Source: an uncultured Pseudomonadales bacterium (GTDB lineage: Bacteria; Patescibacteriota; Microgenomatia; UBA1400; UBA12028). Taken from it: DNA of 64,000 nt. Positions within the stretch are counted from its first letter, which is position 1; each line of letters starts with the position of its first letter. The translations under genes were made by a program, and so were the position numbers. Under the pieces are notes generated by a model. It was not told where the DNA came from and ran no database searches. It saw nothing but the letters and a program-made list of their open reading frames with translations. Shown here in pieces: positions 1-64,000 of the stretch. The DNA is taken from the NCBI GenBank assembly GCA_964509365.1, contig CAZDWN010000001.1, forward strand, positions 80,143 through 144,142, given 5' to 3'.

Positions 1-154
1 TGTATTTCAACAGAAAAACAAAGAAAATTTACTTTTCGAGCGCCAAGTGAAACGTGGCGTCGAGAAACGAACTAGCCGATTCTCGACTTCGACTCACTTA
101 GTGAGTCTTTGCTCGAATAGTAACGAAACAAAATGCAATCAATAGAGTCGCACT

Positions 155-1807
155 TTAGAGGAAAGCTTCTTCCGCCGCCTTCACCAACTTCTCATCTTCG
201 GTATTCCCTGTGACATTGCTATGCGGTGAGCCGATGATACGGACAGCTGCCTTCCCAAGTTTGACGTTGTACGTCAGTCTCGCTCCAAACGTCTCTTCGA
301 GGATCCCTTCCATGATGATCATGTTGCGCGAGAGCTCCATCTGTTCCTTATGAAATTGATAGGTTGCTTCGAGTCCGATGTTTTTTCCATCGATCCCGAC
401 GAGTCGGATCGCGCGGAGGAGCCCTTCCATCGGGACCGATTTCTTACGGATTTTTGCAAGCACGATCGGCCACTGTTCCACAACTGTTTCATAGGAAACA
501 GTGACTTCAGACGTTGGAATTTGGACTTTTGGTTCTTCCTTGTCTACCTGTGCTACCTGTCGTACTGGCTCGGTTGATTCCTTGACAGCCACTTTTTCGA
601 CTTTCACTTCCTTGATACTTTCTTCATTGGCAATTTGTGCCAATTTTTCTATCGCCACACTGGATTCCGCCCCGCCATGGCGGGGCTCATCGCCGCCTTT
701 ACCGGAATGACGGGAAGGCAAATTGGAATTTTGCAAGGAATATTCCATGCACGCTATCTCAAAAGGTAGCCACGGCATTGGCAAATTAGGTTCGATAGGG
801 ACGGCGATAGCGCGTAGCAGAGTGACTAGGAGCGCGAGCCGTTTGTCATTGGTACTCGCAAATTCCACGAGCTTCGTATGAGCGAGCGTGAGGACTTCCT
901 TCTGAAACGCGACGCCATCGATCCCTTGACTCCCAAGTTGTGAAAAGATCGTGATCACGATACTGCTGTCTTTTTTCAAAAGAGCCGAGAGGATATCGGC
1001 AGAGAGTCGCTGACTGCTGCCTCCCAATGCGAGCGCGACAGCTGCATCATCGATCTTTTTTGTTCCGGTCGCCACTTGCTCAAAGAGTTTGACCCCGTCG
1101 CGGAAACTTCCGTCAGCCGCGGTAGCGATGAGTGTGAGGGATGGGTCACTGATCTCGATACGTTCCTCCTTGGCGATCGCTTCGAGTCTGCGTTTAAGTT
1201 CATCGGGTGTCGCCTTGCGATATTGGATGAGGGTACAGCGAGAGACGACCGTCGCTGGCATTTTCTGTGCATCAGTTGTGGCGAGGATAAAGACGACGTG
1301 TGAGGGCGGTTCTTCGAGGACTTTCAGCAGTGCGTTAAACGCCTCGGTCGTCAGCATGTGTACTTCATCGATGATAAACACGGAGATGATCCCATCAGGT
1401 GGCGAGAGACCGATTCGCTCTCGAAGTTCCCGGATATCGTCGATGCCTCGATTGCTAGCCGCGTCCATCTCGGTGACAGACATACTTGAGCCAGTGGTGA
1501 TGGCGATGCATGAGGCACACACGTTACAAGGTTCGGAAAGTGAGTTGTTAGTTTTTAGTGATTGGTGAGAAGTTGTTTTTTTGGAATTTTGCGACAGTAT
1601 CGATTCCATGGTCTTTCTGTTCTGTTCGCAGTTTAAGACCTTAGCGAGTATCCGCGCCGCACTCGTCTTCCCTGTCCCTTTTGGACCAGCGAGTAAATAG
1701 GCATGCGAAAATTCCCCTGAAGTGAGGATTCTTGTAAAGGCTTCGCGGACTGGAGTGATATCCAGATCCGCAACCGTTTGCGATCGATACGTGCGATACC
1801 AAGACAT
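155..1807 (-). CDS. dnaX: DNA polymerase III subunit gamma/tau
   Basis: Walker A motif AGPKGTGKTS and a Cys zinc module CNVCASC, with AAA+ clamp-loader layout; 550 aa. Confidence 0.85.
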   Translation of the reverse strand: MSWYRTYRSQTVADLDITPVREAFTRILTSGEFSHAYLLAGPKGTGKTSAARILAKVLNCEQNRKTMESILSQNSKKTTSHQSLKTNNSLSEPCNVCASCIAITTGSSMSVTEMDAASNRGIDDIRELRERIGLSPPDGIISVFIIDEVHMLTTEAFNALLKVLEEPPSHVVFILATTDAQKMPATVVSRCTLIQYRKATPDELKRRLEAIAKEERIEISDPSLTLIATAADGSFRDGVKLFEQVATGTKKIDDAAVALALGGSSQRLSADILSALLKKDSSIVITIFSQLGSQGIDGVAFQKEVLTLAHTKLVEFASTNDKRLALLVTLLRAIAVPIEPNLPMPWLPFEIACMEYSLQNSNLPSRHSGKGGDEPRHGGAESSVAIEKLAQIANEESIKEVKVEKVAVKESTEPVRQVAQVDKEEPKVQIPTSEVTVSYETVVEQWPIVLAKIRKKSVPMEGLLRAIRLVGIDGKNIGLEATYQFHKEQMELSRNMIIMEGILEETFGARLTYNVKLGKAAVRIIGSPHSNVTGNTEDEKLVKAAEEAFL

Positions 1808-1900
1808 AGATTGAAAGGATAGTAGATCAGTATGACAAGTGAGACAAGTAGGACAAGAAGGAATACACTGGTCGCCTGATCACCTTGTCAACTTGTCTAC

Positions 1901-2350
1901 TTATTCATGGTGTTTTCCCATCAGATGATCCAGGGAATGTTCGATATAAAAACAAATATGGTCATCGACCATCTTACCTCGTTTCATCGCTTGTCTGACG
2001 ATCTCAGGAAAGCAGATGACAATATCGCCAAGATTTTTGGTTGGGATTGGTGGGAGGACAAATGCCCCGGCCTCATTCATCTGTGGCTTAGGATCGAGGG
2101 TCGACTCAAAGTCGATCGCACTTCCCTTGTCATACTGGGGGAATGAGAGGACATCAGTCACGCCTTCATGACCGAGGAGTTTCTCATTGAGATCTTTGAT
2201 TTTTCGATCACCGACGATGGAGATACTGACGAGCGCATCAAAGACTTGGCGTTTGGTGAGGTAGTCTTTGACAAAGGCCCGGATTTTCTTCCGGTTGACT
2301 GGATAGCGGGAGCCGACGGTGAGGAGGATCGAGATCATAACTTGGCTCAT
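1901..2350 (-). CDS. ybeY: rRNA maturation endoribonuclease YbeY
   Basis: 149 aa with TDVLSFP and a C-terminal His cluster HxxxHxxxxxHH, as in the YbeY metal site. Confidence 0.7.
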   Translation of the reverse strand: MSQVMISILLTVGSRYPVNRKKIRAFVKDYLTKRQVFDALVSISIVGDRKIKDLNEKLLGHEGVTDVLSFPQYDKGSAIDFESTLDPKPQMNEAGAFVLPPIPTKNLGDIVICFPEIVRQAMKRGKMVDDHICFYIEHSLDHLMGKHHE

Positions 2351-2362
2351 TTTACACCAAAA

Positions 2363-2382
2363 GGGCGGGATAAATCCCGCCC
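2363..2382 (-). terminator. GC hairpin gggcggga-taaa-tcccgccc followed by a T-rich tract on the minus strand, about 15 nt upstream of the ybeY start
   Basis: perfect 8-bp stem read directly from the sequence; candidate rpsU terminator or attenuator. Confidence 0.35.
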
Positions 2383-2397
2383 CTACAATTCAATGTT

Positions 2398-2430
2398 CTG
2401 ATCACCTGGTCTACTGACCATCTGATCTAC
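2398..2430. repeat. GATC-rich octamer tandem repeat
   Basis: ctgatcacctggtctactgaccatctgatctac. Confidence 0.5.
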
Positions 2431-2435
2431 TTTTT

Positions 2436-2642
2436 CTAGCCCATTCTCGCCTTCATTTTGCGCTCACGGATGAGTCGCTTCTTGAGTTCTTTCTTGGCTT
2501 CCTTACGGAGCAAAGCAGGCTTAAAGTAAAATTCTTTCTTTTGGACGAGGGTCAAAATATCGTCAATAAGCACGCGCTTTTTAAAGCGGCGGATCACTGA
2601 GTCGGTATTTTCGTCTTTTTTTGCTTTTACGATTGTTGGCAT
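2436..2642 (-). CDS. rpsU: 30S ribosomal protein S21
   Basis: 68-aa basic protein MPTIVKAKKDEN...RRFKK, typical of S21. Confidence 0.85.
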   Translation of the reverse strand: MPTIVKAKKDENTDSVIRRFKKRVLIDDILTLVQKKEFYFKPALLRKEAKKELKKRLIRERKMKARMG

Positions 2643-2711
2643 AATGTAATGGCACCCCCCTCCGGACGACCCCGAAGGATCGAAAAGCTATTATAGCAGG
2701 CTTTTCCTGCC

Positions 2712-3077
2712 TTGTGGAGCCTGGAATGTGATAGGATCAGAAAAACTATGAGCGAAGATCCGAGCAGTATTTACCGCCCGCACGACTACATCCGTCAGCA
2801 GCAACTTGTTCTCCTCGAGGCCATATATAAGATGCAAACCGAGCAACTCGGCCCGCCTTCAAATCGACGACTTCTCAAGAACATCTATTGTCTGACTATT
2901 ATTTCGATGCTCAACGATAATGTTTTTGTGATGGCGAAAACTTGCAAGGAAGAGCTTGCGCTTGCCTTGGGGCAAGTCAATGAGAATCTCTTTGACCGTG
3001 CATTTATCGAAGTACGAGCCTACGCCATCATGGGTGAATGGCGTGGCCAACCGCTTCCCCGCTTTCCCAGAGAATAA
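2712..3077 (+). CDS. hypothetical protein
   Basis: 121-aa ORF on the plus strand; real start may be the internal ATG at 2748; no recognisable motif. Confidence 0.35.
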   Translation: MWSLECDRIRKTMSEDPSSIYRPHDYIRQQQLVLLEAIYKMQTEQLGPPSNRRLLKNIYCLTIISMLNDNVFVMAKTCKEELALALGQVNENLFDRAFIEVRAYAIMGEWRGQPLPRFPRE

Positions 3078-3116
3078 GTATGAATATGCTATTATTGGTC
3101 CCAAAAGGAGTCGACT

Positions 3117-3488
3117 ATGCAACAAGAACGCATAACGCACTTGGAGATGCCACATGGCATTCGGGCGAAACAACTGTTACTCAAACTGAAAGAATACGAG
3201 ATGCGATGGAGATACGTGACCGATGGGCAGTCACTCCCCTACGTTGCTCCGGAAGTTTTTGGGACCTTCTCTTATTATGAGTACTCCTATGCGATTTTGA
3301 ATCCACTTGTCAATAATGGTTCACTAGACGTTTTAGAGCTTCGCGACAGACTTTTCGGCGACGAACCAGCCGCAGATGAAGAAAAAGCAAAGTTCTGGTC
3401 GTATGTGCAGATCATCCACAACTATATTCTGCTTGGAAATTCTGGAGAAGAGTTTGGCAGTATCCCGTTGCCGGAAGTGCACAAGTAA
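3117..3488 (+). CDS. hypothetical protein
   Basis: 123-aa ORF preceded by a strong SD (aaaggag, then 6 nt, then ATG). Confidence 0.5.
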   Translation: MQQERITHLEMPHGIRAKQLLLKLKEYEMRWRYVTDGQSLPYVAPEVFGTFSYYEYSYAILNPLVNNGSLDVLELRDRLFGDEPAADEEKAKFWSYVQIIHNYILLGNSGEEFGSIPLPEVHK

Positions 3489-3496
3489 GTGGCGAT

Positions 3497-3844
3497 TTAT
3501 TCGTTCTTTTCTTTTTCCATGGTTTTGGCGTCCCAGCCTCCCATGAGATGCAAGTGAATATGCGGGACGATCTGCATCTGATCCCCGACGTTCATGATCA
3601 ATTTGTAATTTTCACCAATTCCGAGTTTCTTCGCTACTTTTCGAGCGGTGAGGAGTAGTCGCGAGTGGAAGTGCTCATCGGCGAGCGATACTTCTTCCAA
3701 AGTCTTATATTCGTGCTTGGGGACGACGAGGACATGCACGGGAGCATGAGGATGGATGTCCCGAAAGACGATAAACTCATCGTCTTCATACTCAATGGTT
3801 GATGGTAATTCGCGGTTGATGATTTTGGTAAAAATGCTTGGCAT
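3497..3844 (-). CDS. HIT-family nucleotide hydrolase
   Basis: histidine triad HIHLHLMGG near the C terminus; 115 aa. Confidence 0.85.
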   Translation of the reverse strand: MPSIFTKIINRELPSTIEYEDDEFIVFRDIHPHAPVHVLVVPKHEYKTLEEVSLADEHFHSRLLLTARKVAKKLGIGENYKLIMNVGDQMQIVPHIHLHLMGGWDAKTMEKEKNE

Positions 3845-3846
3845 AG

Positions 3847-3928
3847 ACGATCAGTTGATCAGCTGAGCAGTCGACCAGTTCGATCAAAATACTGATCCCC
3901 TGATCTCCTAGTCAACTGGTCTACTACT
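3847..3928. repeat. GATC-rich octamer tandem repeat (largest copy, 5 GATC)
   Basis: gatcagttgatcagctgagcagtcgaccagttcgatcaaaatactgatcccctgatctcctagtcaactggtctac, 5' of the HIT gene. Confidence 0.55.
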
Positions 3929-3941
3929 CCTTTCTCGAATA

Positions 3942-4802
3942 CTACTTGAGATTAGTAAAGATTTTAATTACCTGTTCGATTGTGAGTGGAGATGGTTTTT
4001 TATTACTATCCTTGCTACTGCCATTGAGCAGCATTGTTTTCCCAGGATGGAAATACCAATGGCCGACGAGATCCGTATTCGTGATGGTCTTGTAGATAGG
4101 CGTCAGGTCGATTCCCTTCCCTGGGACCGCTTTGATGCGGATATCTCCGCGCTTGGGATCTTTTTTCACCGCGACGACATACCCAGATTTTTGAGCCAGT
4201 TTGAGGACTTCATCGACTGACGTTTCGATCGCGATCCCCTTGCCCCATTTCGTCTCAAACTCGATCCCTTTGGTCAGTTCCTCCTTTGCTTGGATCTGAG
4301 CCCCCAAAGACGCATAGGCAGCGTCCAGGCAGGAAAATCCAAACTGCATCAGGGCTTCATCATCTTGCACTCCAAATCGTTGAAGTCCGTCGATGAGATT
4401 TTGGATCAAAAAACAATTTTTGAGATCATGTGCATTTGGCCAATCGCACTCCTCAAAGTGATCGATCGCATTGACATAGTCGACCAGGAACAGCAGTGCT
4501 TTATCATCTTGTAATTCAGGATGGAGATGCGACACGTAGTCATAGACGAGACTGGTCGCACAGACTCGCTGCATCCCCCGCTCTTCTTGGTGGTGATCAA
4601 AATCTCCGAGACCCGTATCCGTGTGGACGACATCTTCAGGGACAAATCCCATATCGGCTGCAGTACGCAGATCGATCGTGTCTCCGGCATTGACGAAGTA
4701 GTGGCGAGCGGTCGCAAATTCATTCGCGTGGAAGCGAGTAAAACACCACACTGAGGAGATGGCGTCCAGATCAGGAGAGCGATGCGTGACCAAAAGTTTC
4801 AT
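3942..4802 (-). CDS. DHH-family phosphoesterase (NrnA-like nanoRNase/pAp phosphatase)
   Basis: SPDLDAISS and GDFDHHQ motifs matching DHH motifs I-III. Confidence 0.65.
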   Translation of the reverse strand: MKLLVTHRSPDLDAISSVWCFTRFHANEFATARHYFVNAGDTIDLRTAADMGFVPEDVVHTDTGLGDFDHHQEERGMQRVCATSLVYDYVSHLHPELQDDKALLFLVDYVNAIDHFEECDWPNAHDLKNCFLIQNLIDGLQRFGVQDDEALMQFGFSCLDAAYASLGAQIQAKEELTKGIEFETKWGKGIAIETSVDEVLKLAQKSGYVVAVKKDPKRGDIRIKAVPGKGIDLTPIYKTITNTDLVGHWYFHPGKTMLLNGSSKDSNKKPSPLTIEQVIKIFTNLK

Positions 4803-5248
4803 GAAGCTATCTTAGCATAATAATGCTGTCATTTTTCTGATGCAATGCTGAACTCATTGGGGGAAGAATGTGGAGGGATAAAATCCACATAACCACCTAC
4901 AATACTCGAGGAGAATTGTGGTGGTTTTTGTGGTGTTTCCTCACCGGGAATTGATTAAGAGTGAGTATAGAAAATATTTCTGTAAAATCCAGTAGGAGTT
5001 TTAGTTGATTAACAATTTTGATGCGATACAATTCTTCCGTTATGGCAGAAGTTCATCTAAAATTAGATTGCATTGCACTCGCTGATCAAATCGAAACTGC
5101 ATTAATAGACGATGAATTCACAATCGAGGAGCAGCGCGAGGTGTTGATCGATGATCTTTGGAACTCGATTGATCAACGAAACGGTTCACGAATCAACAAG
5201 CTCTACAAAAGTGATGGAACGTCAATAGATAGACCCGTATATGTGCGG

Positions 5249-6499
5249 CTACGCCCGAGAAATCGCTCGTAGTACTTCTTCCACACTCATCAGCTTGGAT
5301 TCTTTTTCCGTTCGCTTTTTGACTTCGATTTGATCGCCGGTTTTTGCGGAGACGACGAGTCGATACGGGATGCCGAGAAGATCCGCATCGGCAAATTTTT
5401 CACCCGGTCGTGCGGCGCGATCGTCCCACAGGACTTCGACGCCTGCTTTGATGAGAGCGTCATAGATTTCCTGTCCACGGTCGGCGGCATTGATGTCGAT
5501 CAATTCGACTTTGTATGGTGCGACTGATTCCGGCCAGACGAGACCACTTTCATCAGCAAATTTTTCTACGAGTACCCCCATGAGTCGTGAAGGTCCGATG
5601 CCATAGCTGCCCGTATAAATATCCTGCTTGGATCCGTCTTCAGCGGTGTATTGGTATCCATACGCCTTGGAAAACTTCGTATTGAGTGGGAAGATATTCC
5701 CGACTTCGCAAGCCCGCACTTCTTCAAGCTTGGAGAAATCGACCCCGAGTTTGGCTTCATCTTCTTTGGTGGTGACTTCTTTGTTGTACGCAATGTTGTT
5801 TTTGCGATCGAGGAAGATGGTATCTTCACCAGCATCACAGAGCGTTTGAAACTCATGTGAGTAGTTTGTCGTGAAGTCGCCGCCAGAGGCTAAGGTGATA
5901 TATGTGCTCTCCCCTATTCCGAGACGCTGGAAGACTCGCATGTACACTGGCTTGGCTTTCTCATAAAAGCTCAAAAGATCAGCTTCGCTGGTATGAAAGC
6001 TATACAGATCCTTCATACGGAACTCTCGGCAGCGGAGTAGTCCAGATTTTGCGCGAGGTTCATTGCGAAACTTTGACTGGATCTGATACACCGACACCGG
6101 GAAGTCTTTATATGAGCGAGCATATTGCGCGACGAGTGGAGTTACCATGTCTTCGTGCGTACAGCTCAAGATATATTCAGTGTCATTTTTGGCTCGGGCC
6201 GCCTCATTTGCTGGTGAGGTTTTCATGAGCACGTCGACGGTATCGATGCGACCAGTCGTCTCCCAATTTGATTTTGGTGAGAGTGACGTCATGACGATTT
6301 CAATGCCGATCGTATCCATTTCTTCACGGATGATATTCTCAATTTTCTTGAGGACACGGAGGCCAAGTGGGAGAAATGTATATGCCCCGGCGACTTCCTG
6401 GTGGATGTACCCTGCTTGGGTCAGCAATCTCGCATTTTTTGATTGCAGATCACTGCTGACATTTTTTGTGGTTTGAAAAATATTTTGTGAATATTTCAT
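5249..6499 (-). CDS. proS: prolyl-tRNA synthetase, short class II form
   Basis: class II aaRS motifs and an anticodon-binding region; 416 aa, so the bacterial INS editing domain is absent. Confidence 0.8.
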   Translation of the reverse strand: MKYSQNIFQTTKNVSSDLQSKNARLLTQAGYIHQEVAGAYTFLPLGLRVLKKIENIIREEMDTIGIEIVMTSLSPKSNWETTGRIDTVDVLMKTSPANEAARAKNDTEYILSCTHEDMVTPLVAQYARSYKDFPVSVYQIQSKFRNEPRAKSGLLRCREFRMKDLYSFHTSEADLLSFYEKAKPVYMRVFQRLGIGESTYITLASGGDFTTNYSHEFQTLCDAGEDTIFLDRKNNIAYNKEVTTKEDEAKLGVDFSKLEEVRACEVGNIFPLNTKFSKAYGYQYTAEDGSKQDIYTGSYGIGPSRLMGVLVEKFADESGLVWPESVAPYKVELIDINAADRGQEIYDALIKAGVEVLWDDRAARPGEKFADADLLGIPYRLVVSAKTGDQIEVKKRTEKESKLMSVEEVLRAISRA

Positions 6500-6915
6500 A
6501 GAAAATCCTTTTGCTCTGATTCAATAATATTACTTTTTTCCAAATGCGCGCTAATCAATTCATATAAGGCACATAACAAGATCGGAGTCACAATACGAAC
6601 TTGCTTCATATCAAATGGTTCCATCGTGAGCCCTCTACTTTGGCTAGCGAAGACTATCAACTCAGCAAGATTCTTAAACTCAGTATGATTACTGATCGCG
6701 GCTTCCAGTATTCCTTCACCGACAATTGTTTCAATTGTCCTTGGAAACATGGTCTTTGTCAGCAATTGTTCTTTGGTTGGTGACGTCTTCCAAATCAGAA
6801 TTTCAAGTTCTTTCATACGAATGAATAAAAAAAACCCGTCTACACCCAGTCCGCCGATTGCGAATTCTAGGAATAAACGGGTGCTTGCAAACTTGTGCTG
6901 AGCTTGCCAAAACAC
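6496..6915 (-). CDS. hypothetical protein
   Basis: 139-aa ORF whose stop overlaps the proS start by 4 nt, so likely operonic. Confidence 0.35.
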   Translation of the reverse strand: MFWQAQHKFASTRLFLEFAIGGLGVDGFFLFIRMKELEILIWKTSPTKEQLLTKTMFPRTIETIVGEGILEAAISNHTEFKNLAELIVFASQSRGLTMEPFDMKQVRIVTPILLCALYELISAHLEKSNIIESEQKDFL

Positions 6916-7003
6916 GGTACCACCGTTAATTTTTACTTTGATACTGGTTGGTTTTGCGTTGAGTGAAAGTTAGGAGCTTTCCAAAACCAATAGAGATAGT
7001 ATA

Positions 7004-7918
7004 TCACCTACTCCATTTTTGAAGTTCATCCGCGAAGATTTTGCCGACGGAGACGACACGGAGTTTAGCAAATGCCTTTGATCCAATTTCGATGGTGTCA
7101 GTGACGATCAATTTATCCAGTTCACTTGCTTGTAGTTTTTCGCTCGCTCCATCAGCGAGGATCGCATGCGTGGCAAACATCACGATCTTTTTCGCACCGT
7201 GTTCGCGCAAGATCCTTGCTGCTTCGATCGCAGTACTTCCTCCGTTGATGATGTCATCGACGATCACCGCAGTCTTGCCTTTGACGTCTCCAGTGATCGC
7301 ATGGGCTACTACTTCACCCGTATGGAGATCGCGCCGCTTGTCGATATTTGCGAGCGGCAAAGTGAGTTTTTGTGCGAAGTTACCTACACGTTTGAGTCCG
7401 CCAAAATCCGATGAAACGATTACAACATCGCCACTCATCGTTTTGATCTCGTCCATGAAGACTTCATCCGAAGAGAGGACCGAACTTGGCTTCGCAAAGA
7501 ATCCTGCGCCGCTACTATTGTGTAGATTCATAAGGATGTAGCGATAGGTGGAGACGCTGTCCAAGAGTGTCGCAATGACTTTCATGGCGATCGGTTCACC
7601 AGGTCGAAATACTTTGTCCTGGAGTGAATATCCAAACCACGGGATGACCGCAAAGACTCTGCGTGCACCAGCGCGAAAGAGCGCATCCGTGATGAGCGCA
7701 AATTCGATGACGTTGGTATCGACTGGATCGGAGAAACTTTGGATGAGACCGATATCGTGCCCTTTCACATCTTCCTTGACCCATACGCGACGCTCGCCAT
7801 TTGAGAACGATGAGAGTTCGATCGCACCAAGTTTGGTGTGCATTGCACTAGCGATTTTTTCAGCGAGCGGTTTGTTTGACGAGCCAGAGAGGAGGATCAT
7901 GAAGTGAGTATATCGCAA
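7004..7918 (-). CDS. prs: ribose-phosphate pyrophosphokinase
   Basis: 304 aa with the PRPP synthetase N-terminal pattern and a PRTase-type PRPP loop (VIVDDIINGGST). Confidence 0.85.
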   Translation of the reverse strand: MRYTHFMILLSGSSNKPLAEKIASAMHTKLGAIELSSFSNGERRVWVKEDVKGHDIGLIQSFSDPVDTNVIEFALITDALFRAGARRVFAVIPWFGYSLQDKVFRPGEPIAMKVIATLLDSVSTYRYILMNLHNSSGAGFFAKPSSVLSSDEVFMDEIKTMSGDVVIVSSDFGGLKRVGNFAQKLTLPLANIDKRRDLHTGEVVAHAITGDVKGKTAVIVDDIINGGSTAIEAARILREHGAKKIVMFATHAILADGASEKLQASELDKLIVTDTIEIGSKAFAKLRVVSVGKIFADELQKWSR

Positions 7919-7930
7919 CTTTTCGCTACA

Positions 7931-7965
7931 AAAAACCCCGCGGTGTGTAGTCGCGGGGTTTTCAT
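7931..7965. terminator. bidirectional intrinsic terminator
   Basis: stem ccccgcg/cgcgggg (7936-7958) flanked by an A-run upstream and a T-run downstream; lies between the prs start and the 7986 gene stop. Confidence 0.6.
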
Positions 7966-7985
7966 TTAAAAAAAACTAGCACAAA

Positions 7986-8216
7986 TTAAACGAGAACTTC
8001 TGCTTTAATTTTCTCGTAAGCTTGACGATCTGCTTGCTTCTTGTCGTGCTTAGCAACAGCTTCTTGTCGTATCGCCTCGAGAGCTGGCATAATGAATGCG
8101 AACTGTGGCTGGTATTCAAAACCAGTGCCAAGCTCCATTGCGGACGTACGTCCATTCAGGGCTGGTTTGATAGGTTCAAAACTAATGTGTTGAGTCCCGC
8201 GGTATTCTGGCAACAT
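7986..8216 (-). CDS. hypothetical small protein
   Basis: 76-aa ORF followed by the terminator hairpin. Confidence 0.4.
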   Translation of the reverse strand: MLPEYRGTQHISFEPIKPALNGRTSAMELGTGFEYQPQFAFIMPALEAIRQEAVAKHDKKQADRQAYEKIKAEVLV

Positions 8217-8343
8217 AGGCTCCTCCTTTGAGGACTACTTGTAAAATGTGATTATGATCACATAGCCTATATTTTCAAGAATTGATTACAGCTTGACGCA
8301 TTTGATATACTTATAAAAATACCTAAGTGAGTTAAGTGTTTTG

Positions 8344-9057
8344 TTATCCCCGGAGCCTATAGACGGTCTGCCAGCTGGAAGAAGCCGAATGACGCTTTTC
8401 GATTGAAGCAATTTCAGAGGGAATTTCAAGTTTCTCATGCTCACGGGTAAAGCTCATTACTCGAGCAGCGCTCCATTCAAAATCATATTTTTCAGTCAAA
8501 TACTCCTGTAGGATCTGATCTTCCCAAAGATTTTCAAACTGCACTCGAAACGGGTAGATGAATCCCACTCCCCCTATTCGCAGAGATGCGTACAAGTTTT
8601 GCAGCGCTTGGAGCGGATCAAAAAGATACATGATTGCATAGACGCAGGTCAAGACATCGTGAAGGTCTCGCTGGGTATACTCATCGATGCTCCCCTGTAG
8701 GATACAAATCTCGCCAGAGTTCACCGCACTTGCTGACGTAGGAGAATCAAGATGGTATGGGAACGCTGATATCCCCGACGCCGTTACTTTTTCTTGCCAT
8801 TTTTGCTTTGCCCCGAGGAGAAACGTTCCCTCACCGCAGCCAGCATCAAAAATATGCACTGGAGTCGCTGAACGTGTTTTCGTTTCGATCGTCTCGCTCA
8901 GGCTCAGTCCTCGGTGCGACCCCAGTAAATACTCATACGAGTTATAGAAGTCGTCGCTGTCGACAAATGCTCGGTCCACTACAAAATACTCTCGAGAAGA
9001 GCGTCTGTTCCAGTTCTCTTGTTTTTTTCGATTATATTCTTCGGGCGTGACACTCAT
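8344..9057 (-). CDS. class I SAM-dependent methyltransferase
   Basis: motif I IFDAGCGEGTF; 237 aa. Confidence 0.6.
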   Translation of the reverse strand: MSVTPEEYNRKKQENWNRRSSREYFVVDRAFVDSDDFYNSYEYLLGSHRGLSLSETIETKTRSATPVHIFDAGCGEGTFLLGAKQKWQEKVTASGISAFPYHLDSPTSASAVNSGEICILQGSIDEYTQRDLHDVLTCVYAIMYLFDPLQALQNLYASLRIGGVGFIYPFRVQFENLWEDQILQEYLTEKYDFEWSAARVMSFTREHEKLEIPSEIASIEKRHSASSSWQTVYRLRG

Positions 9058-9089
9058 CCTCAGATTATACTATTCTCAAGTGAGTTTGC

Positions 9090-9995
9090 TTACTTTTGAA
9101 GTTTCTTTTTCATTTTTTCGATCACAATGAGGAGCGGCAGTGCCACAAATGTACTCGAATATGTGCCTGAGATCGTGCCGACGAGGAGTGCGACGGCAAA
9201 CCATCGCAGAGTCACCCCCCCCAGGAGGATGAGCGAGGTGAGGACGATGACGACGGCCAGAGAATTGCGGACAGATCGCGTCATGGTCTCGAGGACCGCA
9301 GCGTCAATCGTGTCACTGAGATCTTCCCTGACAATTTTCTTTCGTCGTTCCCGGATGCGGTCGTACACGACGACGGTGTCATGCACCGAGAAGGACACGA
9401 TCGTCAGGAGTGCCGTGACAAAGAGTGAGTCGACATCGACATGCGCAAAGTGACCCAAGAGACTAAAAATGCCAAGAAGGATGAGCACATCATGGAGTGT
9501 GGCCACCACTGCACTGACACCATACTCAAATGAATGGAATCGAACCGCGAGATAGATAGCGATGAAGATAGAAGCGACTCCGATTGCAGCTGCCGTCTTC
9601 ACGACGAGTTCTCTTCCGATACTTGGTCCGACCGACGACAAGGATGTTTCCTTATATCCCGGCAATGTTGCGGACAGTGTCGCGATCACACTAGTGCGCT
9701 CAGCGTCGGAAAGTGCTGGCATATGAAGTGAGTACGTCGTCGCACTCGTCGCCGCCAGATCAAGCACTTGGATGCCCCCAGGCAACAATTTTTTGATGTC
9801 GTCAGGCTTTTGCTCAGTCTTTGTCGAAAAATCGAGAATGGTTCCGCCACTAAAGTCGATACCAGGTCGTAGTTTCCAGATCGCGAGTGAGATGATTCCA
9901 GGGATCAAAAAGACGAGTGAGATCGCAAAATAGATCCAATAATATTTGGAGATGATGGGGAAAATTGTTGAGTTTTGTTGTTTCATACTGGTCAA
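9090..9995 (-). CDS. secF: protein translocase subunit SecF
   Basis: six-TM SecF topology and family similarity; overlaps the secD stop. Confidence 0.8.
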   Translation of the reverse strand: MTSMKQQNSTIFPIISKYYWIYFAISLVFLIPGIISLAIWKLRPGIDFSGGTILDFSTKTEQKPDDIKKLLPGGIQVLDLAATSATTYSLHMPALSDAERTSVIATLSATLPGYKETSLSSVGPSIGRELVVKTAAAIGVASIFIAIYLAVRFHSFEYGVSAVVATLHDVLILLGIFSLLGHFAHVDVDSLFVTALLTIVSFSVHDTVVVYDRIRERRKKIVREDLSDTIDAAVLETMTRSVRNSLAVVIVLTSLILLGGVTLRWFAVALLVGTISGTYSSTFVALPLLIVIEKMKKKLQK

Positions 9996-10025
9996 CTGAT
10001 CCTACTAGTCTGCTGATCTCCTGGC
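9988..10025. repeat. GATC-rich octamer tandem repeat (family member) at the secD/secF junction
   Basis: ctggtcaactgatcctactagtctgctgatctcctgg. Confidence 0.5.
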
Positions 10026-11446
10026 TTCCGGTAAAACAATCTCATAAATACTCGCAATACGACCATGCCAGTAAACAAATTGAGGAGGATACCGAGTGCA
10101 AGCGTCAGTGCGAATCCGCGCACCATCCCGGATGTATTGAGGAATGACCAGTCAAATGGATTTGCGAGCAAAAATGCACTGATGAGCGTCACACCGTTCG
10201 CATCTTTGATGGATCCCCAAGCTCTACTAAAGGATCGATTGAGGATCGACACTGTCGTGCCGCGTGGATTGGTCTGTTCTTCTCGCAAGCGTTCAAAGAC
10301 GAGGATTTGCGTATCGACCGCCATTCCGACAGAAAGCAAAAATCCTGCAATACTTGGAAGTGACAGTGTCACGGGGACGAGTTTGTAGAGAGCGAGCGTG
10401 AGGATCCCGTAATAGACGAGCGCGACTGCCCCAATTGCTCCGGTGGCACCATAGAGACAGAGCAAGAAGAGAATCACGAGCCCGATACCGACGAGCCCAC
10501 TGCGCACCGATGTACTCACATACTGGCTCCCCAGAGTGGCTCCCACGGTGCGTTGCGAGAGGACTGAGATCGGTGCGGGGAGACTTCCCGCATTGAGTGT
10601 CGACGCGAGGCTTTGCGCTTCCTTGGTCGTAAAGTTTCCGGAGATTTGAGCGCGTCCATCGGTGATCTCGTTTTGGACGGTTGGTGCATTGATCGCAAAT
10701 TCGTCCATGAAAATTGCGAGCGGCTTTCCGATGTTTCGTTTCGTAATGGCGGCGAATTTTGTAGCCCCATCTTTTGAAAATTCAAGACCTATGATTGGCT
10801 TACCAGAGTTTTGATCGATTTGGACCAGTGCACGCGCGAGGTCCTTTCCAGTCAGATCGGTCTTCACAAAGTCCGTGACTTTCATTCCTGATGGACTCGC
10901 GTTTTTTGCGGAGTCTGTCGCAGGCTTGTACTCACGAAAATCGAGTTGTGCGGTGGAACCGATGAGCGACATGACCGAATCAGATTCGGTGATTCCTGGG
11001 ATCGTCGCGATCAATCGATAGGAGTTATTGGTTTTCGCAGTGGTGACACTACTCTCAGCCAGTCCATACAGATCCACGCGTCGCGCTATCACTTCTTTGG
11101 CACTTTCCAATGCACGATCACGGTCTTCTGCTTTGATCTCTTTCATGTCCACTTGCATGACGACTTCACTGCCACCTTTGACGTCCAGTCCATACCGGAA
11201 TTCAAGATCGCGCTGAAATTGTGTGCCAAAAAGTGTGAAAGATATATTGGGACGCGAAAGTGTAAATGGGATACTGACTGCGATCGGCAGATTTTTGCAC
11301 CCCGCTTCATACGGCACGTTGAGCACTCTACAAATATTTTTCTTCCCAAAGTCGAGCCGTGTGGCGCTTGGCAACAATAAGATGCTTGCGAGCACGAGGA
11401 TCGCGAGCAGGATGAGGTAGTAACGAAATGCTGATAAAAAAGACAT
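9992..11446 (-). CDS. secD: protein translocase subunit SecD
   Basis: N-terminal TM, periplasmic domain and a C-terminal six-TM bundle; the listed C terminus (GDQQTSRIS) is read out of the intergenic GATC repeat and may be shorter. Confidence 0.8.
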   Translation of the reverse strand: MSFLSAFRYYLILLAILVLASILLLPSATRLDFGKKNICRVLNVPYEAGCKNLPIAVSIPFTLSRPNISFTLFGTQFQRDLEFRYGLDVKGGSEVVMQVDMKEIKAEDRDRALESAKEVIARRVDLYGLAESSVTTAKTNNSYRLIATIPGITESDSVMSLIGSTAQLDFREYKPATDSAKNASPSGMKVTDFVKTDLTGKDLARALVQIDQNSGKPIIGLEFSKDGATKFAAITKRNIGKPLAIFMDEFAINAPTVQNEITDGRAQISGNFTTKEAQSLASTLNAGSLPAPISVLSQRTVGATLGSQYVSTSVRSGLVGIGLVILFLLCLYGATGAIGAVALVYYGILTLALYKLVPVTLSLPSIAGFLLSVGMAVDTQILVFERLREEQTNPRGTTVSILNRSFSRAWGSIKDANGVTLISAFLLANPFDWSFLNTSGMVRGFALTLALGILLNLFTGMVVLRVFMRLFYRKPGDQQTSRIS

Positions 11447-11468
11447 AATTACAAATTGACTTACAAGA

Positions 11469-12077
11469 CTATCCGTTAGTTCCTAACTGCGGTTTCACTT
11501 CTAAGAGCCCATCTTCATCTCCGATGATCATCACGCGCCCACCAGCAAGCAAGTCTCGCAAAAATGGATCACGACGAATTTTACGGAACTCAAACTCTTC
11601 ACCCGTGAGCACAGTGTAGTTTATTTCATGACCACGTTTGGTTTCTTCCTCTTTGACGAGAGCTGAGAGTTCGGGGATGACGACTTGTCCGATGACGAGG
11701 ATATCGACATCCGTATTTTTATGAGGTAATCGTCTGGCAAAGGTCCCAGAGAACATAATATATTGGACATCACCGAGTTTCTTGCGATTCTTTTTGAGAT
11801 CTCTCCCGAGCCCAGTTGTCTTCGCTACAAGAGTCAGTAAATCAGGAAAGAAATCATATTGAGGATTGAGGCAGTAGTACAGTCGATTCCCGCGCTCTTC
11901 ACTCCTGACCATCCCGACTTCTTGCATACGTGACAGTTCACGGCGGACGGCATTGATTTCTTCGCCGACGAGTCGGGTCAGTTCACGTACATACCACATC
12001 TCTTCAGGTTTTTGGAAAAACAGTTCGATCAGTTCGACGCGAACTTTTGAGAGCATGAAATCTGAGAGGTGTGCCAT
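11469..12077 (-). CDS. wHTH-fused nucleotidyltransferase (MNT / Pol-beta superfamily)
   Basis: N-terminal winged-helix-like segment; FSGTFARRL...DVDILV matches the GS...D.D NTase motif. Confidence 0.5.
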   Translation of the reverse strand: MAHLSDFMLSKVRVELIELFFQKPEEMWYVRELTRLVGEEINAVRRELSRMQEVGMVRSEERGNRLYYCLNPQYDFFPDLLTLVAKTTGLGRDLKKNRKKLGDVQYIMFSGTFARRLPHKNTDVDILVIGQVVIPELSALVKEEETKRGHEINYTVLTGEEFEFRKIRRDPFLRDLLAGGRVMIIGDEDGLLEVKPQLGTNG

Positions 12078-12145
12078 AGCGTGGTACTACCATACACCGA
12101 GTACAAATAGGTTTCAATATGGTGAAATGGGCGTCGACGTGCTAC

Positions 12146-12289
12146 CTAGCGAGACATGTACGCTTTGCTGGTCGTCGTTTGTGGCTGCTGCACGCCGGAG
12201 ATCGTCGCGAGAGCACCACCGATGAGCACAAAGGCGATGAAGCCACTGAGGACAAATGTGAGGAATGGATGTCGGCTGAGATTTTTCAT
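12146..12289 (-). CDS. putative 47-aa single-TM small protein (below the ORF-track cutoff)
   Basis: ATG at 12289 to TAG at 12146; MKNLSRHPFLTFVLSGFIAFVLIGGALATISG... with a hydrophobic core. Confidence 0.25.
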   Translation of the reverse strand: MKNLSRHPFLTFVLSGFIAFVLIGGALATISGVQQPQTTTSKAYMSR

Positions 12290-12395
12290 ATATATCTAGC
12301 TTAGAGAATTGTTGATATCAGGTCAATAACATATTCGTTCGTGTCTACAGAAAGCGCAGTAAAGCTTTTTTTTAGTCGCAAGTAGAATTACAGCG

Positions 12396-12430
12396 CGCAG
12401 GTATGTCCTTACTGGACGACACGAGCACTG
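12396..12430. repeat. 35-nt conserved intergenic element, copy 1 (cgcaggtatgtccttactggacgacacgagcactg)
   Basis: 34 of 35 nt identical to 35072-35106. Confidence 0.55.
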
Positions 12431-12465
12431 TTAATTCGCTTGCGACGAATAAAGTGACGAAGCAA

Positions 12466-13680
12466 CTATTGAGCGGTGACTGTAGCGGCCTCAGGCACGA
12501 CACTGATCCAGATTTTCCCTCTCACGAGTTTGATCGGCTGACCTTTTTTATCAGTAAGCGTGAGTCGCGAGACGCGATCCTTCTTGCTCCAGACTGCGTC
12601 GATCTGTTGTCCATTTTGGAAGATCGTAGCCTTCCCTGTTCCGTTGGTCTTGTAGTACATGTGCTTGTGCACATCGACTGGTCCTTCTTCATGTTCGAAG
12701 AGAATGATCACGTTTTTTGCAGTGAGCTGCTTCTGATCATTTTGATCGACATGCTTCTCTCCGGCGAGACTGCGAAAGTATGCGTTGGTGACGGCATCGT
12801 AGTCCCACTGTACCGCAAAGTCCTTAAATCCTGCCCAGAATTCATAGGAGACTGCTTTCACCGTGCCGCGCTTATCGGTTGCCGCATCATCTTGGAATGC
12901 CCACTTGGTAAATCCAGTCATCCAGTCAGTTCCTTTACTATCCACATTGGTAAGGGTTCGTTTGGTAGCGGCATAATTCCACAGTCGTTCGGTCGAAGCT
13001 TCCATGGTGTGCTCCGTTGCCAATTCTCTTCCAGCTCCGAGACGATCATAGTTTCGCACAAAGACTGGGTACCCGATGGAGAACTGGTTGAGATCATTCT
13101 TCCCAGTCCAACCATAGTCAGTGAGATGCTCGAGCGCGCGGACACGAGTATCGGTATCCGTCCCATTTGATCCGCCGACGTGCGTATAGAGTGGGTAGTT
13201 ATATTCAGAGGCGTAGTCGATAAACATTTGACGAGCACTTCGCACTGGAGCGACGATCGCATCTTTTTGTTGCGCCTGACAGTAAAATCCTGCCATGAAT
13301 CGAGTGATGCCGCCTTCGACGACAGCTTCATACACGATATCAGCCGATCCAAGTCCTGATTGTGGCCTCGCTTCTGGATGATTTTCGATCATGACAAAGA
13401 GCGGACGACGCTTCATCCAAGCATCTTTGACTTTGGTACTATATTTTTCTCCGTTGATTGGACATTCTTCGGTTTTTGGAAGACTGTCGTCACTGCCGAC
13501 TCCACCACTACTCTTTGGGACCGATGGGGAGATGAGATTCTCGACGAGTGAGCCTCCAGTGAGACTACTGACGAGCGAACTTCCACCAGATGATCCGAGC
13601 GCCAGACGAAATCCCCCAAATGAGAGGACACTTGCGGCGATATAAGCTGCGACCAAGATACCGATATGTTGTGGTTTCAT
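12466..13680 (-). CDS. secreted or lipoprotein-like protein, possibly DUF3048/YerB-like
   Basis: N-terminal hydrophobic segment plus a Gly/Ser-rich linker; family assignment is from memory only. Confidence 0.4.
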   Translation of the reverse strand: MKPQHIGILVAAYIAASVLSFGGFRLALGSSGGSSLVSSLTGGSLVENLISPSVPKSSGGVGSDDSLPKTEECPINGEKYSTKVKDAWMKRRPLFVMIENHPEARPQSGLGSADIVYEAVVEGGITRFMAGFYCQAQQKDAIVAPVRSARQMFIDYASEYNYPLYTHVGGSNGTDTDTRVRALEHLTDYGWTGKNDLNQFSIGYPVFVRNYDRLGAGRELATEHTMEASTERLWNYAATKRTLTNVDSKGTDWMTGFTKWAFQDDAATDKRGTVKAVSYEFWAGFKDFAVQWDYDAVTNAYFRSLAGEKHVDQNDQKQLTAKNVIILFEHEEGPVDVHKHMYYKTNGTGKATIFQNGQQIDAVWSKKDRVSRLTLTDKKGQPIKLVRGKIWISVVPEAATVTAQ

Positions 13681-13809
13681 AAGAGTCTTCCCTTTACTTC
13701 TCCAAAAAAGTCAGCGTAAGCAATAATCGTACCATCTGTCATCCTGGCTTGTCCAGGATCTTTGTTTGATTCTTGACCCTTTGCCCTTTGCGCTTTACCC
13801 TTCAGTCAT

Positions 13810-14031
13810 ATGGCCATCCAACGTCAAGCAGAAAACCCAGGTGAATCGCTCGTGATCGGCGAGCCGTTTCACTACTCTATTAAACCGAGCAAGAAAAAAG
13901 TGACCGCCCCAGTCGCGGCCAGTGAGCCGGCGCATACGGTGGAGTCAGTCAAAAAAGACTTAGTCTATACGGCCGCAGTGTTTATTGGGATCTTGATTCT
14001 TTTAGGCGCGATGTACTTCAAATTCCGCTAG
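13810..14031 (+). CDS. hypothetical small C-terminally TM-anchored protein
   Basis: 73 aa with a C-terminal hydrophobic helix; no clear SD. Confidence 0.3.
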   Translation: MAIQRQAENPGESLVIGEPFHYSIKPSKKKVTAPVAASEPAHTVESVKKDLVYTAAVFIGILILLGAMYFKFR

Positions 14032-14032
14032 T

Positions 14033-15469
14033 TTACGGGAACCACACAGTTCCAGTGATCGATCCAGAAGCTGGTCTTGGAAGAATAAAAACAGAGCAAC
14101 TATCGGCGTTGAGAATTCCTAGTGTTGGATTGGTATTTTGTTGGACATACCCAAGCAAACCTTTTCCATCAAGTGACCAAGTGTTTGAAGCTTGATTCAT
14201 TGCCACTCTATTGGTCCAGCCAAAGTACGAATAGTCAAAGTCACCTTCGCATCGTGTTGTCGACATCGTGTCAGAATCCATGAGTTCCGTGACATACTGT
14301 GCACCGGTCTTCCCCGCTATTTTCTTGGCGTCCTTTGATAGCACGAGCGATTGACCATATGTCGCGAAACCGCGTTTCTCCTTTGTTTTTGTATCGATCA
14401 CCACATTCGAAGGCGTCGCATTAAAATCGTTGAAATACAGCTTCGCCGAATCGGGACTAAATGCGACCGGCGCGCCAACTGGCAATGTATCGAGAGGATC
14501 GTTTTTGAGAGCTTTCTCGAGGACGATATCTTCTTTGCTCGTCACGTCGAGCAGGTGGAGCGCACCACCACTCAGGTACGAAACATATGCACCATTATCA
14601 GACCACAGCGGGAGCAGTGGGACGGTGGCATCAGGGACATGTTGAATCGTATCGACATTAGTCGCTATTACTTGGCGATTGGTTCCGTCGGGAGTGGTGA
14701 GGATCAAATTCTTGTTTTCGACATACGAGATATTTCCTTCTCTCATCCATTGGATCGGCGAGACCGGCGAGTCATCGGTTGCCGCGATATGAAATACTTC
14801 TTCACCGGTTTCACTCGTGATGATTCTTGATTCCTTTCCACTGTCGATCCAAATAGATACATAGCGCTCATCCGGAGACCAGCTTGGATAATAATTTTGA
14901 TGTTGACTATAGGAGATGAGCGTCATGATTTTCCCAGTGGACAGATCGACCACTCCGACGCCGCTATTGAGTGATGTATTTGTTTTGGTATCTGAGAGTT
15001 TGGCTCGATCTTTTGGGAAAAATGAGTACGCGATTTTCGTCCCCGTAGGAGAGATACTCAAGTCAAACCTGTTATTTTCATCATTGGTCTCACGTTTAAG
15101 TTGCGTCCCATCTGCCTCCTCAGTCCAGATTTGTCCATCCACAATATACGCGAGTTTTCCTCGCGCTGCCGACGCGGAAGCGATCGGAAGCTGCCTAATC
15201 TCAGGACTTGGAACAGGTGAATCTGTAGGATTGACTTGAGCAATTTGTTTCTGCGTTTCCTTCACAATATCTTTGACGACTTGCGGCCTGGCCTCTACGT
15301 CAAAAAAGAGCCAGATAGGGAGCGCAAGACACAGTGCGAGCACGGCGAAGACGACAAGTGTCGTCCGGATGCGTTTACTTTTGTTTGAGACCATTTTTCT
15401 AGGAATTACTGTAGGTTCGGAGAGTTCTTCGTCAGGTGCTTGGATTTCTTCTGGAGTGACCATAGGCAA
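14033..15469 (-). CDS. membrane-anchored TolB-like beta-propeller (PD40 repeat) protein
   Basis: N-terminal TM; repeated SPDG/WSPD-type blades (PSWSPDERYVSIW, ISPTGTKIAYS). Confidence 0.55.
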   Translation of the reverse strand: MPMVTPEEIQAPDEELSEPTVIPRKMVSNKSKRIRTTLVVFAVLALCLALPIWLFFDVEARPQVVKDIVKETQKQIAQVNPTDSPVPSPEIRQLPIASASAARGKLAYIVDGQIWTEEADGTQLKRETNDENNRFDLSISPTGTKIAYSFFPKDRAKLSDTKTNTSLNSGVGVVDLSTGKIMTLISYSQHQNYYPSWSPDERYVSIWIDSGKESRIITSETGEEVFHIAATDDSPVSPIQWMREGNISYVENKNLILTTPDGTNRQVIATNVDTIQHVPDATVPLLPLWSDNGAYVSYLSGGALHLLDVTSKEDIVLEKALKNDPLDTLPVGAPVAFSPDSAKLYFNDFNATPSNVVIDTKTKEKRGFATYGQSLVLSKDAKKIAGKTGAQYVTELMDSDTMSTTRCEGDFDYSYFGWTNRVAMNQASNTWSLDGKGLLGYVQQNTNPTLGILNADSCSVFILPRPASGSITGTVWFP

Positions 15470-15495
15470 GCTCTAGTATTTCAACTTACTCCACG

Positions 15496-16563
15496 CTAGT
15501 CAATCAGCTTCCCATTTTTCATGATGACGATGCCGTCGACAGTGATACTCGTCCCTGGAGTTCGCATTTCTTTGACGATATCGACGTGCATTGCAGACTT
15601 GTTGATTCCGCCGCATTCCGCATAGGCTTCCCCAAAAGCTATATGGATGGTCCCTTCGATCTTTTCATCAAAGAGTGTATTGTACATATACTTGGTGATC
15701 CCTGGATTCATGCCGATCGCAAATTCACCAAGAGTGCGAGCTCCGGTGTCGGTATCGAGCATAGAGAGCAAGAGGTCTTCATGCTCACTGGCTGTTGCTT
15801 TGACGATCCTGCCTTTTTCAAACCAAAATCGGATATCACGGATGAGTTTTCCCGATCGCAAAAGTGGGAACTCAAAATACACGTGTCCTTCGACCGAGGT
15901 ATCGACTGGCGCAGTGAAGACTTCCCCGCCCGGCATATTGCATTCCCCATTGTCAGGGATAAATGTGCGACCTTTGGCAGAGAGCGTGAGATCCGTTTCC
16001 TTGCCGATGACGTGAATCAGTTTGGCATTTGTCAGTTTTTTGGCGAGCTTGGTATAGCGTTTCCCTTCTTGTTTCCAATCCCTCAGGGTCGAGTCAAAGT
16101 AAAAGTCTTCAAATGCTTTGGTACTCATGCCTGCATCTTGCGCAAGCGACGGAGTCGGCACATACGTGAGTACCCAAGGCTTCGTCATGGTGACAGCTCT
16201 GATTTTCTTTTTTTGCTGGATGTGGAGCGAAAATTTCTTTGGATCGACGGTAGCGAGTGAGCGAGAGTTTTCCTCACCATACAAGGTGATGATCTTGTCA
16301 GCCCAATCGACGATAAACTCTTCGATCACTGGTTGTGAAGTGAGCTGATGCGCATTGGCGTGTGCAAAGTAGGTAGGAGTTACGGTATCGTCAGTGATAT
16401 CCAGATACGGGAGACATCCGAGTTTCACTGCTTCTTCATAGACTTCGCGAGCGAGCATCAGTGTCGGCAGACCGATGCAGCGGATCCAGACTTTGTCGCC
16501 GTGTTTTGCCATGACACTGTAGTCTAGGAGAAGTTTCGCTAGCTGATTGTATCGATTATCCAT
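15496..16563 (-). CDS. M29-family aminopeptidase (AmpS / aminopeptidase T-like)
   Basis: N-terminal LAKLLLDYSV...GDKVWI and C-terminal HIAFGEAY...HVD pattern typical of M29. Confidence 0.6.
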   Translation of the reverse strand: MDNRYNQLAKLLLDYSVMAKHGDKVWIRCIGLPTLMLAREVYEEAVKLGCLPYLDITDDTVTPTYFAHANAHQLTSQPVIEEFIVDWADKIITLYGEENSRSLATVDPKKFSLHIQQKKKIRAVTMTKPWVLTYVPTPSLAQDAGMSTKAFEDFYFDSTLRDWKQEGKRYTKLAKKLTNAKLIHVIGKETDLTLSAKGRTFIPDNGECNMPGGEVFTAPVDTSVEGHVYFEFPLLRSGKLIRDIRFWFEKGRIVKATASEHEDLLLSMLDTDTGARTLGEFAIGMNPGITKYMYNTLFDEKIEGTIHIAFGEAYAECGGINKSAMHVDIVKEMRTPGTSITVDGIVIMKNGKLID

Positions 16564-16581
16564 ATATAGTTTTCTTTGTGA

Positions 16582-17172
16582 TTACATGATGTTTGCCATG
16601 AGCCATGTTCGCAGTTGTTCTGCTGCTTTTGCTCTATGACTGATCTTATTTTTTTCTTCCGTCCCGATCTCTGCCATCGTTTTGTGATACCCGGTTGGGA
16701 CGAAGATCGGGTCATATCCAAATCCATCATTCCCCATCATTTCTGTGGTGATGATTCCCTTCACTTCTCCGCGAAAGATATGCTTCTCATTTTTCGTAGG
16801 GTCATAGAGGACGATGACGGAGACAAACTTTGCGTTGCGATCTTCTTTACCTTCGAGCTCTTTGAGCATGTGGCGGCAGCGATCTTGATCTGAGCCTTTG
16901 ATGTATCGAGCGGAGTGCACTCCTGGTTTCCCTCCGAGTGCTTCGACTTCGATTCCGCTGTCATCAGAGATCGTAAGGTGGTGACACATATCGCCGACCG
17001 TTATCGCTTTGAGGAAGGCGTTGCCTTCGTACGTCGGAGCTGTCTCATCGACTTCCAGCTTCGCCATGCCCACTTCGTCTAGCGTCATCAGTTTTACGGT
17101 TTCCAGATGCAGGAGATGATTGAACTCATGGACTTTGCCTTTGTTGTGTGACGCGACGACGATGTTTGTCAT
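16582..17172 (-). CDS. rdgB: non-canonical purine NTP pyrophosphatase (RdgB/Ham1 ITPase)
   Basis: IVVASHNKGKVHEF N terminus and DPIF motif; 196 aa. Confidence 0.8.
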   Translation of the reverse strand: MTNIVVASHNKGKVHEFNHLLHLETVKLMTLDEVGMAKLEVDETAPTYEGNAFLKAITVGDMCHHLTISDDSGIEVEALGGKPGVHSARYIKGSDQDRCRHMLKELEGKEDRNAKFVSVIVLYDPTKNEKHIFRGEVKGIITTEMMGNDGFGYDPIFVPTGYHKTMAEIGTEEKNKISHRAKAAEQLRTWLMANIM

Positions 17173-17284
17173 GACTGATCTCCCCTAAAAACTAAGCTCT
17201 AACCACTAATAACTGATTGAAGTGATACTAGCGCATATCGAGAGACATGACAACGGAGGGAAAGCGCGATGCTAAAATGACCAG

Positions 17285-17914
17285 ATGAACGATGCGCTAA
17301 TTCCGACTGTGTTGAAGATCCTTGATGCCACCTACCCCACCATCCCGATGCATGAGGTTCATGGGCAAGATCCGTTTCAATTGCTCGTGGCCGTGATCCT
17401 GTCCCAGCGCTCGCGCGACAGCGTGACCGTGCCGACTGCGTCCAAGCTTTTTGCAGTCGCGAAGACGCCACAAGAGTTTGTGGACTTGCAGGTGGAGCGA
17501 CTTGAGGAACTGATACATGCCATAGGGTTTTACCATGAGAAAGCTATCGCGATTAAAACGATGTCACAGATGCTGCTAGATGACTTTGGGGGCCAAGTAC
17601 CAAAGACAGAAAAAGAACTCTTATCGCTGCCACATGTGGGCCGGAAGACCGCAAATATTATCTTAACGACGTTTTTTGATACACCGCAGATAGCGGTAGA
17701 TATCCATGTCCATCGGATCACCAATCGCTTAGGATGGGTTACGACGACGAAACCAGAACAGACTGAAAAAGAACTGACCAAGATTACCCCCAGGAAATTT
17801 CACTCAATTGTAAATCGAGTCTTTGTCGCGCATGGCCAGACGATTTGTCTGCCCCGGCATCCAAAGTGTGAACTCTGCCCTATTGAAAAGTATTGCGCCA
17901 AAGTTGGAGTGTAG
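17285..17914 (+). CDS. nth: endonuclease III (DNA glycosylase/AP lyase)
   Basis: HhH-GPD fold (LPHVGRKTANIIL) and a C-terminal 4Fe-4S Cys cluster CLPRHPKCELCP. Confidence 0.85.
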   Translation: MNDALIPTVLKILDATYPTIPMHEVHGQDPFQLLVAVILSQRSRDSVTVPTASKLFAVAKTPQEFVDLQVERLEELIHAIGFYHEKAIAIKTMSQMLLDDFGGQVPKTEKELLSLPHVGRKTANIILTTFFDTPQIAVDIHVHRITNRLGWVTTTKPEQTEKELTKITPRKFHSIVNRVFVAHGQTICLPRHPKCELCPIEKYCAKVGV

Positions 17915-17922
17915 CTCACAAC

Positions 17923-19008
17923 TTATTTGCCTAGAGTCACTACTATTGAAGTGGCTTTTGCGCTCTCACTAGCCGTAAAGGTCAGATCTTTGAGTGTGGA
18001 CTTTATCTCGGGGATCAGCGCTTTGTAGGCAGCTGGATACGAGATCGTGCCAGCAAGATCAGCATTTCCATTGCCGACTGTTCCCGTTGTAAAGCCAGCG
18101 GCTTTCAGGAGCGCCGCTTCTTTCGTCGCAAGGCCAGAAATCTTGGTCCCATTGAGGACATCGACTTTGACTTTCTTTTTGAGAAGCGCACTTTCTGATG
18201 CATTCAGGGTCGCACTTTCACTAGCGACTGGAGCTGTCGTACTCACTGGCGTCGGACGCGGTGTCGCGACGACTTCTGGAGTCGGAGTCGGGACACTGGT
18301 CGGACTAAAGAGATTGCGAGCGTAGAGGAAGAGCCCGCCGATCGCGAGGATGAGGACCGCGAGCACCATGAGGATGATACCAATCAGTTTCTTGTTATTC
18401 CCGCCCTCACTGGCGGCTTCATTGATCTCACCGACCACTGCTTGTGGTGCGACAGCTGAGGCATCCGCAAACATGTTTGGAGCTCCTTGCGGGATGCCAG
18501 GTTGCAACGGTTGAGTCTGCATCTGTTGCACTGGTTGGTTCATCCCATTTTTCAAATCATGTTCAAAAAATGATGGGAGTGTCGGCTCGGCGCTCATTCC
18601 CGCTGCTACAGGAGCTTGAGGTTGCATGACTGGAGCAACTTCCGGTTGAGGGGCGAGCACAAAAGGAGCGATATTCGAGACTTCCGGAGCTGCTTGCACT
18701 TGCGGCTGTATCGGCATCACTGGAGCCATTTGTGGCTGCGGCTCACTGACTGGCTGCTGCGACTGCCAGACTCTTTGGACTATCGGTTGCTGCGGTTCCG
18801 GAGCGTGCGGCGTTGGAGTCTCGGGTACTGGGGCTGTATACGAAGGAGGAGTTGGGGTAGGCATTTCTGGTTCCACATTTTCTATCTCGACGACCACCGG
18901 ACGACGAGCTGGTTGCAGTGACGGAGTCTCTGTTTGGTCCTCATCGAAGACATTGACGATAGGGACATTGTGTTTGGTGGTGTGTTTTGTGACAGGCTTG
19001 GGACTCAT
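17923..19008 (-). CDS. LytR_C-domain membrane protein with a Pro-rich linker
   Basis: C terminus KVDVLNGTKISGLATKEAALLKAAGF..YPAAY resembles the LytR C-terminal domain; the ORF track extends to 19179 but the Met at 19008 avoids overlap with the plus-strand gene. Confidence 0.5.
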   Translation of the reverse strand: MSPKPVTKHTTKHNVPIVNVFDEDQTETPSLQPARRPVVVEIENVEPEMPTPTPPSYTAPVPETPTPHAPEPQQPIVQRVWQSQQPVSEPQPQMAPVMPIQPQVQAAPEVSNIAPFVLAPQPEVAPVMQPQAPVAAGMSAEPTLPSFFEHDLKNGMNQPVQQMQTQPLQPGIPQGAPNMFADASAVAPQAVVGEINEAASEGGNNKKLIGIILMVLAVLILAIGGLFLYARNLFSPTSVPTPTPEVVATPRPTPVSTTAPVASESATLNASESALLKKKVKVDVLNGTKISGLATKEAALLKAAGFTTGTVGNGNADLAGTISYPAAYKALIPEIKSTLKDLTFTASESAKATSIVVTLGK

Positions 19009-19072
19009 AGTGTTTAGCGTAGCGCAAAGCGAAAGTGAGAGCAAGTCCAAAATGTTGTATGCTTGATCCACT

Positions 19073-19861
19073 ATGAAATATCTTCTCGTGGTGCTGGTTC
19101 TTTTTGGGTTGGTCGCTACTGCGATCGGGATCGTCGTCTCGCGTCGCCCACAGTCTGTTACCTCCCAAGCAGCTCCCACTCAAAATACCTTGGGAATGCT
19201 GATCAATGACTGCAATTATTTAATGCTGTCCAGATGCTTTTTCATCGAAGAAAAAGCACACATGAATATTTTCGTTCCGACACAGGCGCAAAAGACCGTG
19301 AGAGAGCATGCTTCTCCTACTTTTGCAAACTATAGTGAGTCGGTCGACCCACAAGTCTTCCTTCAACTCGGACAACCGATCGATCTCGGGTTACAACCAA
19401 GGTATACGACGAGTGAGATACTTGCTAGAGTCTCGCTGTCATCACAAATTAGCTATCGACTCCTCGCGGCTATTATGGTGATCCAAGGAAATGACGTGTG
19501 GAATGGAGACAAGCCAGCCGCAAACCCGCTCAATCGAAGTGAGTTATCGTTTGCCTCACAGCTGAGCGGCCTCGCTTCAGATTTACGAAAAGAGATTCAG
19601 GCTCAAAGTGAGATCCCCTCACCAACCGTGCGAAAAGATGACAAGGTCTATACGTTTGCGCCGGATACAACATCAGCTTCACGAGCCTTGACCATCTATT
19701 TTGCGAAGACACTTTCTGCCGAAGAATTTGAAGCGGTTGTCTTACCGACTTCCACTGCCAAAAACGCATTCCGAAATGTGTGGCTTGAGCTCTATGGTTC
19801 GCCTTCCATCCAAGAGATTCATGATCCCTCAGGGAGCGACCTCCCTCCAGGTATACGTTGA
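19073..19861 (+). CDS. membrane-anchored protein, partner paralog A
   Basis: N-terminal TM; the conserved block ILARVSLSSQISYRLLAAIM..NPLNRSELSFASQ aligns with ILSRISLSSDIDNRLLVALF..NPLSRKESSFSGQ of 25487-26296; its 3' end overlaps the giant gene by 33 nt. Confidence 0.55.
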   Translation: MKYLLVVLVLFGLVATAIGIVVSRRPQSVTSQAAPTQNTLGMLINDCNYLMLSRCFFIEEKAHMNIFVPTQAQKTVREHASPTFANYSESVDPQVFLQLGQPIDLGLQPRYTTSEILARVSLSSQISYRLLAAIMVIQGNDVWNGDKPAANPLNRSELSFASQLSGLASDLRKEIQAQSEIPSPTVRKDDKVYTFAPDTTSASRALTIYFAKTLSAEEFEAVVLPTSTAKNAFRNVWLELYGSPSIQEIHDPSGSDLPPGIR

Positions 19862-22800
19862 TGACTTCATTTTTTCCGGAGCGCTCTGGATGAGATCTGG
19901 TCGGTAGATAAAGAGACTTGCTGGTCCTTTATTATTCTCCGCTCCGTTGTTTCCATTCTTGAAGTCTCGTGGGAGATCGATCCCTCGCTTGGCTGCAAAG
20001 GTCCCTTCCCCTATAAACTTTAGATCCGTCCCGGCTGCACCAGTTGAAGCAACCGTGAGTGTCTGATCGGTAAAGTACATTCCTTGCACTTGACCGTCAG
20101 TCGTTTGCGAGTACGTTGAGGTCCCGACCGTATCGGAGATCGTGATCGTACCTTTGACAATGAAGGCGACGAATCCGCCTTTGGCAAGCTTGATGTCTTT
20201 ATTGATGGTGAGATTGCCTCCGACGAAGACGACGACCTTGTCTCCACTCGCGACATTCCAAACCGTATCGACAGTGAGGTTTCCTGATTGATAATAAAAT
20301 GATTTGCAGCTCGCGCCAGCGCATGGCTTCGTTGCGTTGTTTGGAGTACTAAAATCAGTTCCGCCGCTGACACCCACACTAAACTGTCGATAGAACGAGT
20401 CATAACTTTCTTTGAGCGCTGGCGAATTTGCGACACTGATAAGATGTGATGGAGCTGCAGAGACATTGCCAGTACCTCCAGCACTGTTGAGCTTGGAGAC
20501 AGGAGCAGCACTATCGACCAACAGCGATCCTGCAGTCTCTGGTCTACTGCCAGTGAGTGGCAGCGATAGATTTGGATCGCAGCCCGTAACTCCACAGAGT
20601 TGGACTGGGATCGGATCATTGACTGCGCGAGTCGTTGTGCTCAAAGCGGCGATATCCCCGCCAATTGTTTGGAACCAATGTTCCGCAACTGGGCTGGTGT
20701 AGAAGACTATATTTGGGTTCACTGGGACGGTTCGCGCTGGATACGTACAATTGAGTGGACAGGTGCAAAAATCAGTTGAGCCGACTGGTAGGTTGAGCTT
20801 GATGTCATACCCGCTATCATTTGGGATATTGGAGACCGAGAAACCACCACTGCCATTGACTGCACCAGAGAATGACAATGCTCCTTTGCTGACACTGACC
20901 GTACCCCCATTGGTATATACGGATGTCCCACTCGCCGAGCATCCTGGCCCGACGATCTTCCCCGTTCCACCTGGATCGGAGAGCACGGTTGACGCATAGG
21001 TCGACGTACAGACATCAAGTCGGAACAAATTTGATTGGGCGGCCGCTGAGTCTGGGGTACACAGACCGAGTGAGCTATGTGCACTGACGATGGCACGATA
21101 GCTTCGCCCAGGTGCTAGACTCGTCGTCACTGTACATGTCCCCGAGGCACATGGACGCGCTGCACGAGGGATGACGACCGCTCCCGTACTATCCACGACT
21201 TGGAAAAAATATTGATTCGCATTTGGGACAGCGGCCCATGTCCAGTCGACGTTTTGATTGCAAGTCGGACACGGCGCACACGTCGATGGAGCCGGATCTT
21301 GCGGCGTCGGACGCGTACACGCGACTGGAGGCGGCGCAGTATAGGTCACCGTTCGTGTGATGGAGACTGGAGTACCGGCACTATTCACACAGCGCAATGT
21401 ATATGAAGTTGTCGTACTGACACCAGCGATATTGAGAGTCCCCACCGTTGTCTTCGCTCCGGTCCAACCGCCACTTGCGGTACAGCTGGTCGCATTGGTT
21501 GCGGACCACGTCGCTTTGACAGTTGTCGGTGCACTGATACTCGCTGGAGTAACCGTAAACGTGAGGGTTGGCGCTGGGATGACGACTGCACTGAGATTCA
21601 CTGTGACGGTATCTGAGCCGCTACCCCCAGGTCCGGTACACGTGAGCACATACGTTTTTGCTGCGGTAATATTCGTCTGGACGAGGCTGCCGTTCGTCGC
21701 TCGTGCACCCGTCCATGATCCGCTCGAAGTACATGTAGTCGCATTGGTCGTTGTCCACGTGAGTGTGGTACTCCCTGCCGAAGGGACTGTGGCGGGACTG
21801 GCAGTCAATGTCACACTTGGAGCGGTACTGGCGGAAGTCGTGACGGTGACGGAGTCAGTTGATGTCCCACCGGTGCCCGTACATGAGAGGACAAATGTCT
21901 TTGCCGCATTGATTCCGGTGACCGTCAATGTCCCCGAAGTCAATCGCGCTCCTGTCCATCCATTACTGGAGGTACACGTCGTCGCATTGGTCGCCGTCCA
22001 TGTCAGCTTAGTACTACCACCGACCGGGACACTCGTCGGAGCTGCAGTGAGATTGACGACAGGAAGTGGTGGAAGTGATGCGACGTTGACGTTAACCGTC
22101 TTCGAGATTGTGCCACCAGGTCCAGTACACGTGAGTGTATACACATCGTTACTAGAGATTCCATTTTCCGCTTGGGTACCGTTCACGGCTTTCGCGCCTA
22201 TCCAATCACCAGATGCTGTACATGACGTCGTATTGGTGGAAGACCAAGTGAGTGTCGAGTTTCCATTGAGTGGGACCGTCGTCGGGGATGCAGTGAATGT
22301 CAGCGTCGGAGCTGCTGGAGGCGGTGCGGAAAATGTGACTGTGTCTGATGCCGTCGCCGAACCCGTCGCATTTGTACAGGTGATCGTGTACGTCGTGGTT
22401 GTGGCGACACCGGCGATGGTCGTGGTGCCAGAAGTGAGTTTTGTCCCTGTCCAGCCGCCGGTCGCTGTACAACTCGTCGCATTGGTCGAAGACCAACTCA
22501 CCGTGACGGTACTACTGCTACTGATCGTGGCAGGGGTCGCAGTGACCGAGACAGTCGGAGCGGGCGCCACCGGCTTAATCGTCGTAAATGTGAGAATCGT
22601 GTACGCACTGACGCACCCTGCTAAACTGGGATGGAACGTCAAGATAAATAATCGATAATTCGTATTTGGTTTGATAGTGAGCGGCCATCCGCGGGGATTT
22701 TGATACATGATCTCCCCACCAGTGACTTGTTGATTAAACTCATAAGTCCCAGTCGTCATATTGCGAAGTGTGAGTTGATACGCAGTCGCGACGTTGCCGC

Positions 22801-23560
22801 CCGGAGCCGAAAAGAATGGATAGTACGTACCAGGAGTGATGACCGCTCCGTCAGCCATCCCAGCCGGGATAGACCATCGCCACACCGGTGCGCCTGGTGG
22901 GCCACTATTTCCACAGACATTGTTGGTGCAGTTGGCATACTGAAAACTGCCGATGCCCTGCCAGTTTGGTGGGTTACATTGAATACAGACATAGGGAGGA
23001 CCATTTACACCACTCGCATTGCACGTGTCCCCTGCATATCCCATACCACAGTTTGGACTGTAGTTCCCGCAGATTGGAGCTCCGACCCCACCGCCAAAAC
23101 CGCAGCACATTTCGCCGCTCGCACAGCTCCCAGAAGCAGGTTGCCTACCGACTTGGCCACAATTACTCAGGCCTCCAAAGCATGCTCCAGTACACGAGCC
23201 GCCTGTCCCTCCACCACCACTCGTCGGAGTCGGTGTGGGTGCGACGACCGTACAAGTGCCAGGCTGAGATCCGGTGTTCAGATTGCAAGCACCAGTGGAT
23301 AAAATATTACAACTTGAGCTAGTCGTGAAGTATTCACACGTCGTCCCATTGAGTGTGCCTGATACTGAGCGGCAATTTGTGCCTGGAGTACACACAGCAA
23401 TCTGTTTTCCAGTGATTGGGTCAAAGTTACTTGAGCATGCACCATTTGATGAACACACATTGTTACATGTACAACTCGCTGCGAAGGCACTAGTCAAAGT
23501 TCCGAGATACAGGACGAATGAGAATACTCCGATGACGAGCCACTGAAAGTTTTTTTTCAT
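19829..23560 (-). CDS. giant secreted Cys-rich surface protein, paralog A (1243 aa)
   Basis: signal peptide, Cys-rich N-domain shared with paralog C, five tandem Ig-like repeats, and a conserved C-terminal module and tail ...GPASLFIYRPDLIQSAPEK..YTWREVAP. Confidence 0.75.
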   Translation of the reverse strand: MKKNFQWLVIGVFSFVLYLGTLTSAFAASCTCNNVCSSNGACSSNFDPITGKQIAVCTPGTNCRSVSGTLNGTTCEYFTTSSSCNILSTGACNLNTGSQPGTCTVVAPTPTPTSGGGGTGGSCTGACFGGLSNCGQVGRQPASGSCASGEMCCGFGGGVGAPICGNYSPNCGMGYAGDTCNASGVNGPPYVCIQCNPPNWQGIGSFQYANCTNNVCGNSGPPGAPVWRWSIPAGMADGAVITPGTYYPFFSAPGGNVATAYQLTLRNMTTGTYEFNQQVTGGEIMYQNPRGWPLTIKPNTNYRLFILTFHPSLAGCVSAYTILTFTTIKPVAPAPTVSVTATPATISSSSTVTVSWSSTNATSCTATGGWTGTKLTSGTTTIAGVATTTTYTITCTNATGSATASDTVTFSAPPPAAPTLTFTASPTTVPLNGNSTLTWSSTNTTSCTASGDWIGAKAVNGTQAENGISSNDVYTLTCTGPGGTISKTVNVNVASLPPLPVVNLTAAPTSVPVGGSTKLTWTATNATTCTSSNGWTGARLTSGTLTVTGINAAKTFVLSCTGTGGTSTDSVTVTTSASTAPSVTLTASPATVPSAGSTTLTWTTTNATTCTSSGSWTGARATNGSLVQTNITAAKTYVLTCTGPGGSGSDTVTVNLSAVVIPAPTLTFTVTPASISAPTTVKATWSATNATSCTASGGWTGAKTTVGTLNIAGVSTTTSYTLRCVNSAGTPVSITRTVTYTAPPPVACTRPTPQDPAPSTCAPCPTCNQNVDWTWAAVPNANQYFFQVVDSTGAVVIPRAARPCASGTCTVTTSLAPGRSYRAIVSAHSSLGLCTPDSAAAQSNLFRLDVCTSTYASTVLSDPGGTGKIVGPGCSASGTSVYTNGGTVSVSKGALSFSGAVNGSGGFSVSNIPNDSGYDIKLNLPVGSTDFCTCPLNCTYPARTVPVNPNIVFYTSPVAEHWFQTIGGDIAALSTTTRAVNDPIPVQLCGVTGCDPNLSLPLTGSRPETAGSLLVDSAAPVSKLNSAGGTGNVSAAPSHLISVANSPALKESYDSFYRQFSVGVSGGTDFSTPNNATKPCAGASCKSFYYQSGNLTVDTVWNVASGDKVVVFVGGNLTINKDIKLAKGGFVAFIVKGTITISDTVGTSTYSQTTDGQVQGMYFTDQTLTVASTGAAGTDLKFIGEGTFAAKRGIDLPRDFKNGNNGAENNKGPASLFIYRPDLIQSAPEKMKSSTYTWREVAP
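21326..22558 (-). repeat. five tandem ~83-aa (~250-nt) coding repeats inside paralog A
   Basis: each unit carries ...S(V/L)T(A/F)(T/S)P...TL(T/S)W(S/T)(S/T)TNAT(S/T)CTA(S/T)G.WTG(A/T)K...Y(T/V)L(T/S)C(T/V); residues ~335-745. Confidence 0.6.
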
Positions 23561-24150
23561 AGGATCATGCGCTCGATAGATTTGATTTCGATATCTTCGC
23601 TCGGATGCTCCGCAAGTTTTTGAGTGAGGACCGTAAAGTCTGTTTGGCTCATCTGTATATACAGGATAACATGATCATGCTGAGTGAGGAGAGAATCAAC
23701 ATCTGCAAATGGGACGACCTGCCAGATTTGTGAGGATTCAATTTTGCCATTGGTAGGATGGTAGACGAGGATGCCGGTTGGACTATCTGGAAGCACGTAG
23801 ACATTTGAATTGAATTGAGTGCCGTTGAATGTAGTAGAGACTCGAAGGAATTTCCCTTCGCCGAGATCACCAATTTTCTTGTCTGCTGCTGTCCCTGAGA
23901 TGATCAATTCTTTAGAACCTTCGTCGTAAGAGAGTTCAGCGTCGACATCTTTGCCAGTACGCGCCTCTTTGATCGTCGTGTATCTACTTGGCAGAGTGGG
24001 TGCAGACGAGACGATCTTTGATACCAACGGTACGGTATCAAATTTTGAGATGAGGACTGTTTTGTTCGCACCAATGAAGTACGCGACTCCTATAAAAAGT
24101 ATGAAACTGACGATGAGACCTATGAAAATGCGTGAGCGAGCCATGCTCAC
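23557..24150 (-). CDS. hypothetical N-terminally TM-anchored protein
   Basis: 197 aa with an N-terminal hydrophobic helix; overlaps the giant gene start by 4 nt. Confidence 0.45.
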   Translation of the reverse strand: MSMARSRIFIGLIVSFILFIGVAYFIGANKTVLISKFDTVPLVSKIVSSAPTLPSRYTTIKEARTGKDVDAELSYDEGSKELIISGTAADKKIGDLGEGKFLRVSTTFNGTQFNSNVYVLPDSPTGILVYHPTNGKIESSQIWQVVPFADVDSLLTQHDHVILYIQMSQTDFTVLTQKLAEHPSEDIEIKSIERMIL

Positions 24151-24183
24151 TTCATCATAGTGGCAAGAAAATAAAATTACAAG

Positions 24184-25287
24184 TTAGTTGCCAATGGATC
24201 TCGTCGCAAAATATGAGGAGTTACCAAACTCAAGTTCCTCACCATCTTTCGGATACTTTCCATTCACCAAGTCTTTAAACAGTTTTGCCTGATTTGCATA
24301 TGCATCATGGTATGCAATGACGACATCACAAAATTCTGTGCATTTGCTCGCATCTAAGACTGTGTCCTTACCGGATGGGTTGCGCTGAGGCAACGCGATC
24401 ACTATCTGACGCGAATCTATTTTGGCCTGAAACTCATCCCAATCCATGAATCGAGCACCGTTGGCACCATTTTGCGTTACCGCGTACGATTTTACCTTAT
24501 TACCGTTATCCAATGGGTACACCAAGTTATTAAATACAATATTTACCTTCACTCCATCTTTCGGTTCATACACAAAGTGAATTCGCTCGACAGATGCTGA
24601 AAGATCTTTTTGTAGTGCCTCACTATAGAACGTGGTTTCGACCACCTCAGTTTTTACGATTCTTCCCCCGATCGCCCAACCTGGATGGTACGGTTCCTTC
24701 CCTGGGAGGATTCTCACTTTCAGATCATTACTTTGAAACTTTGTGCCTTCGATATTGAGCTCGTACGGTTTTCCAGGGTCAATAGCGACTGCATCTAATG
24801 CTGCCAATGTTGGGTCTTTAACTTCTTTGACTGTCGAAGGTTTTGCAGGTTTTACGGTGAGATCCTCTTTTGTGTATAAAATGTATCGATCAGTACTGTC
24901 GCTGACACGAAAGAGTACCTTGCCGTTGTCAGAGACGCCTTCCCATGTGACCACGGAAATCGTCGCAGTATCAGCTATCTTAAATCTGTTTTTCATGTCG
25001 CTGATGACGTCTGCGAGATCGCCAAAATTCTCTGCGGGGGTAAATATGGGGAGCACTTCATTGCCCTTGAGGACGATCGCCATGGCGATTTCTTGCTGTT
25101 GTACTGGCGTTGGCTCTGGTTCCTGCAGAACTAATTCAATTGATTTGTCATTGATAGGCTTTGTCTCACCACGGTCTTGGTTTGCCAAGACGCTGCCTTG
25201 GAAAAGAAACGCTGCAACAGCGATGACGGCAGGTCTTTCAACCTTCTGAATCATTTCTTCTATTTGTTTTCGTAGTTCAGCAGACAT
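24184..25287 (-). CDS. hypothetical secreted protein
   Basis: 367 aa with an N-terminal hydrophobic segment; no recognised motif. Confidence 0.45.
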   Translation of the reverse strand: MSAELRKQIEEMIQKVERPAVIAVAAFLFQGSVLANQDRGETKPINDKSIELVLQEPEPTPVQQQEIAMAIVLKGNEVLPIFTPAENFGDLADVISDMKNRFKIADTATISVVTWEGVSDNGKVLFRVSDSTDRYILYTKEDLTVKPAKPSTVKEVKDPTLAALDAVAIDPGKPYELNIEGTKFQSNDLKVRILPGKEPYHPGWAIGGRIVKTEVVETTFYSEALQKDLSASVERIHFVYEPKDGVKVNIVFNNLVYPLDNGNKVKSYAVTQNGANGARFMDWDEFQAKIDSRQIVIALPQRNPSGKDTVLDASKCTEFCDVVIAYHDAYANQAKLFKDLVNGKYPKDGEELEFGNSSYFATRSIGN

Positions 25288-25326
25288 ATTTACCTTATAG
25301 CTTTTACTATGAGTCCGACTCGTGGT

Positions 25327-25354
25327 AAAAAAAGAACCGCCTGAGCGGTTTTAT
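25327..25354. terminator. conserved hairpin aaccgc-ctga-gcggtt flanked by A7 and a T-run
   Basis: about 42 nt upstream of the 25287 start; near-copy of the hairpin at 31261-31285. Confidence 0.45.
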
Positions 25355-25486
25355 GCACAATCCAGACTTCTTCGGGTTTCCCTCTCGAGGAAAATGCGAT
25401 ACAGAAGTGAGAAAAGTCTCATTAAATAGTAAGTATATACCATAGGTTGGCACTCGTCAATTGCTATAGGCCATGGCTGAGCTTAC

Positions 25487-26296
25487 TTGCGTAGAGTCGT
25501 CTTTCTCTTGTATGCTGGAGCTAGTATGAAGTCGATCGTGGCAGTTGCCGTCCTGTTTGGTGTCCTATCCCTAGGCATCGGTACCTATTTTGTCTCCACC
25601 GGGCGTGCCCCTCAAATGATCTCTCGGGCTGCACCGGAGACGAGTGTGCTCTCAAATCTGATTGACGACTGCGACTTTATCGCCCTCCCAAACTGCAGCG
25701 ATCGCACTTCCGGGAAATCGCTTGCAGTCTTTATCACGGAAGAGACTGAACAATTGATTCGAGACAATGCGCCGAAATCAGTCGTGGATTATCGAGAGAC
25801 CGTCTCGCCCGACTTGTTCAATGACCTAGGCAACCCTATCGTTCTGCCGACCAAACAAGTCTATTCAGTCGGAGATATCTTATCGAGAATCTCGTTGTCG
25901 TCAGACATTGACAATCGTTTACTCGTCGCTCTGTTTATGTCGCAAGGGTCAAAGGCCTGGGATGGTCAATCGAGTCTTTCTAATCCACTCAGTCGCAAGG
26001 AATCCTCATTTTCTGGCCAATTTGCGCAAGCAGCGATAGAGCTTCGCGATGGCTTTCACTCGCAGCTCGAATTTCCCACCAATTCAGTGACCAACGGCAC
26101 CACAAATTATCCATTTGATTCTGGATATGTGAGTACATCCTCGCGCGCATTGTATGCATATTTGGCCCGCACGAGTTCGCAAGCGGACTTTAAACGAATT
26201 GTTTCTCTGTCACAAGCGGAGCCAACATCATTTCGCGCGGTGTGGAAATTGATCCATCCAGTCGCTCCAAAAAAAGTAATTGAGAATTTGTATTAA
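25487..26296 (+). CDS. membrane-anchored protein, partner paralog B
   Basis: paralog of 19073-19861; its 3' end overlaps giant paralog B by 4 nt. Confidence 0.55.
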   Translation: MRRVVFLLYAGASMKSIVAVAVLFGVLSLGIGTYFVSTGRAPQMISRAAPETSVLSNLIDDCDFIALPNCSDRTSGKSLAVFITEETEQLIRDNAPKSVVDYRETVSPDLFNDLGNPIVLPTKQVYSVGDILSRISLSSDIDNRLLVALFMSQGSKAWDGQSSLSNPLSRKESSFSGQFAQAAIELRDGFHSQLEFPTNSVTNGTTNYPFDSGYVSTSSRALYAYLARTSSQADFKRIVSLSQAEPTSFRAVWKLIHPVAPKKVIENLY

Positions 26297-28800
26297 GGGT
26301 TCACTTCTTTCCAAATGTACGACGGGGTTTTCAGTTTGTCTGGAGCGTTTTGGATCAGGTCAGGTCTATAGATAAAGAGACTTGCTGGCCCTTTGTTGTT
26401 TTCGACGCCGTTGTTCCCATAGCGAAAATCTCGTGGCAAGCTGATACCAGATCGAGCTGCAAACGTCCCTTCTCCGATGAACTTCTTTTCGCTGCCTGCG
26501 ATCGTGGAAGTCGCCACTGTGAGTGTGCCATCAGCAAAGTACATGCCCTGCACTTGTCCTCCACTTGTCTGCGCCGAGAATGGCAAGGTTGCGGTACCGA
26601 CATCTTTACTGATGGAGATATTTCCCTTGACGATAAAGCCGATGAATCCACCTTTCGTCAACGTGATTGAATTATTGATGATCAAATTTCCTTTGACGAA
26701 CACGACGATTTTGTCTGCCGCGCCGACATTCCATGGAGTGTTGATCGTGAGGTCAGTATCCTGATAATAAAAATCTTTGCAGGTTGCGCCGCCACATGGT
26801 TTCGTTGCATTGCTCCCAGCCCCGAAATCATTCCCAAGACTTAGGCCCACACTAAACAATCGATAGAAATAGTCGTAACTATCTTTGATCAGTGGATTTG
26901 TGCCCACTTTGATGAGGCGTGAAGGACTGCCGACATTACTATCTTGCGATCCTGACGGATTACTCTTTAAGTCAGCATTTGCACCAGAGTTGATGAGCAG
27001 CGCGCCAAGACTATTTGCATTCCCAGAGGTCAGTCGCGTAGAGAGATTCGGATCGCAGCCGGTGATCGCGCAGAATTCTGTCGGGATTGGATCGTCGACT
27101 GCATTTCCGGACGGTGCCAACGCGGCGATGTCACCACCGACCGTTTGATACCAACTATTTGCGACAGGACTCAAGTAAAATTTGAGTGCAGGGCTCAGCG
27201 GCACCGTTTTAGAAGAGTATGTGCAACCGGCGGGACACGTGCAGTAGTAATTACTCAGTGGTGAAAGCGTGATGTCATAGTTGGCGTTCATGTTTGGCAC
27301 GTTGTTGATCGTCGCCGTACTTCCACTGACACTCCCATAGTACGTGAGTCCATTGGAGATTCCTTTGGCTTGGATCGCACCGCCACCGGAAAATGCCCTG
27401 CCTGTGCTTGGTGATGTACACTGCTCAGTCGAACCACTTCCAGTTCGGCTCGGCGCTGTCCCATTCGTCAATTGCGGATCTTCTTCGAGCGTCATCGTCA
27501 CATTGCTGGAACATGTACTCAATGTATAGTCCTGCGATCGACCGACCGTTGACGCCGGTGTACATGCCCCTGACGTGCTACTGGCCGTCACCAGTGAATG
27601 ATAGGTACCTGGCAAGAGTTGCAGATCGATATGGCATGTACCGCCTGCCGGACAACCCATTTGCGTTCCCGTTTGTGTAATTGGGGCGATGACGACATTA
27701 TCATTTTGATCTCGTATTTCGACGGTGTATCGATTTGCAAATGGGATCGCGAGCCAATTCCAACGAATGGTGGTCAGAGTTGTCGGTGTGGCTGCGCAGA
27801 CTCCCGACGCCGGATCGAGCGGTACTGGAGTGATACACTGGACCGGCGGTAACGGTCTTGGATTCGCCTGGATTTGCATGTACTGGTCGGGGCCTTTGAC
27901 GAGATACCCTGGACACGTAGTAAACCCATTCACTTTGAATTGAACAATTCCCGGAGACGTCGCTTTAAATCCGCACACCCAGTAGTGAGGAGAGGTCGCG
28001 TTGTAATAGACGTAGCCGCCTGAATAACAGGATACGGGCGTCGTATTCCCGGTCAGCGCCTGAAATGAGAAAGCGCTCGTACACGTGTCGTTGATAGGAT
28101 AGGCGACGGTGTAGAACCCATCGCCGACGAAGACGCTACTTTTTGCTGCAGCCGGTTGCGCAGCTGCATAGCTGTCCACCACATACAGTGAGAGTGATGC
28201 AGGTGGAGGATTGTTACTCCCCTGTCCGCATCCAGATGGATCCCACACACATGCACCACTCGGATTTGTGCGACACTGTGTCTGATTGGTGCCTGGGCAG
28301 CCACTACAACCGCCACAGGCTCCATACCCACTACTGCCATTTCCAGGTCCGCTGCCGCCACTACTTCCATTCACCCAGCAGCCGTAGGTGAGGTTTTGAG
28401 CACTCTCCATACAAGTTGAGTTCGAGCTTCCACCCCCGGAACACGTGGTGATCGACCCATTAAACTGACAACTCGGAGCTCCCGAGCAACCCACTGTCTG
28501 CGATCCCGTTGTCGCACACCAAGGTGGACCTGAGAGTGAGAAGTTATCACAGACTTGAATACACGATCCTTGTGCCGGACCACAATCACTTGGAACTTTT
28601 CCCAATGTACACGCGGTCAATGAATACGAACACTTTGAGCTGTATTGTGTGCAGACAGATGGTCCGCTGGTACATGCATATTGGTTGATGATACGAGATG
28701 GAGCGCAAGTCTGGGCATGGACTTTGCTCGTCTGTGACTGGATCGCAAAAAAGAAGACCGTGAGGGTCAGAATTCGTGCAATGTGCAAGACTTGCTTCAT
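26293..28800 (-). CDS. giant secreted Cys-rich surface protein, paralog B (835 aa)
   Basis: signal peptide, Cys/Gly/Ser-rich N-region, and a C-terminal ~400-aa module and tail GPASLFIYRPDLIQNAPDK..YIWKEVNP shared with A and C. Confidence 0.75.
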   Translation of the reverse strand: MKQVLHIARILTLTVFFFAIQSQTSKVHAQTCAPSRIINQYACTSGPSVCTQYSSKCSYSLTACTLGKVPSDCGPAQGSCIQVCDNFSLSGPPWCATTGSQTVGCSGAPSCQFNGSITTCSGGGSSNSTCMESAQNLTYGCWVNGSSGGSGPGNGSSGYGACGGCSGCPGTNQTQCRTNPSGACVWDPSGCGQGSNNPPPASLSLYVVDSYAAAQPAAAKSSVFVGDGFYTVAYPINDTCTSAFSFQALTGNTTPVSCYSGGYVYYNATSPHYWVCGFKATSPGIVQFKVNGFTTCPGYLVKGPDQYMQIQANPRPLPPVQCITPVPLDPASGVCAATPTTLTTIRWNWLAIPFANRYTVEIRDQNDNVVIAPITQTGTQMGCPAGGTCHIDLQLLPGTYHSLVTASSTSGACTPASTVGRSQDYTLSTCSSNVTMTLEEDPQLTNGTAPSRTGSGSTEQCTSPSTGRAFSGGGAIQAKGISNGLTYYGSVSGSTATINNVPNMNANYDITLSPLSNYYCTCPAGCTYSSKTVPLSPALKFYLSPVANSWYQTVGGDIAALAPSGNAVDDPIPTEFCAITGCDPNLSTRLTSGNANSLGALLINSGANADLKSNPSGSQDSNVGSPSRLIKVGTNPLIKDSYDYFYRLFSVGLSLGNDFGAGSNATKPCGGATCKDFYYQDTDLTINTPWNVGAADKIVVFVKGNLIINNSITLTKGGFIGFIVKGNISISKDVGTATLPFSAQTSGGQVQGMYFADGTLTVATSTIAGSEKKFIGEGTFAARSGISLPRDFRYGNNGVENNKGPASLFIYRPDLIQNAPDKLKTPSYIWKEVNP

Positions 28801-29363
28801 AGCGTTGCGACCATTTGTGGCTGAATACTATAGGTGTTTGGAGTGATTTCTTTGGCTTGGAGGAGCGCCTCCATTGGCGGCACGAGGCTTTTGACAGCGT
28901 CGGCATCCGTCTTCGTGACGACGACTCGGACCTCGATCGACGTTCCTGTTTTGAGTGACGATAAGATCTCCGATACTTTTTGCATCTTCCAAGGCAATTG
29001 ACCTTTCGTATCGAGATCAGCAAAATTGATTTGTGACACACCTTGAGCGAGCATGACACGAACAGGAATTTTCTTCTCATCGCCTTCGATCGCTATATCC
29101 ATCGCATACAGGCCAGAGTAGTCTTTTGGAGCCGTGAGGATCGTCCCTCTCACTGTATAAATCGTTTGATCATTACTTGGTTCGTTTTTGCGGACAAAAT
29201 ATTTTGGATTGCGAGTCTCTTGTATTGTCGGCGTTTGCTCGGTACTGACAGCCACAAATTCCTTTTTCGCCGCACTCCCACTTCGGCGTGTCGCCCAAAA
29301 AACGAGTCCAGCAAGGAGTGTGAAAAAAATGACGAGGACAATGAGGACAGAATACGATTTCAT
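28797..29363 (-). CDS. hypothetical N-terminally TM-anchored protein
   Basis: 188 aa; overlaps the giant gene start by 4 nt, the same layout as 23557-24150. Confidence 0.45.
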   Translation of the reverse strand: MKSYSVLIVLVIFFTLLAGLVFWATRRSGSAAKKEFVAVSTEQTPTIQETRNPKYFVRKNEPSNDQTIYTVRGTILTAPKDYSGLYAMDIAIEGDEKKIPVRVMLAQGVSQINFADLDTKGQLPWKMQKVSEILSSLKTGTSIEVRVVVTKTDADAVKSLVPPMEALLQAKEITPNTYSIQPQMVATL

Positions 29364-29414
29364 GCTACTTTCTAGAGTAGCTGTATCTGATCAGTATTTC
29401 AAGCAGTTATGGAA

Positions 29415-30812
29415 TTATTGTGGGAACACAATGAATGAGGCCGGATAATAGATGCCAGGCTGCATTTGACCTTGTAAGGTGCCGAATCGAACATCAACAT
29501 CGTAATTATTTGCAGGAAATGTACCTGCCGCCGTATTCTTAGCAAGATCTTGAGCAATCGCGATATACGCTGCTCTTACATCTGGGCTGTACCCTATATT
29601 GTTAGCCACCAATTTAATCTGCAATTTTGCACCATTCGGCAGATCTCGCAGTTGTTTCAATATTTCACTCATGTCCAAACTAAGAGGAGCTTTGTCCCCA
29701 ATTGCTAGATCCATTCGTCCTTGCGAAGCAATCGGTATGAGCGCCGCAAAAACTGTATCATTGCCGCCCACCCATTGAACCAGACAGAATGAATATTTTT
29801 CTGTACCGTACATGACCTCGTGTTGCGTACAGTCTGCTAAGGCAACTGTGAGCATCGTTGGTTCTCCGGTCTCAGCATCGATGGAGAATCCGGTTGGACC
29901 AATTTTTTTTACTTCTTCGAGCGACAACATACTTGTAGGTACAAATTTATTGTCGATCAACTCCTGTAGCAATGGAGTGGCAGCTTTCCAGACTGAGGAA
30001 AGGACAATTCCTTCAAATCCTGGAATCTTTAATTCTTTCGTGCTTGATCCGGTCTCCGCAACTGCGGCATTTGTTTCGATAATAAGTTGTAGTCTCTCTC
30101 CACTAAGACCCTTCTGCGCTACCCACTTCCCACTCACTAGCTTGTACCATGTAAGATCGCCATCCGTAAGGGTTTCACCGGTAAAATATTCTTTTGTTCC
30201 AGTGACAAATTTGGTCGCAGGAAAGTTGACCCCTGGACCAGTTCGCAAGTTCGCGCCTTCGACAATATTGATTTGTGCTTTGAAAATAGAAAATTTTGCT
30301 TCCGCAGCGGTGTGAAAAGTTTTGGACTTTTGAGATGCATCTATAGCTTTGAAATTGAGTACGACGTACTCTGGAGTGCCGCCCACGCTGACTTCAAGCA
30401 ATACCACGTCACCCATGTTGACGTCAGGAGAATCCCAGCTTAGTGTATTGACGAGTGAGTCTGGCGTCAGATCCATGACTTTTGCAAGTTGCGAAAGTAT
30501 TTCAGGGGATGCAGGGACGCGAGTGACTGGGATTTCAGCTCCATTGACGGTGAGCGCTAGAGCGATATCGGTCCCGAGTGGATCTTCACCAGTGGATTGT
30601 TCAATATCACGCGGGATGTGCTGCGCCCAAAGATCTGAAGTGACGATCGTACTGTCGCCTTCATTTTTCCCAGAATTACTTTCTACAGTTTTGGAGTTTG
30701 CGGAGATTTCTCCGGCGTTTGCAGCGACGATGAGGCCCATTGCACCCGCGGCGAGTACAGCTTTATTCTTTAGAGTTCTCAAGAAATTTTTCTTTGGTTC
30801 CATCTCTCCCAT
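29415..30812 (-). CDS. secreted protein with an SH3b-like domain
   Basis: signal-like N terminus; GANLRTGPGVNFPATKFVTG...DLTWYKLVSGKWVAQKG resembles bacterial SH3. Confidence 0.5.
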   Translation of the reverse strand: MGEMEPKKNFLRTLKNKAVLAAGAMGLIVAANAGEISANSKTVESNSGKNEGDSTIVTSDLWAQHIPRDIEQSTGEDPLGTDIALALTVNGAEIPVTRVPASPEILSQLAKVMDLTPDSLVNTLSWDSPDVNMGDVVLLEVSVGGTPEYVVLNFKAIDASQKSKTFHTAAEAKFSIFKAQINIVEGANLRTGPGVNFPATKFVTGTKEYFTGETLTDGDLTWYKLVSGKWVAQKGLSGERLQLIIETNAAVAETGSSTKELKIPGFEGIVLSSVWKAATPLLQELIDNKFVPTSMLSLEEVKKIGPTGFSIDAETGEPTMLTVALADCTQHEVMYGTEKYSFCLVQWVGGNDTVFAALIPIASQGRMDLAIGDKAPLSLDMSEILKQLRDLPNGAKLQIKLVANNIGYSPDVRAAYIAIAQDLAKNTAAGTFPANNYDVDVRFGTLQGQMQPGIYYPASFIVFPQ

Positions 30813-30849
30813 ACTACCTTATCTTTCAGGTTGTCTCATGAGTCAAATC

Positions 30850-31218
30850 TCATTCTCGCTTAAAGCAACCAATCTCAACCAACTCACCAAACTGATTTGG
30901 GAACTCCCCAATCACGGTGACTTTTGCTCCGTTTGGACCTTGCTCAGACGGCGGTTCCAGTTGAAAAGTGTGAGGGTTGATAAACGTAGAATCATGAAGA
31001 TTGAGAACTGCGTCGCACTGAGCGATAAGCGAATCAAGATCAGCAGGTTGAGCTGGAATTGGTTCACCGGTTGGCGACTCAGAACGCACTGCTAAAATTG
31101 CTCCAACGGAGATCAAGACTATAGCTGCGGCAGTTTTTAGTCGATCAATGATCTTTGGATCAATTGGCGATTCAGGTGTTCCAAATCCTACGGTTTCTTT
31201 AGTCTTTTGTGTTGCCAT
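30850..31218 (-). CDS. hypothetical protein with one hydrophobic segment
   Basis: 122-aa ORF preceded by the conserved hairpin. Confidence 0.4.
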   Translation of the reverse strand: MATQKTKETVGFGTPESPIDPKIIDRLKTAAAIVLISVGAILAVRSESPTGEPIPAQPADLDSLIAQCDAVLNLHDSTFINPHTFQLEPPSEQGPNGAKVTVIGEFPNQFGELVEIGCFKRE

Positions 31219-31260
31219 ATGTATAACTCATAGCGATTTACTATAAGTTTTGTAGTAAGT

Positions 31261-31285
31261 AAAAAAATGACCGCCTAGGCGGTCT
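31261..31285 (-). terminator. intrinsic terminator gaccgcc-tag-ggcggtc with a T7 run on the minus strand
   Basis: perfect 7-bp stem 150 nt past the paralog C stop; sequence relative of the hairpin at 25327-25354. Confidence 0.55.
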
Positions 31286-31430
31286 GAACAATTTGCAATG
31301 CGCTCTCGAGGAGATTGACATCTTCCCTCAGTGGAACGAACTCTCTTTGCTTCATTAAATACAAAGTATATACCTCTTTGTCAAGGAACGCAATATACTA
31401 TGGGACTTACAGATAAGTTTGAGGTGTACA

Positions 31431-33869
31431 TCAAGGAGAGACTTCTCGCCAATTATAGGAAGATGTGCGCATCCGAGGAGGAGCATTCTTGACGAAGTCA
31501 GGTCGGTAGATAAACAACGCTCCAGGGAATGTGTTGTTGTCCAAGCCTACGTCCGCCCTGGCATAGTCTCGATCGATCTTGATGCCACCACAGGCAGCAT
31601 ATGTCCCTTCCGCTACGAGTTTCTTCTCTTCAGTCACTCCCCCTCCCAAGACTTTGATGCTGTTATTGGCGATAAAGACTCCTTGGACTTGCCCAGGGCC
31701 AGTACTACTATGGTTACTTGTCCCCACATTTGCTCCGATCTGTATATCTCCAGAGACGATGAATGCGAGGAAGGCGTCTGTCGGGACGGTGATGTTTGCA
31801 TTGACGTGAAGATCGCCATTGACAAAGACGACGATCGTATCCCCACTCTGGACATTCCAATCACTAGCGATCGTCAATGGGAGCGCGCCACTGTAATAGT
31901 ATGCAGACTTTCCATTGCTTGGCGAGCTGCCTTTGGCAGGCATCACTGCATTCGCTGGATTTTGGAAATCAGAGCTTGGATTGATACCCATACTATAGAG
32001 ACGATAAAAGTAAAGGTAGTTTTCGTTGCACTGGAGAGCGTTCGTGAGTTTCACCGAGTGGTCATCCGGTGATGCAGCGATAGTACCTGACAGGAAATTG
32101 ACGACTGAGCGCGCCATCGTGATCAAGGCTCCAATCGAGTTTTTACTGATTCCCAGTGGCAGTGAGAGAAATGGATGACAGTACGGCTCGACGCAGCCAG
32201 CTGGGATAGTGTCACCCAGTGCGACTCCCCCATCCACTTGAGCGGCGACATCGCCACCCATTGTTTGATACCAAGCTTTCCCGATCGGCGTGACATAAAA
32301 TTTGAGGTCTTCGGTCGTTGGAGCACTTTTTTGGTGATACTCACATCCTGCTGGACAGCTACAGGTATAGTTTGGATCCGACGGAGTGAATTTAACGGTA
32401 TACGTGCCATCTGCTTGCGGGAGACTCGAAATTGTATATGTGCCATCTCCTTTTATCGAACCACGATATGGGGCCGCGACGCCATTCAGTGCTTCCACCG
32501 ACCCAAAGGTAAATGCGTCACCAGTATCGGGGGAGCTACAGTACTTTGACAAAAATCCTATTGCAGTTGGCTTTGTCCCGCCTTTGAGAGACGGATCCGT
32601 CTCTACATGCGAGGTAATCGATGCGAGAGGTGTGGCAGTCGGTTTTGGCGTTGGTGTCGGCGTAGGGACTGCGGTAGGCGTAGCTGTGGGTTTTGCAGTC
32701 GGAGTGGCCGTCGGCCTCACAGTTGGTGACGCACTCGGATTTGCAGTGGGAGTCGGTGTGGGTACAGTGCCATTGCACGCAGCTTGATTCAACTCGATCA
32801 CATAGCCAATAGATTTTCCGCCACAGAAGAGATCAAGTTGCCACTTGCTACAGATTGGTCCCATGCCAAGCACGATACTCGCGCCTGGCGCCAGTGTTTG
32901 CGTCCCATTAGAGTCCGCCAGTTTATCCCATCGATCCAAGAGCCAATCAAACGTCGCAGGTGTAGTTGAGATATTTTTGACGATGAATTTATCTGTAGTG
33001 TTCCACATGATCGGATCTGGATACGGATTCGTGGTCAGTTGACTGAGGCTACAATTTGCTACGGGTGCAGGAGTTGGACTCGGTGTCGGCGTCGCTACTT
33101 TAGTCGTGAAGTTGAGAGTCAGTACAGAGCTCGTACAGGCGGAGCCAGATGACTGAGCTGTTGCAATTCGCATGGTGTAATCAGTATTGGCTTTGTAGGT
33201 ATATGGCCAGCCACGAGGATTTTGGTACATGATCTCGCCACCAGTCACTTGCGCATTAAACTCATATGAGCCTGGGACGCCCACACTGTGATCGTCGATA
33301 TTGAGATAATAGATCGTAGCGACAGTGCCGCCTGGAGCGCTAAAGAATGGATAGTATTGTCCTGGAGCTATCACTGCTCCATTGGCGATGCCGGCAGGGA
33401 TCGACCAGCGCCAGACTGGAGTCCCAGGTGCACCCAGGGTACCACAGACGTTATTCGTGCAGTTTGGATATTGGAAACTCCCCATTCCTTGCCAAGTGTT
33501 GGTGCTTGCCATGCATTGAATACACACATATGGAGGTCCTGCATTTCCACTCGCATTGCATACTGCTCCCGGAGTCGCTGGACCACAGTTTGGGTTGTAG
33601 TTACCGCACAGTGGTCCTGTATACCCACTACTACACGCATTACCGACAGGATGATCTGCTGGACACGTACGGCAAGAAGGATCAGTGCCGCAATCATCAC
33701 CTTGATTTTTCCAGTAGATATCGTTACTACAGGCGTTACATTTGGTTGGATCATTCCCAGGACTTTCGCAGCAGGTACGGCCGGCAAATGCGTGCGGAGC
33801 TTTGACAAACGAGATCATTCCAAACAGGATAAAAAAAAGTGCGAGTGAACGGATCCGAGCGACAGACAT
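31431..33869 (-). CDS. giant secreted Cys-rich surface protein, paralog C (812 aa)
   Basis: signal peptide; N-domain CGNYNPNCG...PPYVCIQC...VWRWSIPAG..YYPFFSAPGG nearly identical to A; Pro/Thr-rich linker; C-terminal module and tail PGALFIYRPDFVKNAPPR..YNWREVSP. Confidence 0.75.
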   Translation of the reverse strand: MSVARIRSLALFFILFGMISFVKAPHAFAGRTCCESPGNDPTKCNACSNDIYWKNQGDDCGTDPSCRTCPADHPVGNACSSGYTGPLCGNYNPNCGPATPGAVCNASGNAGPPYVCIQCMASTNTWQGMGSFQYPNCTNNVCGTLGAPGTPVWRWSIPAGIANGAVIAPGQYYPFFSAPGGTVATIYYLNIDDHSVGVPGSYEFNAQVTGGEIMYQNPRGWPYTYKANTDYTMRIATAQSSGSACTSSVLTLNFTTKVATPTPSPTPAPVANCSLSQLTTNPYPDPIMWNTTDKFIVKNISTTPATFDWLLDRWDKLADSNGTQTLAPGASIVLGMGPICSKWQLDLFCGGKSIGYVIELNQAACNGTVPTPTPTANPSASPTVRPTATPTAKPTATPTAVPTPTPTPKPTATPLASITSHVETDPSLKGGTKPTAIGFLSKYCSSPDTGDAFTFGSVEALNGVAAPYRGSIKGDGTYTISSLPQADGTYTVKFTPSDPNYTCSCPAGCEYHQKSAPTTEDLKFYVTPIGKAWYQTMGGDVAAQVDGGVALGDTIPAGCVEPYCHPFLSLPLGISKNSIGALITMARSVVNFLSGTIAASPDDHSVKLTNALQCNENYLYFYRLYSMGINPSSDFQNPANAVMPAKGSSPSNGKSAYYYSGALPLTIASDWNVQSGDTIVVFVNGDLHVNANITVPTDAFLAFIVSGDIQIGANVGTSNHSSTGPGQVQGVFIANNSIKVLGGGVTEEKKLVAEGTYAACGGIKIDRDYARADVGLDNNTFPGALFIYRPDFVKNAPPRMRTSSYNWREVSP

Positions 33870-33907
33870 ACATTGAGTATGCCTATAAATGAGACAAACT
33901 GCAATTA

Positions 33908-35035
33908 CTATTTTGAAACGAAGATTGCGAAGAGATCTTTGATCGTGATGAGGAGGAGCAGTCCCATTAAGAACAAAAAACCAAATTGATTGAGGTTTTG
34001 TGAGATTGACTCAAATCGTTTTCCTTTGATAAGTTTTTCAAGGATGAGCAAAAAGATTCTGCCTCCATCGAGTGCTGGGATCGGCAAGAGGTTCATCACC
34101 CCCAGATTGATGGAGAGGAGTGCGGCGAAATTAAATCCAGTCGCCCACCCACTCGAGAAAAGATCTTCTTTTTGCACTTCGTGCGCGATGCCGACTGGTC
34201 CTGAGATGTCGCTGGGGACTCGCCCGCTGCCAAGCGATTTCCCGATGCCAGCGAGCGCATTGAGGATAGAGCCACCAAATGCGATCGATTGCTGGATCCC
34301 GTACATCATCCCTCGCACTGGCTGCTCGATCCCAGGATAAAACTTCGTTGAATAGTCGGTATCAGTGAGTGCAATCCCGATCGTCCCTTCTCCGCTTGGG
34401 ATTTCCGATTCTTTTCTCGCATAGACGGGGATGGTGATCTCGTTGCCTTCGCGTTTGATGATCATCGTCAGCGTCTCACCGCGATGCGCATTCACAAATG
34501 TGATCATCGCTTTAGCGTCGGTGATCTCTTGTTTGGTTTTGCCATCACCGGTTTGGATACGCAGGAGTTGATCTTCTTTGAGGATTCCAGCTTTTTGCGC
34601 GGGACTATTCTGCGAGACTGCCGTCACTTTTGGAGTGATCTTTGTGGTCACTGGGATGCCGTAGAGAGAGAACAATGTCGAAAAGACGATCACCCCAAAG
34701 AGGATATTTACGGTCGGCCCTGCGAGCACGATCAGTATTTTTTGCCACAGTTTTCGCGAATAAAATGGGAAAAACTCACTCTTGCTTGTCGACTTGTCGA
34801 CTGATCGACTGGTCACCTGATCTTCACCTTCCATTCGTACAAACCCACCCAAAAACAGCCAGTTGAGTGTGATTGGGATACCTTTCCAATGAAAAAGAAT
34901 TCCAGCTCGTGGAGGGATACCGAGACCAAACTCTTCGATTTTCACTTTGCACTTTCGCGCGACGAAAAAATGCCCGAGCTCATGGATGAGGATGAGAAAA
35001 GTGAGGACGAGAATGAAAAGAATAATAGATAGCAT
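33908..35035 (-). CDS. rseP: RIP zinc metalloprotease RseP (site-2 protease)
   Basis: HELGHF zinc motif in TM1, internal PDZ-like segment, C-terminal LDGG motif. Confidence 0.8.
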   Translation of the reverse strand: MLSIILFILVLTFLILIHELGHFFVARKCKVKIEEFGLGIPPRAGILFHWKGIPITLNWLFLGGFVRMEGEDQVTSRSVDKSTSKSEFFPFYSRKLWQKILIVLAGPTVNILFGVIVFSTLFSLYGIPVTTKITPKVTAVSQNSPAQKAGILKEDQLLRIQTGDGKTKQEITDAKAMITFVNAHRGETLTMIIKREGNEITIPVYARKESEIPSGEGTIGIALTDTDYSTKFYPGIEQPVRGMMYGIQQSIAFGGSILNALAGIGKSLGSGRVPSDISGPVGIAHEVQKEDLFSSGWATGFNFAALLSINLGVMNLLPIPALDGGRIFLLILEKLIKGKRFESISQNLNQFGFLFLMGLLLLITIKDLFAIFVSK

Positions 35036-35071
35036 AGTTTGGTACGAGGCTTGCTCACTAGAATTTCAGCA

Positions 35072-35106
35072 CGCAGGTATGTCCTTACTGGACGACACGA
35101 GTACTG
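35072..35106. repeat. 35-nt conserved intergenic element, copy 2
   Basis: cgcaggtatgtccttactggacgacacgagtactg in the frr-rseP spacer. Confidence 0.55.
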
Positions 35107-35128
35107 CAAATTCGGTGAGAAAGCCGTT

Positions 35129-35680
35129 TTACAGTTCGCTTAATTCTTTTTCTTTTGTTTTTGTGAGTTCTTCGATCTTCAGTGTAAACTCTTCAGTGAC
35201 CTTTTGTAACTCTACGAGATCTCGCTTGATATCATCTTCACTGATGCCAGCTTGGCCTTCTTGCCCGTCGATCATCTTCTTATATTTCGTGCGGATATCT
35301 CGAAGCATTTCGAGTGCTCCGTTTTTCTTTTGTCCGACGAGCTTGACGAGTTCTTGACGTCGCTCTCCCGTGAGGGCTGGGATCGAGAGTCTGATTTGTT
35401 CCCCGTCGACGATCGGTTGGATATGAAGATCCGAGATCGTGATCGCTTTTTCAATTGCCTTGATCACTGACTTGTCCCAAGGTTTGATGAGGATTTGCGT
35501 CGAGTCTGGAGCGCTGATGGTCGCAAGTTCCATGATTTTCATTTGCGAACCGTAAGCTTCTACTTCGATATTTTCTACGAGTGATGGCTTCGCTCTGCCG
35601 GTGCGCACACTCGCAAGATCCGCGAGGTAGACTTCGGTGAGTTTATTACTATCTTGTTTCATTGATGAAAAACTAAACAT
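35129..35680 (-). CDS. frr: ribosome recycling factor
   Basis: 183 aa with RTGRAKPSL motif; strong SD aggagg. Confidence 0.85.
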   Translation of the reverse strand: MFSFSSMKQDSNKLTEVYLADLASVRTGRAKPSLVENIEVEAYGSQMKIMELATISAPDSTQILIKPWDKSVIKAIEKAITISDLHIQPIVDGEQIRLSIPALTGERRQELVKLVGQKKNGALEMLRDIRTKYKKMIDGQEGQAGISEDDIKRDLVELQKVTEEFTLKIEELTKTKEKELSEL

Positions 35681-35690
35681 CTTCCTCCTA

Positions 35691-35727
35691 TTGATCTACT
35701 GATCTACTGATCAACTGATCTACTAGA
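35691..35727. repeat. GATC-rich octamer tandem repeat (4 x tgatctac-like)
   Basis: ttgatctactgatctactgatcaactgatctac immediately 5' of frr. Confidence 0.55.
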
Positions 35728-35746
35728 GTATGTTACCATACTCTAT

Positions 35747-36592
35747 ATGTGGAAACTGAAGACGTACCTTCATTCTTTACGAGCATCGCTCACTGATCCC
35801 GGCTACTATTTTACCTTACGGAGCACTCGCGCATTTTTTTCCATTCAGTTTTTTTTATTTTCGCTTTTTTTGATCGCACTGGGTGAGATTGCAAACTGGA
35901 ATTATCGCTTGCTGCCGACGATGACTGCCGCGGTCCGAACTGAGACCAACCAAGCGATCGCACAGGTTCCAGAAGATGCAGTGTTTGGCTATGACGGCAA
36001 TACGTTAGTGACCAATGGAGTGTCACTACCATTGACGATTACCTCTTCACAGACAGCGCAAGATCATGGGTTTCCAAAAAACCTCGTTGAAGTGACCAAA
36101 GAAGAAAAAGCGAGTGGCAACTCACTGCTGACGCTGACGCCGACGCATGCAATGTTCCATATGGACACGGATCCCGCTGGCGAGACTACGTATTCCGATA
36201 TTTTTGGGGACATGCGAGGCAATCTTTCCCGTGATCAGATCCGGACTGCAGCGAATACATTGTTTGATACCATCATCATGTATCGACTGCAAATCGCGAT
36301 CATTTTCGCACTTTTTGGATTACTTTCGAGCATTTTTACTGGGATCATCACGATCCTTCTCTACTCAGTGATCGTGCAAGTGATCGGCTGGGTCTTGGAT
36401 CTTCGGTTGACGTATCGCTATGCACTTCGGTGGGGACTTCATATCTTTCCGATTGCCCTAGCGATCCAAGAAATCTCGAGTGTGATCGCGCCTGATTCCT
36501 CGTTTCCGATTCTCTCCGTGACGTATATCGCCATGGCCGTGCTTATTATTTGGATTGGTCGCAGCGAGCGGCCCACTATTGTCTTTCAATGA
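35747..36592 (+). CDS. hypothetical polytopic membrane protein
   Basis: 281 aa with several hydrophobic helices. Confidence 0.45.
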   Translation: MWKLKTYLHSLRASLTDPGYYFTLRSTRAFFSIQFFLFSLFLIALGEIANWNYRLLPTMTAAVRTETNQAIAQVPEDAVFGYDGNTLVTNGVSLPLTITSSQTAQDHGFPKNLVEVTKEEKASGNSLLTLTPTHAMFHMDTDPAGETTYSDIFGDMRGNLSRDQIRTAANTLFDTIIMYRLQIAIIFALFGLLSSIFTGIITILLYSVIVQVIGWVLDLRLTYRYALRWGLHIFPIALAIQEISSVIAPDSSFPILSVTYIAMAVLIIWIGRSERPTIVFQ

Positions 36593-36603
36593 TTGGAGAT
36601 TTT

Positions 36604-37389
36604 ATGACACAAGATGAGCTCTATACTTCACTTGCGACTGCGTACAAGAAAGAAACCGACCAAGATTTTCCGACAAATAAGATCCGTTTTTTTATGGATT
36701 ATTTGTGGAATGCAAGCTTGAATAAACCGCTCACCGAAGAGCAAAAAGTCTCGCTCAAAAGTTTGATTGATTTACTCAATTCGCTGGATGATCATAAACT
36801 TTCCCCTGTCCGCGATATCATCGGGACGCTCAATACGCAGCTAGGCCCCTTGCTCACGACGTACCCTAGTCTGGGACATACCTTTACGTTCGTGGTGACG
36901 ACACTCCTCCCTGCATATCAAAAATATTTGACGAGTTTGGAAAATCAAGTGAAAGAAGCGCATGCATTTACCAAAGAAGAAGTGCTGTTGTATTACGATA
37001 TGACGCTCGTCGATCATGCCGTCCTCTCACACGTGTTTGAGAGTGAGCCATCGCTCAATTTGGTGGAAGTGATCACAGCGATCAAGACGGTGATCGTGGT
37101 GAATGCCTTGACTCATGACTACTTACAAGATGCGATGGGGCGATCAATTTCACTGTTTACCTTTTTGCAGCGTGGTGGACTCGCCAAAGACAAATGTAAA
37201 GAGTTTTACCAAGAGTTAGTGGCCAGTTTGATCGTCACGATGAAAGAGTCAGTGAGCAATAAGAATGTCGAGACTGCAGTAGAGAAGTTGTGCCAAGAGC
37301 TCGGGAAATTGACCGACCAGCCGACACCTGAGGTCGCCGCTCCAGCCGAACCTGCCACTGCGCCAACTGATGCAACACCTGCAAACTAA
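36604..37389 (+). CDS. hypothetical acidic protein
   Basis: start moved to the ATG preceded by a ggag SD; the track start 36550 overlaps the upstream gene. Confidence 0.45.
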   Translation: MTQDELYTSLATAYKKETDQDFPTNKIRFFMDYLWNASLNKPLTEEQKVSLKSLIDLLNSLDDHKLSPVRDIIGTLNTQLGPLLTTYPSLGHTFTFVVTTLLPAYQKYLTSLENQVKEAHAFTKEEVLLYYDMTLVDHAVLSHVFESEPSLNLVEVITAIKTVIVVNALTHDYLQDAMGRSISLFTFLQRGGLAKDKCKEFYQELVASLIVTMKESVSNKNVETAVEKLCQELGKLTDQPTPEVAAPAEPATAPTDATPAN

Positions 37390-37424
37390 AAAGGGACGCA
37401 ATTTCTTGCATCCCTTTTTTTTTC
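37388..37424. terminator. bidirectional terminator agggacgcaa-tttc-ttgcatccct plus T9
   Basis: between the convergent 36604-37389 (+) and tsf (-). Confidence 0.55.
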
Positions 37425-37434
37425 AATGTATGTT

Positions 37435-37466
37435 CTGATCAGCTGATCTCCTGATCACCTGGTCTT
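37435..37466. repeat. GATC-rich octamer tandem repeat
   Basis: ctgatcagctgatctcctgatcacctggtc. Confidence 0.5.
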
Positions 37467-37917
37467 ACACTGTCATTCTGACAATTTGCTTGACGACGAT
37501 ATTCTCGCCGACTTTTCCAGCCGTCTCTTTGATGAGATCAGTGATCGATTTCTTCGGATCACGAATATATGGCTGTTTGAGGAATTCCTCGACATTTTCT
37601 GGACTCATACTGGCGACTTGCATTGCAAGTTCGCGCGATAAGTTCTTAAAGTCTTCAGTGCGAGCGACGAAATCGGTCTCGCAAGCGAGCGCCACCATAC
37701 CAGCGACTTTCCCCGTGGTGTGCACATAGGATCCGACGACTCCTTCGCCAGTTTCGCGGTCAGATTTCTTTTCAGCGATCTTGACTGCTTTTTCTTTGAT
37801 CCACTTTCGTGCTTTATCGAGATCTCCGTTACTCTCTTCCAGAGCTTTGCGGACATCCATGACACCAGCGCCAGTCTCTTCGCGAAGTTTCTTCAGTTGT
37901 TCAATATCTATTGCCAT
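37465..37917 (-). CDS. tsf: elongation factor Ts (short form)
   Basis: N-terminal UBA-like segment LREETGAGVMDVRKALEESNGD; 150 aa. Confidence 0.8.
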   Translation of the reverse strand: MAIDIEQLKKLREETGAGVMDVRKALEESNGDLDKARKWIKEKAVKIAEKKSDRETGEGVVGSYVHTTGKVAGMVALACETDFVARTEDFKNLSRELAMQVASMSPENVEEFLKQPYIRDPKKSITDLIKETAGKVGENIVVKQIVRMTV

Positions 37918-37964
37918 AACAAAAATCCTTTCTTTGTACAGACGTAGCGTGCTACGTCTCTACC

Positions 37965-38708
37965 TTATGCTGCTTTTGCAACCTCTGGTTTCTTTTCTTC
38001 CTGACTCTTACTCAATGCTCTTCCTTGCTTGTATGCACCTGCGAGGGCTTCGACGAGCACTTTGATACTGCCGACCGCATCGTCATTTGCAGGGATAGCG
38101 ATCTTCACGAGATCTGGATCCGTGTTACTGTCAGCGATTGCCAAGACTGGGACGTCTTTGACCAATGCTTCTTTGACAGCGACGAGATCGGTGTTGATGT
38201 CAGCCACGACCAACATATCTGGGATACGTTTCAGTGTCGCGACGCCACCAAAGAATCGTTCGAGTTTGGTGATATCTTTATCGATTTGGACTTGTTCGTA
38301 CTTGGTGTATTTGGTGAATTTGCCTTCTTCGCGGTCTTTCTTCATCTGGTTGAGCTTGGTGATCGATTTCCCGACTTGCTCCCAGTTGGTGATGAGTCCA
38401 CCGAGCCAACGAGTGGTGATAAACATCGCGCCAGCATCGATTGCGGCGGCTTTGACGATCTCTTGAGCTTGGCGTTTGGTACCGACAAAGACGACGACTT
38501 TGCCCAATTTTCCTGCCTCATGCAGTTCTTGGCATGCTGCCTCGAGCTGACTTGCCGTTTTGGCGAGGTCAAAGATATGGACGCCGTCACGCTCTGCGTA
38601 GATGAATTGCTTCATCTTAGGGTTCCAGCGGCGGATTTGGTGGCCAAAATGGCTACCTGCCTCAAGTAATGATTCAAGACTCACGGAAAAACTTGGTGTG
38701 TTTGCCAT
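37965..38708 (-). CDS. rpsB: 30S ribosomal protein S2
   Basis: LLEAGSHFGHQIRRWNPKM signature; start revised to Met17 of the listed ORF (ATG at 38708) behind an aaaggag SD. Confidence 0.9.
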   Translation of the reverse strand: MANTPSFSVSLESLLEAGSHFGHQIRRWNPKMKQFIYAERDGVHIFDLAKTASQLEAACQELHEAGKLGKVVVFVGTKRQAQEIVKAAAIDAGAMFITTRWLGGLITNWEQVGKSITKLNQMKKDREEGKFTKYTKYEQVQIDKDITKLERFFGGVATLKRIPDMLVVADINTDLVAVKEALVKDVPVLAIADSNTDPDLVKIAIPANDDAVGSIKVLVEALAGAYKQGRALSKSQEEKKPEVAKAA

Positions 38709-38730
38709 AGTGAGATCTCCTTTCTGCCTC

Positions 38731-38813
38731 CCCGTTTGCGCTTGTAAGTAGTTCAAGGAGATACTACAAACGGGTGTGTGTTTAAAATACTAGAGGTAGT
38801 ATACCACACACCC
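38731..38813 (-). promoter_or_regulatory. structured rpsB 5' leader (two long stem-loops)
   Basis: stems cccgtttg/caaacggg (38731-38774) and gggtgtgtg/cacacaccc (38772-38813), 23 nt upstream of the rpsB start. Confidence 0.3.
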
Positions 38814-38829
38814 GGGTAGAATTCAGGCA

Positions 38830-39987
38830 TTAGACTGATTGGGTCTGCTTCAGTTCGTCATGCAGGACAGCCTGGAGTTCGTCGTGAGTGATGATTTTTA
38901 CAAGTTTTTGCGATTTCTCATGGAGGGCGCGATATCGCGGTTCGAGATCCTCATCTGACTCCCCATCCACTTTATTGAGGATTCCGTCGATAAACTTGGG
39001 TACAAGCGTGAGAGTCTGAGTCGAGAGTTTTGCTTTTTTTTCGCTCTTTTCGCGCTCTGCTTTCAATATCTCCTCCCCCAGCTTCACTCCAGCTTGAGTG
39101 CGAAATTCTTTTAACGTAGGATATTTTTGCAAAAATTCGAGCAACCAGGCAGTACGACCACTCTCGCCAATGACCACCATGTCTCTATTTTGAATAAAAT
39201 TACGCTCTACTTCCTCGACGGTAATTCCTCCGCCATTATAGACCGCGGCCATACTTCTGGCCTTTTCACCACGAGACTTCTGTTGTAATGCCTCGGCAAC
39301 TTTAAAGAATACTTCAGTTTCGTCTCCAAAGTTGTCTCCTTCGACGAGAACTGAGTGTGTATGGTTGGGCTCGATCACTTCCATATCAGCAGGCTTCTTG
39401 TCCTTCTCGCCTTTCCATACTTGTGCAGATGGTGAGATACCGACGAGCGCTACGTCGATTTTTTCTTTGAGGAGTTGCTCTCGGACTTTTCCAGCAATTT
39501 GGATGATTCCTGAATCAGTACCACCGGTGACCATCACCGGGCGCTTTCCTTCTTGTACTACTTCCTTCAGTTGAGAGCAGAAAGCGTCCACCAGTTTTTG
39601 CTGTTCACCACCCTCGGACTTATCCATGAAGCCAGCACCCCCGTTGAACAGGAGTACAAAGTCAAACGGCGACGCTTGGGTTTGCGTATCGTAGAGTTTG
39701 AGATCTGCGAGCATCTTCTGGACAGCCGATGTATCAGCATTCTTGGGAATCTCTGCGGTCTGTAAACCTGCTTTATCAAGATTAACGACAGGCACTTCGA
39801 CCATCGCAGTACCAGGCTTCTCTTGTGTTTCTTCTACTGCCATCTCTCGCTTCACGGTGGTGGGCCATTCTCCTCGTATCCTGGCCATATTGATGTTATC
39901 TTCCGCACGTAGCGGATTCATCTTTCCATTCATGCTTTCTTTCATAGTGGTTACCCACTCGGTGATCTTATCCATATGTGCCTCCAA
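38830..39987 (-). CDS. Rossmann-fold LOG/SLOG-like protein with N- and C-terminal extensions
   Basis: VMVTGGTDSGIIQIAG and AAVYNGGGITVEEVE resemble the LOG-family glycine motifs; weak assignment. Confidence 0.35.
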   Translation of the reverse strand: MEAHMDKITEWVTTMKESMNGKMNPLRAEDNINMARIRGEWPTTVKREMAVEETQEKPGTAMVEVPVVNLDKAGLQTAEIPKNADTSAVQKMLADLKLYDTQTQASPFDFVLLFNGGAGFMDKSEGGEQQKLVDAFCSQLKEVVQEGKRPVMVTGGTDSGIIQIAGKVREQLLKEKIDVALVGISPSAQVWKGEKDKKPADMEVIEPNHTHSVLVEGDNFGDETEVFFKVAEALQQKSRGEKARSMAAVYNGGGITVEEVERNFIQNRDMVVIGESGRTAWLLEFLQKYPTLKEFRTQAGVKLGEEILKAEREKSEKKAKLSTQTLTLVPKFIDGILNKVDGESDEDLEPRYRALHEKSQKLVKIITHDELQAVLHDELKQTQSV

Positions 39988-40234
39988 AAAGCGTACGAAT
40001 TTATTAATCCTAGCATTTATCTGGGGGTAGATACAAAAAAACCAGCCGAAAGGATCCTTTCCTTCTCTGGCCGGTCGTAATTACGGGTATCTAAAAAATG
40101 CGAAGTGCCACTGATTTTTAAGATGATACCCGTCAAGGCGTTGTTGAGAACAGAGGTAGTATAGCATGCGAAGATAGTACAAGAGCCGCTTGTGAGGCGG
40201 CTCTATGTGTACATGTGTTACTACTTCAAATTTT

Positions 40235-41563
40235 TTAACCCTCGGCGGTGGGCTCTACCGTTTGATCGACTGACTCAAGGAACCATTTTCCTTGGATTCC
40301 TTCTGCACTCCAACCAGTTACTCCCAAATAAGTGATCTGGTACCAGTATTTACCACTATGGCATTTCGGACCACCAATGATGGTGACCGATTCGCCATTG
40401 GCTATGCTGCCAAGCTTGGCAGCATCAGAGCCTGGCAAAGCGCGAATAGCCAGAGGCTCACCATCCGGAGTTGACCTCGCTGCAGTCAATCCAAAAAGTC
40501 GTGATGGAGGAGCACCGACACAGGGGACGATAGTCCCAATTGCCGATGGAGTCCCTGCCGCTGCCGCACTGACCGTTGTCGGAGTTGCGGTTGGCGTAGC
40601 CGTTGTAGTGACGACAACTTTCGCGAAGACCATAGGTACCCATGCATTTGACGCGCCTATGTTTATCTCGTACCAGCCATCTTTTTGGCCGACGTACGTG
40701 AATGTGGCACCTTTTGCCACCACCTGTATCGGCGATACTTCCGCCGATGGCTCAGAGAACACTTGCGTGTCTTTTAGAACCACAATTTTCTGTGGCAGCT
40801 CAGTAGCGACGAGGCCTGGAGTGAGTGTGAGAGCTGGCGTCGCAGTTGCTGCGCCCCCATTCAGCGATGAGCAATCAGGGTGCAATTCAATTACGGGCGT
40901 CCCGTCTTCAAGCAAAGAGAACTTTCCCTTCAGCCATCCTGCATGTGCGTCATCTTTGACGCTGTACCACAACGTCCCGTCACAGTCCGTCGTCTGACCG
41001 AGGTACACAAAAACTGTGCCCTTTGGCGCAACTTCGATAACCGGTGCAAACGGACTCGGGAGAGTCCGCAAGTTCAGGTTTGTTGTATTCACTTGCACTT
41101 TCTTCCCAGATGGATCACCGGCTGATTGCACGGTCGCACTCGAAGTTTGGGCCGGAGGTGCGACAGTTGGTAGGACAGTCTGGCCAATTGGATCGATGTG
41201 GTACTTTTGAGAGAACTTCTCAAAGTCAAACAAATCGTCATCTGCTGAGACGCGGACTTCGATGTCCACATCACCTGTGACGGTCAAGACGACAGACCCC
41301 GTTACCTCAGACTTTCCCTGATCCGCTCCGATGAGCGTGGAAAAGCCTGAAATCTGAACTGGGCCAACCTTTTTCCCATCATCGCAATGCACCGTGGTCT
41401 TGAAAACCACGGTCTGCCCTACGACACCCGACGTCGGATCAGCCGTTAGGCTATCGACGTGACAAGCACCACTAGCCAATGCACTACCAAATGAGTAAAA
41501 GAACAAAAACAGTCCCGCGAACATGAACCCAAGGCCAAGTAACCACTTCACTCTATTAGACAT
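40235..41563 (-). CDS. secreted protein with SH3b-like repeats
   Basis: N-terminal TM/signal; segments GTLWYSVKDDAHAGWLKGKF and KYWYQITYLGVTGWSAEG. Confidence 0.5.
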   Translation of the reverse strand: MSNRVKWLLGLGFMFAGLFLFFYSFGSALASGACHVDSLTADPTSGVVGQTVVFKTTVHCDDGKKVGPVQISGFSTLIGADQGKSEVTGSVVLTVTGDVDIEVRVSADDDLFDFEKFSQKYHIDPIGQTVLPTVAPPAQTSSATVQSAGDPSGKKVQVNTTNLNLRTLPSPFAPVIEVAPKGTVFVYLGQTTDCDGTLWYSVKDDAHAGWLKGKFSLLEDGTPVIELHPDCSSLNGGAATATPALTLTPGLVATELPQKIVVLKDTQVFSEPSAEVSPIQVVAKGATFTYVGQKDGWYEINIGASNAWVPMVFAKVVVTTTATPTATPTTVSAAAAGTPSAIGTIVPCVGAPPSRLFGLTAARSTPDGEPLAIRALPGSDAAKLGSIANGESVTIIGGPKCHSGKYWYQITYLGVTGWSAEGIQGKWFLESVDQTVEPTAEG

Positions 41564-41618
41564 TTTTCACCTCCTCAGGTGAATAATTAGCTCCCAGAAC
41601 GGTTTAAAATTTGATTTT

Positions 41619-41665
41619 CTGGGCAACAGCGTACCCACCACCAGATGTGGCACGCTGTTACCCAG
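41619..41665 (-). promoter_or_regulatory. long inverted repeat in the 5' leader of the 40235-41563 gene
   Basis: arms ctgggcaacagcgt and acgctgttacccag (13 of 14 bp) around a 19-nt loop. Confidence 0.3.
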
Positions 41666-41788
41666 AGTAGTATTCACATGTTAAAGAGCTTGTACTCGAG
41701 GGCTCCAAGCGATCCGTACTGGATCAAAGGAGATCAAGAGACAAGCGAAGATTATATCCTAAAACAGGTGAAAAAGCCAGTTATAGGC

Positions 41789-42448
41789 CTATTTAGAGAG
41801 CCTGGTTAGGCCGTATTCAGAGGTGATCCATCCGAGAGTAGATTCGTTGATTCGTATCTGGTACCAGCCATTGGAGATGACATCGGCAAATGAGATGTAC
41901 CACCCGCTTGGCAAGACGCCGATTTGTGTGGACTGTAAGCTTGCGCCGTTGCGGATTCGCACATTGATTCCAGGGATGATTGCCTGGACGCTGGCGGCCG
42001 CAGTTTGGAGTTTTGACCCCATGATTGGAGCCGACGGGACTCGAGAAGACCTTTGAGCAGACACGGTGTTTGAGGTGCGAGCGACTGCATTCCCATTGAC
42101 TACATACGTCAGCGTCTCGCTAGTAGGGAGCATTCCGTTTGGATCATCTTTCGAGACGACACGCACAGTGACCGTATAGGTTCCAGGTCCAAAGGTAAAT
42201 CCATTGGTATCCCAGATTCCTTCCGAGATGACCGAGGAACGCACGACGTACGACACTGACGCTACTTCTGAAGGACATGAGGTATCGGCAGTAAATCGGA
42301 CACTGGTCCCTGCCGCTACTGGTGAGGCTGGACTCCCCCGAAAATTGGAGATCGTGCAGTCACCCATTGCAAACGCCTGCTTTGGACTTCGAAGAGTACC
42401 GAAGAGGACAGAGATGATGACGATGGCACAAACGATTGGCTTTTTCAT
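41789..42448 (-). CDS. secreted SH3b-domain protein
   Basis: signal peptide; NGWYQIRINESTLGWITSEYG SH3b-type C terminus. Confidence 0.5.
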   Translation of the reverse strand: MKKPIVCAIVIISVLFGTLRSPKQAFAMGDCTISNFRGSPASPVAAGTSVRFTADTSCPSEVASVSYVVRSSVISEGIWDTNGFTFGPGTYTVTVRVVSKDDPNGMLPTSETLTYVVNGNAVARTSNTVSAQRSSRVPSAPIMGSKLQTAAASVQAIIPGINVRIRNGASLQSTQIGVLPSGWYISFADVISNGWYQIRINESTLGWITSEYGLTRLSK

Positions 42449-43029
42449 TGAGCCTGTATTCTACCTCAAAACTGCTCAAAAAGCTAGTTATAGGCTCATC
42501 AATTGAATGTTTTCGAAGACTATTTGCGACTAGTGTGAATATGAGAGTTTTCTTCGGGACGTCAATTCGAGTTGTGAATCTTTTTATTTGGTGGGTGCCA
42601 ACAATATTGATGCTCACTTTTTCAATCTTTCAGTTTCTCAACATTGAGACAACTTTCGCAGAAAAAATATTGATCGTTCCTCTAACGTTGGTATTGTTTG
42701 TAATGGGATACACGTTTTTCTTCATCGTAAGCTTTGTCTACTGGTTTCCTCTGGCGCTATTCATGAGACTGCATCCTGAGGTAGATGATCTTCAAAATTG
42801 GAAGCAAGGGTTGCTTCTTACCTCGAACTTGCTGATTTGTGCCATTTTTATACTCATGAGCTTTTGGTGCAGTCTTGATTATTCCTGTTACAGTGAAGGA
42901 TCACTCTCAAGCGGTGGTGGAGTCATCACGTGGTTTTTCCTCTCACTTCTTTTTGTGACTAGACCGTTTATTCTCTTTTTTGATTTTCCAAAGGCTTCAC
43001 CACCCGCGGAGCGCGCGGAGGAAAAATAG
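42436..43029 (+). CDS. hypothetical polytopic membrane protein
   Basis: 197 aa with four or more hydrophobic helices. Confidence 0.4.
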   Translation: MAFSLSLYSTSKLLKKLVIGSSIECFRRLFATSVNMRVFFGTSIRVVNLFIWWVPTILMLTFSIFQFLNIETTFAEKILIVPLTLVLFVMGYTFFFIVSFVYWFPLALFMRLHPEVDDLQNWKQGLLLTSNLLICAIFILMSFWCSLDYSCYSEGSLSSGGGVITWFFLSLLFVTRPFILFFDFPKASPPAERAEEK

Positions 43030-43332
43030 GAGGACTTTTTTGAAGCCATGGGCGCGCTGATAGCTTTGCCAGGAGCGGTGCTTTTTCTCGTCAAAAGTTC
43101 CAGGGAACGGAGGATTGCACCAGGCGGAGATGACGATATGCTTGCCACCATCTTTCTTGACGATGAGTGTCACCAGTCTCCCGCTGACCATTTTGCGATA
43201 CTCGCTCGTGCCGTACTCTTTGCCACTGTACGACTCATCTGGATGATAAAACGCCTGCGTCGCTATAAACTCTGGCAGACGACGTTCTTTCATTCGGTCC
43301 CGTGCATGATTCGTAAAAATAAGCTGTGCCAT
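42997..43332 (-). CDS. DUF4258-family toxin-like protein
   Basis: HARDRMKERRLPEF motif characteristic of DUF4258, then the typical K..G...IV..W pattern. Confidence 0.55.
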   Translation of the reverse strand: MAQLIFTNHARDRMKERRLPEFIATQAFYHPDESYSGKEYGTSEYRKMVSGRLVTLIVKKDGGKHIVISAWCNPPFPGTFDEKKHRSWQSYQRAHGFKKVLLFFLRALRGW

Positions 43333-43344
43333 ATCTTAATTGTA

Positions 43345-43385
43345 CTGATCTCCTGATCGCCTTGTCCACTGATCGCCTCGTCTGC
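43345..43385. repeat. GATC-rich octamer tandem repeat in a divergent promoter region
   Basis: ctgatctcctgatcgccttgtccactgatcgcctcgtctgc. Confidence 0.5.
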
Positions 43386-43395
43386 TGTATACTTT

Positions 43396-45543
43396 ATGAA
43401 GATGAGTACCCCATTGACCACTACCTTTGAGATACGCACGCCACGCAATAGCGAGTTGACGCCTGAGTCAGCTGGCCATTTTTTTGCTACACTTCCAAAT
43501 CCACCGACGGGTGTATTCAACTGGTTTGCCAAAGCGCCATCGATCACTGTGGAGTTCTTAAGCCAAGGACAGACAGTGTTCACTTTGCTCACCGTCCCGA
43601 CGGATCATGAAGAGTACTTCGTGACGCAATTGTCAGCAGCCTACCCGCAAGTGCGCATAAAAAAGCTGGAGCACAATCCTCTCGATGCTTTTTCACTCAC
43701 CGCTCCGATCGAAGTCGGACGTCTGCGATTATCCTCAGGTACCTATCTCCCGATCAAGACCTATAGAGAGACTGCCCCAAATGATCCACTGACCAATATA
43801 TTCTCTACTCTTGCGAAGCTTGGCGAAAATGAGCAAGCGATGATCCAGTTTGAGATTCACAAAGCGACCGAGCATTGGAAGCACGGAGGTCACAAAGCTG
43901 CCGAGGGACATATCTCAAATGGCGTCGCCGTTCCCCACCCTCAAAAAGCGCAGATTGAGACGAAGCTCTCCCAATCGTCATTTGGTGTCTGTATTTCGAT
44001 CGTGGCACAAGCGCAGACGCAGGAGCGCAGCAATCAAATCTTGCGGTCATTGCAATCAGCATGCACGAGTGTCGATCTTCCGTATCAATCGCTGCGACTC
44101 ACGCAGCCACTGTTGAGAAAGACTCGATTTGCTGAGCAGATTCTCCATCGAACGGTGCCCTACTCCCATCAATATTTGAGTACCGATGAGTTGGCGACGC
44201 TGGTACATTTGCCAAATAAGAACTTCTCAGCGATCAACAACATTGCTTGGGGCAAGACACTTCAGGGAGAGCCACCAGAAAATCTTCCGACATTTGGGAG
44301 TTTATCCGAAGAAGAGCGTGCGAACGTCAATTTATTTGGCCGAGTGCAGTTCAAGAACCAAGATCAAATATTCGGGATCAAGCGCGAAGACCGCAGGCGA
44401 CACATGTATGTCTTGGGGAAAAGTGGGACCGGAAAATCGACACTCCTGGCAAACATGATCATCAGCGACCTAAAGCACAATGAAGGGATTGCGGTCATCG
44501 ATCCACATGGTGATTTGATCGAGACGGTGCTCGAGTACATTCCCAAACACCGCATCAATGATGTCATTCTCTTGGATCCAGCTGATCCTGAAGCAGTCGT
44601 AAAGATGAACTTATTTGAAGGTGGCTCGATGGTGCATCGAGAGTTGATCGCGTCAGGGATCGTCTCCATTTTCCAAAAGATGTATGCGCACTCCTGGGGA
44701 CCTCGGTTGGAGTACATCTTGCGAAACACCCTGCTGACTCTCCTCTCTGAGCAAGCCAAGCTTGATGATATCTTGCACATGCTGACTGATGACAAGTTCC
44801 GGGCAAAAGTCGTGGATCGCCTGCAGGATCCGGTGCTCAAAAACTTTTGGGTGACAGAATTTAATACCATGACTGAAAAGCAACGTATTGAGGCGATCTC
44901 CCCGATTCTCAATAAGGTCGGTCAATTTGTGACGTCTCCATTGGTGAGTGGCGTGGTCAATGCGAAGACCAGTTCATTTAACATCGAAGAAGTGATGGAT
45001 CAAGGCAAGATCTTATTGGTAAATGTATCGCAAGGCAAACTGGGTGAGGATAATGCGTCACTGTTGGGTGCGATGCTTATCACCAAGATCCAGCTCGCTG
45101 CGATGAATCGCGTCTATAAGAGCGAAGAGAGCCGACGAGATTTTTACCTCTATATCGACGAGTTCCAAAATTTTGCCACGACCAGTTTCGTAAAGATTTT
45201 ATCTGAAGCGAGAAAATATCGGCTCAATCTCACGCTCGCAAATCAGTATATGGATCAGATTCCAGAGGAAGTGAAAGCCGCGATCTTTGGCAATGCCGGG
45301 ACGATATGTAGCTTTATCTTAGGTGCCAGTGATGCTGACGCCATGATGAAAGAATTTGGTCAAAAGTACACGCAAGAGGATTTAGTATCGCTTGAGCGCT
45401 ATCAGATCATCACCAAGCTCATGATCGACAACCAGATGAGTCAGCCATTCCCTGCGGCGACCTTGTCGCTCTCCAATTCCAAAAATCAAAACAAAGATAA
45501 AGTCCTTCGCTCCTCTCGCGAACGATATGCGCGGAAGAAATAG
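43396..45543 (+). CDS. TraD/VirD4/HerA-like P-loop ATPase with a ~330-aa N-terminal domain of unknown function
   Basis: Walker A LGKSGTGKST and Walker B FYLYIDEFQNF; C-terminal TraD/TraG-like hallmarks. Confidence 0.6.
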   Translation: MKMSTPLTTTFEIRTPRNSELTPESAGHFFATLPNPPTGVFNWFAKAPSITVEFLSQGQTVFTLLTVPTDHEEYFVTQLSAAYPQVRIKKLEHNPLDAFSLTAPIEVGRLRLSSGTYLPIKTYRETAPNDPLTNIFSTLAKLGENEQAMIQFEIHKATEHWKHGGHKAAEGHISNGVAVPHPQKAQIETKLSQSSFGVCISIVAQAQTQERSNQILRSLQSACTSVDLPYQSLRLTQPLLRKTRFAEQILHRTVPYSHQYLSTDELATLVHLPNKNFSAINNIAWGKTLQGEPPENLPTFGSLSEEERANVNLFGRVQFKNQDQIFGIKREDRRRHMYVLGKSGTGKSTLLANMIISDLKHNEGIAVIDPHGDLIETVLEYIPKHRINDVILLDPADPEAVVKMNLFEGGSMVHRELIASGIVSIFQKMYAHSWGPRLEYILRNTLLTLLSEQAKLDDILHMLTDDKFRAKVVDRLQDPVLKNFWVTEFNTMTEKQRIEAISPILNKVGQFVTSPLVSGVVNAKTSSFNIEEVMDQGKILLVNVSQGKLGEDNASLLGAMLITKIQLAAMNRVYKSEESRRDFYLYIDEFQNFATTSFVKILSEARKYRLNLTLANQYMDQIPEEVKAAIFGNAGTICSFILGASDADAMMKEFGQKYTQEDLVSLERYQIITKLMIDNQMSQPFPAATLSLSNSKNQNKDKVLRSSRERYARKK

Positions 45544-45553
45544 CTCACTTTTT

Positions 45554-46291
45554 TTATTTCCAATTAATGGCTTTCCAAAAGGCTGGGGTAAGTGCTTCCC
45601 CCCTGCTTTTGGTTTGATCCAACTCCTCAAAAATTGCGTCTGGATTCGATTTGGTTGTCGTGTGATATGGATCTAGAGCGGATATTTGATATTGACCGTC
45701 ACAGCTACTGACTAGAGCAAGATACAAATGTGTTGGAATATCCTTCACTGCTATAAGTTGATAGTTCTTCAAGAATTCAGTTCTTTCAAAATACGTACAC
45801 GCAGCTTCAAACAAATACGAGAAAGCACTGTTGAAAAACGAACATTTTGTAATTGGAGGATCGTTAATATCGACGAGCGAAGATGCGCGAACATGCGTGC
45901 TCGTATGGAGCACTTTCTCTGCCAAAGCTTCGTTGTGAGTACCAGTAATTCGCCACATTGCTAGTGCACAGAAAGTAAGTATTTCTTGTAGCGAACATTT
46001 TTTTTCAATGGTCATGGGAATCCGCGCTTCTTCGTGAAGCTGACGAACAATGTCAAAGTATTTCTGCTTGTCTTCAGGTGTCAATCCTTTTTCAAAAAGT
46101 AATTTGTCGTAGTCTTCATTTGTGGGGAAAATTGGTAGATCTATAGCTCGCTCTTCATCCTGGCATAAAAGACCTTGGTATGCCAATGGAACGAATGTAC
46201 CACTGCGATCTTTCATCTGCTCATTCAGCGATACGACTGAAGGTGGAGTAAATCCAGTTTCTGGATTTTTCAATTGCATTGAATCAACCAT
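45554..46291 (-). CDS. hypothetical protein
   Basis: 245-aa ORF; no recognised motifs. Confidence 0.4.
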   Translation of the reverse strand: MVDSMQLKNPETGFTPPSVVSLNEQMKDRSGTFVPLAYQGLLCQDEERAIDLPIFPTNEDYDKLLFEKGLTPEDKQKYFDIVRQLHEEARIPMTIEKKCSLQEILTFCALAMWRITGTHNEALAEKVLHTSTHVRASSLVDINDPPITKCSFFNSAFSYLFEAACTYFERTEFLKNYQLIAVKDIPTHLYLALVSSCDGQYQISALDPYHTTTKSNPDAIFEELDQTKSRGEALTPAFWKAINWK

Positions 46292-46305
46292 AGTACGTTC
46301 ACTGA

Positions 46306-47232
46306 TTATAACGCTGTACTGACCTTTACGATATTTTCCATAAGGCTTATCACCGTGACTGGACCGACGCCGCCAGGGACCGGAGTTAAGAATGATGCTT
46401 TTGGTTCGACAGAAAAGTTTTCCACATCAGCTGCTGGGGATCCGACGTCGATGACGACAGCTCCCTCTCCGACCATCTCACCTTTTAGAAGATCTGCCTG
46501 ACCTGCTGCACAGATGATGATCGGAAAATCTTGAGTTTTGGTGATCTCAAATTCTTGCTTGCCGACATTGACCACTGTATGTCCAAGCACTCGCAAGAGG
46601 TGCGTGAGCGGTTTGCCCACGATATCAGATTTTCCGATGACGAGGACGGATTTTTTCATCCACTCTTCATTCGTCGCTCCCAGCGCATTCTTAGCATTCT
46701 GAAGGATCGAGAGCACTGCTTTGACCGTCGCCGGGACCAGAAAACTATCCGTTCGACCCTCGTGTGAGTACACATGCCTACCGGTAGGCATGGCTCGAGT
46801 GCTCAGGATGACATTCAAGTTCTGCTGAGTCAGACAATCAATATCTTTTTGAGGATCGATTGCGGTCGTGAGACTCTCCCACCATTTTGCAAAATCAGTT
46901 GTCGCTCTCTTGTCATTGTATTTTTCCCAGACCGCTTTCGCTGGTTTCTGGATCATGACACCGGTGACTGACGCATTAAATGACAGTTCACGAATATTTT
47001 GGATGAGTTCGCCCTGATCATCCGCTAGCGAGCACACATATGGTTCGTACAGGATCCCGATGCGCTCGGCAGCTTTCTTCTTGAGGCCCGTGTAGAGGAT
47101 ACTTCCTTCGTCCTCTTTGAATGTGACACTGGTGACGCGAATGGTTTTCCCTTTTGCATGCAGGAGATCGACCTCGTGTTTCAACAACAGTTCTTTTTCC
47201 GCTGCAAAAGTTTTCCCATCAAATAAAATCAT
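46306..47232 (-). CDS. folD: bifunctional methylene-THF dehydrogenase / methenyl-THF cyclohydrolase
   Basis: FolD N-terminal pattern DGK..A, YxxxK motif and Rossmann GxSxxxGxP (VIGKSDIVGKP). Confidence 0.8.
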   Translation of the reverse strand: MILFDGKTFAAEKELLLKHEVDLLHAKGKTIRVTSVTFKEDEGSILYTGLKKKAAERIGILYEPYVCSLADDQGELIQNIRELSFNASVTGVMIQKPAKAVWEKYNDKRATTDFAKWWESLTTAIDPQKDIDCLTQQNLNVILSTRAMPTGRHVYSHEGRTDSFLVPATVKAVLSILQNAKNALGATNEEWMKKSVLVIGKSDIVGKPLTHLLRVLGHTVVNVGKQEFEITKTQDFPIIICAAGQADLLKGEMVGEGAVVIDVGSPAADVENFSVEPKASFLTPVPGGVGPVTVISLMENIVKVSTAL

Positions 47233-47299
47233 AGTTTTTTTTCTAACTTTTGGTGCTCGAAGAGTAAACTGATTGCGAGCAGCATTGCCTACTGCACTC

Positions 47300-48208
47300 T
47301 TATTTTAATAATAATTTCAACATTTCTACATCCACCGCTTCTGGCCCCGTCTTGTTTGGCCCCGGCACTTCGAGGATGAGTGGCAAATGCTTCACCATCG
47401 GATGATTCACAAATGCTTTCATCATCTCGATTGGGATCTGCCCTTCCCCAAGATTTGCATGCCTATCTTTGTGTGAAAAATATTCGTCTCGACTATCATT
47501 GACATGTACGACTTTGAGACTATCGACGAGCTGCAGTTGTTCCATCCAATCAAAGATATATTTCTCTCCATCTTGCGGGACGAGTGAATATCCTGCGGCA
47601 AATGCATGACAGCTATCGAGGCACCATCCAAGTCGTTTCCCACCTTGCACCGTGCGCAGGAGCCAGGTAATCTCACGAAGATCGGATCCAATTTTTCCAT
47701 TCATTCCAGCTGCATTTTCGATCAAAAAGATTGCATCGTCAGGAGTGCTTGCGAGCAGATCAGAGATATGTTTGGCGACTTGATCTTGGACTGCCAGCCA
47801 CCCATTTCCAAGATGTGATCCGAGATGGACGACGACACCTGCAGCCTTCATCCCTGCACATGCGTTCAGATCGACGGAGAGACTGACTTTGCTTTTTTCG
47901 ATATGTTCTGGCTTTTCGGCGGCGAGATTCACGAGATATTGCGCATGGATGACAGTCGCTTCCATTCCTTCTTTTTTTGCGTTCTCATTGTATCTGGCGA
48001 TTTTATCCGCAGGGACGTCGGTGGTCGACCAGGATCGTGGACTACTACAGAAGATTTGGATGGCGTTGCAACCGAAGTCTTTGGCGCGTTTGGGAGCGAG
48101 ATCGATGCCGCCGCCTGCGCTCACGTGTGCTCCGACAAGAATAGTTTGTGACATATGCGCAAGTGTATCACACAGATCCGTAGGGGCGGGTCGTGACCCG
48201 CCCTGCAT
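47300..48208 (-). CDS. nfo: endonuclease IV (AP endonuclease family 2)
   Basis: GAHVSAGGG...QIF..SPRSW TIM-barrel signature. Confidence 0.8.
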   Translation of the reverse strand: MQGGSRPAPTDLCDTLAHMSQTILVGAHVSAGGGIDLAPKRAKDFGCNAIQIFCSSPRSWSTTDVPADKIARYNENAKKEGMEATVIHAQYLVNLAAEKPEHIEKSKVSLSVDLNACAGMKAAGVVVHLGSHLGNGWLAVQDQVAKHISDLLASTPDDAIFLIENAAGMNGKIGSDLREITWLLRTVQGGKRLGWCLDSCHAFAAGYSLVPQDGEKYIFDWMEQLQLVDSLKVVHVNDSRDEYFSHKDRHANLGEGQIPIEMMKAFVNHPMVKHLPLILEVPGPNKTGPEAVDVEMLKLLLK

Positions 48209-48210
48209 TT

Positions 48211-49515
48211 TTATGGCGTGGGGAACTTGCTACAGAGCTCTTTCACTTCCGCAGCGATCGCTAGCAAAGATTTATCATCCTGACAACGAGCGGAGAAGTC
48301 TATCATATATTCAGCTCTCATTGGTTTATCTTCAGGCAATTTCTCATTGACTACATGATCCATGACTTTCCTGATCCATTCTGCGATGAGTTTCATTTCT
48401 GCCTCTTTCATCCCCCGTGTCGTGACAGCTGGTGTCCCGAGTCTGACTCCCGATGGATAAAACGGACTTGGATCATTCGGTACGGTATTTCGATTGGTGA
48501 CGATACCTGCAGCGTGCAGTGCGCGAGCGACGAGTGTCCCTTTCCCGACTGAATCAGCGCTAAAGTCCATGATCATCAAATGATTCTCTGTCCCGTCTCC
48601 GACGAGTTTTATTCCTTGGTCCATGAGTGCATTCGCGAGAGTCTTTGCATTTTTTACAATCTGTTGATTGTAGCCTGTGAACTGTGGTCTACTGGCCTCT
48701 TCGAGAGCGATAGCGATCCCTGCCGTGACATTATTATGAGGACCACCCTGCATGCCCGGGATGACTGCTGAATCAATTTTTTTTGCCAGCTCCGGATCTT
48801 TCTTCATGCCTTCATCTGTCACCATGATCATCGCACCGCGAGGACCTCGGAGGGTCTTGTGAGTCGTCGTCATGATCACATGAGCATGCGGCACTGGTGA
48901 TGGGTGTGCGCCTGCGATGATTAGACCTGCGATGTGAGAAATATCAGCGACTAGGTAGGCTCCAACTTCGTCAGCGATTTCCCGAGCCTTTTTCCAGTCG
49001 AGAATAAATGGATATGCAGTTGTACCGAGGATGATCACCTGTGGTCTGTGGTCTGTAGCCTGTCGTCTCATTTCGTCGTAATCAATCCGTGCATCGGCAG
49101 TCAGACCAAACTGCACAGAGCGATAATATTTTCCGGAAAACGTGACGTTTGGGTGTCCGTGCGTGAGATGGCCCCCCATCGAGAGTTTGAGGCCCATGAC
49201 CGTACTGCCAGGCTCAGCCAGCGCAAGAAGGATCTCACTATTTGCAGGACTGCCCGAGTATGGTTGCACATTCGCGTAGGGGACACCAAAAAGCTTTTTT
49301 GCTCGCTCAATAGCCAGGAGTTCGATTTGATCGATAAAATCATTGCCCTCGTAGTATCGTTTTCCAGCATACCCTTCCGAGTATTTGTTCATGAGGACAG
49401 AACTGACTGCTTCCCGGACAGCAGCTGAAGCATAGTTCTCGCTGGGGATGAGCATCAGCGTCTCTTCTTGGCGCGATTCTTCCTTGGCGATGAGTTCAAA
49501 AATTTGATCTGGCAT
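48211..49515 (-). CDS. glyA: serine hydroxymethyltransferase
   Basis: LIPSENY..AV N terminus and PLP-lysine region TTTHKTLRGPRG. Confidence 0.9.
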   Translation of the reverse strand: MPDQIFELIAKEESRQEETLMLIPSENYASAAVREAVSSVLMNKYSEGYAGKRYYEGNDFIDQIELLAIERAKKLFGVPYANVQPYSGSPANSEILLALAEPGSTVMGLKLSMGGHLTHGHPNVTFSGKYYRSVQFGLTADARIDYDEMRRQATDHRPQVIILGTTAYPFILDWKKAREIADEVGAYLVADISHIAGLIIAGAHPSPVPHAHVIMTTTHKTLRGPRGAMIMVTDEGMKKDPELAKKIDSAVIPGMQGGPHNNVTAGIAIALEEASRPQFTGYNQQIVKNAKTLANALMDQGIKLVGDGTENHLMIMDFSADSVGKGTLVARALHAAGIVTNRNTVPNDPSPFYPSGVRLGTPAVTTRGMKEAEMKLIAEWIRKVMDHVVNEKLPEDKPMRAEYMIDFSARCQDDKSLLAIAAEVKELCSKFPTP

Positions 49516-49532
49516 GAAGATAGTTTAGCACG

Positions 49533-50150
49533 GTGTATACTTTTGTCATGAAACTTCCATTGATTAATCCGGACGTAGAAATACTATTGCAAACCACGAT
49601 TCTCCCAGACCTTGAAAAAGGAAGGAAAAATTTTGACCGTCCCCATACGGAAGCAGTAGTTTTTTGGATGAAGGAGCTTCTTGAGAAAATAAACTCTCCA
49701 ACTTGTGATCAGCTTGTATTAATTACCGCTGCCTATGCTCATGACTGGGGATATATTGGGCTTTTTGATGGAATAGATAGTTCGGACATCAATGTAGTCC
49801 ATAAGATGAAGCCACTTCATATGGAGCGAGGTAGCCTTCTTATAAAAATGCTGATTGATGAAAAGCTCAACAAGTATTTCACCAGCGAGCAAGCGGAGCT
49901 TGTTGCCCATCTGGTCTATATGCATGACCGAATAGAAAAATTAGCAACTGAACCAGAGATCTTACTTATGGAAGCTGATACACTGGGAATGTTAGATACT
50001 GACAGAGTAAAGCCCACGTTTTCCAAAGCCGACAACACTGTGTTTATTTCTCGTGAACTACAAGAAAGAAGATTGCCTGTATTTCTTCATCCTGTCGCCA
50101 AAGATCTGGCTAAATCCCTTATGCAGAAGCGAATTGCTTTCTATTCTTGA
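49533..50150 (+). CDS. HD-domain phosphohydrolase
   Basis: H...HD...D pattern (AAYAHDWGY ... MHD). Confidence 0.5.
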   Translation: MYTFVMKLPLINPDVEILLQTTILPDLEKGRKNFDRPHTEAVVFWMKELLEKINSPTCDQLVLITAAYAHDWGYIGLFDGIDSSDINVVHKMKPLHMERGSLLIKMLIDEKLNKYFTSEQAELVAHLVYMHDRIEKLATEPEILLMEADTLGMLDTDRVKPTFSKADNTVFISRELQERRLPVFLHPVAKDLAKSLMQKRIAFYS

Positions 50151-51385
50151 TTGAAGACCTGAGCTCCTGCAACTGAATATGCGTCAAGCCGATTGAACGA
50201 GAACTCAAAATCGGGATCTGCCAAAGCCAGTTCCACAGCGCCCAAAGCAGAAGTAAACAATTTATATCTTTGATCCTGGTTTTCATTTGCATCGAAAAGT
50301 GAGGAGACAAACGCCTTGTAGCCATAGAATAGTGCCATATACTTTCGAATATGCCTATCATGTCGGTCCAAACCATATTTTGTGACAAAATTATCGGCTA
50401 TTTGAGAAAAATCCCCCACAAGTGTTTCTCCTTTGGATTTATTTGCATCTAAAAAGGCCAAGTCTGCGTACGCAAAGACTACATCATAGCCTGCTTCGCC
50501 AAATCCGACTGATGCGGGGTCAATTATCTCAACTCGATCTTGAAGCTTGTCGGTTGAAACAAAAATGTTGGCCGACCAAAGGTCCCCATGAATCGCAGAT
50601 AATCTAGTTCTCGCATCTTTTGAATATCGTTGTGCTAATTCCGACATCCTTTCCTTCAGCATGTCAACTTTGTCTGAGCCAATTCTACCTTCAGAAAACT
50701 GTGGCATGAGTGCTCCAAGTCCATTAAGTCTAGTTGAATCTTCGATCACATGTAGCACTCCATTCTTGTAGAGTTCTCTGGATCTAGCCAAGATAGCCGG
50801 ACCAAGGGGAGATTCGTGAAGGGTTAACATCTTCTCAGTTACTTCTTTGTAGAGTTCGACAATGTCGTCTTTGGAAGTGTTCATCTCATTCATCAATTCA
50901 GCTGACTGAATTGTAGAGAGTCCCAGTTGTCCCAAGAATGTGAGCATTTGCTTGTATTCTTTCGGATCCAAAAGATTTTGAATCGCAAACACCAAGTCCA
51001 AGTTCTTCAGTTGGTTTGGCGTGATGTCAGTTTCGTCAATGCGAGTAACAGTTATTTGGTCAAGTCCAAAGGCACCGTAGGATTTGTTGACCCCACTACG
51101 AGGACGTGAACTATCGATTAAATCCTTCCGTCTGGCAATATCAAGTCCACTCTCATCCTCGTCTCTATCTCGCTCAGTCTTTATGAAAAAAGGATATGTC
51201 GTTCCAGATGTTTCCACCAGAACCTTGAATCCAAAAGAGAATTGGCCTTGGCCGATTTTTTCTACAGATGAAATTCGGACCGGGATATGTATGTCAGTTA
51301 CATCCTTGAGAAGTGGAATAAATATTTGTTGAATTTGCTCTTCAGGCAAAGTCTCTAGTTGACGTTTCCTTTGTTCGGCTGACAT
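50141..51385 (-). CDS. APH/ChoK-like phosphotransferase (kinase of unknown substrate)
   Basis: catalytic loop IHGDLWSANIFV and DxxS/D motif; 414 aa with an N-terminal extension. Confidence 0.55.
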   Translation of the reverse strand: MSAEQRKRQLETLPEEQIQQIFIPLLKDVTDIHIPVRISSVEKIGQGQFSFGFKVLVETSGTTYPFFIKTERDRDEDESGLDIARRKDLIDSSRPRSGVNKSYGAFGLDQITVTRIDETDITPNQLKNLDLVFAIQNLLDPKEYKQMLTFLGQLGLSTIQSAELMNEMNTSKDDIVELYKEVTEKMLTLHESPLGPAILARSRELYKNGVLHVIEDSTRLNGLGALMPQFSEGRIGSDKVDMLKERMSELAQRYSKDARTRLSAIHGDLWSANIFVSTDKLQDRVEIIDPASVGFGEAGYDVVFAYADLAFLDANKSKGETLVGDFSQIADNFVTKYGLDRHDRHIRKYMALFYGYKAFVSSLFDANENQDQRYKLFTSALGAVELALADPDFEFSFNRLDAYSVAGAQVFNQE

Positions 51386-51388
51386 AGA

Positions 51389-52054
51389 TTATCCTTTTAT
51401 CTGAGCAGATATATGAGTGATTATTTTCTTCGCGTCATCGGGATTATTTTCAAAATCAGTGACGAATTCTTCAGTTACTTCAATTACTTTGACGTCTTTC
51501 GAAGTCAATTTTTCATGAAGTGCGGAGAGTCCAAGTTCAAGCTGTCCCAAGTATTCTCGAGTGTAGAATGCAAGTTCGTAATCTCTCCCTCGTTTTTTGA
51601 GTCGTTCCATCAACGTATCCATCGAGTAGCTCAGTTTGACGACATGTGTATTCTTGAACAATCCATCGGTCAATTCGTCATACAGTGTGTGATACAGTCT
51701 CCACTCATCGTCAGTGATATTTCCGACGAGCAGATGACTGTAGGTATACACCCAGCTCATGAGCAATCCACTATCGATGATCGTGATCCCTTGCTTTCGT
51801 TTCCCGAGTTCTGCTCGCAAGATTTTTATTCGCTCAATTGTGAGCCATGTCTCATTGGCAAATGCCCATCGTTTCATATCTGCAAGATATGGTTTTGCGA
51901 ATGGGTCAGAGGTCTGAAAGAGGTCGTCAGCATCGACTGCATGTGCACCAAGTGATTTGACGAGAATTGGCATGAGGGTCGATTTCCCCGATGCCACATT
52001 GCCGATAATTGTAAGAGTTTTTGCAGACATACTTTTAAGATCGTCTCTTTTCAT
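51389..52054 (-). CDS. deoxynucleoside kinase (dCK/dGK family)
   Basis: P-loop IGNVASGKSTL and dNK-type fold; 221 aa. Confidence 0.7.
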   Translation of the reverse strand: MKRDDLKSMSAKTLTIIGNVASGKSTLMPILVKSLGAHAVDADDLFQTSDPFAKPYLADMKRWAFANETWLTIERIKILRAELGKRKQGITIIDSGLLMSWVYTYSHLLVGNITDDEWRLYHTLYDELTDGLFKNTHVVKLSYSMDTLMERLKKRGRDYELAFYTREYLGQLELGLSALHEKLTSKDVKVIEVTEEFVTDFENNPDDAKKIITHISAQIKG

Positions 52055-53270
52055 TCGGTGCGTGTTTAATCTTCATAAATTCGTAGTTCAGTCTATCCCT
52101 ATGAAATGGGATAGTCGTTGTCTCGCCATCGTCAACGTCACGTATCTCAATCTCAAAATTTTTCACTTTCGGATAGAGTGCAAAGACACTTCGAATTGTC
52201 AGTATGATTCGATCATAATACAACTCCCAGAACTTTGCTTTCCACGTGTCAAAGTGCGGGATACTATGTTCACTATGAAGCTTATGCCACTCTTCCGGGA
52301 CACTTGATCTCATTCCGTTTCGCACACTGCTTTCTACTGCAAATCGTTCATCTTTTGCTTTTCCCGGAGTAAAATCAAGTTTCCAGACAAATGTTTCTTT
52401 GTCTTTTCGCACCCCTATCTCCCGTGTTTTCCCAAGCAAATTTACTGCAAGATGAGGATCCATATCGACTGCTTCCTGACCACCCGCCTTTTCACTCACT
52501 CTGTGTCTCCCAATATCTGTCTTGTCAGCGATAATAAGTGCGAGTGCTTCTGGACCGAAATGCGTTACCATTTTCTCAATTATTTCTGTTTCACTTAGCT
52601 CTCGCTTTCCCGAACTTTCAGACTCGATTTCTCGAGAAAAACTTTCAATCAAAGATGTTGCAATCGGCTCATTGTGAAGTTGCATTGCTCGACGCACAAT
52701 TCGCCAGTCTCGAGCTTGCTTCTGTCGTTTTTTGCTTTCAATCGGAAGATTTGCGTCAGGTTTAATTTGCTCCACTACAGTAGACAAAATGTATGGCGAG
52801 ACCAGTGAGTGAAGTTTCCTACTAAGAATATTTCCAAGATCATGTCCTCGAGATGCTAAGACCGCTCGTCGAATGGTTTGTTTCTTCTCACCAGCATCTT
52901 TGAGAAGTGAGATTACATTCTTCGTCACTTTGTCTATGTGCTTGCTATCATGTCGATTGAACCCATGATTATAAATTTTGTCGAGGGAACCATTGGCTAG
53001 TCCGTACGGTGCGTCAAGACAATTTGATAGAAAAGAGTCCAATTTACGCACTCCACCTTTGTACACATCAAAATCAGATCCACAAAAATCACTCCATTGA
53101 TTCGTCTCAGTTAAGACAAATTCAATGAATGCTTGTGGGCACGCAGCATCCATGAAAAATTGTCGGGCCGGCACGCTCTCTTCTGGCTTTCCAGAATGAT
53201 TGACGAATACTCCATCTTCATTTCGAATAAGCGATTTTGCCAATCGGAATTGTTCAATTGAGACCGACAT
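52035..53270 (-). CDS. HD-domain hydrolase, possibly dNTP triphosphohydrolase or 5'-nucleotidase-like
   Basis: HD motif (SRGHDLGN) and conserved His; overlaps the dNK start by 20 nt. Confidence 0.45.
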   Translation of the reverse strand: MSVSIEQFRLAKSLIRNEDGVFVNHSGKPEESVPARQFFMDAACPQAFIEFVLTETNQWSDFCGSDFDVYKGGVRKLDSFLSNCLDAPYGLANGSLDKIYNHGFNRHDSKHIDKVTKNVISLLKDAGEKKQTIRRAVLASRGHDLGNILSRKLHSLVSPYILSTVVEQIKPDANLPIESKKRQKQARDWRIVRRAMQLHNEPIATSLIESFSREIESESSGKRELSETEIIEKMVTHFGPEALALIIADKTDIGRHRVSEKAGGQEAVDMDPHLAVNLLGKTREIGVRKDKETFVWKLDFTPGKAKDERFAVESSVRNGMRSSVPEEWHKLHSEHSIPHFDTWKAKFWELYYDRIILTIRSVFALYPKVKNFEIEIRDVDDGETTTIPFHRDRLNYEFMKIKHAPNEKRRS

Positions 53271-53648
53271 ATACCACTGAGGGAATAAAAAAACACCCTC
53301 TCCTTTTGACTACTTGGTTTCCCCCCTCGACAGAGCTCGGGGTGTTGTTACTTGGATCAAAAGTGGGTGCTTATATAAGAAGCGTGTTTTCCACTTTCAG
53401 CTATTATAGCATAGTCGAATTCAGATCTGCGTTCCACTTGCCTCTTGAGTAATTTCTGAGAGATAGGGGTTTCCCTCCGCAGACTGTTTCAATTGATACA
53501 CCAGCCCGCCGACAATAGCTTGGTGAGTCAAGAGGGCAGACTTTTCAGAGGAAATTAGTTCCAGACAGCCATTTGAGATGTAGAGATACGAATCCACGGC
53601 ACAACGAGCAGTGATGCTTTGTAGGTCAATTTCGGTCATATGTTCCTT

Positions 53649-54260
53649 TCATTGTGTCATTACTGCTGAGTCGCTAGCAACCGGACTTGGGAGCGCCGTT
53701 CGCATCGGAGCAACCCCTGAGACCACCTCGATATTGGAAGCGATCGAGACCTTGAGGACTTGCGTTGAAGCGTTAAACTCGCCGCTCGCTAAGATGCGCT
53801 TCCCTACCGATGTATCCAGCAGGACTCCGGTTGGGACTTCGAGCCTGATTGCTTGTGTTTGCGTCCCCACCAGATAGTATTGATTGCCCTGTTTTTGAAG
53901 GATTCCAGTCAGCGCAGTCTCCACCCAGGGATTTGGACTCGCTGTGGGCAGTGGCGTCGCCAGGATTGGTATGTATTTGAGGATCGGCGCAGGGACTGCC
54001 AATCTCCCGATGCCAAAGCTCGCGCCACCGACTGCGAGGACGATAAGCACCGCAGTCATGGGATGGATTTTTAGTTTGAGATCGACTCCTTCCCCGTCCA
54101 TCACTCCTTTCCACCATTTGCGAATATACGTCACTGGATTGGTGATTGAGAAACTGACGAATGGAGGGTCAACTTTCGAAAATTTGCCCGACAGGTCACG
54201 TATCGCATTGGCAGCTTGCGAAGATTTAATAGGATCGATGACAGGGTCCGTGGCGGACAT
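53649..54260 (-). CDS. hypothetical single-TM protein
   Basis: 203 aa with a central hydrophobic helix. Confidence 0.4.
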   Translation of the reverse strand: MSATDPVIDPIKSSQAANAIRDLSGKFSKVDPPFVSFSITNPVTYIRKWWKGVMDGEGVDLKLKIHPMTAVLIVLAVGGASFGIGRLAVPAPILKYIPILATPLPTASPNPWVETALTGILQKQGNQYYLVGTQTQAIRLEVPTGVLLDTSVGKRILASGEFNASTQVLKVSIASNIEVVSGVAPMRTALPSPVASDSAVMTQ

Positions 54261-54356
54261 AGCTCATCAATAAGAGTATGTAAAAATAATCCTACTCCTC
54301 TGTATAAAAATGACAAGACTTGTCTTTTTCCGTCAACTATTTAGGATAAAAATCGC

Positions 54357-54998
54357 ATGACTTTTTCCATTGAAAATTCTCAGCTCAGTCCGCAAACAAT
54401 TATCCAAAAGTGCATTGACTTTACCGCAAATCGTCCTGGACTCAAGAAAAATAATTCCAAGGCAAAACTACGAGAACTTGCTGGCCGAGAATTTGATGAG
54501 TTGATCGAAGCACTAGAACGGCCAAAAATGGACGATGACCAATGGATTGTCGAAGTCGCTGAGGAAATTCCAGATGTCTTGATTTTCATTCTTCAGCATT
54601 GGCTCGATGAAAAGAAATCGCACACGCAGATTGCAGAGTTATTGTTTCAAGCGGAGAGCAAAGCGTCGTTGCTTCCTCACTATACGCAGAAAGTCTATGG
54701 ATCAAAGATGCAAGAGCTACGACCAGAACTCGCAAAAAAAACATCGCTTGATGACTCCGTTAGCTTGCGAGCGCTGACTCTTTGTTTTGCGTTGAGTCAT
54801 TCGCTTGATTTTGACTTGTATGAGCTGACTGACCTCAAATCAGATCACAATGACAAACGCTATCAGCCTGAGCTGTATGAAGAGGGGTGTGACTATAAAG
54901 AGTCTCGCAAGATCACGAAAGAATATGCCAAACGAGTAGTGCCAAAGGAGGTACATTTGTATCCGCAAATCCTCGAGCTTCGTCGCAATCGAGATTAG
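54357..54998 (+). CDS. MazG-like all-alpha NTP pyrophosphohydrolase
   Basis: EFDELIEALE...EVAEEIPDVLIFILQ matches the MazG EExxE/D metal-site pattern. Confidence 0.45.
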   Translation: MTFSIENSQLSPQTIIQKCIDFTANRPGLKKNNSKAKLRELAGREFDELIEALERPKMDDDQWIVEVAEEIPDVLIFILQHWLDEKKSHTQIAELLFQAESKASLLPHYTQKVYGSKMQELRPELAKKTSLDDSVSLRALTLCFALSHSLDFDLYELTDLKSDHNDKRYQPELYEEGCDYKESRKITKEYAKRVVPKEVHLYPQILELRRNRD

Positions 54999-55003
54999 GA
55001 AAC

Positions 55004-55234
55004 TTATTGTTGAGTGGCACTCGAGATTAATGATGCAATTACGGATGGCGAGACGATGAAATTTCCCTTTTCAGAAGTCAAGCTTTGCAGTAACAATGAG
55101 AGCTCCTCCGCCCCTCGAGGAAGTTGAATGCGCATTGCGGCATCTTCATCGGGATTGTCGTTTGGCCCATATACAACGAGCTCTCGGACTCCTCCGTTTT
55201 GTTCAATTCTGAATTCCATTTCTCGATTTGCCAT
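55004..55234 (-). CDS. hypothetical small protein
   Basis: 76-aa ORF. Confidence 0.3.
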   Translation of the reverse strand: MANREMEFRIEQNGGVRELVVYGPNDNPDEDAAMRIQLPRGAEELSLLLQSLTSEKGNFIVSPSVIASLISSATQQ

Positions 55235-55263
55235 AGTTCATTTGCATCAGTACAGTTGATGTA

Positions 55264-56061
55264 TTATACACGAGCAAAATTCAAGTTTACTTGCTGATAC
55301 GCCAAAGCACCGCTAGCAGTTTTGTGGTCTTGCGAGGTTTCATGAGAGAGAAACTGCTGAAAAAACACATGTGGCAATACACCACCGACGATAAGAAGTT
55401 CCGCCACTTTCGCTGATACGCTCTCGCCATCGCTTTTTTCTCCACGGTTCCTGACGCGGATATTAGTCCCAAATTTCGAGACCAGGGACGCCAAATTGAC
55501 AATGCTATTGTCAAAAACTGATCGCTCCAGCGACGTTTGCGCATCTACAGTTTGTGCATCAAGTCCCATTGGAAAATCTGCAAAACATTCTAGGACTGCT
55601 CCTCGTTGAAACTGTTTGTCAGAGCTTTGCCAGACGATTCCGACATCCCACTTGACGTAAAACGTCCCATTGCAGTAGAGCTGCCGCGCTATCACCTGGA
55701 CTTCGGCCATCTTTTCCCTTATCAATTGCTGATCATCAGTTTCTTGGCGTATCGCCTTCTTCATTTCCTTAGAGTCCGTTTCAGTTTGCCCTGCCTTCCA
55801 TGTCCAAGTGGCCACATCCGATCCCACGATGAGTGTGGGATGCTCTAAATCTTGATTCTGAAGTATTGCTTCGGTTTTTTCAAATGCTACCATACCAGTG
55901 TCATTCGACATGGATTCTTCGACTCCATATGCCTTCTCTGGGTTGATTGCATCGATGAAAAACGCGTACCGATCATATTGATTGCGTGCAGCCGCGACTC
56001 GAGATTTGGAGCCGGTGGCGATGATGAGTTCTCTGTATGTCCAATTTTTGGCTTCACTCAT
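55264..56061 (-). CDS. Maf-like nucleotide pyrophosphatase (Maf/Ham1 superfamily), extended
   Basis: LIIATGSKSR ~ Maf LILASGSPRR; LIVGSDV ~ IGADT; weak. Confidence 0.4.
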   Translation of the reverse strand: MSEAKNWTYRELIIATGSKSRVAAARNQYDRYAFFIDAINPEKAYGVEESMSNDTGMVAFEKTEAILQNQDLEHPTLIVGSDVATWTWKAGQTETDSKEMKKAIRQETDDQQLIREKMAEVQVIARQLYCNGTFYVKWDVGIVWQSSDKQFQRGAVLECFADFPMGLDAQTVDAQTSLERSVFDNSIVNLASLVSKFGTNIRVRNRGEKSDGESVSAKVAELLIVGGVLPHVFFQQFLSHETSQDHKTASGALAYQQVNLNFARV

Positions 56062-56072
56062 ATTTTTAGCCT

Positions 56073-56097
56073 AAAAAAAAACCCACCTGGTGGTGGG
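56073..56097 (-). terminator. intrinsic terminator cccacc-tggt-ggtggg plus T9 (minus strand)
   Basis: sits about 20 nt upstream of the 55264-56061 start codon. Confidence 0.45.
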
Positions 56098-56468
56098 AAA
56101 ATGAAAAATACAAATAACTGTCAATTCGACAGGTTTTACGAAAAAATAATGATTGTTTCAGGTTATTAGCTTTACCCGTCATAGTTTTAACGTCGTCGGG
56201 CCAAAAAAAAACTCGATCCATAAAGTGTTGAGCTTCCTTGGGGACGAATGTTTGACCTCGTATAGTATATCATGCCATGCCCATTTCGTCCTCACTGGTC
56301 GTTTTTATTGAGGCTACCGTAGCGACCCAGATATATTCCAATCCGTCGAGGAAATACAGGTATCCATCTTCTTCAAACACTTGATCCAGAGTGAATTGTC
56401 TCTCACCTACCGAAAGTGCCATGAGGGCTGCTTGCTGTGTCTCGGTGAGTTGTGGCCGCTTTCGCACA

Positions 56469-57314
56469 TTAAATTCTATGGGCATTGATGCTGTCCCGCA
56501 ATGAGCGGGCCTCCGTGCTAGGGGTACTCGAGAAGATAATTTGACGTGAACTACTGATGAGCATGCCAGCATGATCGCTATTTTTCCCGGCAATCACCGT
56601 TGCTTCCAGATCTCCACCCTGCGCTCCGATTCCAGGGATCAGTAGCGGCATGTCACCGACAATTGAGCGGATTGCCGCCAATTCTGCTGGATAGGTTGCT
56701 CCAGCGACCAGCATGCAGTTGTCATTTGCATTCCACTTCTGGGAAACATTTTCCGCAACAATTTCCCAAAGCTGTTTCTCTTTTTTTTGAATTTTGATTT
56801 TTACATTTTGAATTTCTCCACTTCCCGGATTTGAAGTCTTACACAGGATGATGCTCACTTTGTCTTTTCGATCTAAGAAAGGCTGGAGCGCTTCTTGTCC
56901 GAGGTATGGATGCAAAGTGATCGCATCAAATCCAAGTTCATCAAAGATTGCAGTGACGTACCCAGCGTTTGTATTTCCGATATCACCGCGTTTGGCGTCG
57001 GCGATCGTAAAGATGTCTGGATGATGGGTATGGAGATAGTCCATCGTCATGGCGAGTTCCGTCCATCCCTGCGCCCCTCTTGCTTCATAAAACGCAAAGT
57101 TAGGCTTGTAGGAAGACACATATTCATGCGTTTGCTCGATGATCCATTTATTGAACTCATACTGAGGTGTATGAGATTTCTGAAACTCCGGAGGGATTTT
57201 TGTGATATCACTATCAAGACCCACGCATAAGAGTGAGCTGACTTTGAGCTCACGTTTTCTTAGTTTCTCATGAGCCGTCATATTTCCTCTCCAGATAAGT
57301 AGCTGTCTCGTCAC
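56469..57314 (-). CDS. pyrF: orotidine 5'-phosphate decarboxylase (type 2)
   Basis: LCVGLDSD signature of type-2 ODCase; 281 aa. Confidence 0.75.
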   Translation of the reverse strand: MTRQLLIWRGNMTAHEKLRKRELKVSSLLCVGLDSDITKIPPEFQKSHTPQYEFNKWIIEQTHEYVSSYKPNFAFYEARGAQGWTELAMTMDYLHTHHPDIFTIADAKRGDIGNTNAGYVTAIFDELGFDAITLHPYLGQEALQPFLDRKDKVSIILCKTSNPGSGEIQNVKIKIQKKEKQLWEIVAENVSQKWNANDNCMLVAGATYPAELAAIRSIVGDMPLLIPGIGAQGGDLEATVIAGKNSDHAGMLISSSRQIIFSSTPSTEARSLRDSINAHRI

Positions 57315-57579
57315 TCACAATCTCCTGCAAAGTGCTGCGAAGTGTACTCAGTAGCCCATGTGGATATTTGCTGATGTGTTCAACAAATTCTTGGTCGTAC
57401 AGAATTCCTGATTCGAGAATATTTTCGTACACTGCGGCATGAGCTTGTATAACCGATGGAAGAGTTTGAAGAGCCAAAAAATAATCAGCAGAAGTTTGAT
57501 TGAGATCAAGTTCCGTGAGCTGATTAATATACGCTTCAGCAGCTTTTAGATCAGGGCTTAGTTCTGTTAAGACACTCAT
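57268..57579 (-). CDS. hypothetical protein between pyrE and pyrF
   Basis: start set at the Met behind an aaaggaa SD; overlaps both neighbours, so operonic. Confidence 0.4.
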   Translation of the reverse strand: MSVLTELSPDLKAAEAYINQLTELDLNQTSADYFLALQTLPSVIQAHAAVYENILESGILYDQEFVEHISKYPHGLLSTLRSTLQEIVSDETATYLERKYDGS

Positions 57580-58223
57580 ATATTTCCTTTCGTTCCCCAC
57601 GAATGTGGATTTTTCATCCAGTCTTGTACCATCTTCACTTCCTCCTTAGTGATCTTTTTCATTTTGATTGCTTCTCTGAAAATATGTGCAAATGTAGTCA
57701 GTGTATGCAACCGCACGCCCGAGTTCGCAAATGCTTCATTCGCTTCCGTAAACTCATAACTCGTAATGCTCAAACAATCGGTGACTATTGCACCTGCAGC
57801 ACGAAGAGACTGGACTGCCGTCAGACTTGAGCTCCCTGTCGTTACGTGGTCCTCGATGAGCAGTACTTTCTTTCCGACGACATCTCCTCCTTCAACCATT
57901 TTTTTTGTTCCATGATCTTTGACTGCTTTGCGTACAAAGACCGAGGGGCGTTTGAGAACAAATCCAAGTGCCGCGCTATGCGGTATTCCTGCCGTTTCCA
58001 CCCCAGAGAGTACATCAAAACTGACGAGGCCATCTTCGATGAGTTGCTGAAATCCCTCAAATATTTTTTGCCACCTCGATGGATAAAAAGGCAACTTTCG
58101 GTTATCAACGTACACTGGAGAGAGCATCCCTGTCTTAAACGTAATTGGATTGTTTGGTGAAAAACCTACTGCATTGATCTCAAGTAGTGCTTTGGCAATA
58201 TTTTCTTGCGTGGTCATATCCAT
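57576..58223 (-). CDS. pyrE: orotate phosphoribosyltransferase
   Basis: FKTGMLSPVYVDNR and PRTase loop VLLIEDHVTTGSS. Confidence 0.8.
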   Translation of the reverse strand: MDMTTQENIAKALLEINAVGFSPNNPITFKTGMLSPVYVDNRKLPFYPSRWQKIFEGFQQLIEDGLVSFDVLSGVETAGIPHSAALGFVLKRPSVFVRKAVKDHGTKKMVEGGDVVGKKVLLIEDHVTTGSSSLTAVQSLRAAGAIVTDCLSITSYEFTEANEAFANSGVRLHTLTTFAHIFREAIKMKKITKEEVKMVQDWMKNPHSWGTKGNI

Positions 58224-58231
58224 CTTTCTTT

Positions 58232-58858
58232 TTAATTTGTACCAAAGTAGCGGTCTCCGTAGTCCCCTAGCCCTGGGACGATATATTTTTTAGCATTGAG
58301 ATGACTGTCGACTGCGGCTGTGAAGATCGCGACTTGCGGGAACTCCTCGTGGATAGCGTTGATCCCTTCAGGCGCGGCGATGACGCAGACGACACGCATC
58401 TCTTTCAATTTTTCTTTAGAGACGCGCCGCAGCAGATGCAACAGTGATCCCCCAGTTGCGAGCATCGGATCGGTGACGATGACGACGCTGTGGCTGGCAA
58501 GCTTAGGGAGTTTCCAGTAGTACTCACTGGCCACTGCCGTTTTCTCGTCCCGTGCCAGTCCGACAAATCCGATTTTTGACTTTGGTAGGAGGTCCATGGC
58601 GCCAAATAGCATCGCGATTCCCGATCGCAATACTGGGATGACGACGATCTCGTCGGCGAGCTTCTTTGCAGTGACAGTTTCAAGCGGAGTCTCTATGCTG
58701 ACGTCCTTAAATGACAGTCCGCGGATTGCTTCAGCAAACAAGAGTCTACAGAGGCGATCGGAGTGCCGCCGGAACTTATCCACATCCGTCTGTTTATCTC
58801 GCAGATGCGTGAGTGAGTCTTGGATAAATGGATGATCGATGATAAAGACATTTTTCAT
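58232..58858 (-). CDS. upp: uracil phosphoribosyltransferase
   Basis: IIDHPFIQDSLTHLRDKQT N terminus and PRPP loop; 208 aa. Confidence 0.85.
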   Translation of the reverse strand: MKNVFIIDHPFIQDSLTHLRDKQTDVDKFRRHSDRLCRLLFAEAIRGLSFKDVSIETPLETVTAKKLADEIVVIPVLRSGIAMLFGAMDLLPKSKIGFVGLARDEKTAVASEYYWKLPKLASHSVVIVTDPMLATGGSLLHLLRRVSKEKLKEMRVVCVIAAPEGINAIHEEFPQVAIFTAAVDSHLNAKKYIVPGLGDYGDRYFGTN

Positions 58859-58861
58859 AGT

Positions 58862-59263
58862 CTATTCTTCGTCAGTTTCAATCTGAGATTGATAGAGAGT
58901 CGTGCCAATATGCATATCCACATCTCCTGGATTCAAACCTGCCAATGCCAAAGCCGCAATGTGTCGTGACAACGAAAGATCAGTTTTCTGGACTGATTCA
59001 ATCTCGTCAATAATCGCGTCAGGACTTATTCGAATTCCAAATTTTTCTTCCATACATGCCTCCTGAAAAAGATTACTTTGAACTTCATCATATCGTGTTG
59101 CGCTTCTCGGCCCCCAGTCTGGACACGCGGGCATCCGGTACCAACTTCTCGGGTGTGGTGGAAATCCATTGTGCACCTGAAGCAAATGGTTCCACCACGC
59201 ATCTGTAATAGGTTTCAATGATGGATCGTCATGTTCAGGATTATAGTAAAGTAATTCTGCCAT
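58862..59263 (-). CDS. hypothetical protein (start revised)
   Basis: the listed 59296 start lies inside a terminator stem; Met12 at 59263 follows the T-run. Confidence 0.4.
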   Translation of the reverse strand: MAELLYYNPEHDDPSLKPITDAWWNHLLQVHNGFPPHPRSWYRMPACPDWGPRSATRYDEVQSNLFQEACMEEKFGIRISPDAIIDEIESVQKTDLSLSRHIAALALAGLNPGDVDMHIGTTLYQSQIETDEE

Positions 59264-59269
59264 ATTTTT

Positions 59270-59304
59270 TTTGCCGCAAAAAAAATCTCCCGCCATGGCG
59301 GGAG
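59270..59304 (-). terminator. intrinsic terminator ctcccgcc-atg-ggcgggag plus T8 (minus strand)
   Basis: 8-bp GC stem; terminates the 59416-59721 transcript directly before the next start. Confidence 0.55.
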
Positions 59305-59415
59305 GTGAATACTAGTCATCCAAGCGAGGCTTGGTGATGGTGATACTGAAAATGGTCAAAAAAAATGTAGTGGTGGGCACTAAAAATATAGACTACTCTT
59401 CGTTGGGGAGGTAAA

Positions 59416-59721
59416 TCAAGCGGCAAATCGATGTCTCATGACATTTGAGACGATAGAACTAAAAAAAGCCAAAGCTGGCTTGTTCATAAATGTCGCCTCT
59501 TTGATCCATGAATAGTCGTGATATATATCAGTAAGTTCTTTTTCTCCGGCATTTTCATCGTCTTTTTGGTTGGCGTTGTACAATTTTATGAAGGCACGAA
59601 CAAAAGCATTTTGTACAGTTGTATCAGTGAGTTTGAACATTTCAAAAAAATCGAGCACTGTCGGTCGCAACACCACTTCTTGAGTGACAGCAAGTGCCTC
59701 ATCATGATTCATTAGATCCAT
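59416..59721 (-). CDS. hypothetical protein
   Basis: 101-aa ORF. Confidence 0.4.
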   Translation of the reverse strand: MDLMNHDEALAVTQEVVLRPTVLDFFEMFKLTDTTVQNAFVRAFIKLYNANQKDDENAGEKELTDIYHDYSWIKEATFMNKPALAFFSSIVSNVMRHRFAA

Positions 59722-59724
59722 TTC

Positions 59725-60372
59725 CTACACCTCCAACTTTTCTTTTACTTTTGCCCAGATTTGCTGTTCGACAGTCTCCATATCAGTGTTTGCGTCGATG
59801 GTGACCCAGCGATGATGGTCATTTGCGTCTGCGAGTGTCTTGTACGCCGCACGGACCTGATCATGGAATGAGAGATTTTCCATTTCCATGCGATTGCTTC
59901 CTCCAGCTTGCGCTTGTCTTTTGAGTCCGGTGCTCGTATCGACATCGAGGAAAAAAGTGAGATCTGGGTACGTATCTTTCGTAGAGAGTTTATTGAGCTC
60001 TTCGATCTTGTCGATCCCAAATTGTCTGACGATCCCTTGATAGACCACTGAAGAGTCACGAGTTCGATCCATGAGGACGATTTTTTGAGCTTCGAGACTT
60101 GGGAGCACCAGTTCTCGGTACACTTGGGCACGGGCAGCCTGGAAGAGTAGGACTTCGGCGGTATATGCGATGCCGATATTTTTTGCAGATAAGACGACTT
60201 CGCGGATTTGTTCGGAGATCGCGGTCCCCCCTGGTTCGCGCACGACGACGACATCAAAACCTTCCTTGGTAAGATGGTCGCGCAGGCGCACAATCTGCGT
60301 CGACTTCCCCCCGCCTTCGCCACCTTCAAATGAGATTAAGAAACCTTTTTGCATATGAACAACATACCACAT
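59725..60372 (-). CDS. tmk: thymidylate kinase
   Basis: FEGGEGGGKSTQ P-loop and REPGGT motif. Confidence 0.8.
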   Translation of the reverse strand: MWYVVHMQKGFLISFEGGEGGGKSTQIVRLRDHLTKEGFDVVVVREPGGTAISEQIREVVLSAKNIGIAYTAEVLLFQAARAQVYRELVLPSLEAQKIVLMDRTRDSSVVYQGIVRQFGIDKIEELNKLSTKDTYPDLTFFLDVDTSTGLKRQAQAGGSNRMEMENLSFHDQVRAAYKTLADANDHHRWVTIDANTDMETVEQQIWAKVKEKLEV

Positions 60373-60440
60373 TTACTTCGTTTTGTTGTCATCCTGAGCA
60401 CTCGAATGTACTCACTCGAGGGTCGAATGGATAGTTTTTT

Positions 60441-60725
60441 TTATTTGCCTCCAAATTGAGCTTTCGATTGAATTTGCATCCGTTCGTGGACCGATTTATT
60501 GATAAAAGAATCCTTTGGAAGACTGGCAGTACTTTGAGGTGCTTGGACCGATGAGCGGATATCTTTCATCTCTTTTGCAGCGTAAGTGCTTGCTTGCTGG
60601 GTGAAACTCTCCTGGCTATTGTTCTTGATTGCGTAGGGAGCGTTATCTTGCGGTTGCGTGCTATCAGCCAATTTGATTTTATCTTGGAGTGATTTACGGA
60701 ATTGCCCAGGAGTAAAACGAGACAT
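60441..60725 (-). CDS. hypothetical protein
   Basis: 94-aa ORF. Confidence 0.3.
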   Translation of the reverse strand: MSRFTPGQFRKSLQDKIKLADSTQPQDNAPYAIKNNSQESFTQQASTYAAKEMKDIRSSVQAPQSTASLPKDSFINKSVHERMQIQSKAQFGGK

Positions 60726-60729
60726 AGAT

Positions 60730-61068
60730 TTATGCCTTCACTTCCCTTGGTTGGAGGCTTAGGCCCCATGACGTTGTCTGTATCGCGGCATTGTCATTTA
60801 TGCGAAGAACTGTCAGTTTGTCTGTGAGTCTAGGAGATGCCGCTCTTTTTATCGAATTTTGGGAAATAAGTAGGCCAGCCCATTCCACCGCTTGGAACTC
60901 AGGTACAGTCGAGATTTTAGATAATTCAAGAATGAGGCAATATGCATTTGCCCGTAGCACTTGAGCCGGTTCCAAATCTTGACAATGGCTCTCGACCATT
61001 CTCAGCCGAAATACGGTTTCAATATTATTTATCTCTGATATATCCATTTCTTGCACAGGCATATACAT
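60730..61068 (-). CDS. hypothetical protein
   Basis: 112-aa ORF. Confidence 0.3.
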   Translation of the reverse strand: MYMPVQEMDISEINNIETVFRLRMVESHCQDLEPAQVLRANAYCLILELSKISTVPEFQAVEWAGLLISQNSIKRAASPRLTDKLTVLRINDNAAIQTTSWGLSLQPREVKA

Positions 61069-61127
61069 CTCCGCTTTAATATGGCCAAAGTATCACAAAA
61101 AATGTGGGAAAACACAAGTGGCCTTGC

Positions 61128-62720
61128 TCACGCAGGATCTTGTTCGTAGTGGGTGCCGGTTTTGATGGATTCCTCGGCTTTCTGAAGTTCCAAACCGATA
61201 TACATGAGGTGACCGGGGATCGTGATGTAGTTCCAGTCAGTGATTTGCCAGGCTACTTCCTGAGCAGTGCGGCCTTCAAACATTTTGAGGGCAGGTCCTC
61301 CATTCGGTTCATAGATCGTAGCCCGAATGAGTTTCCCTCCCTCTTTTGGCATTTTCTTCAGCATGCGCTCGACCGCCATCGGTACAGACTCGTTTTCGTA
61401 GCGCTTCGACCAGTACGGAAAGCTCTGAGCATCAGACTCATTGATCACTTCGACGATGGCATTGCCTCGACTATCAAAATCAAAATGCACTTGCGGCGTG
61501 TATCCAAGTTCTTTCTCATAGTGTTTCATGAGCAGCTCATCGACGAGCGCAAAGTCATCAGCGTACATGTGAGCACTATGGGTGATCATGGTGAGCGGTC
61601 CCATCGCCATCCCGGCGCTGTCGGCAATATCTTTTTGAAGTTTGCGCAGTGCAAATGTATTGCGAGGCCAACCATGCACCATATCTTGACTGCGAAAGTG
61701 GCATGTAAAGAAAAATTTATCGTCCTGGACAGATCCTAAGACCATCGTGAGACAAGGAGTGTCGCCTTTGTTCGCTTCGGCCCAGTCACGTTTGGGATCG
61801 ATTGTGATCGCCACCATTTTTTTGCTATCGGGACGAAGTTGAATGAGTTTCTTTATCTCGTCGACTTGATTGACACCGAGATCTTCGCGCAGTCGTTTGC
61901 CATAATTGTAAGCGACTCCAGGGATAGACCTGGCAGTCATCATCTCAGCGTAGTAGGATTCGAGTTCAAATCGTGCGAATGGAAGATATTCGGGAAAATA
62001 AATTTCGTCGGGATCCTCATCAGTGATGACGGCAGTGAGATTCAAGATTTCTTTGAGACTATTATCTTTTGAGTATCTTGTGTGTTTCGGTCTGCCATAC
62101 TTTGATATCTCATTAAGTAGTTTGAGCCAGGTCATTGCCACTTTTGGCGAGCCGACGCGAAACCCAGATTGCTCACTTGGTAGGAGTTGGATCTTTGGCT
62201 CACTTCGTGGGAATTCTCGCGAACGTTTGGCAAATGGCTCGATTGTTTTTTCAGAGAGCTCTTTTGCTTTTGTGACCATCTCGACAGCAGTCTTCCCTCG
62301 CATATCCACGACCGCCACCATTTGCCGAAACTCTTGCAACATGTCTTCTGGGAGCATGTCTTCGATCTCTCCTCGTGCACCGACGATGCGTCGATTTTCG
62401 TCCACTCCGTTTTCAATAAATTTTTTGAGAGACTGCCCCGACTGGCTCATCTCTGCACCCCAGATCAAGATGACACGGATATGCGGATTCGCAAAGATAT
62501 TGCGGATCATCGCATTGATGCCTTGTGCGCTGTAGAGATTGCCGATGGTATTGTAGTCGACGTCCTTTAAAAGTCCTTCAACTGCCTGACGCTCTGTCCA
62601 GAGGCAGCAGATCGCCAAATGATGCTCAGGGTTTTTCACTTTGAGAACATCTTTATAAAATAGCGGCCAGTGGGACAAATCGATAGGCATCGCTGGTGAA
62701 CATAGCAAACCCAAAATCAA
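61128..62720 (-). CDS. thymidylate-synthase-fold enzyme with ~165-aa N-terminal and ~100-aa C-terminal extensions
   Basis: aligns by eye to ThyA: DSKKMVAITIDPKRDW...PC(L) ~ DSRRIIVSAWNP...PCH; RSQDMVHGWPRN ~ RSADMFLGVPFN; GPLTMITHSAHMY ~ GEFIHTLGDAHIY. Confidence 0.65.
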   Translation of the reverse strand: MILGLLCSPAMPIDLSHWPLFYKDVLKVKNPEHHLAICCLWTERQAVEGLLKDVDYNTIGNLYSAQGINAMIRNIFANPHIRVILIWGAEMSQSGQSLKKFIENGVDENRRIVGARGEIEDMLPEDMLQEFRQMVAVVDMRGKTAVEMVTKAKELSEKTIEPFAKRSREFPRSEPKIQLLPSEQSGFRVGSPKVAMTWLKLLNEISKYGRPKHTRYSKDNSLKEILNLTAVITDEDPDEIYFPEYLPFARFELESYYAEMMTARSIPGVAYNYGKRLREDLGVNQVDEIKKLIQLRPDSKKMVAITIDPKRDWAEANKGDTPCLTMVLGSVQDDKFFFTCHFRSQDMVHGWPRNTFALRKLQKDIADSAGMAMGPLTMITHSAHMYADDFALVDELLMKHYEKELGYTPQVHFDFDSRGNAIVEVINESDAQSFPYWSKRYENESVPMAVERMLKKMPKEGGKLIRATIYEPNGGPALKMFEGRTAQEVAWQITDWNYITIPGHLMYIGLELQKAEESIKTGTHYEQDPA

Positions 62721-62738
62721 CTTGCAAGAAGAAGTGCT

Positions 62739-63731
62739 TTACACCGCGCTGTAGGTGACGCCTCGTGTAGTTCCATTTTTCACTATCAATTTTTTTTTGA
62801 GCAAATCATTGACGTCAAAGCTCAGCGTACGACGAGGAATAGTGGGAAAACGCCTGGCGATCAAATCGAGAGAGCAAAACGGATGATCTTTGATGATCTC
62901 AAGGATCTCGTGACGTCGCGGGAGGAGGTTTAAAGGCTTCCCTTCTTTCTCAGGAAGTTTGGTATCGCGGATCTCATCTAAGACTTGTTCAAATCCCCAG
63001 ATGATCGAGTCCAACAAGAATGATTCAAAGTCTTCAATCGTTTTATTGCTTTGCTCCAGATAAAAATAATATTTATCTCGCTGCCGCTCAAAGTATTGGT
63101 CGATTGGGATGACGACATTTTTTGGGGCGATCTCGAATCTCGCGAGAAGAAGATGTAAGAGCACTCGCCCGACCCGACCATTCCCATCGATGAATGGATG
63201 GATTTTTTCAAAAAACAGATGCAGTGGAGCCACTGACAGTAATGCATTTTTTCCTGTATCAATCTTATTAAAAGTAGTTAGAAATGCATCAAGCATCGCA
63301 TCCATCGTCTCGCGATCTGGGGTTAAATACACGGCGTTTCCAAAGGCATCAAAAATAGCAGTTTGCTCTCGCCTGAGCTTCCCAGCATCACTCGATACCG
63401 TATCGAGGATGATTGTGTGGATTTCTTGGAGTGTGATGAGTGAGAGCTTTTCTGTCCATCGAGGCAACAGAGTCAATGTCCTCATAACATTCGCTATTTC
63501 TTTTTTGGATTTTGAATTTTGAATTTTGGAATTTTCGAACTCCTCAAGAGTGAGCGCGTTTCCTTCGATGCGCGCCGAGAACAAGGACGATTTGAGATAT
63601 TGCGTATGAAAGACGCGTTGCGCGAGCTCCGGTGGGATCGGCAGATGCTTCAACGTTTCTGAGAGGACGAAAATCCTTGAGATTTTGGAATCGATTTCTG
63701 GTGTAGACTCGAGACTAGTTATTTCCAGCAT
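62739..63731 (-). CDS. Fic-family protein (AMPylator-type)
   Basis: HPFIDGNGRVGR Fic motif. Confidence 0.8.
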   Translation of the reverse strand: MLEITSLESTPEIDSKISRIFVLSETLKHLPIPPELAQRVFHTQYLKSSLFSARIEGNALTLEEFENSKIQNSKSKKEIANVMRTLTLLPRWTEKLSLITLQEIHTIILDTVSSDAGKLRREQTAIFDAFGNAVYLTPDRETMDAMLDAFLTTFNKIDTGKNALLSVAPLHLFFEKIHPFIDGNGRVGRVLLHLLLARFEIAPKNVVIPIDQYFERQRDKYYFYLEQSNKTIEDFESFLLDSIIWGFEQVLDEIRDTKLPEKEGKPLNLLPRRHEILEIIKDHPFCSLDLIARRFPTIPRRTLSFDVNDLLKKKLIVKNGTTRGVTYSAV

Positions 63732-63833
63732 TGCCTAATACTGCCAGATACTGCCTAATCTTGCAAGATGCTGCGTATTTATTGCCAAATATCCCCTTTT
63801 TGAAGATCCAAAAACTCGTTTATCGGATGTATC

Positions 63834-64000
63834 TTATTTCAAGTTCAGTACTATTCCAAAATTTTCCTCGAATCGTGTTTGAAACTCATCGACCGAAAAA
63901 GAATGTTCTTGACCACCAAAGTTTTCTACTGCGTATGCAGACGAAATAGCTCCCATCTTGCCGCAGATTTCTAAAGGAAGTCCTGCTAAGTATCCACGGA
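63834..64000 (-). CDS. partial pfkB-family sugar/nucleoside kinase (C terminus only, runs off the window)
   Basis: minus-strand frame gives ...GYLAGLPLEICGKMGAISSAYAVENFGGQEHS...LNLK then TAA at 63834-63836, a typical ribokinase-family C terminus. Confidence 0.45.
   Translation of the reverse strand, partial: RGYLAGLPLEICGKMGAISSAYAVENFGGQEHSFSVDEFQTRFEENFGIVLNLK

Follow-up and report, generated by a model that had tools for sequence, protein, structure and literature searches.

Thymidylate synthases and related proteins

Thymidylate is synthesized by two families of enzyme, ThyA, which needs FolA, and ThyX, which does not. In ThyA the Arg126-Arg127 pair binds phosphate across the dimer, and His207 and Tyr209 contact the 3'-OH of the deoxyribose. 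The canonical enzymes of E. coli and L. casei also have a folate-binding segment with Trp80 and Trp83 and a C-terminal carboxylate lid. Methanogen-type ThyA (TIGR03283), of which we take MJ0757 to be a member, is a stand-alone protein, and we know of no biochemical work that has settled the cofactor use of the short archaeal ThyA. The DHFR-TS of protozoa and plants is ∼520 aa long with an extra N-terminal domain. Other enzymes of the ThyA fold, including the phage dCMP hydroxylase AfhB (9iqc/9iqu), the CMP hydroxymethylase MilA and the dCMP hydroxymethylase of T4, act, by their names, on cytosine nucleotides. In methanogen MtrA, the corrinoid subunit of the Mtr complex (PF04208; PDB 5LAA, 5L8X), His84 is the lower axial ligand of the cobalt, Tyr18 and Val61 sandwich the benzimidazole base of cobalamin, and Lys52-N, Thr53, Gly57-O and Asn64 hold the cobalamin nucleotide tail (PMC4915002). 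The coupling of thyA to folA has been reiterated in a 2025 survey in which folA was present in 54.8% of 4,581 CPR genomes, against ∼80% for glyA and folD (PMC11974145); in the survey's own Paceibacteria genomes folA accompanies canonical thyA, and genomes with thyX lack it.

The gene described here lies in the window (the whole 64,000-nucleotide stretch of DNA that was analysed) and encodes a fusion in which a ThyA core is placed between an MtrA-like domain and a DUF4346 domain. The core has the same short form of ∼200 aa as the methanogen-type ThyA, both being without the canonical folate-binding insert. The methanogen protein stands alone, whereas the fusion adds the N-terminal MtrA-like and C-terminal DUF4346 domains, and its host is a folate-using bacterium (glyA and folD are present), whereas methanogens use H4MPT. 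Identity to canonical ThyA is ∼17–19%; the fusion has Leu for His147, lacks both the Trp80/Trp83 segment and the lid, and carries two domains more. Unlike methanogen MtrA it is without His84, Tyr18, a membrane anchor and the other mtr genes, and its host is not a methanogen. It is similar in length to DHFR-TS, and an analogy is possible if the added module recycles pterin, although the extra domains of the fusion are unrelated folds that flank the TS on both sides. Those of the other ThyA-fold enzymes that are named as phage enzymes come from phages, and by their names all of these enzymes use cytosine nucleotides, whereas the fusion has a uracil-type Asn and a chromosomal housekeeping context. 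NF002128 and TIGR00284 share accessory domains with the fusion, but neither contains a ThyA core.

The gene and its domain architecture

The ORF reported in the earlier note at 61128..62720 of the minus strand was found as described (530 aa from a TTG at 62720, by mechanical ORF calling), and the motifs quoted from it were all located in the translation, ITIDPKRDW at aa 305–313, GDTPCLTMV at aa 319–327, RSQDMVHGWPRN at aa 343–354 and THSAHMY at aa 380–386. Because MPID(L/V)... is how homologues with 79–93% identity start, and the ATG at 62690 matches that position, the true start is probably this ATG and the product is probably 520 aa. Residue numbers throughout are those of the 530-aa ORF. 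The gene and the predicted parts of its product are as follows.

61128..62690, minus strand: probable CDS of the three-domain enzyme, 520 aa plus stop, ATG at 62690
62238..62669, minus strand: MtrA-like Rossmann-type domain (aa 18–161), without the cobalt-ligand His
62148..62237, minus strand: linker (aa 162–191), poorly conserved, low confidence
61512..62147, minus strand: short archaeal-type ThyA-fold catalytic core (aa 192–403)
61131..61487, minus strand: PterinBD-DUF4346 domain (aa 412–530), ending in a conserved Y-x-Q-D motif
61341..61445, minus strand: two-helix insertion in DUF4346 (aa 426–460), clade-specific

Three Pfam domains were matched, all above gathering score: MtrA (PF04208, aa 53–159, E 1.7e-14), Thymidylat_synt (PF00303, aa 273–403, E 3.1e-11) and PterinBD-DUF4346 (PF14251, aa 463–528, E 8.1e-12, 46.2 bits against a cutoff of 29.6). 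The two extensions that had been called unexplained are both, then, catalogued Pfam domains. The N-terminal domain accounts for ∼150 aa, followed by a linker of ∼30 aa, the core for ∼200 aa and the C-terminal part for ∼125 aa. AlphaFold2, given 47 homologues, produced a model with a mean pLDDT of 84 and a pTM of 0.68, with disorder confined to the linker and two loops; the DUF4346 domain alone had a pLDDT of 84.6. The linker, for which pLDDT fell below 50 at aa 177–185 (model residues 167–175), matched no domain in Pfam or NCBIfam. The protein is, as read from these matches, a short archaeal-type ThyA core between a His-less copy of MtrA and a putative pterin-binding DUF4346.

The ThyA core and its active site

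The ThyA fold was upheld by the PF00303 match, with which the modelled fold agrees. The alignment of the core with E. coli ThyA was made by jackhmmer via the family, and column conservation was computed on 134 diverse full-length relatives. The catalytic landmarks pointed out in the earlier note, namely the Cys, the Arg loop and the His/Tyr motif, all align to E. coli ThyA, and two of them were placed on the DNA.

61752..61754, minus strand: codon of Cys323, the predicted nucleophile, which aligns to E. coli Cys146
61659..61694, minus strand: RSQDMVHGWPRN loop (aa 343–354), with the equivalents of E. coli R166, S167, D169 and N177

Cysteine occupies the Cys323 column in 133 of the 134 family sequences, and the P-C motif (Pro322-Cys323) is 99% conserved. 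The loop opens with RSQD (aa 343–346), in which Arg343, Ser344 and Asp346 correspond to E. coli Arg166, Ser167 and Asp169, of which Arg166 and Ser167 bind phosphate, and are 94–97% conserved. Its last residue, Asn354, is the counterpart of E. coli Asn177, is Asn in 131/134 sequences (98%) and indicates a uracil, not a cytosine, nucleotide as the predicted substrate. Tyr273 is equivalent to the E. coli Tyr94 base (97% conserved), Lys300-Lys301 to Arg126-Arg127 (Arg-Arg in most relatives), and His384 and Tyr386 to His207 and Tyr209 (89% and 93% conserved, respectively). The core keeps the residues for Michael-addition chemistry on a uracil nucleotide. Leu follows the Pro-Cys pair in place of His, and this PCL motif had been taken as a hint of another product; Leu is simply the family norm, being present in 101 of the 134 sequences.

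In the alignment to E. coli ThyA the folate-binding segment with Trp80 and Trp83 was absent, as was the canonical C-terminal lid, at which point the chain runs on into DUF4346. No unambiguous equivalent of Glu58 was conserved across the 134 sequences. The nearest NCBIfam model to the core was TIGR03283 (thy_syn_methano; E 8.8e-37, aa 192–391, model 6–199 of 201), and since the match extends over practically the whole of this model the core is the short form of ∼200 aa. At 126.6 bits the match falls short of the cutoff of 174.55, making TIGR03283 the nearest family and not one of which the protein is an equivalog member; no NCBIfam model reached its cutoff on the protein.

An MtrA homologue without the cobalt ligand

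The N-terminal domain matched PDB 5LAA by phmmer (2.2e-14), and when 20 diverse N-terminal domains were combined into a profile, hhalign matched it to the M. fervidus MtrA homologue with a probability of 99.5% (E 2.7e-23). Both a profile match to MtrA and an MtrA-type Rossmann fold were found and, judged by these comparisons, the domain is a genuine MtrA homologue. The default reading of such a match, cobalamin binding, was rejected because His84 is deleted: the family has a two-residue deletion exactly at MtrA G83-H84. The column nearest to His84 holds E, Q, D, K or H across the family, with Gln here and His in many close CPR relatives, and the position of MtrA Tyr18 is taken by Leu. Neither the window nor the recurrent neighbours yielded any mtr gene, and the domain is followed by the ThyA core, with no C-terminal membrane helix.

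Ser64, Gly67 and Asn74 are conserved counterparts of MtrA Thr53, Gly57 and Asn64. Residues that the family has added, invariant or nearly so, are Trp41, Tyr63, Arg73, Asp90, Ser94 and Gly95, located at that end of the sheet where the ligand binds in MtrA-type domains; in the 134 sequences Trp41 is 100%, Tyr63 95% and Gly67 98% conserved. We read this as a pocket kept for a ligand other than His-on cobalamin, and the ligand would probably carry a phosphate or a carboxylate.

The DUF4346 domain

DUF4346 matched the C terminus of the archaeal dihydropteroate-synthase-like family TIGR00284 (model 432–494 of 497) and the C-terminal part of NF002128 (model 316–370), a 390-aa family named MtrA of which model positions 161–255 matched the MtrA-like N-terminal domain. 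As the two domains also occur together without ThyA in NF002128, this arrangement suggests that the MtrA-like domain and DUF4346 work as a pair. The theme common to the partners of DUF4346 (TIGR00284 and NF002128) is, going by these family matches, that of pterin enzymes, and the pterin binding implied by the Pfam name is putative. Conserved positions include D416 (99%), G419, H504 (98%), G509, E511, A515, Q527 (94%) and D528. The two-helix insertion at aa 426–460, which belongs to the Microgenomatia clade, falls in columns with >60% gaps in the broad-family alignment, and the Pfam match restarts at aa 463, profile position 16. No informative solved relative of DUF4346 was found.

Distribution of the three-domain layout

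In a search of 90% clusters, the three-domain layout was present in all 120 close homologues listed (59–93% identity), and the listed matches were named Woesebacteria, Pacebacteria, Microgenomates or Patescibacteria. An exhaustive search over 1.84 billion representatives, with clusters at 50% identity, gave 2,047 matches at E≤1e-3 and 256 clusters at E≤1e-30. Among the 150 matches listed from this search most were 450–530 aa long, and all three domains were carried by nine of the ten cluster members that were scanned. Named members came from Microgenomatia, Kerfeldbacteria, WWE3, Nanoarchaeota and Abditibacteriota. One Nanoarchaeota member, of 733 aa, has an extra C-terminal domain of dCMP deaminase, an enzyme which makes dUMP. 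The layout is, as far as these matches indicate, widespread in the ultra-small CPR bacteria and present in some DPANN archaea and Abditibacteriota.

Genome neighbourhood

The window represents a CPR chromosome, with dnaX, hisS-like, prs, secDF, rpsB, frr and rseP-like genes, and the fusion gene is surrounded by a pyrimidine and folate island. The neighbouring genes are listed below.

62739–63731: Fic
60441–61068: two small ORFs
59725..60372, minus strand: tmk, 756 bp downstream on the same strand (PF02223, 7e-42), next pathway step
58232–58858: upp
57576–58223: pyrE-like
56469–57314: pyrF
51389–52054: dNK
48211..49515, minus strand: glyA, serine hydroxymethyltransferase (PF00464, 3.7e-146), same island in locus L081
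46306..47232, minus strand: folD, methylene-THF dehydrogenase/cyclohydrolase (PF02882 and PF00763), same island in locus L081

GlyA makes 5,10-methylene-tetrahydrofolate. With each GTDB species represented by a single genome, a scan produced 102 matches, from which 80 loci were kept and the neighbouring ORFs clustered. A dCTP-deaminase-like gene was situated directly upstream on the same strand in 43/80 loci, often abutting or overlapping the start, and ribonucleotide reductase was upstream in 13; tmk was downstream in 56. Other neighbours in the 80 loci were HAD hydrolase (33), thymidine/deoxynucleoside kinase (30) and glyA (15). Locus L037 reads dcd(-4)|fusion|tmk(+4), and a neighbourhood on an 897-kb contig, labelled independently with Pfam, reads RNR - fusion - kinase - HAD - tmk ... 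SHMT ... FolD ... rpsB. Such a neighbourhood is what would be expected of an enzyme placed after the supply of dUMP and before the phosphorylation of dTMP. Genes for glucosyl- or other modifications did not recur near the fusion in the 80 loci, and a scan of viral contigs found no relatives of the fusion, which argues against a phage origin.

Searches for FolA and ThyX

No DHFR domain was detected in the protein by Pfam, NCBIfam, PDB or phmmer searches, and the earlier view that it is not a DHFR-TS holds. ThyX similarity was likewise undetected in the protein, the window and the 82 loci. The queries, run by phmmer, jackhmmer and a three-sequence HMM, were T. maritima ThyX and three DHFRs, those of E. 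coli, L. casei and S. aureus. Across the window and the 82 loci, which together provide 1.19 Mb of flanking DNA, neither FolA nor ThyX gave a match with the threshold relaxed to E≤10, in a search that had no CPR positive control for DHFR and in which recovery of the fusions by an E. coli ThyA query served as a partial control. The absence of both from these flanks makes a FolA-independent, self-contained enzyme possible.

Proposed function and alternatives

On the basis of sequence comparison we favour, with reasonable confidence, a housekeeping synthase converting dUMP to dTMP on a short methanogen-type core, with the accessory domains handling the pterin cofactor. In this scheme Cys323 would add to C6 of dUMP, which in relatives would be supplied by the adjacent dCTP-deaminase-like gene or by the fused dCMP deaminase. 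The dUMP would receive its methyl group from the methylene of the 5,10-CH2-tetrahydrofolate that the nearby GlyA produces, and the dTMP handed to the adjacent Tmk. Because the short core is without the canonical folate-holding elements, the fused domains are most plausibly a cofactor module, and the MtrA-like domain and DUF4346 may, less certainly, act together in handling the cofactor. DUF4346 starts at the position of the ThyA lid and might bind or cover the pterin, again a less certain step, and the MtrA-derived domain would hold an anionic tail, either the folate glutamate or a nucleotide-like moiety, and not cobalamin.

As the Trp80/Trp83 segment and the C-terminal lid are missing, the active site alone leaves another product possible, and the core could be that of a hydroxymethylase of the ThyA fold, or of another enzyme that modifies C5, with a modified pyrimidine nucleotide such as hydroxymethyl-dUMP as its product; the 9iqc/9iqu dCMP hydroxylase, MilA and T4 dCMP hydroxymethylase all score at least as well against it as ThyA does. 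We nevertheless regard a product other than dTMP as very improbable. The uracil-type Asn354 is kept in 131/134 sequences, the gene is a conserved chromosomal one that over 100 CPR genomes at species level carry in dcd/RNR - gene - tmk arrays, modification genes do not recur beside it, viral contigs gave no match, and no other thymidylate synthase was seen nearby. The suggestion of hydroxymethylase activity, or of phage hypermodification, made in the earlier note finds no support in these observations or in the dCMP deaminase fusion, and ordinary dTMP, not an exotic modified base, is most likely the product. If dTMP is made by an ordinary short ThyA, the accessory domains could be inert relics serving in folding, oligomerization or regulation. 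The stand-alone 200-aa methanogen ThyA (TIGR03283) does exist without them and the corrinoid ligand has been lost, but purifying selection is strong on the putative ligand-site residues of both domains among sequences ∼30% identical, and the layout is kept across CPR bacteria, DPANN archaea and Abditibacteriota; we consider relics distinctly unlikely.

Two further explanations assign an active chemical role to the accessory domains. One is a corrinoid relay resembling MetH, in which DUF4346 would bind methyl-tetrahydropterin, the MtrA-like domain a cobamide and the ThyA core the Cys-activated dUMP, so that no dihydrofolate would be made. In its favour, the N-terminal domain is closely homologous to the one corrinoid-binding fold of MtrA type so far known, the substrate-activating, corrinoid-type and pterin-type modules parallel those of MetH, S64, G67 and N74 preserve the MtrA nucleotide-tail residues (T53, G57 and N64), and corrinoid proteins without a protein ligand exist (CFeSP). 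Such a relay is scarcely credible, however, with His84 deleted and the neighbouring column variable (Gln here), with Leu in place of the benzimidazole-stacking Tyr18, and with a core that retains the equivalents of Tyr94 and Asp169 typical of methylene-transfer chemistry; neither metF nor genes for cobalamin salvage or reactivation were found in the window or the neighbour clusters, and the general poverty of CPR bacteria in cofactor pathways (PMC11974145) was also counted against it. The other is a self-sufficient synthase, whose module would supply or recycle reducing power by means of NAD(P)H or flavin, or by re-reducing dihydrofolate, with no FolA, as a non-homologous analogue of the protozoan DHFR-TS or of ThyX logic. 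The missing FolA and ThyX are consistent with this, but that search was confined to flanking DNA and folA may be situated elsewhere in the genome; Pfam and NCBIfam recognized no fingerprint for NAD(P)H or flavin, a reductase activity is without precedent in either accessory domain, and the similarity to 9iqc probably just reflects an equally short core. We judge it unlikely. That the fusion provides a third, self-contained route to thymidylate, whether dihydrofolate is regenerated or bypassed through a bound nucleotide-type reductant or through a cofactor relay derived from MtrA, is doubtful though not negligible.

Significance and annotation

With 256 clusters at 50% identity, the fusion constitutes a third, widespread architecture beside ThyA and ThyX. 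The product is probably ordinary, and it is the widely conserved accessory apparatus that is unusual. The ligands of both accessory domains, once known, would clarify the folate economy of the host-dependent CPR bacteria and DPANN archaea, and a FolA-independent ThyA could emerge from the study of these domains. If a self-contained route were true, it would account for the many CPR bacteria and DPANN archaea that have a ThyA-type enzyme without FolA, and also for the cofactor requirement of the archaeal short ThyA.

Among 8 million full texts no publication was found on the architecture of MtrA-like domain, ThyA and DUF4346, and the fusion goes unmentioned in a paper on thymidylate in Asgard and in another on a Microgenomates genome. 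The combination of domains is already visible in precomputed Pfam annotations, yet it seems never to have been studied. The MtrA-like domain could cause spurious calls of mtrA as a methanogenesis gene in CPR genomes. Database labels for the family vary, its members being entered as thymidylate synthase, as DUF4346 protein or as hypothetical.

Genes surrounding the fusion gene

The genes flanking the three-domain fusion gene, together with the other features recorded in the window, were located as follows.

19829-23560, minus strand: ORF of 1243 aa, no Pfam match
24184-25287, minus strand: ORF of 367 aa, no Pfam match
26293-28800, minus strand: ORF of 835 aa, no Pfam match
28797-29363, minus strand: ORF of 188 aa, no Pfam match
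38830-39987, minus strand: prokaryotic SLOG/LSDAT-domain protein (PF18171, 1.1e-28), adjoining rpsB
40235-42448: two SH3_3-domain proteins, near the TraG/TrwB-type ATPase
43396-45543, plus strand: TraG/TrwB-type coupling-protein-like ATPase, 715 aa
49533-50150, strand opposite to the deoxynucleoside kinase: HD-domain protein
50141-52054, minus strand: deoxynucleoside kinase (PF01712), then a 414-aa protein
56469-58858, minus strand: grouped upp, pyrE-like phosphoribosyltransferase and pyrF
60441-61068, minus strand: a pair of small ORFs of 112 aa and 94 aa, between the fusion gene and tmk
62739-63731, minus strand: Fic/DOC-domain protein, 330 aa, directly upstream of the fusion gene

The Fic/DOC-domain gene occupies the slot that is held in most relatives by a dCTP-deaminase-like gene or ribonucleotide reductase, and no dcd-like gene was found across the whole window. 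The 112-aa and 94-aa ORFs yielded no convincing family match, the single weak hit among them being to VC2046 (E 0.003). Besides pyrE-like and pyrF, no further de novo pyrimidine genes were seen in the window, and the group with upp looks like a salvage-oriented pyrimidine cluster adjoining the thymidylate genes. Matches of the 414-aa protein were weak and aminoglycoside/fructosamine-kinase-like.

The run of four large ORFs at 19829-29363 may encode CPR-specific surface or secretion proteins, and the TraG/TrwB-like ATPase may be a component of a Patescibacteria type IV secretion-like machinery.

Variation among fusion homologues

Residue 96 of the fusion (codon 62433-62435), three residues past the position of the deleted MtrA His84, is Gln, as it is in the homologue P0002. 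Close CPR relatives mostly carry a clade-specific His here (SGH); E, Q, D or K is found in the broad fusion family. Extra regions were present in four longer homologues, P0248 (837 aa), P0221 (862 aa), P0251 (786 aa) and P0162 (625 aa). P0221 has ∼300 additional residues at the N-terminus; the RSNDM motif is present twice in P0248, which therefore possibly contains two ThyA-like cores.

Many species-representative records in which the gene and its synteny are clearly of CPR type, including loci L001, L004, L007 and L010, bear the title 'uncultured Pseudomonadales' or 'uncultured Gammaproteobacteria'; L069 is titled Nanoarchaeia and L061 Saccharimonadales. All of these titles seem to be placeholders or mislabels.
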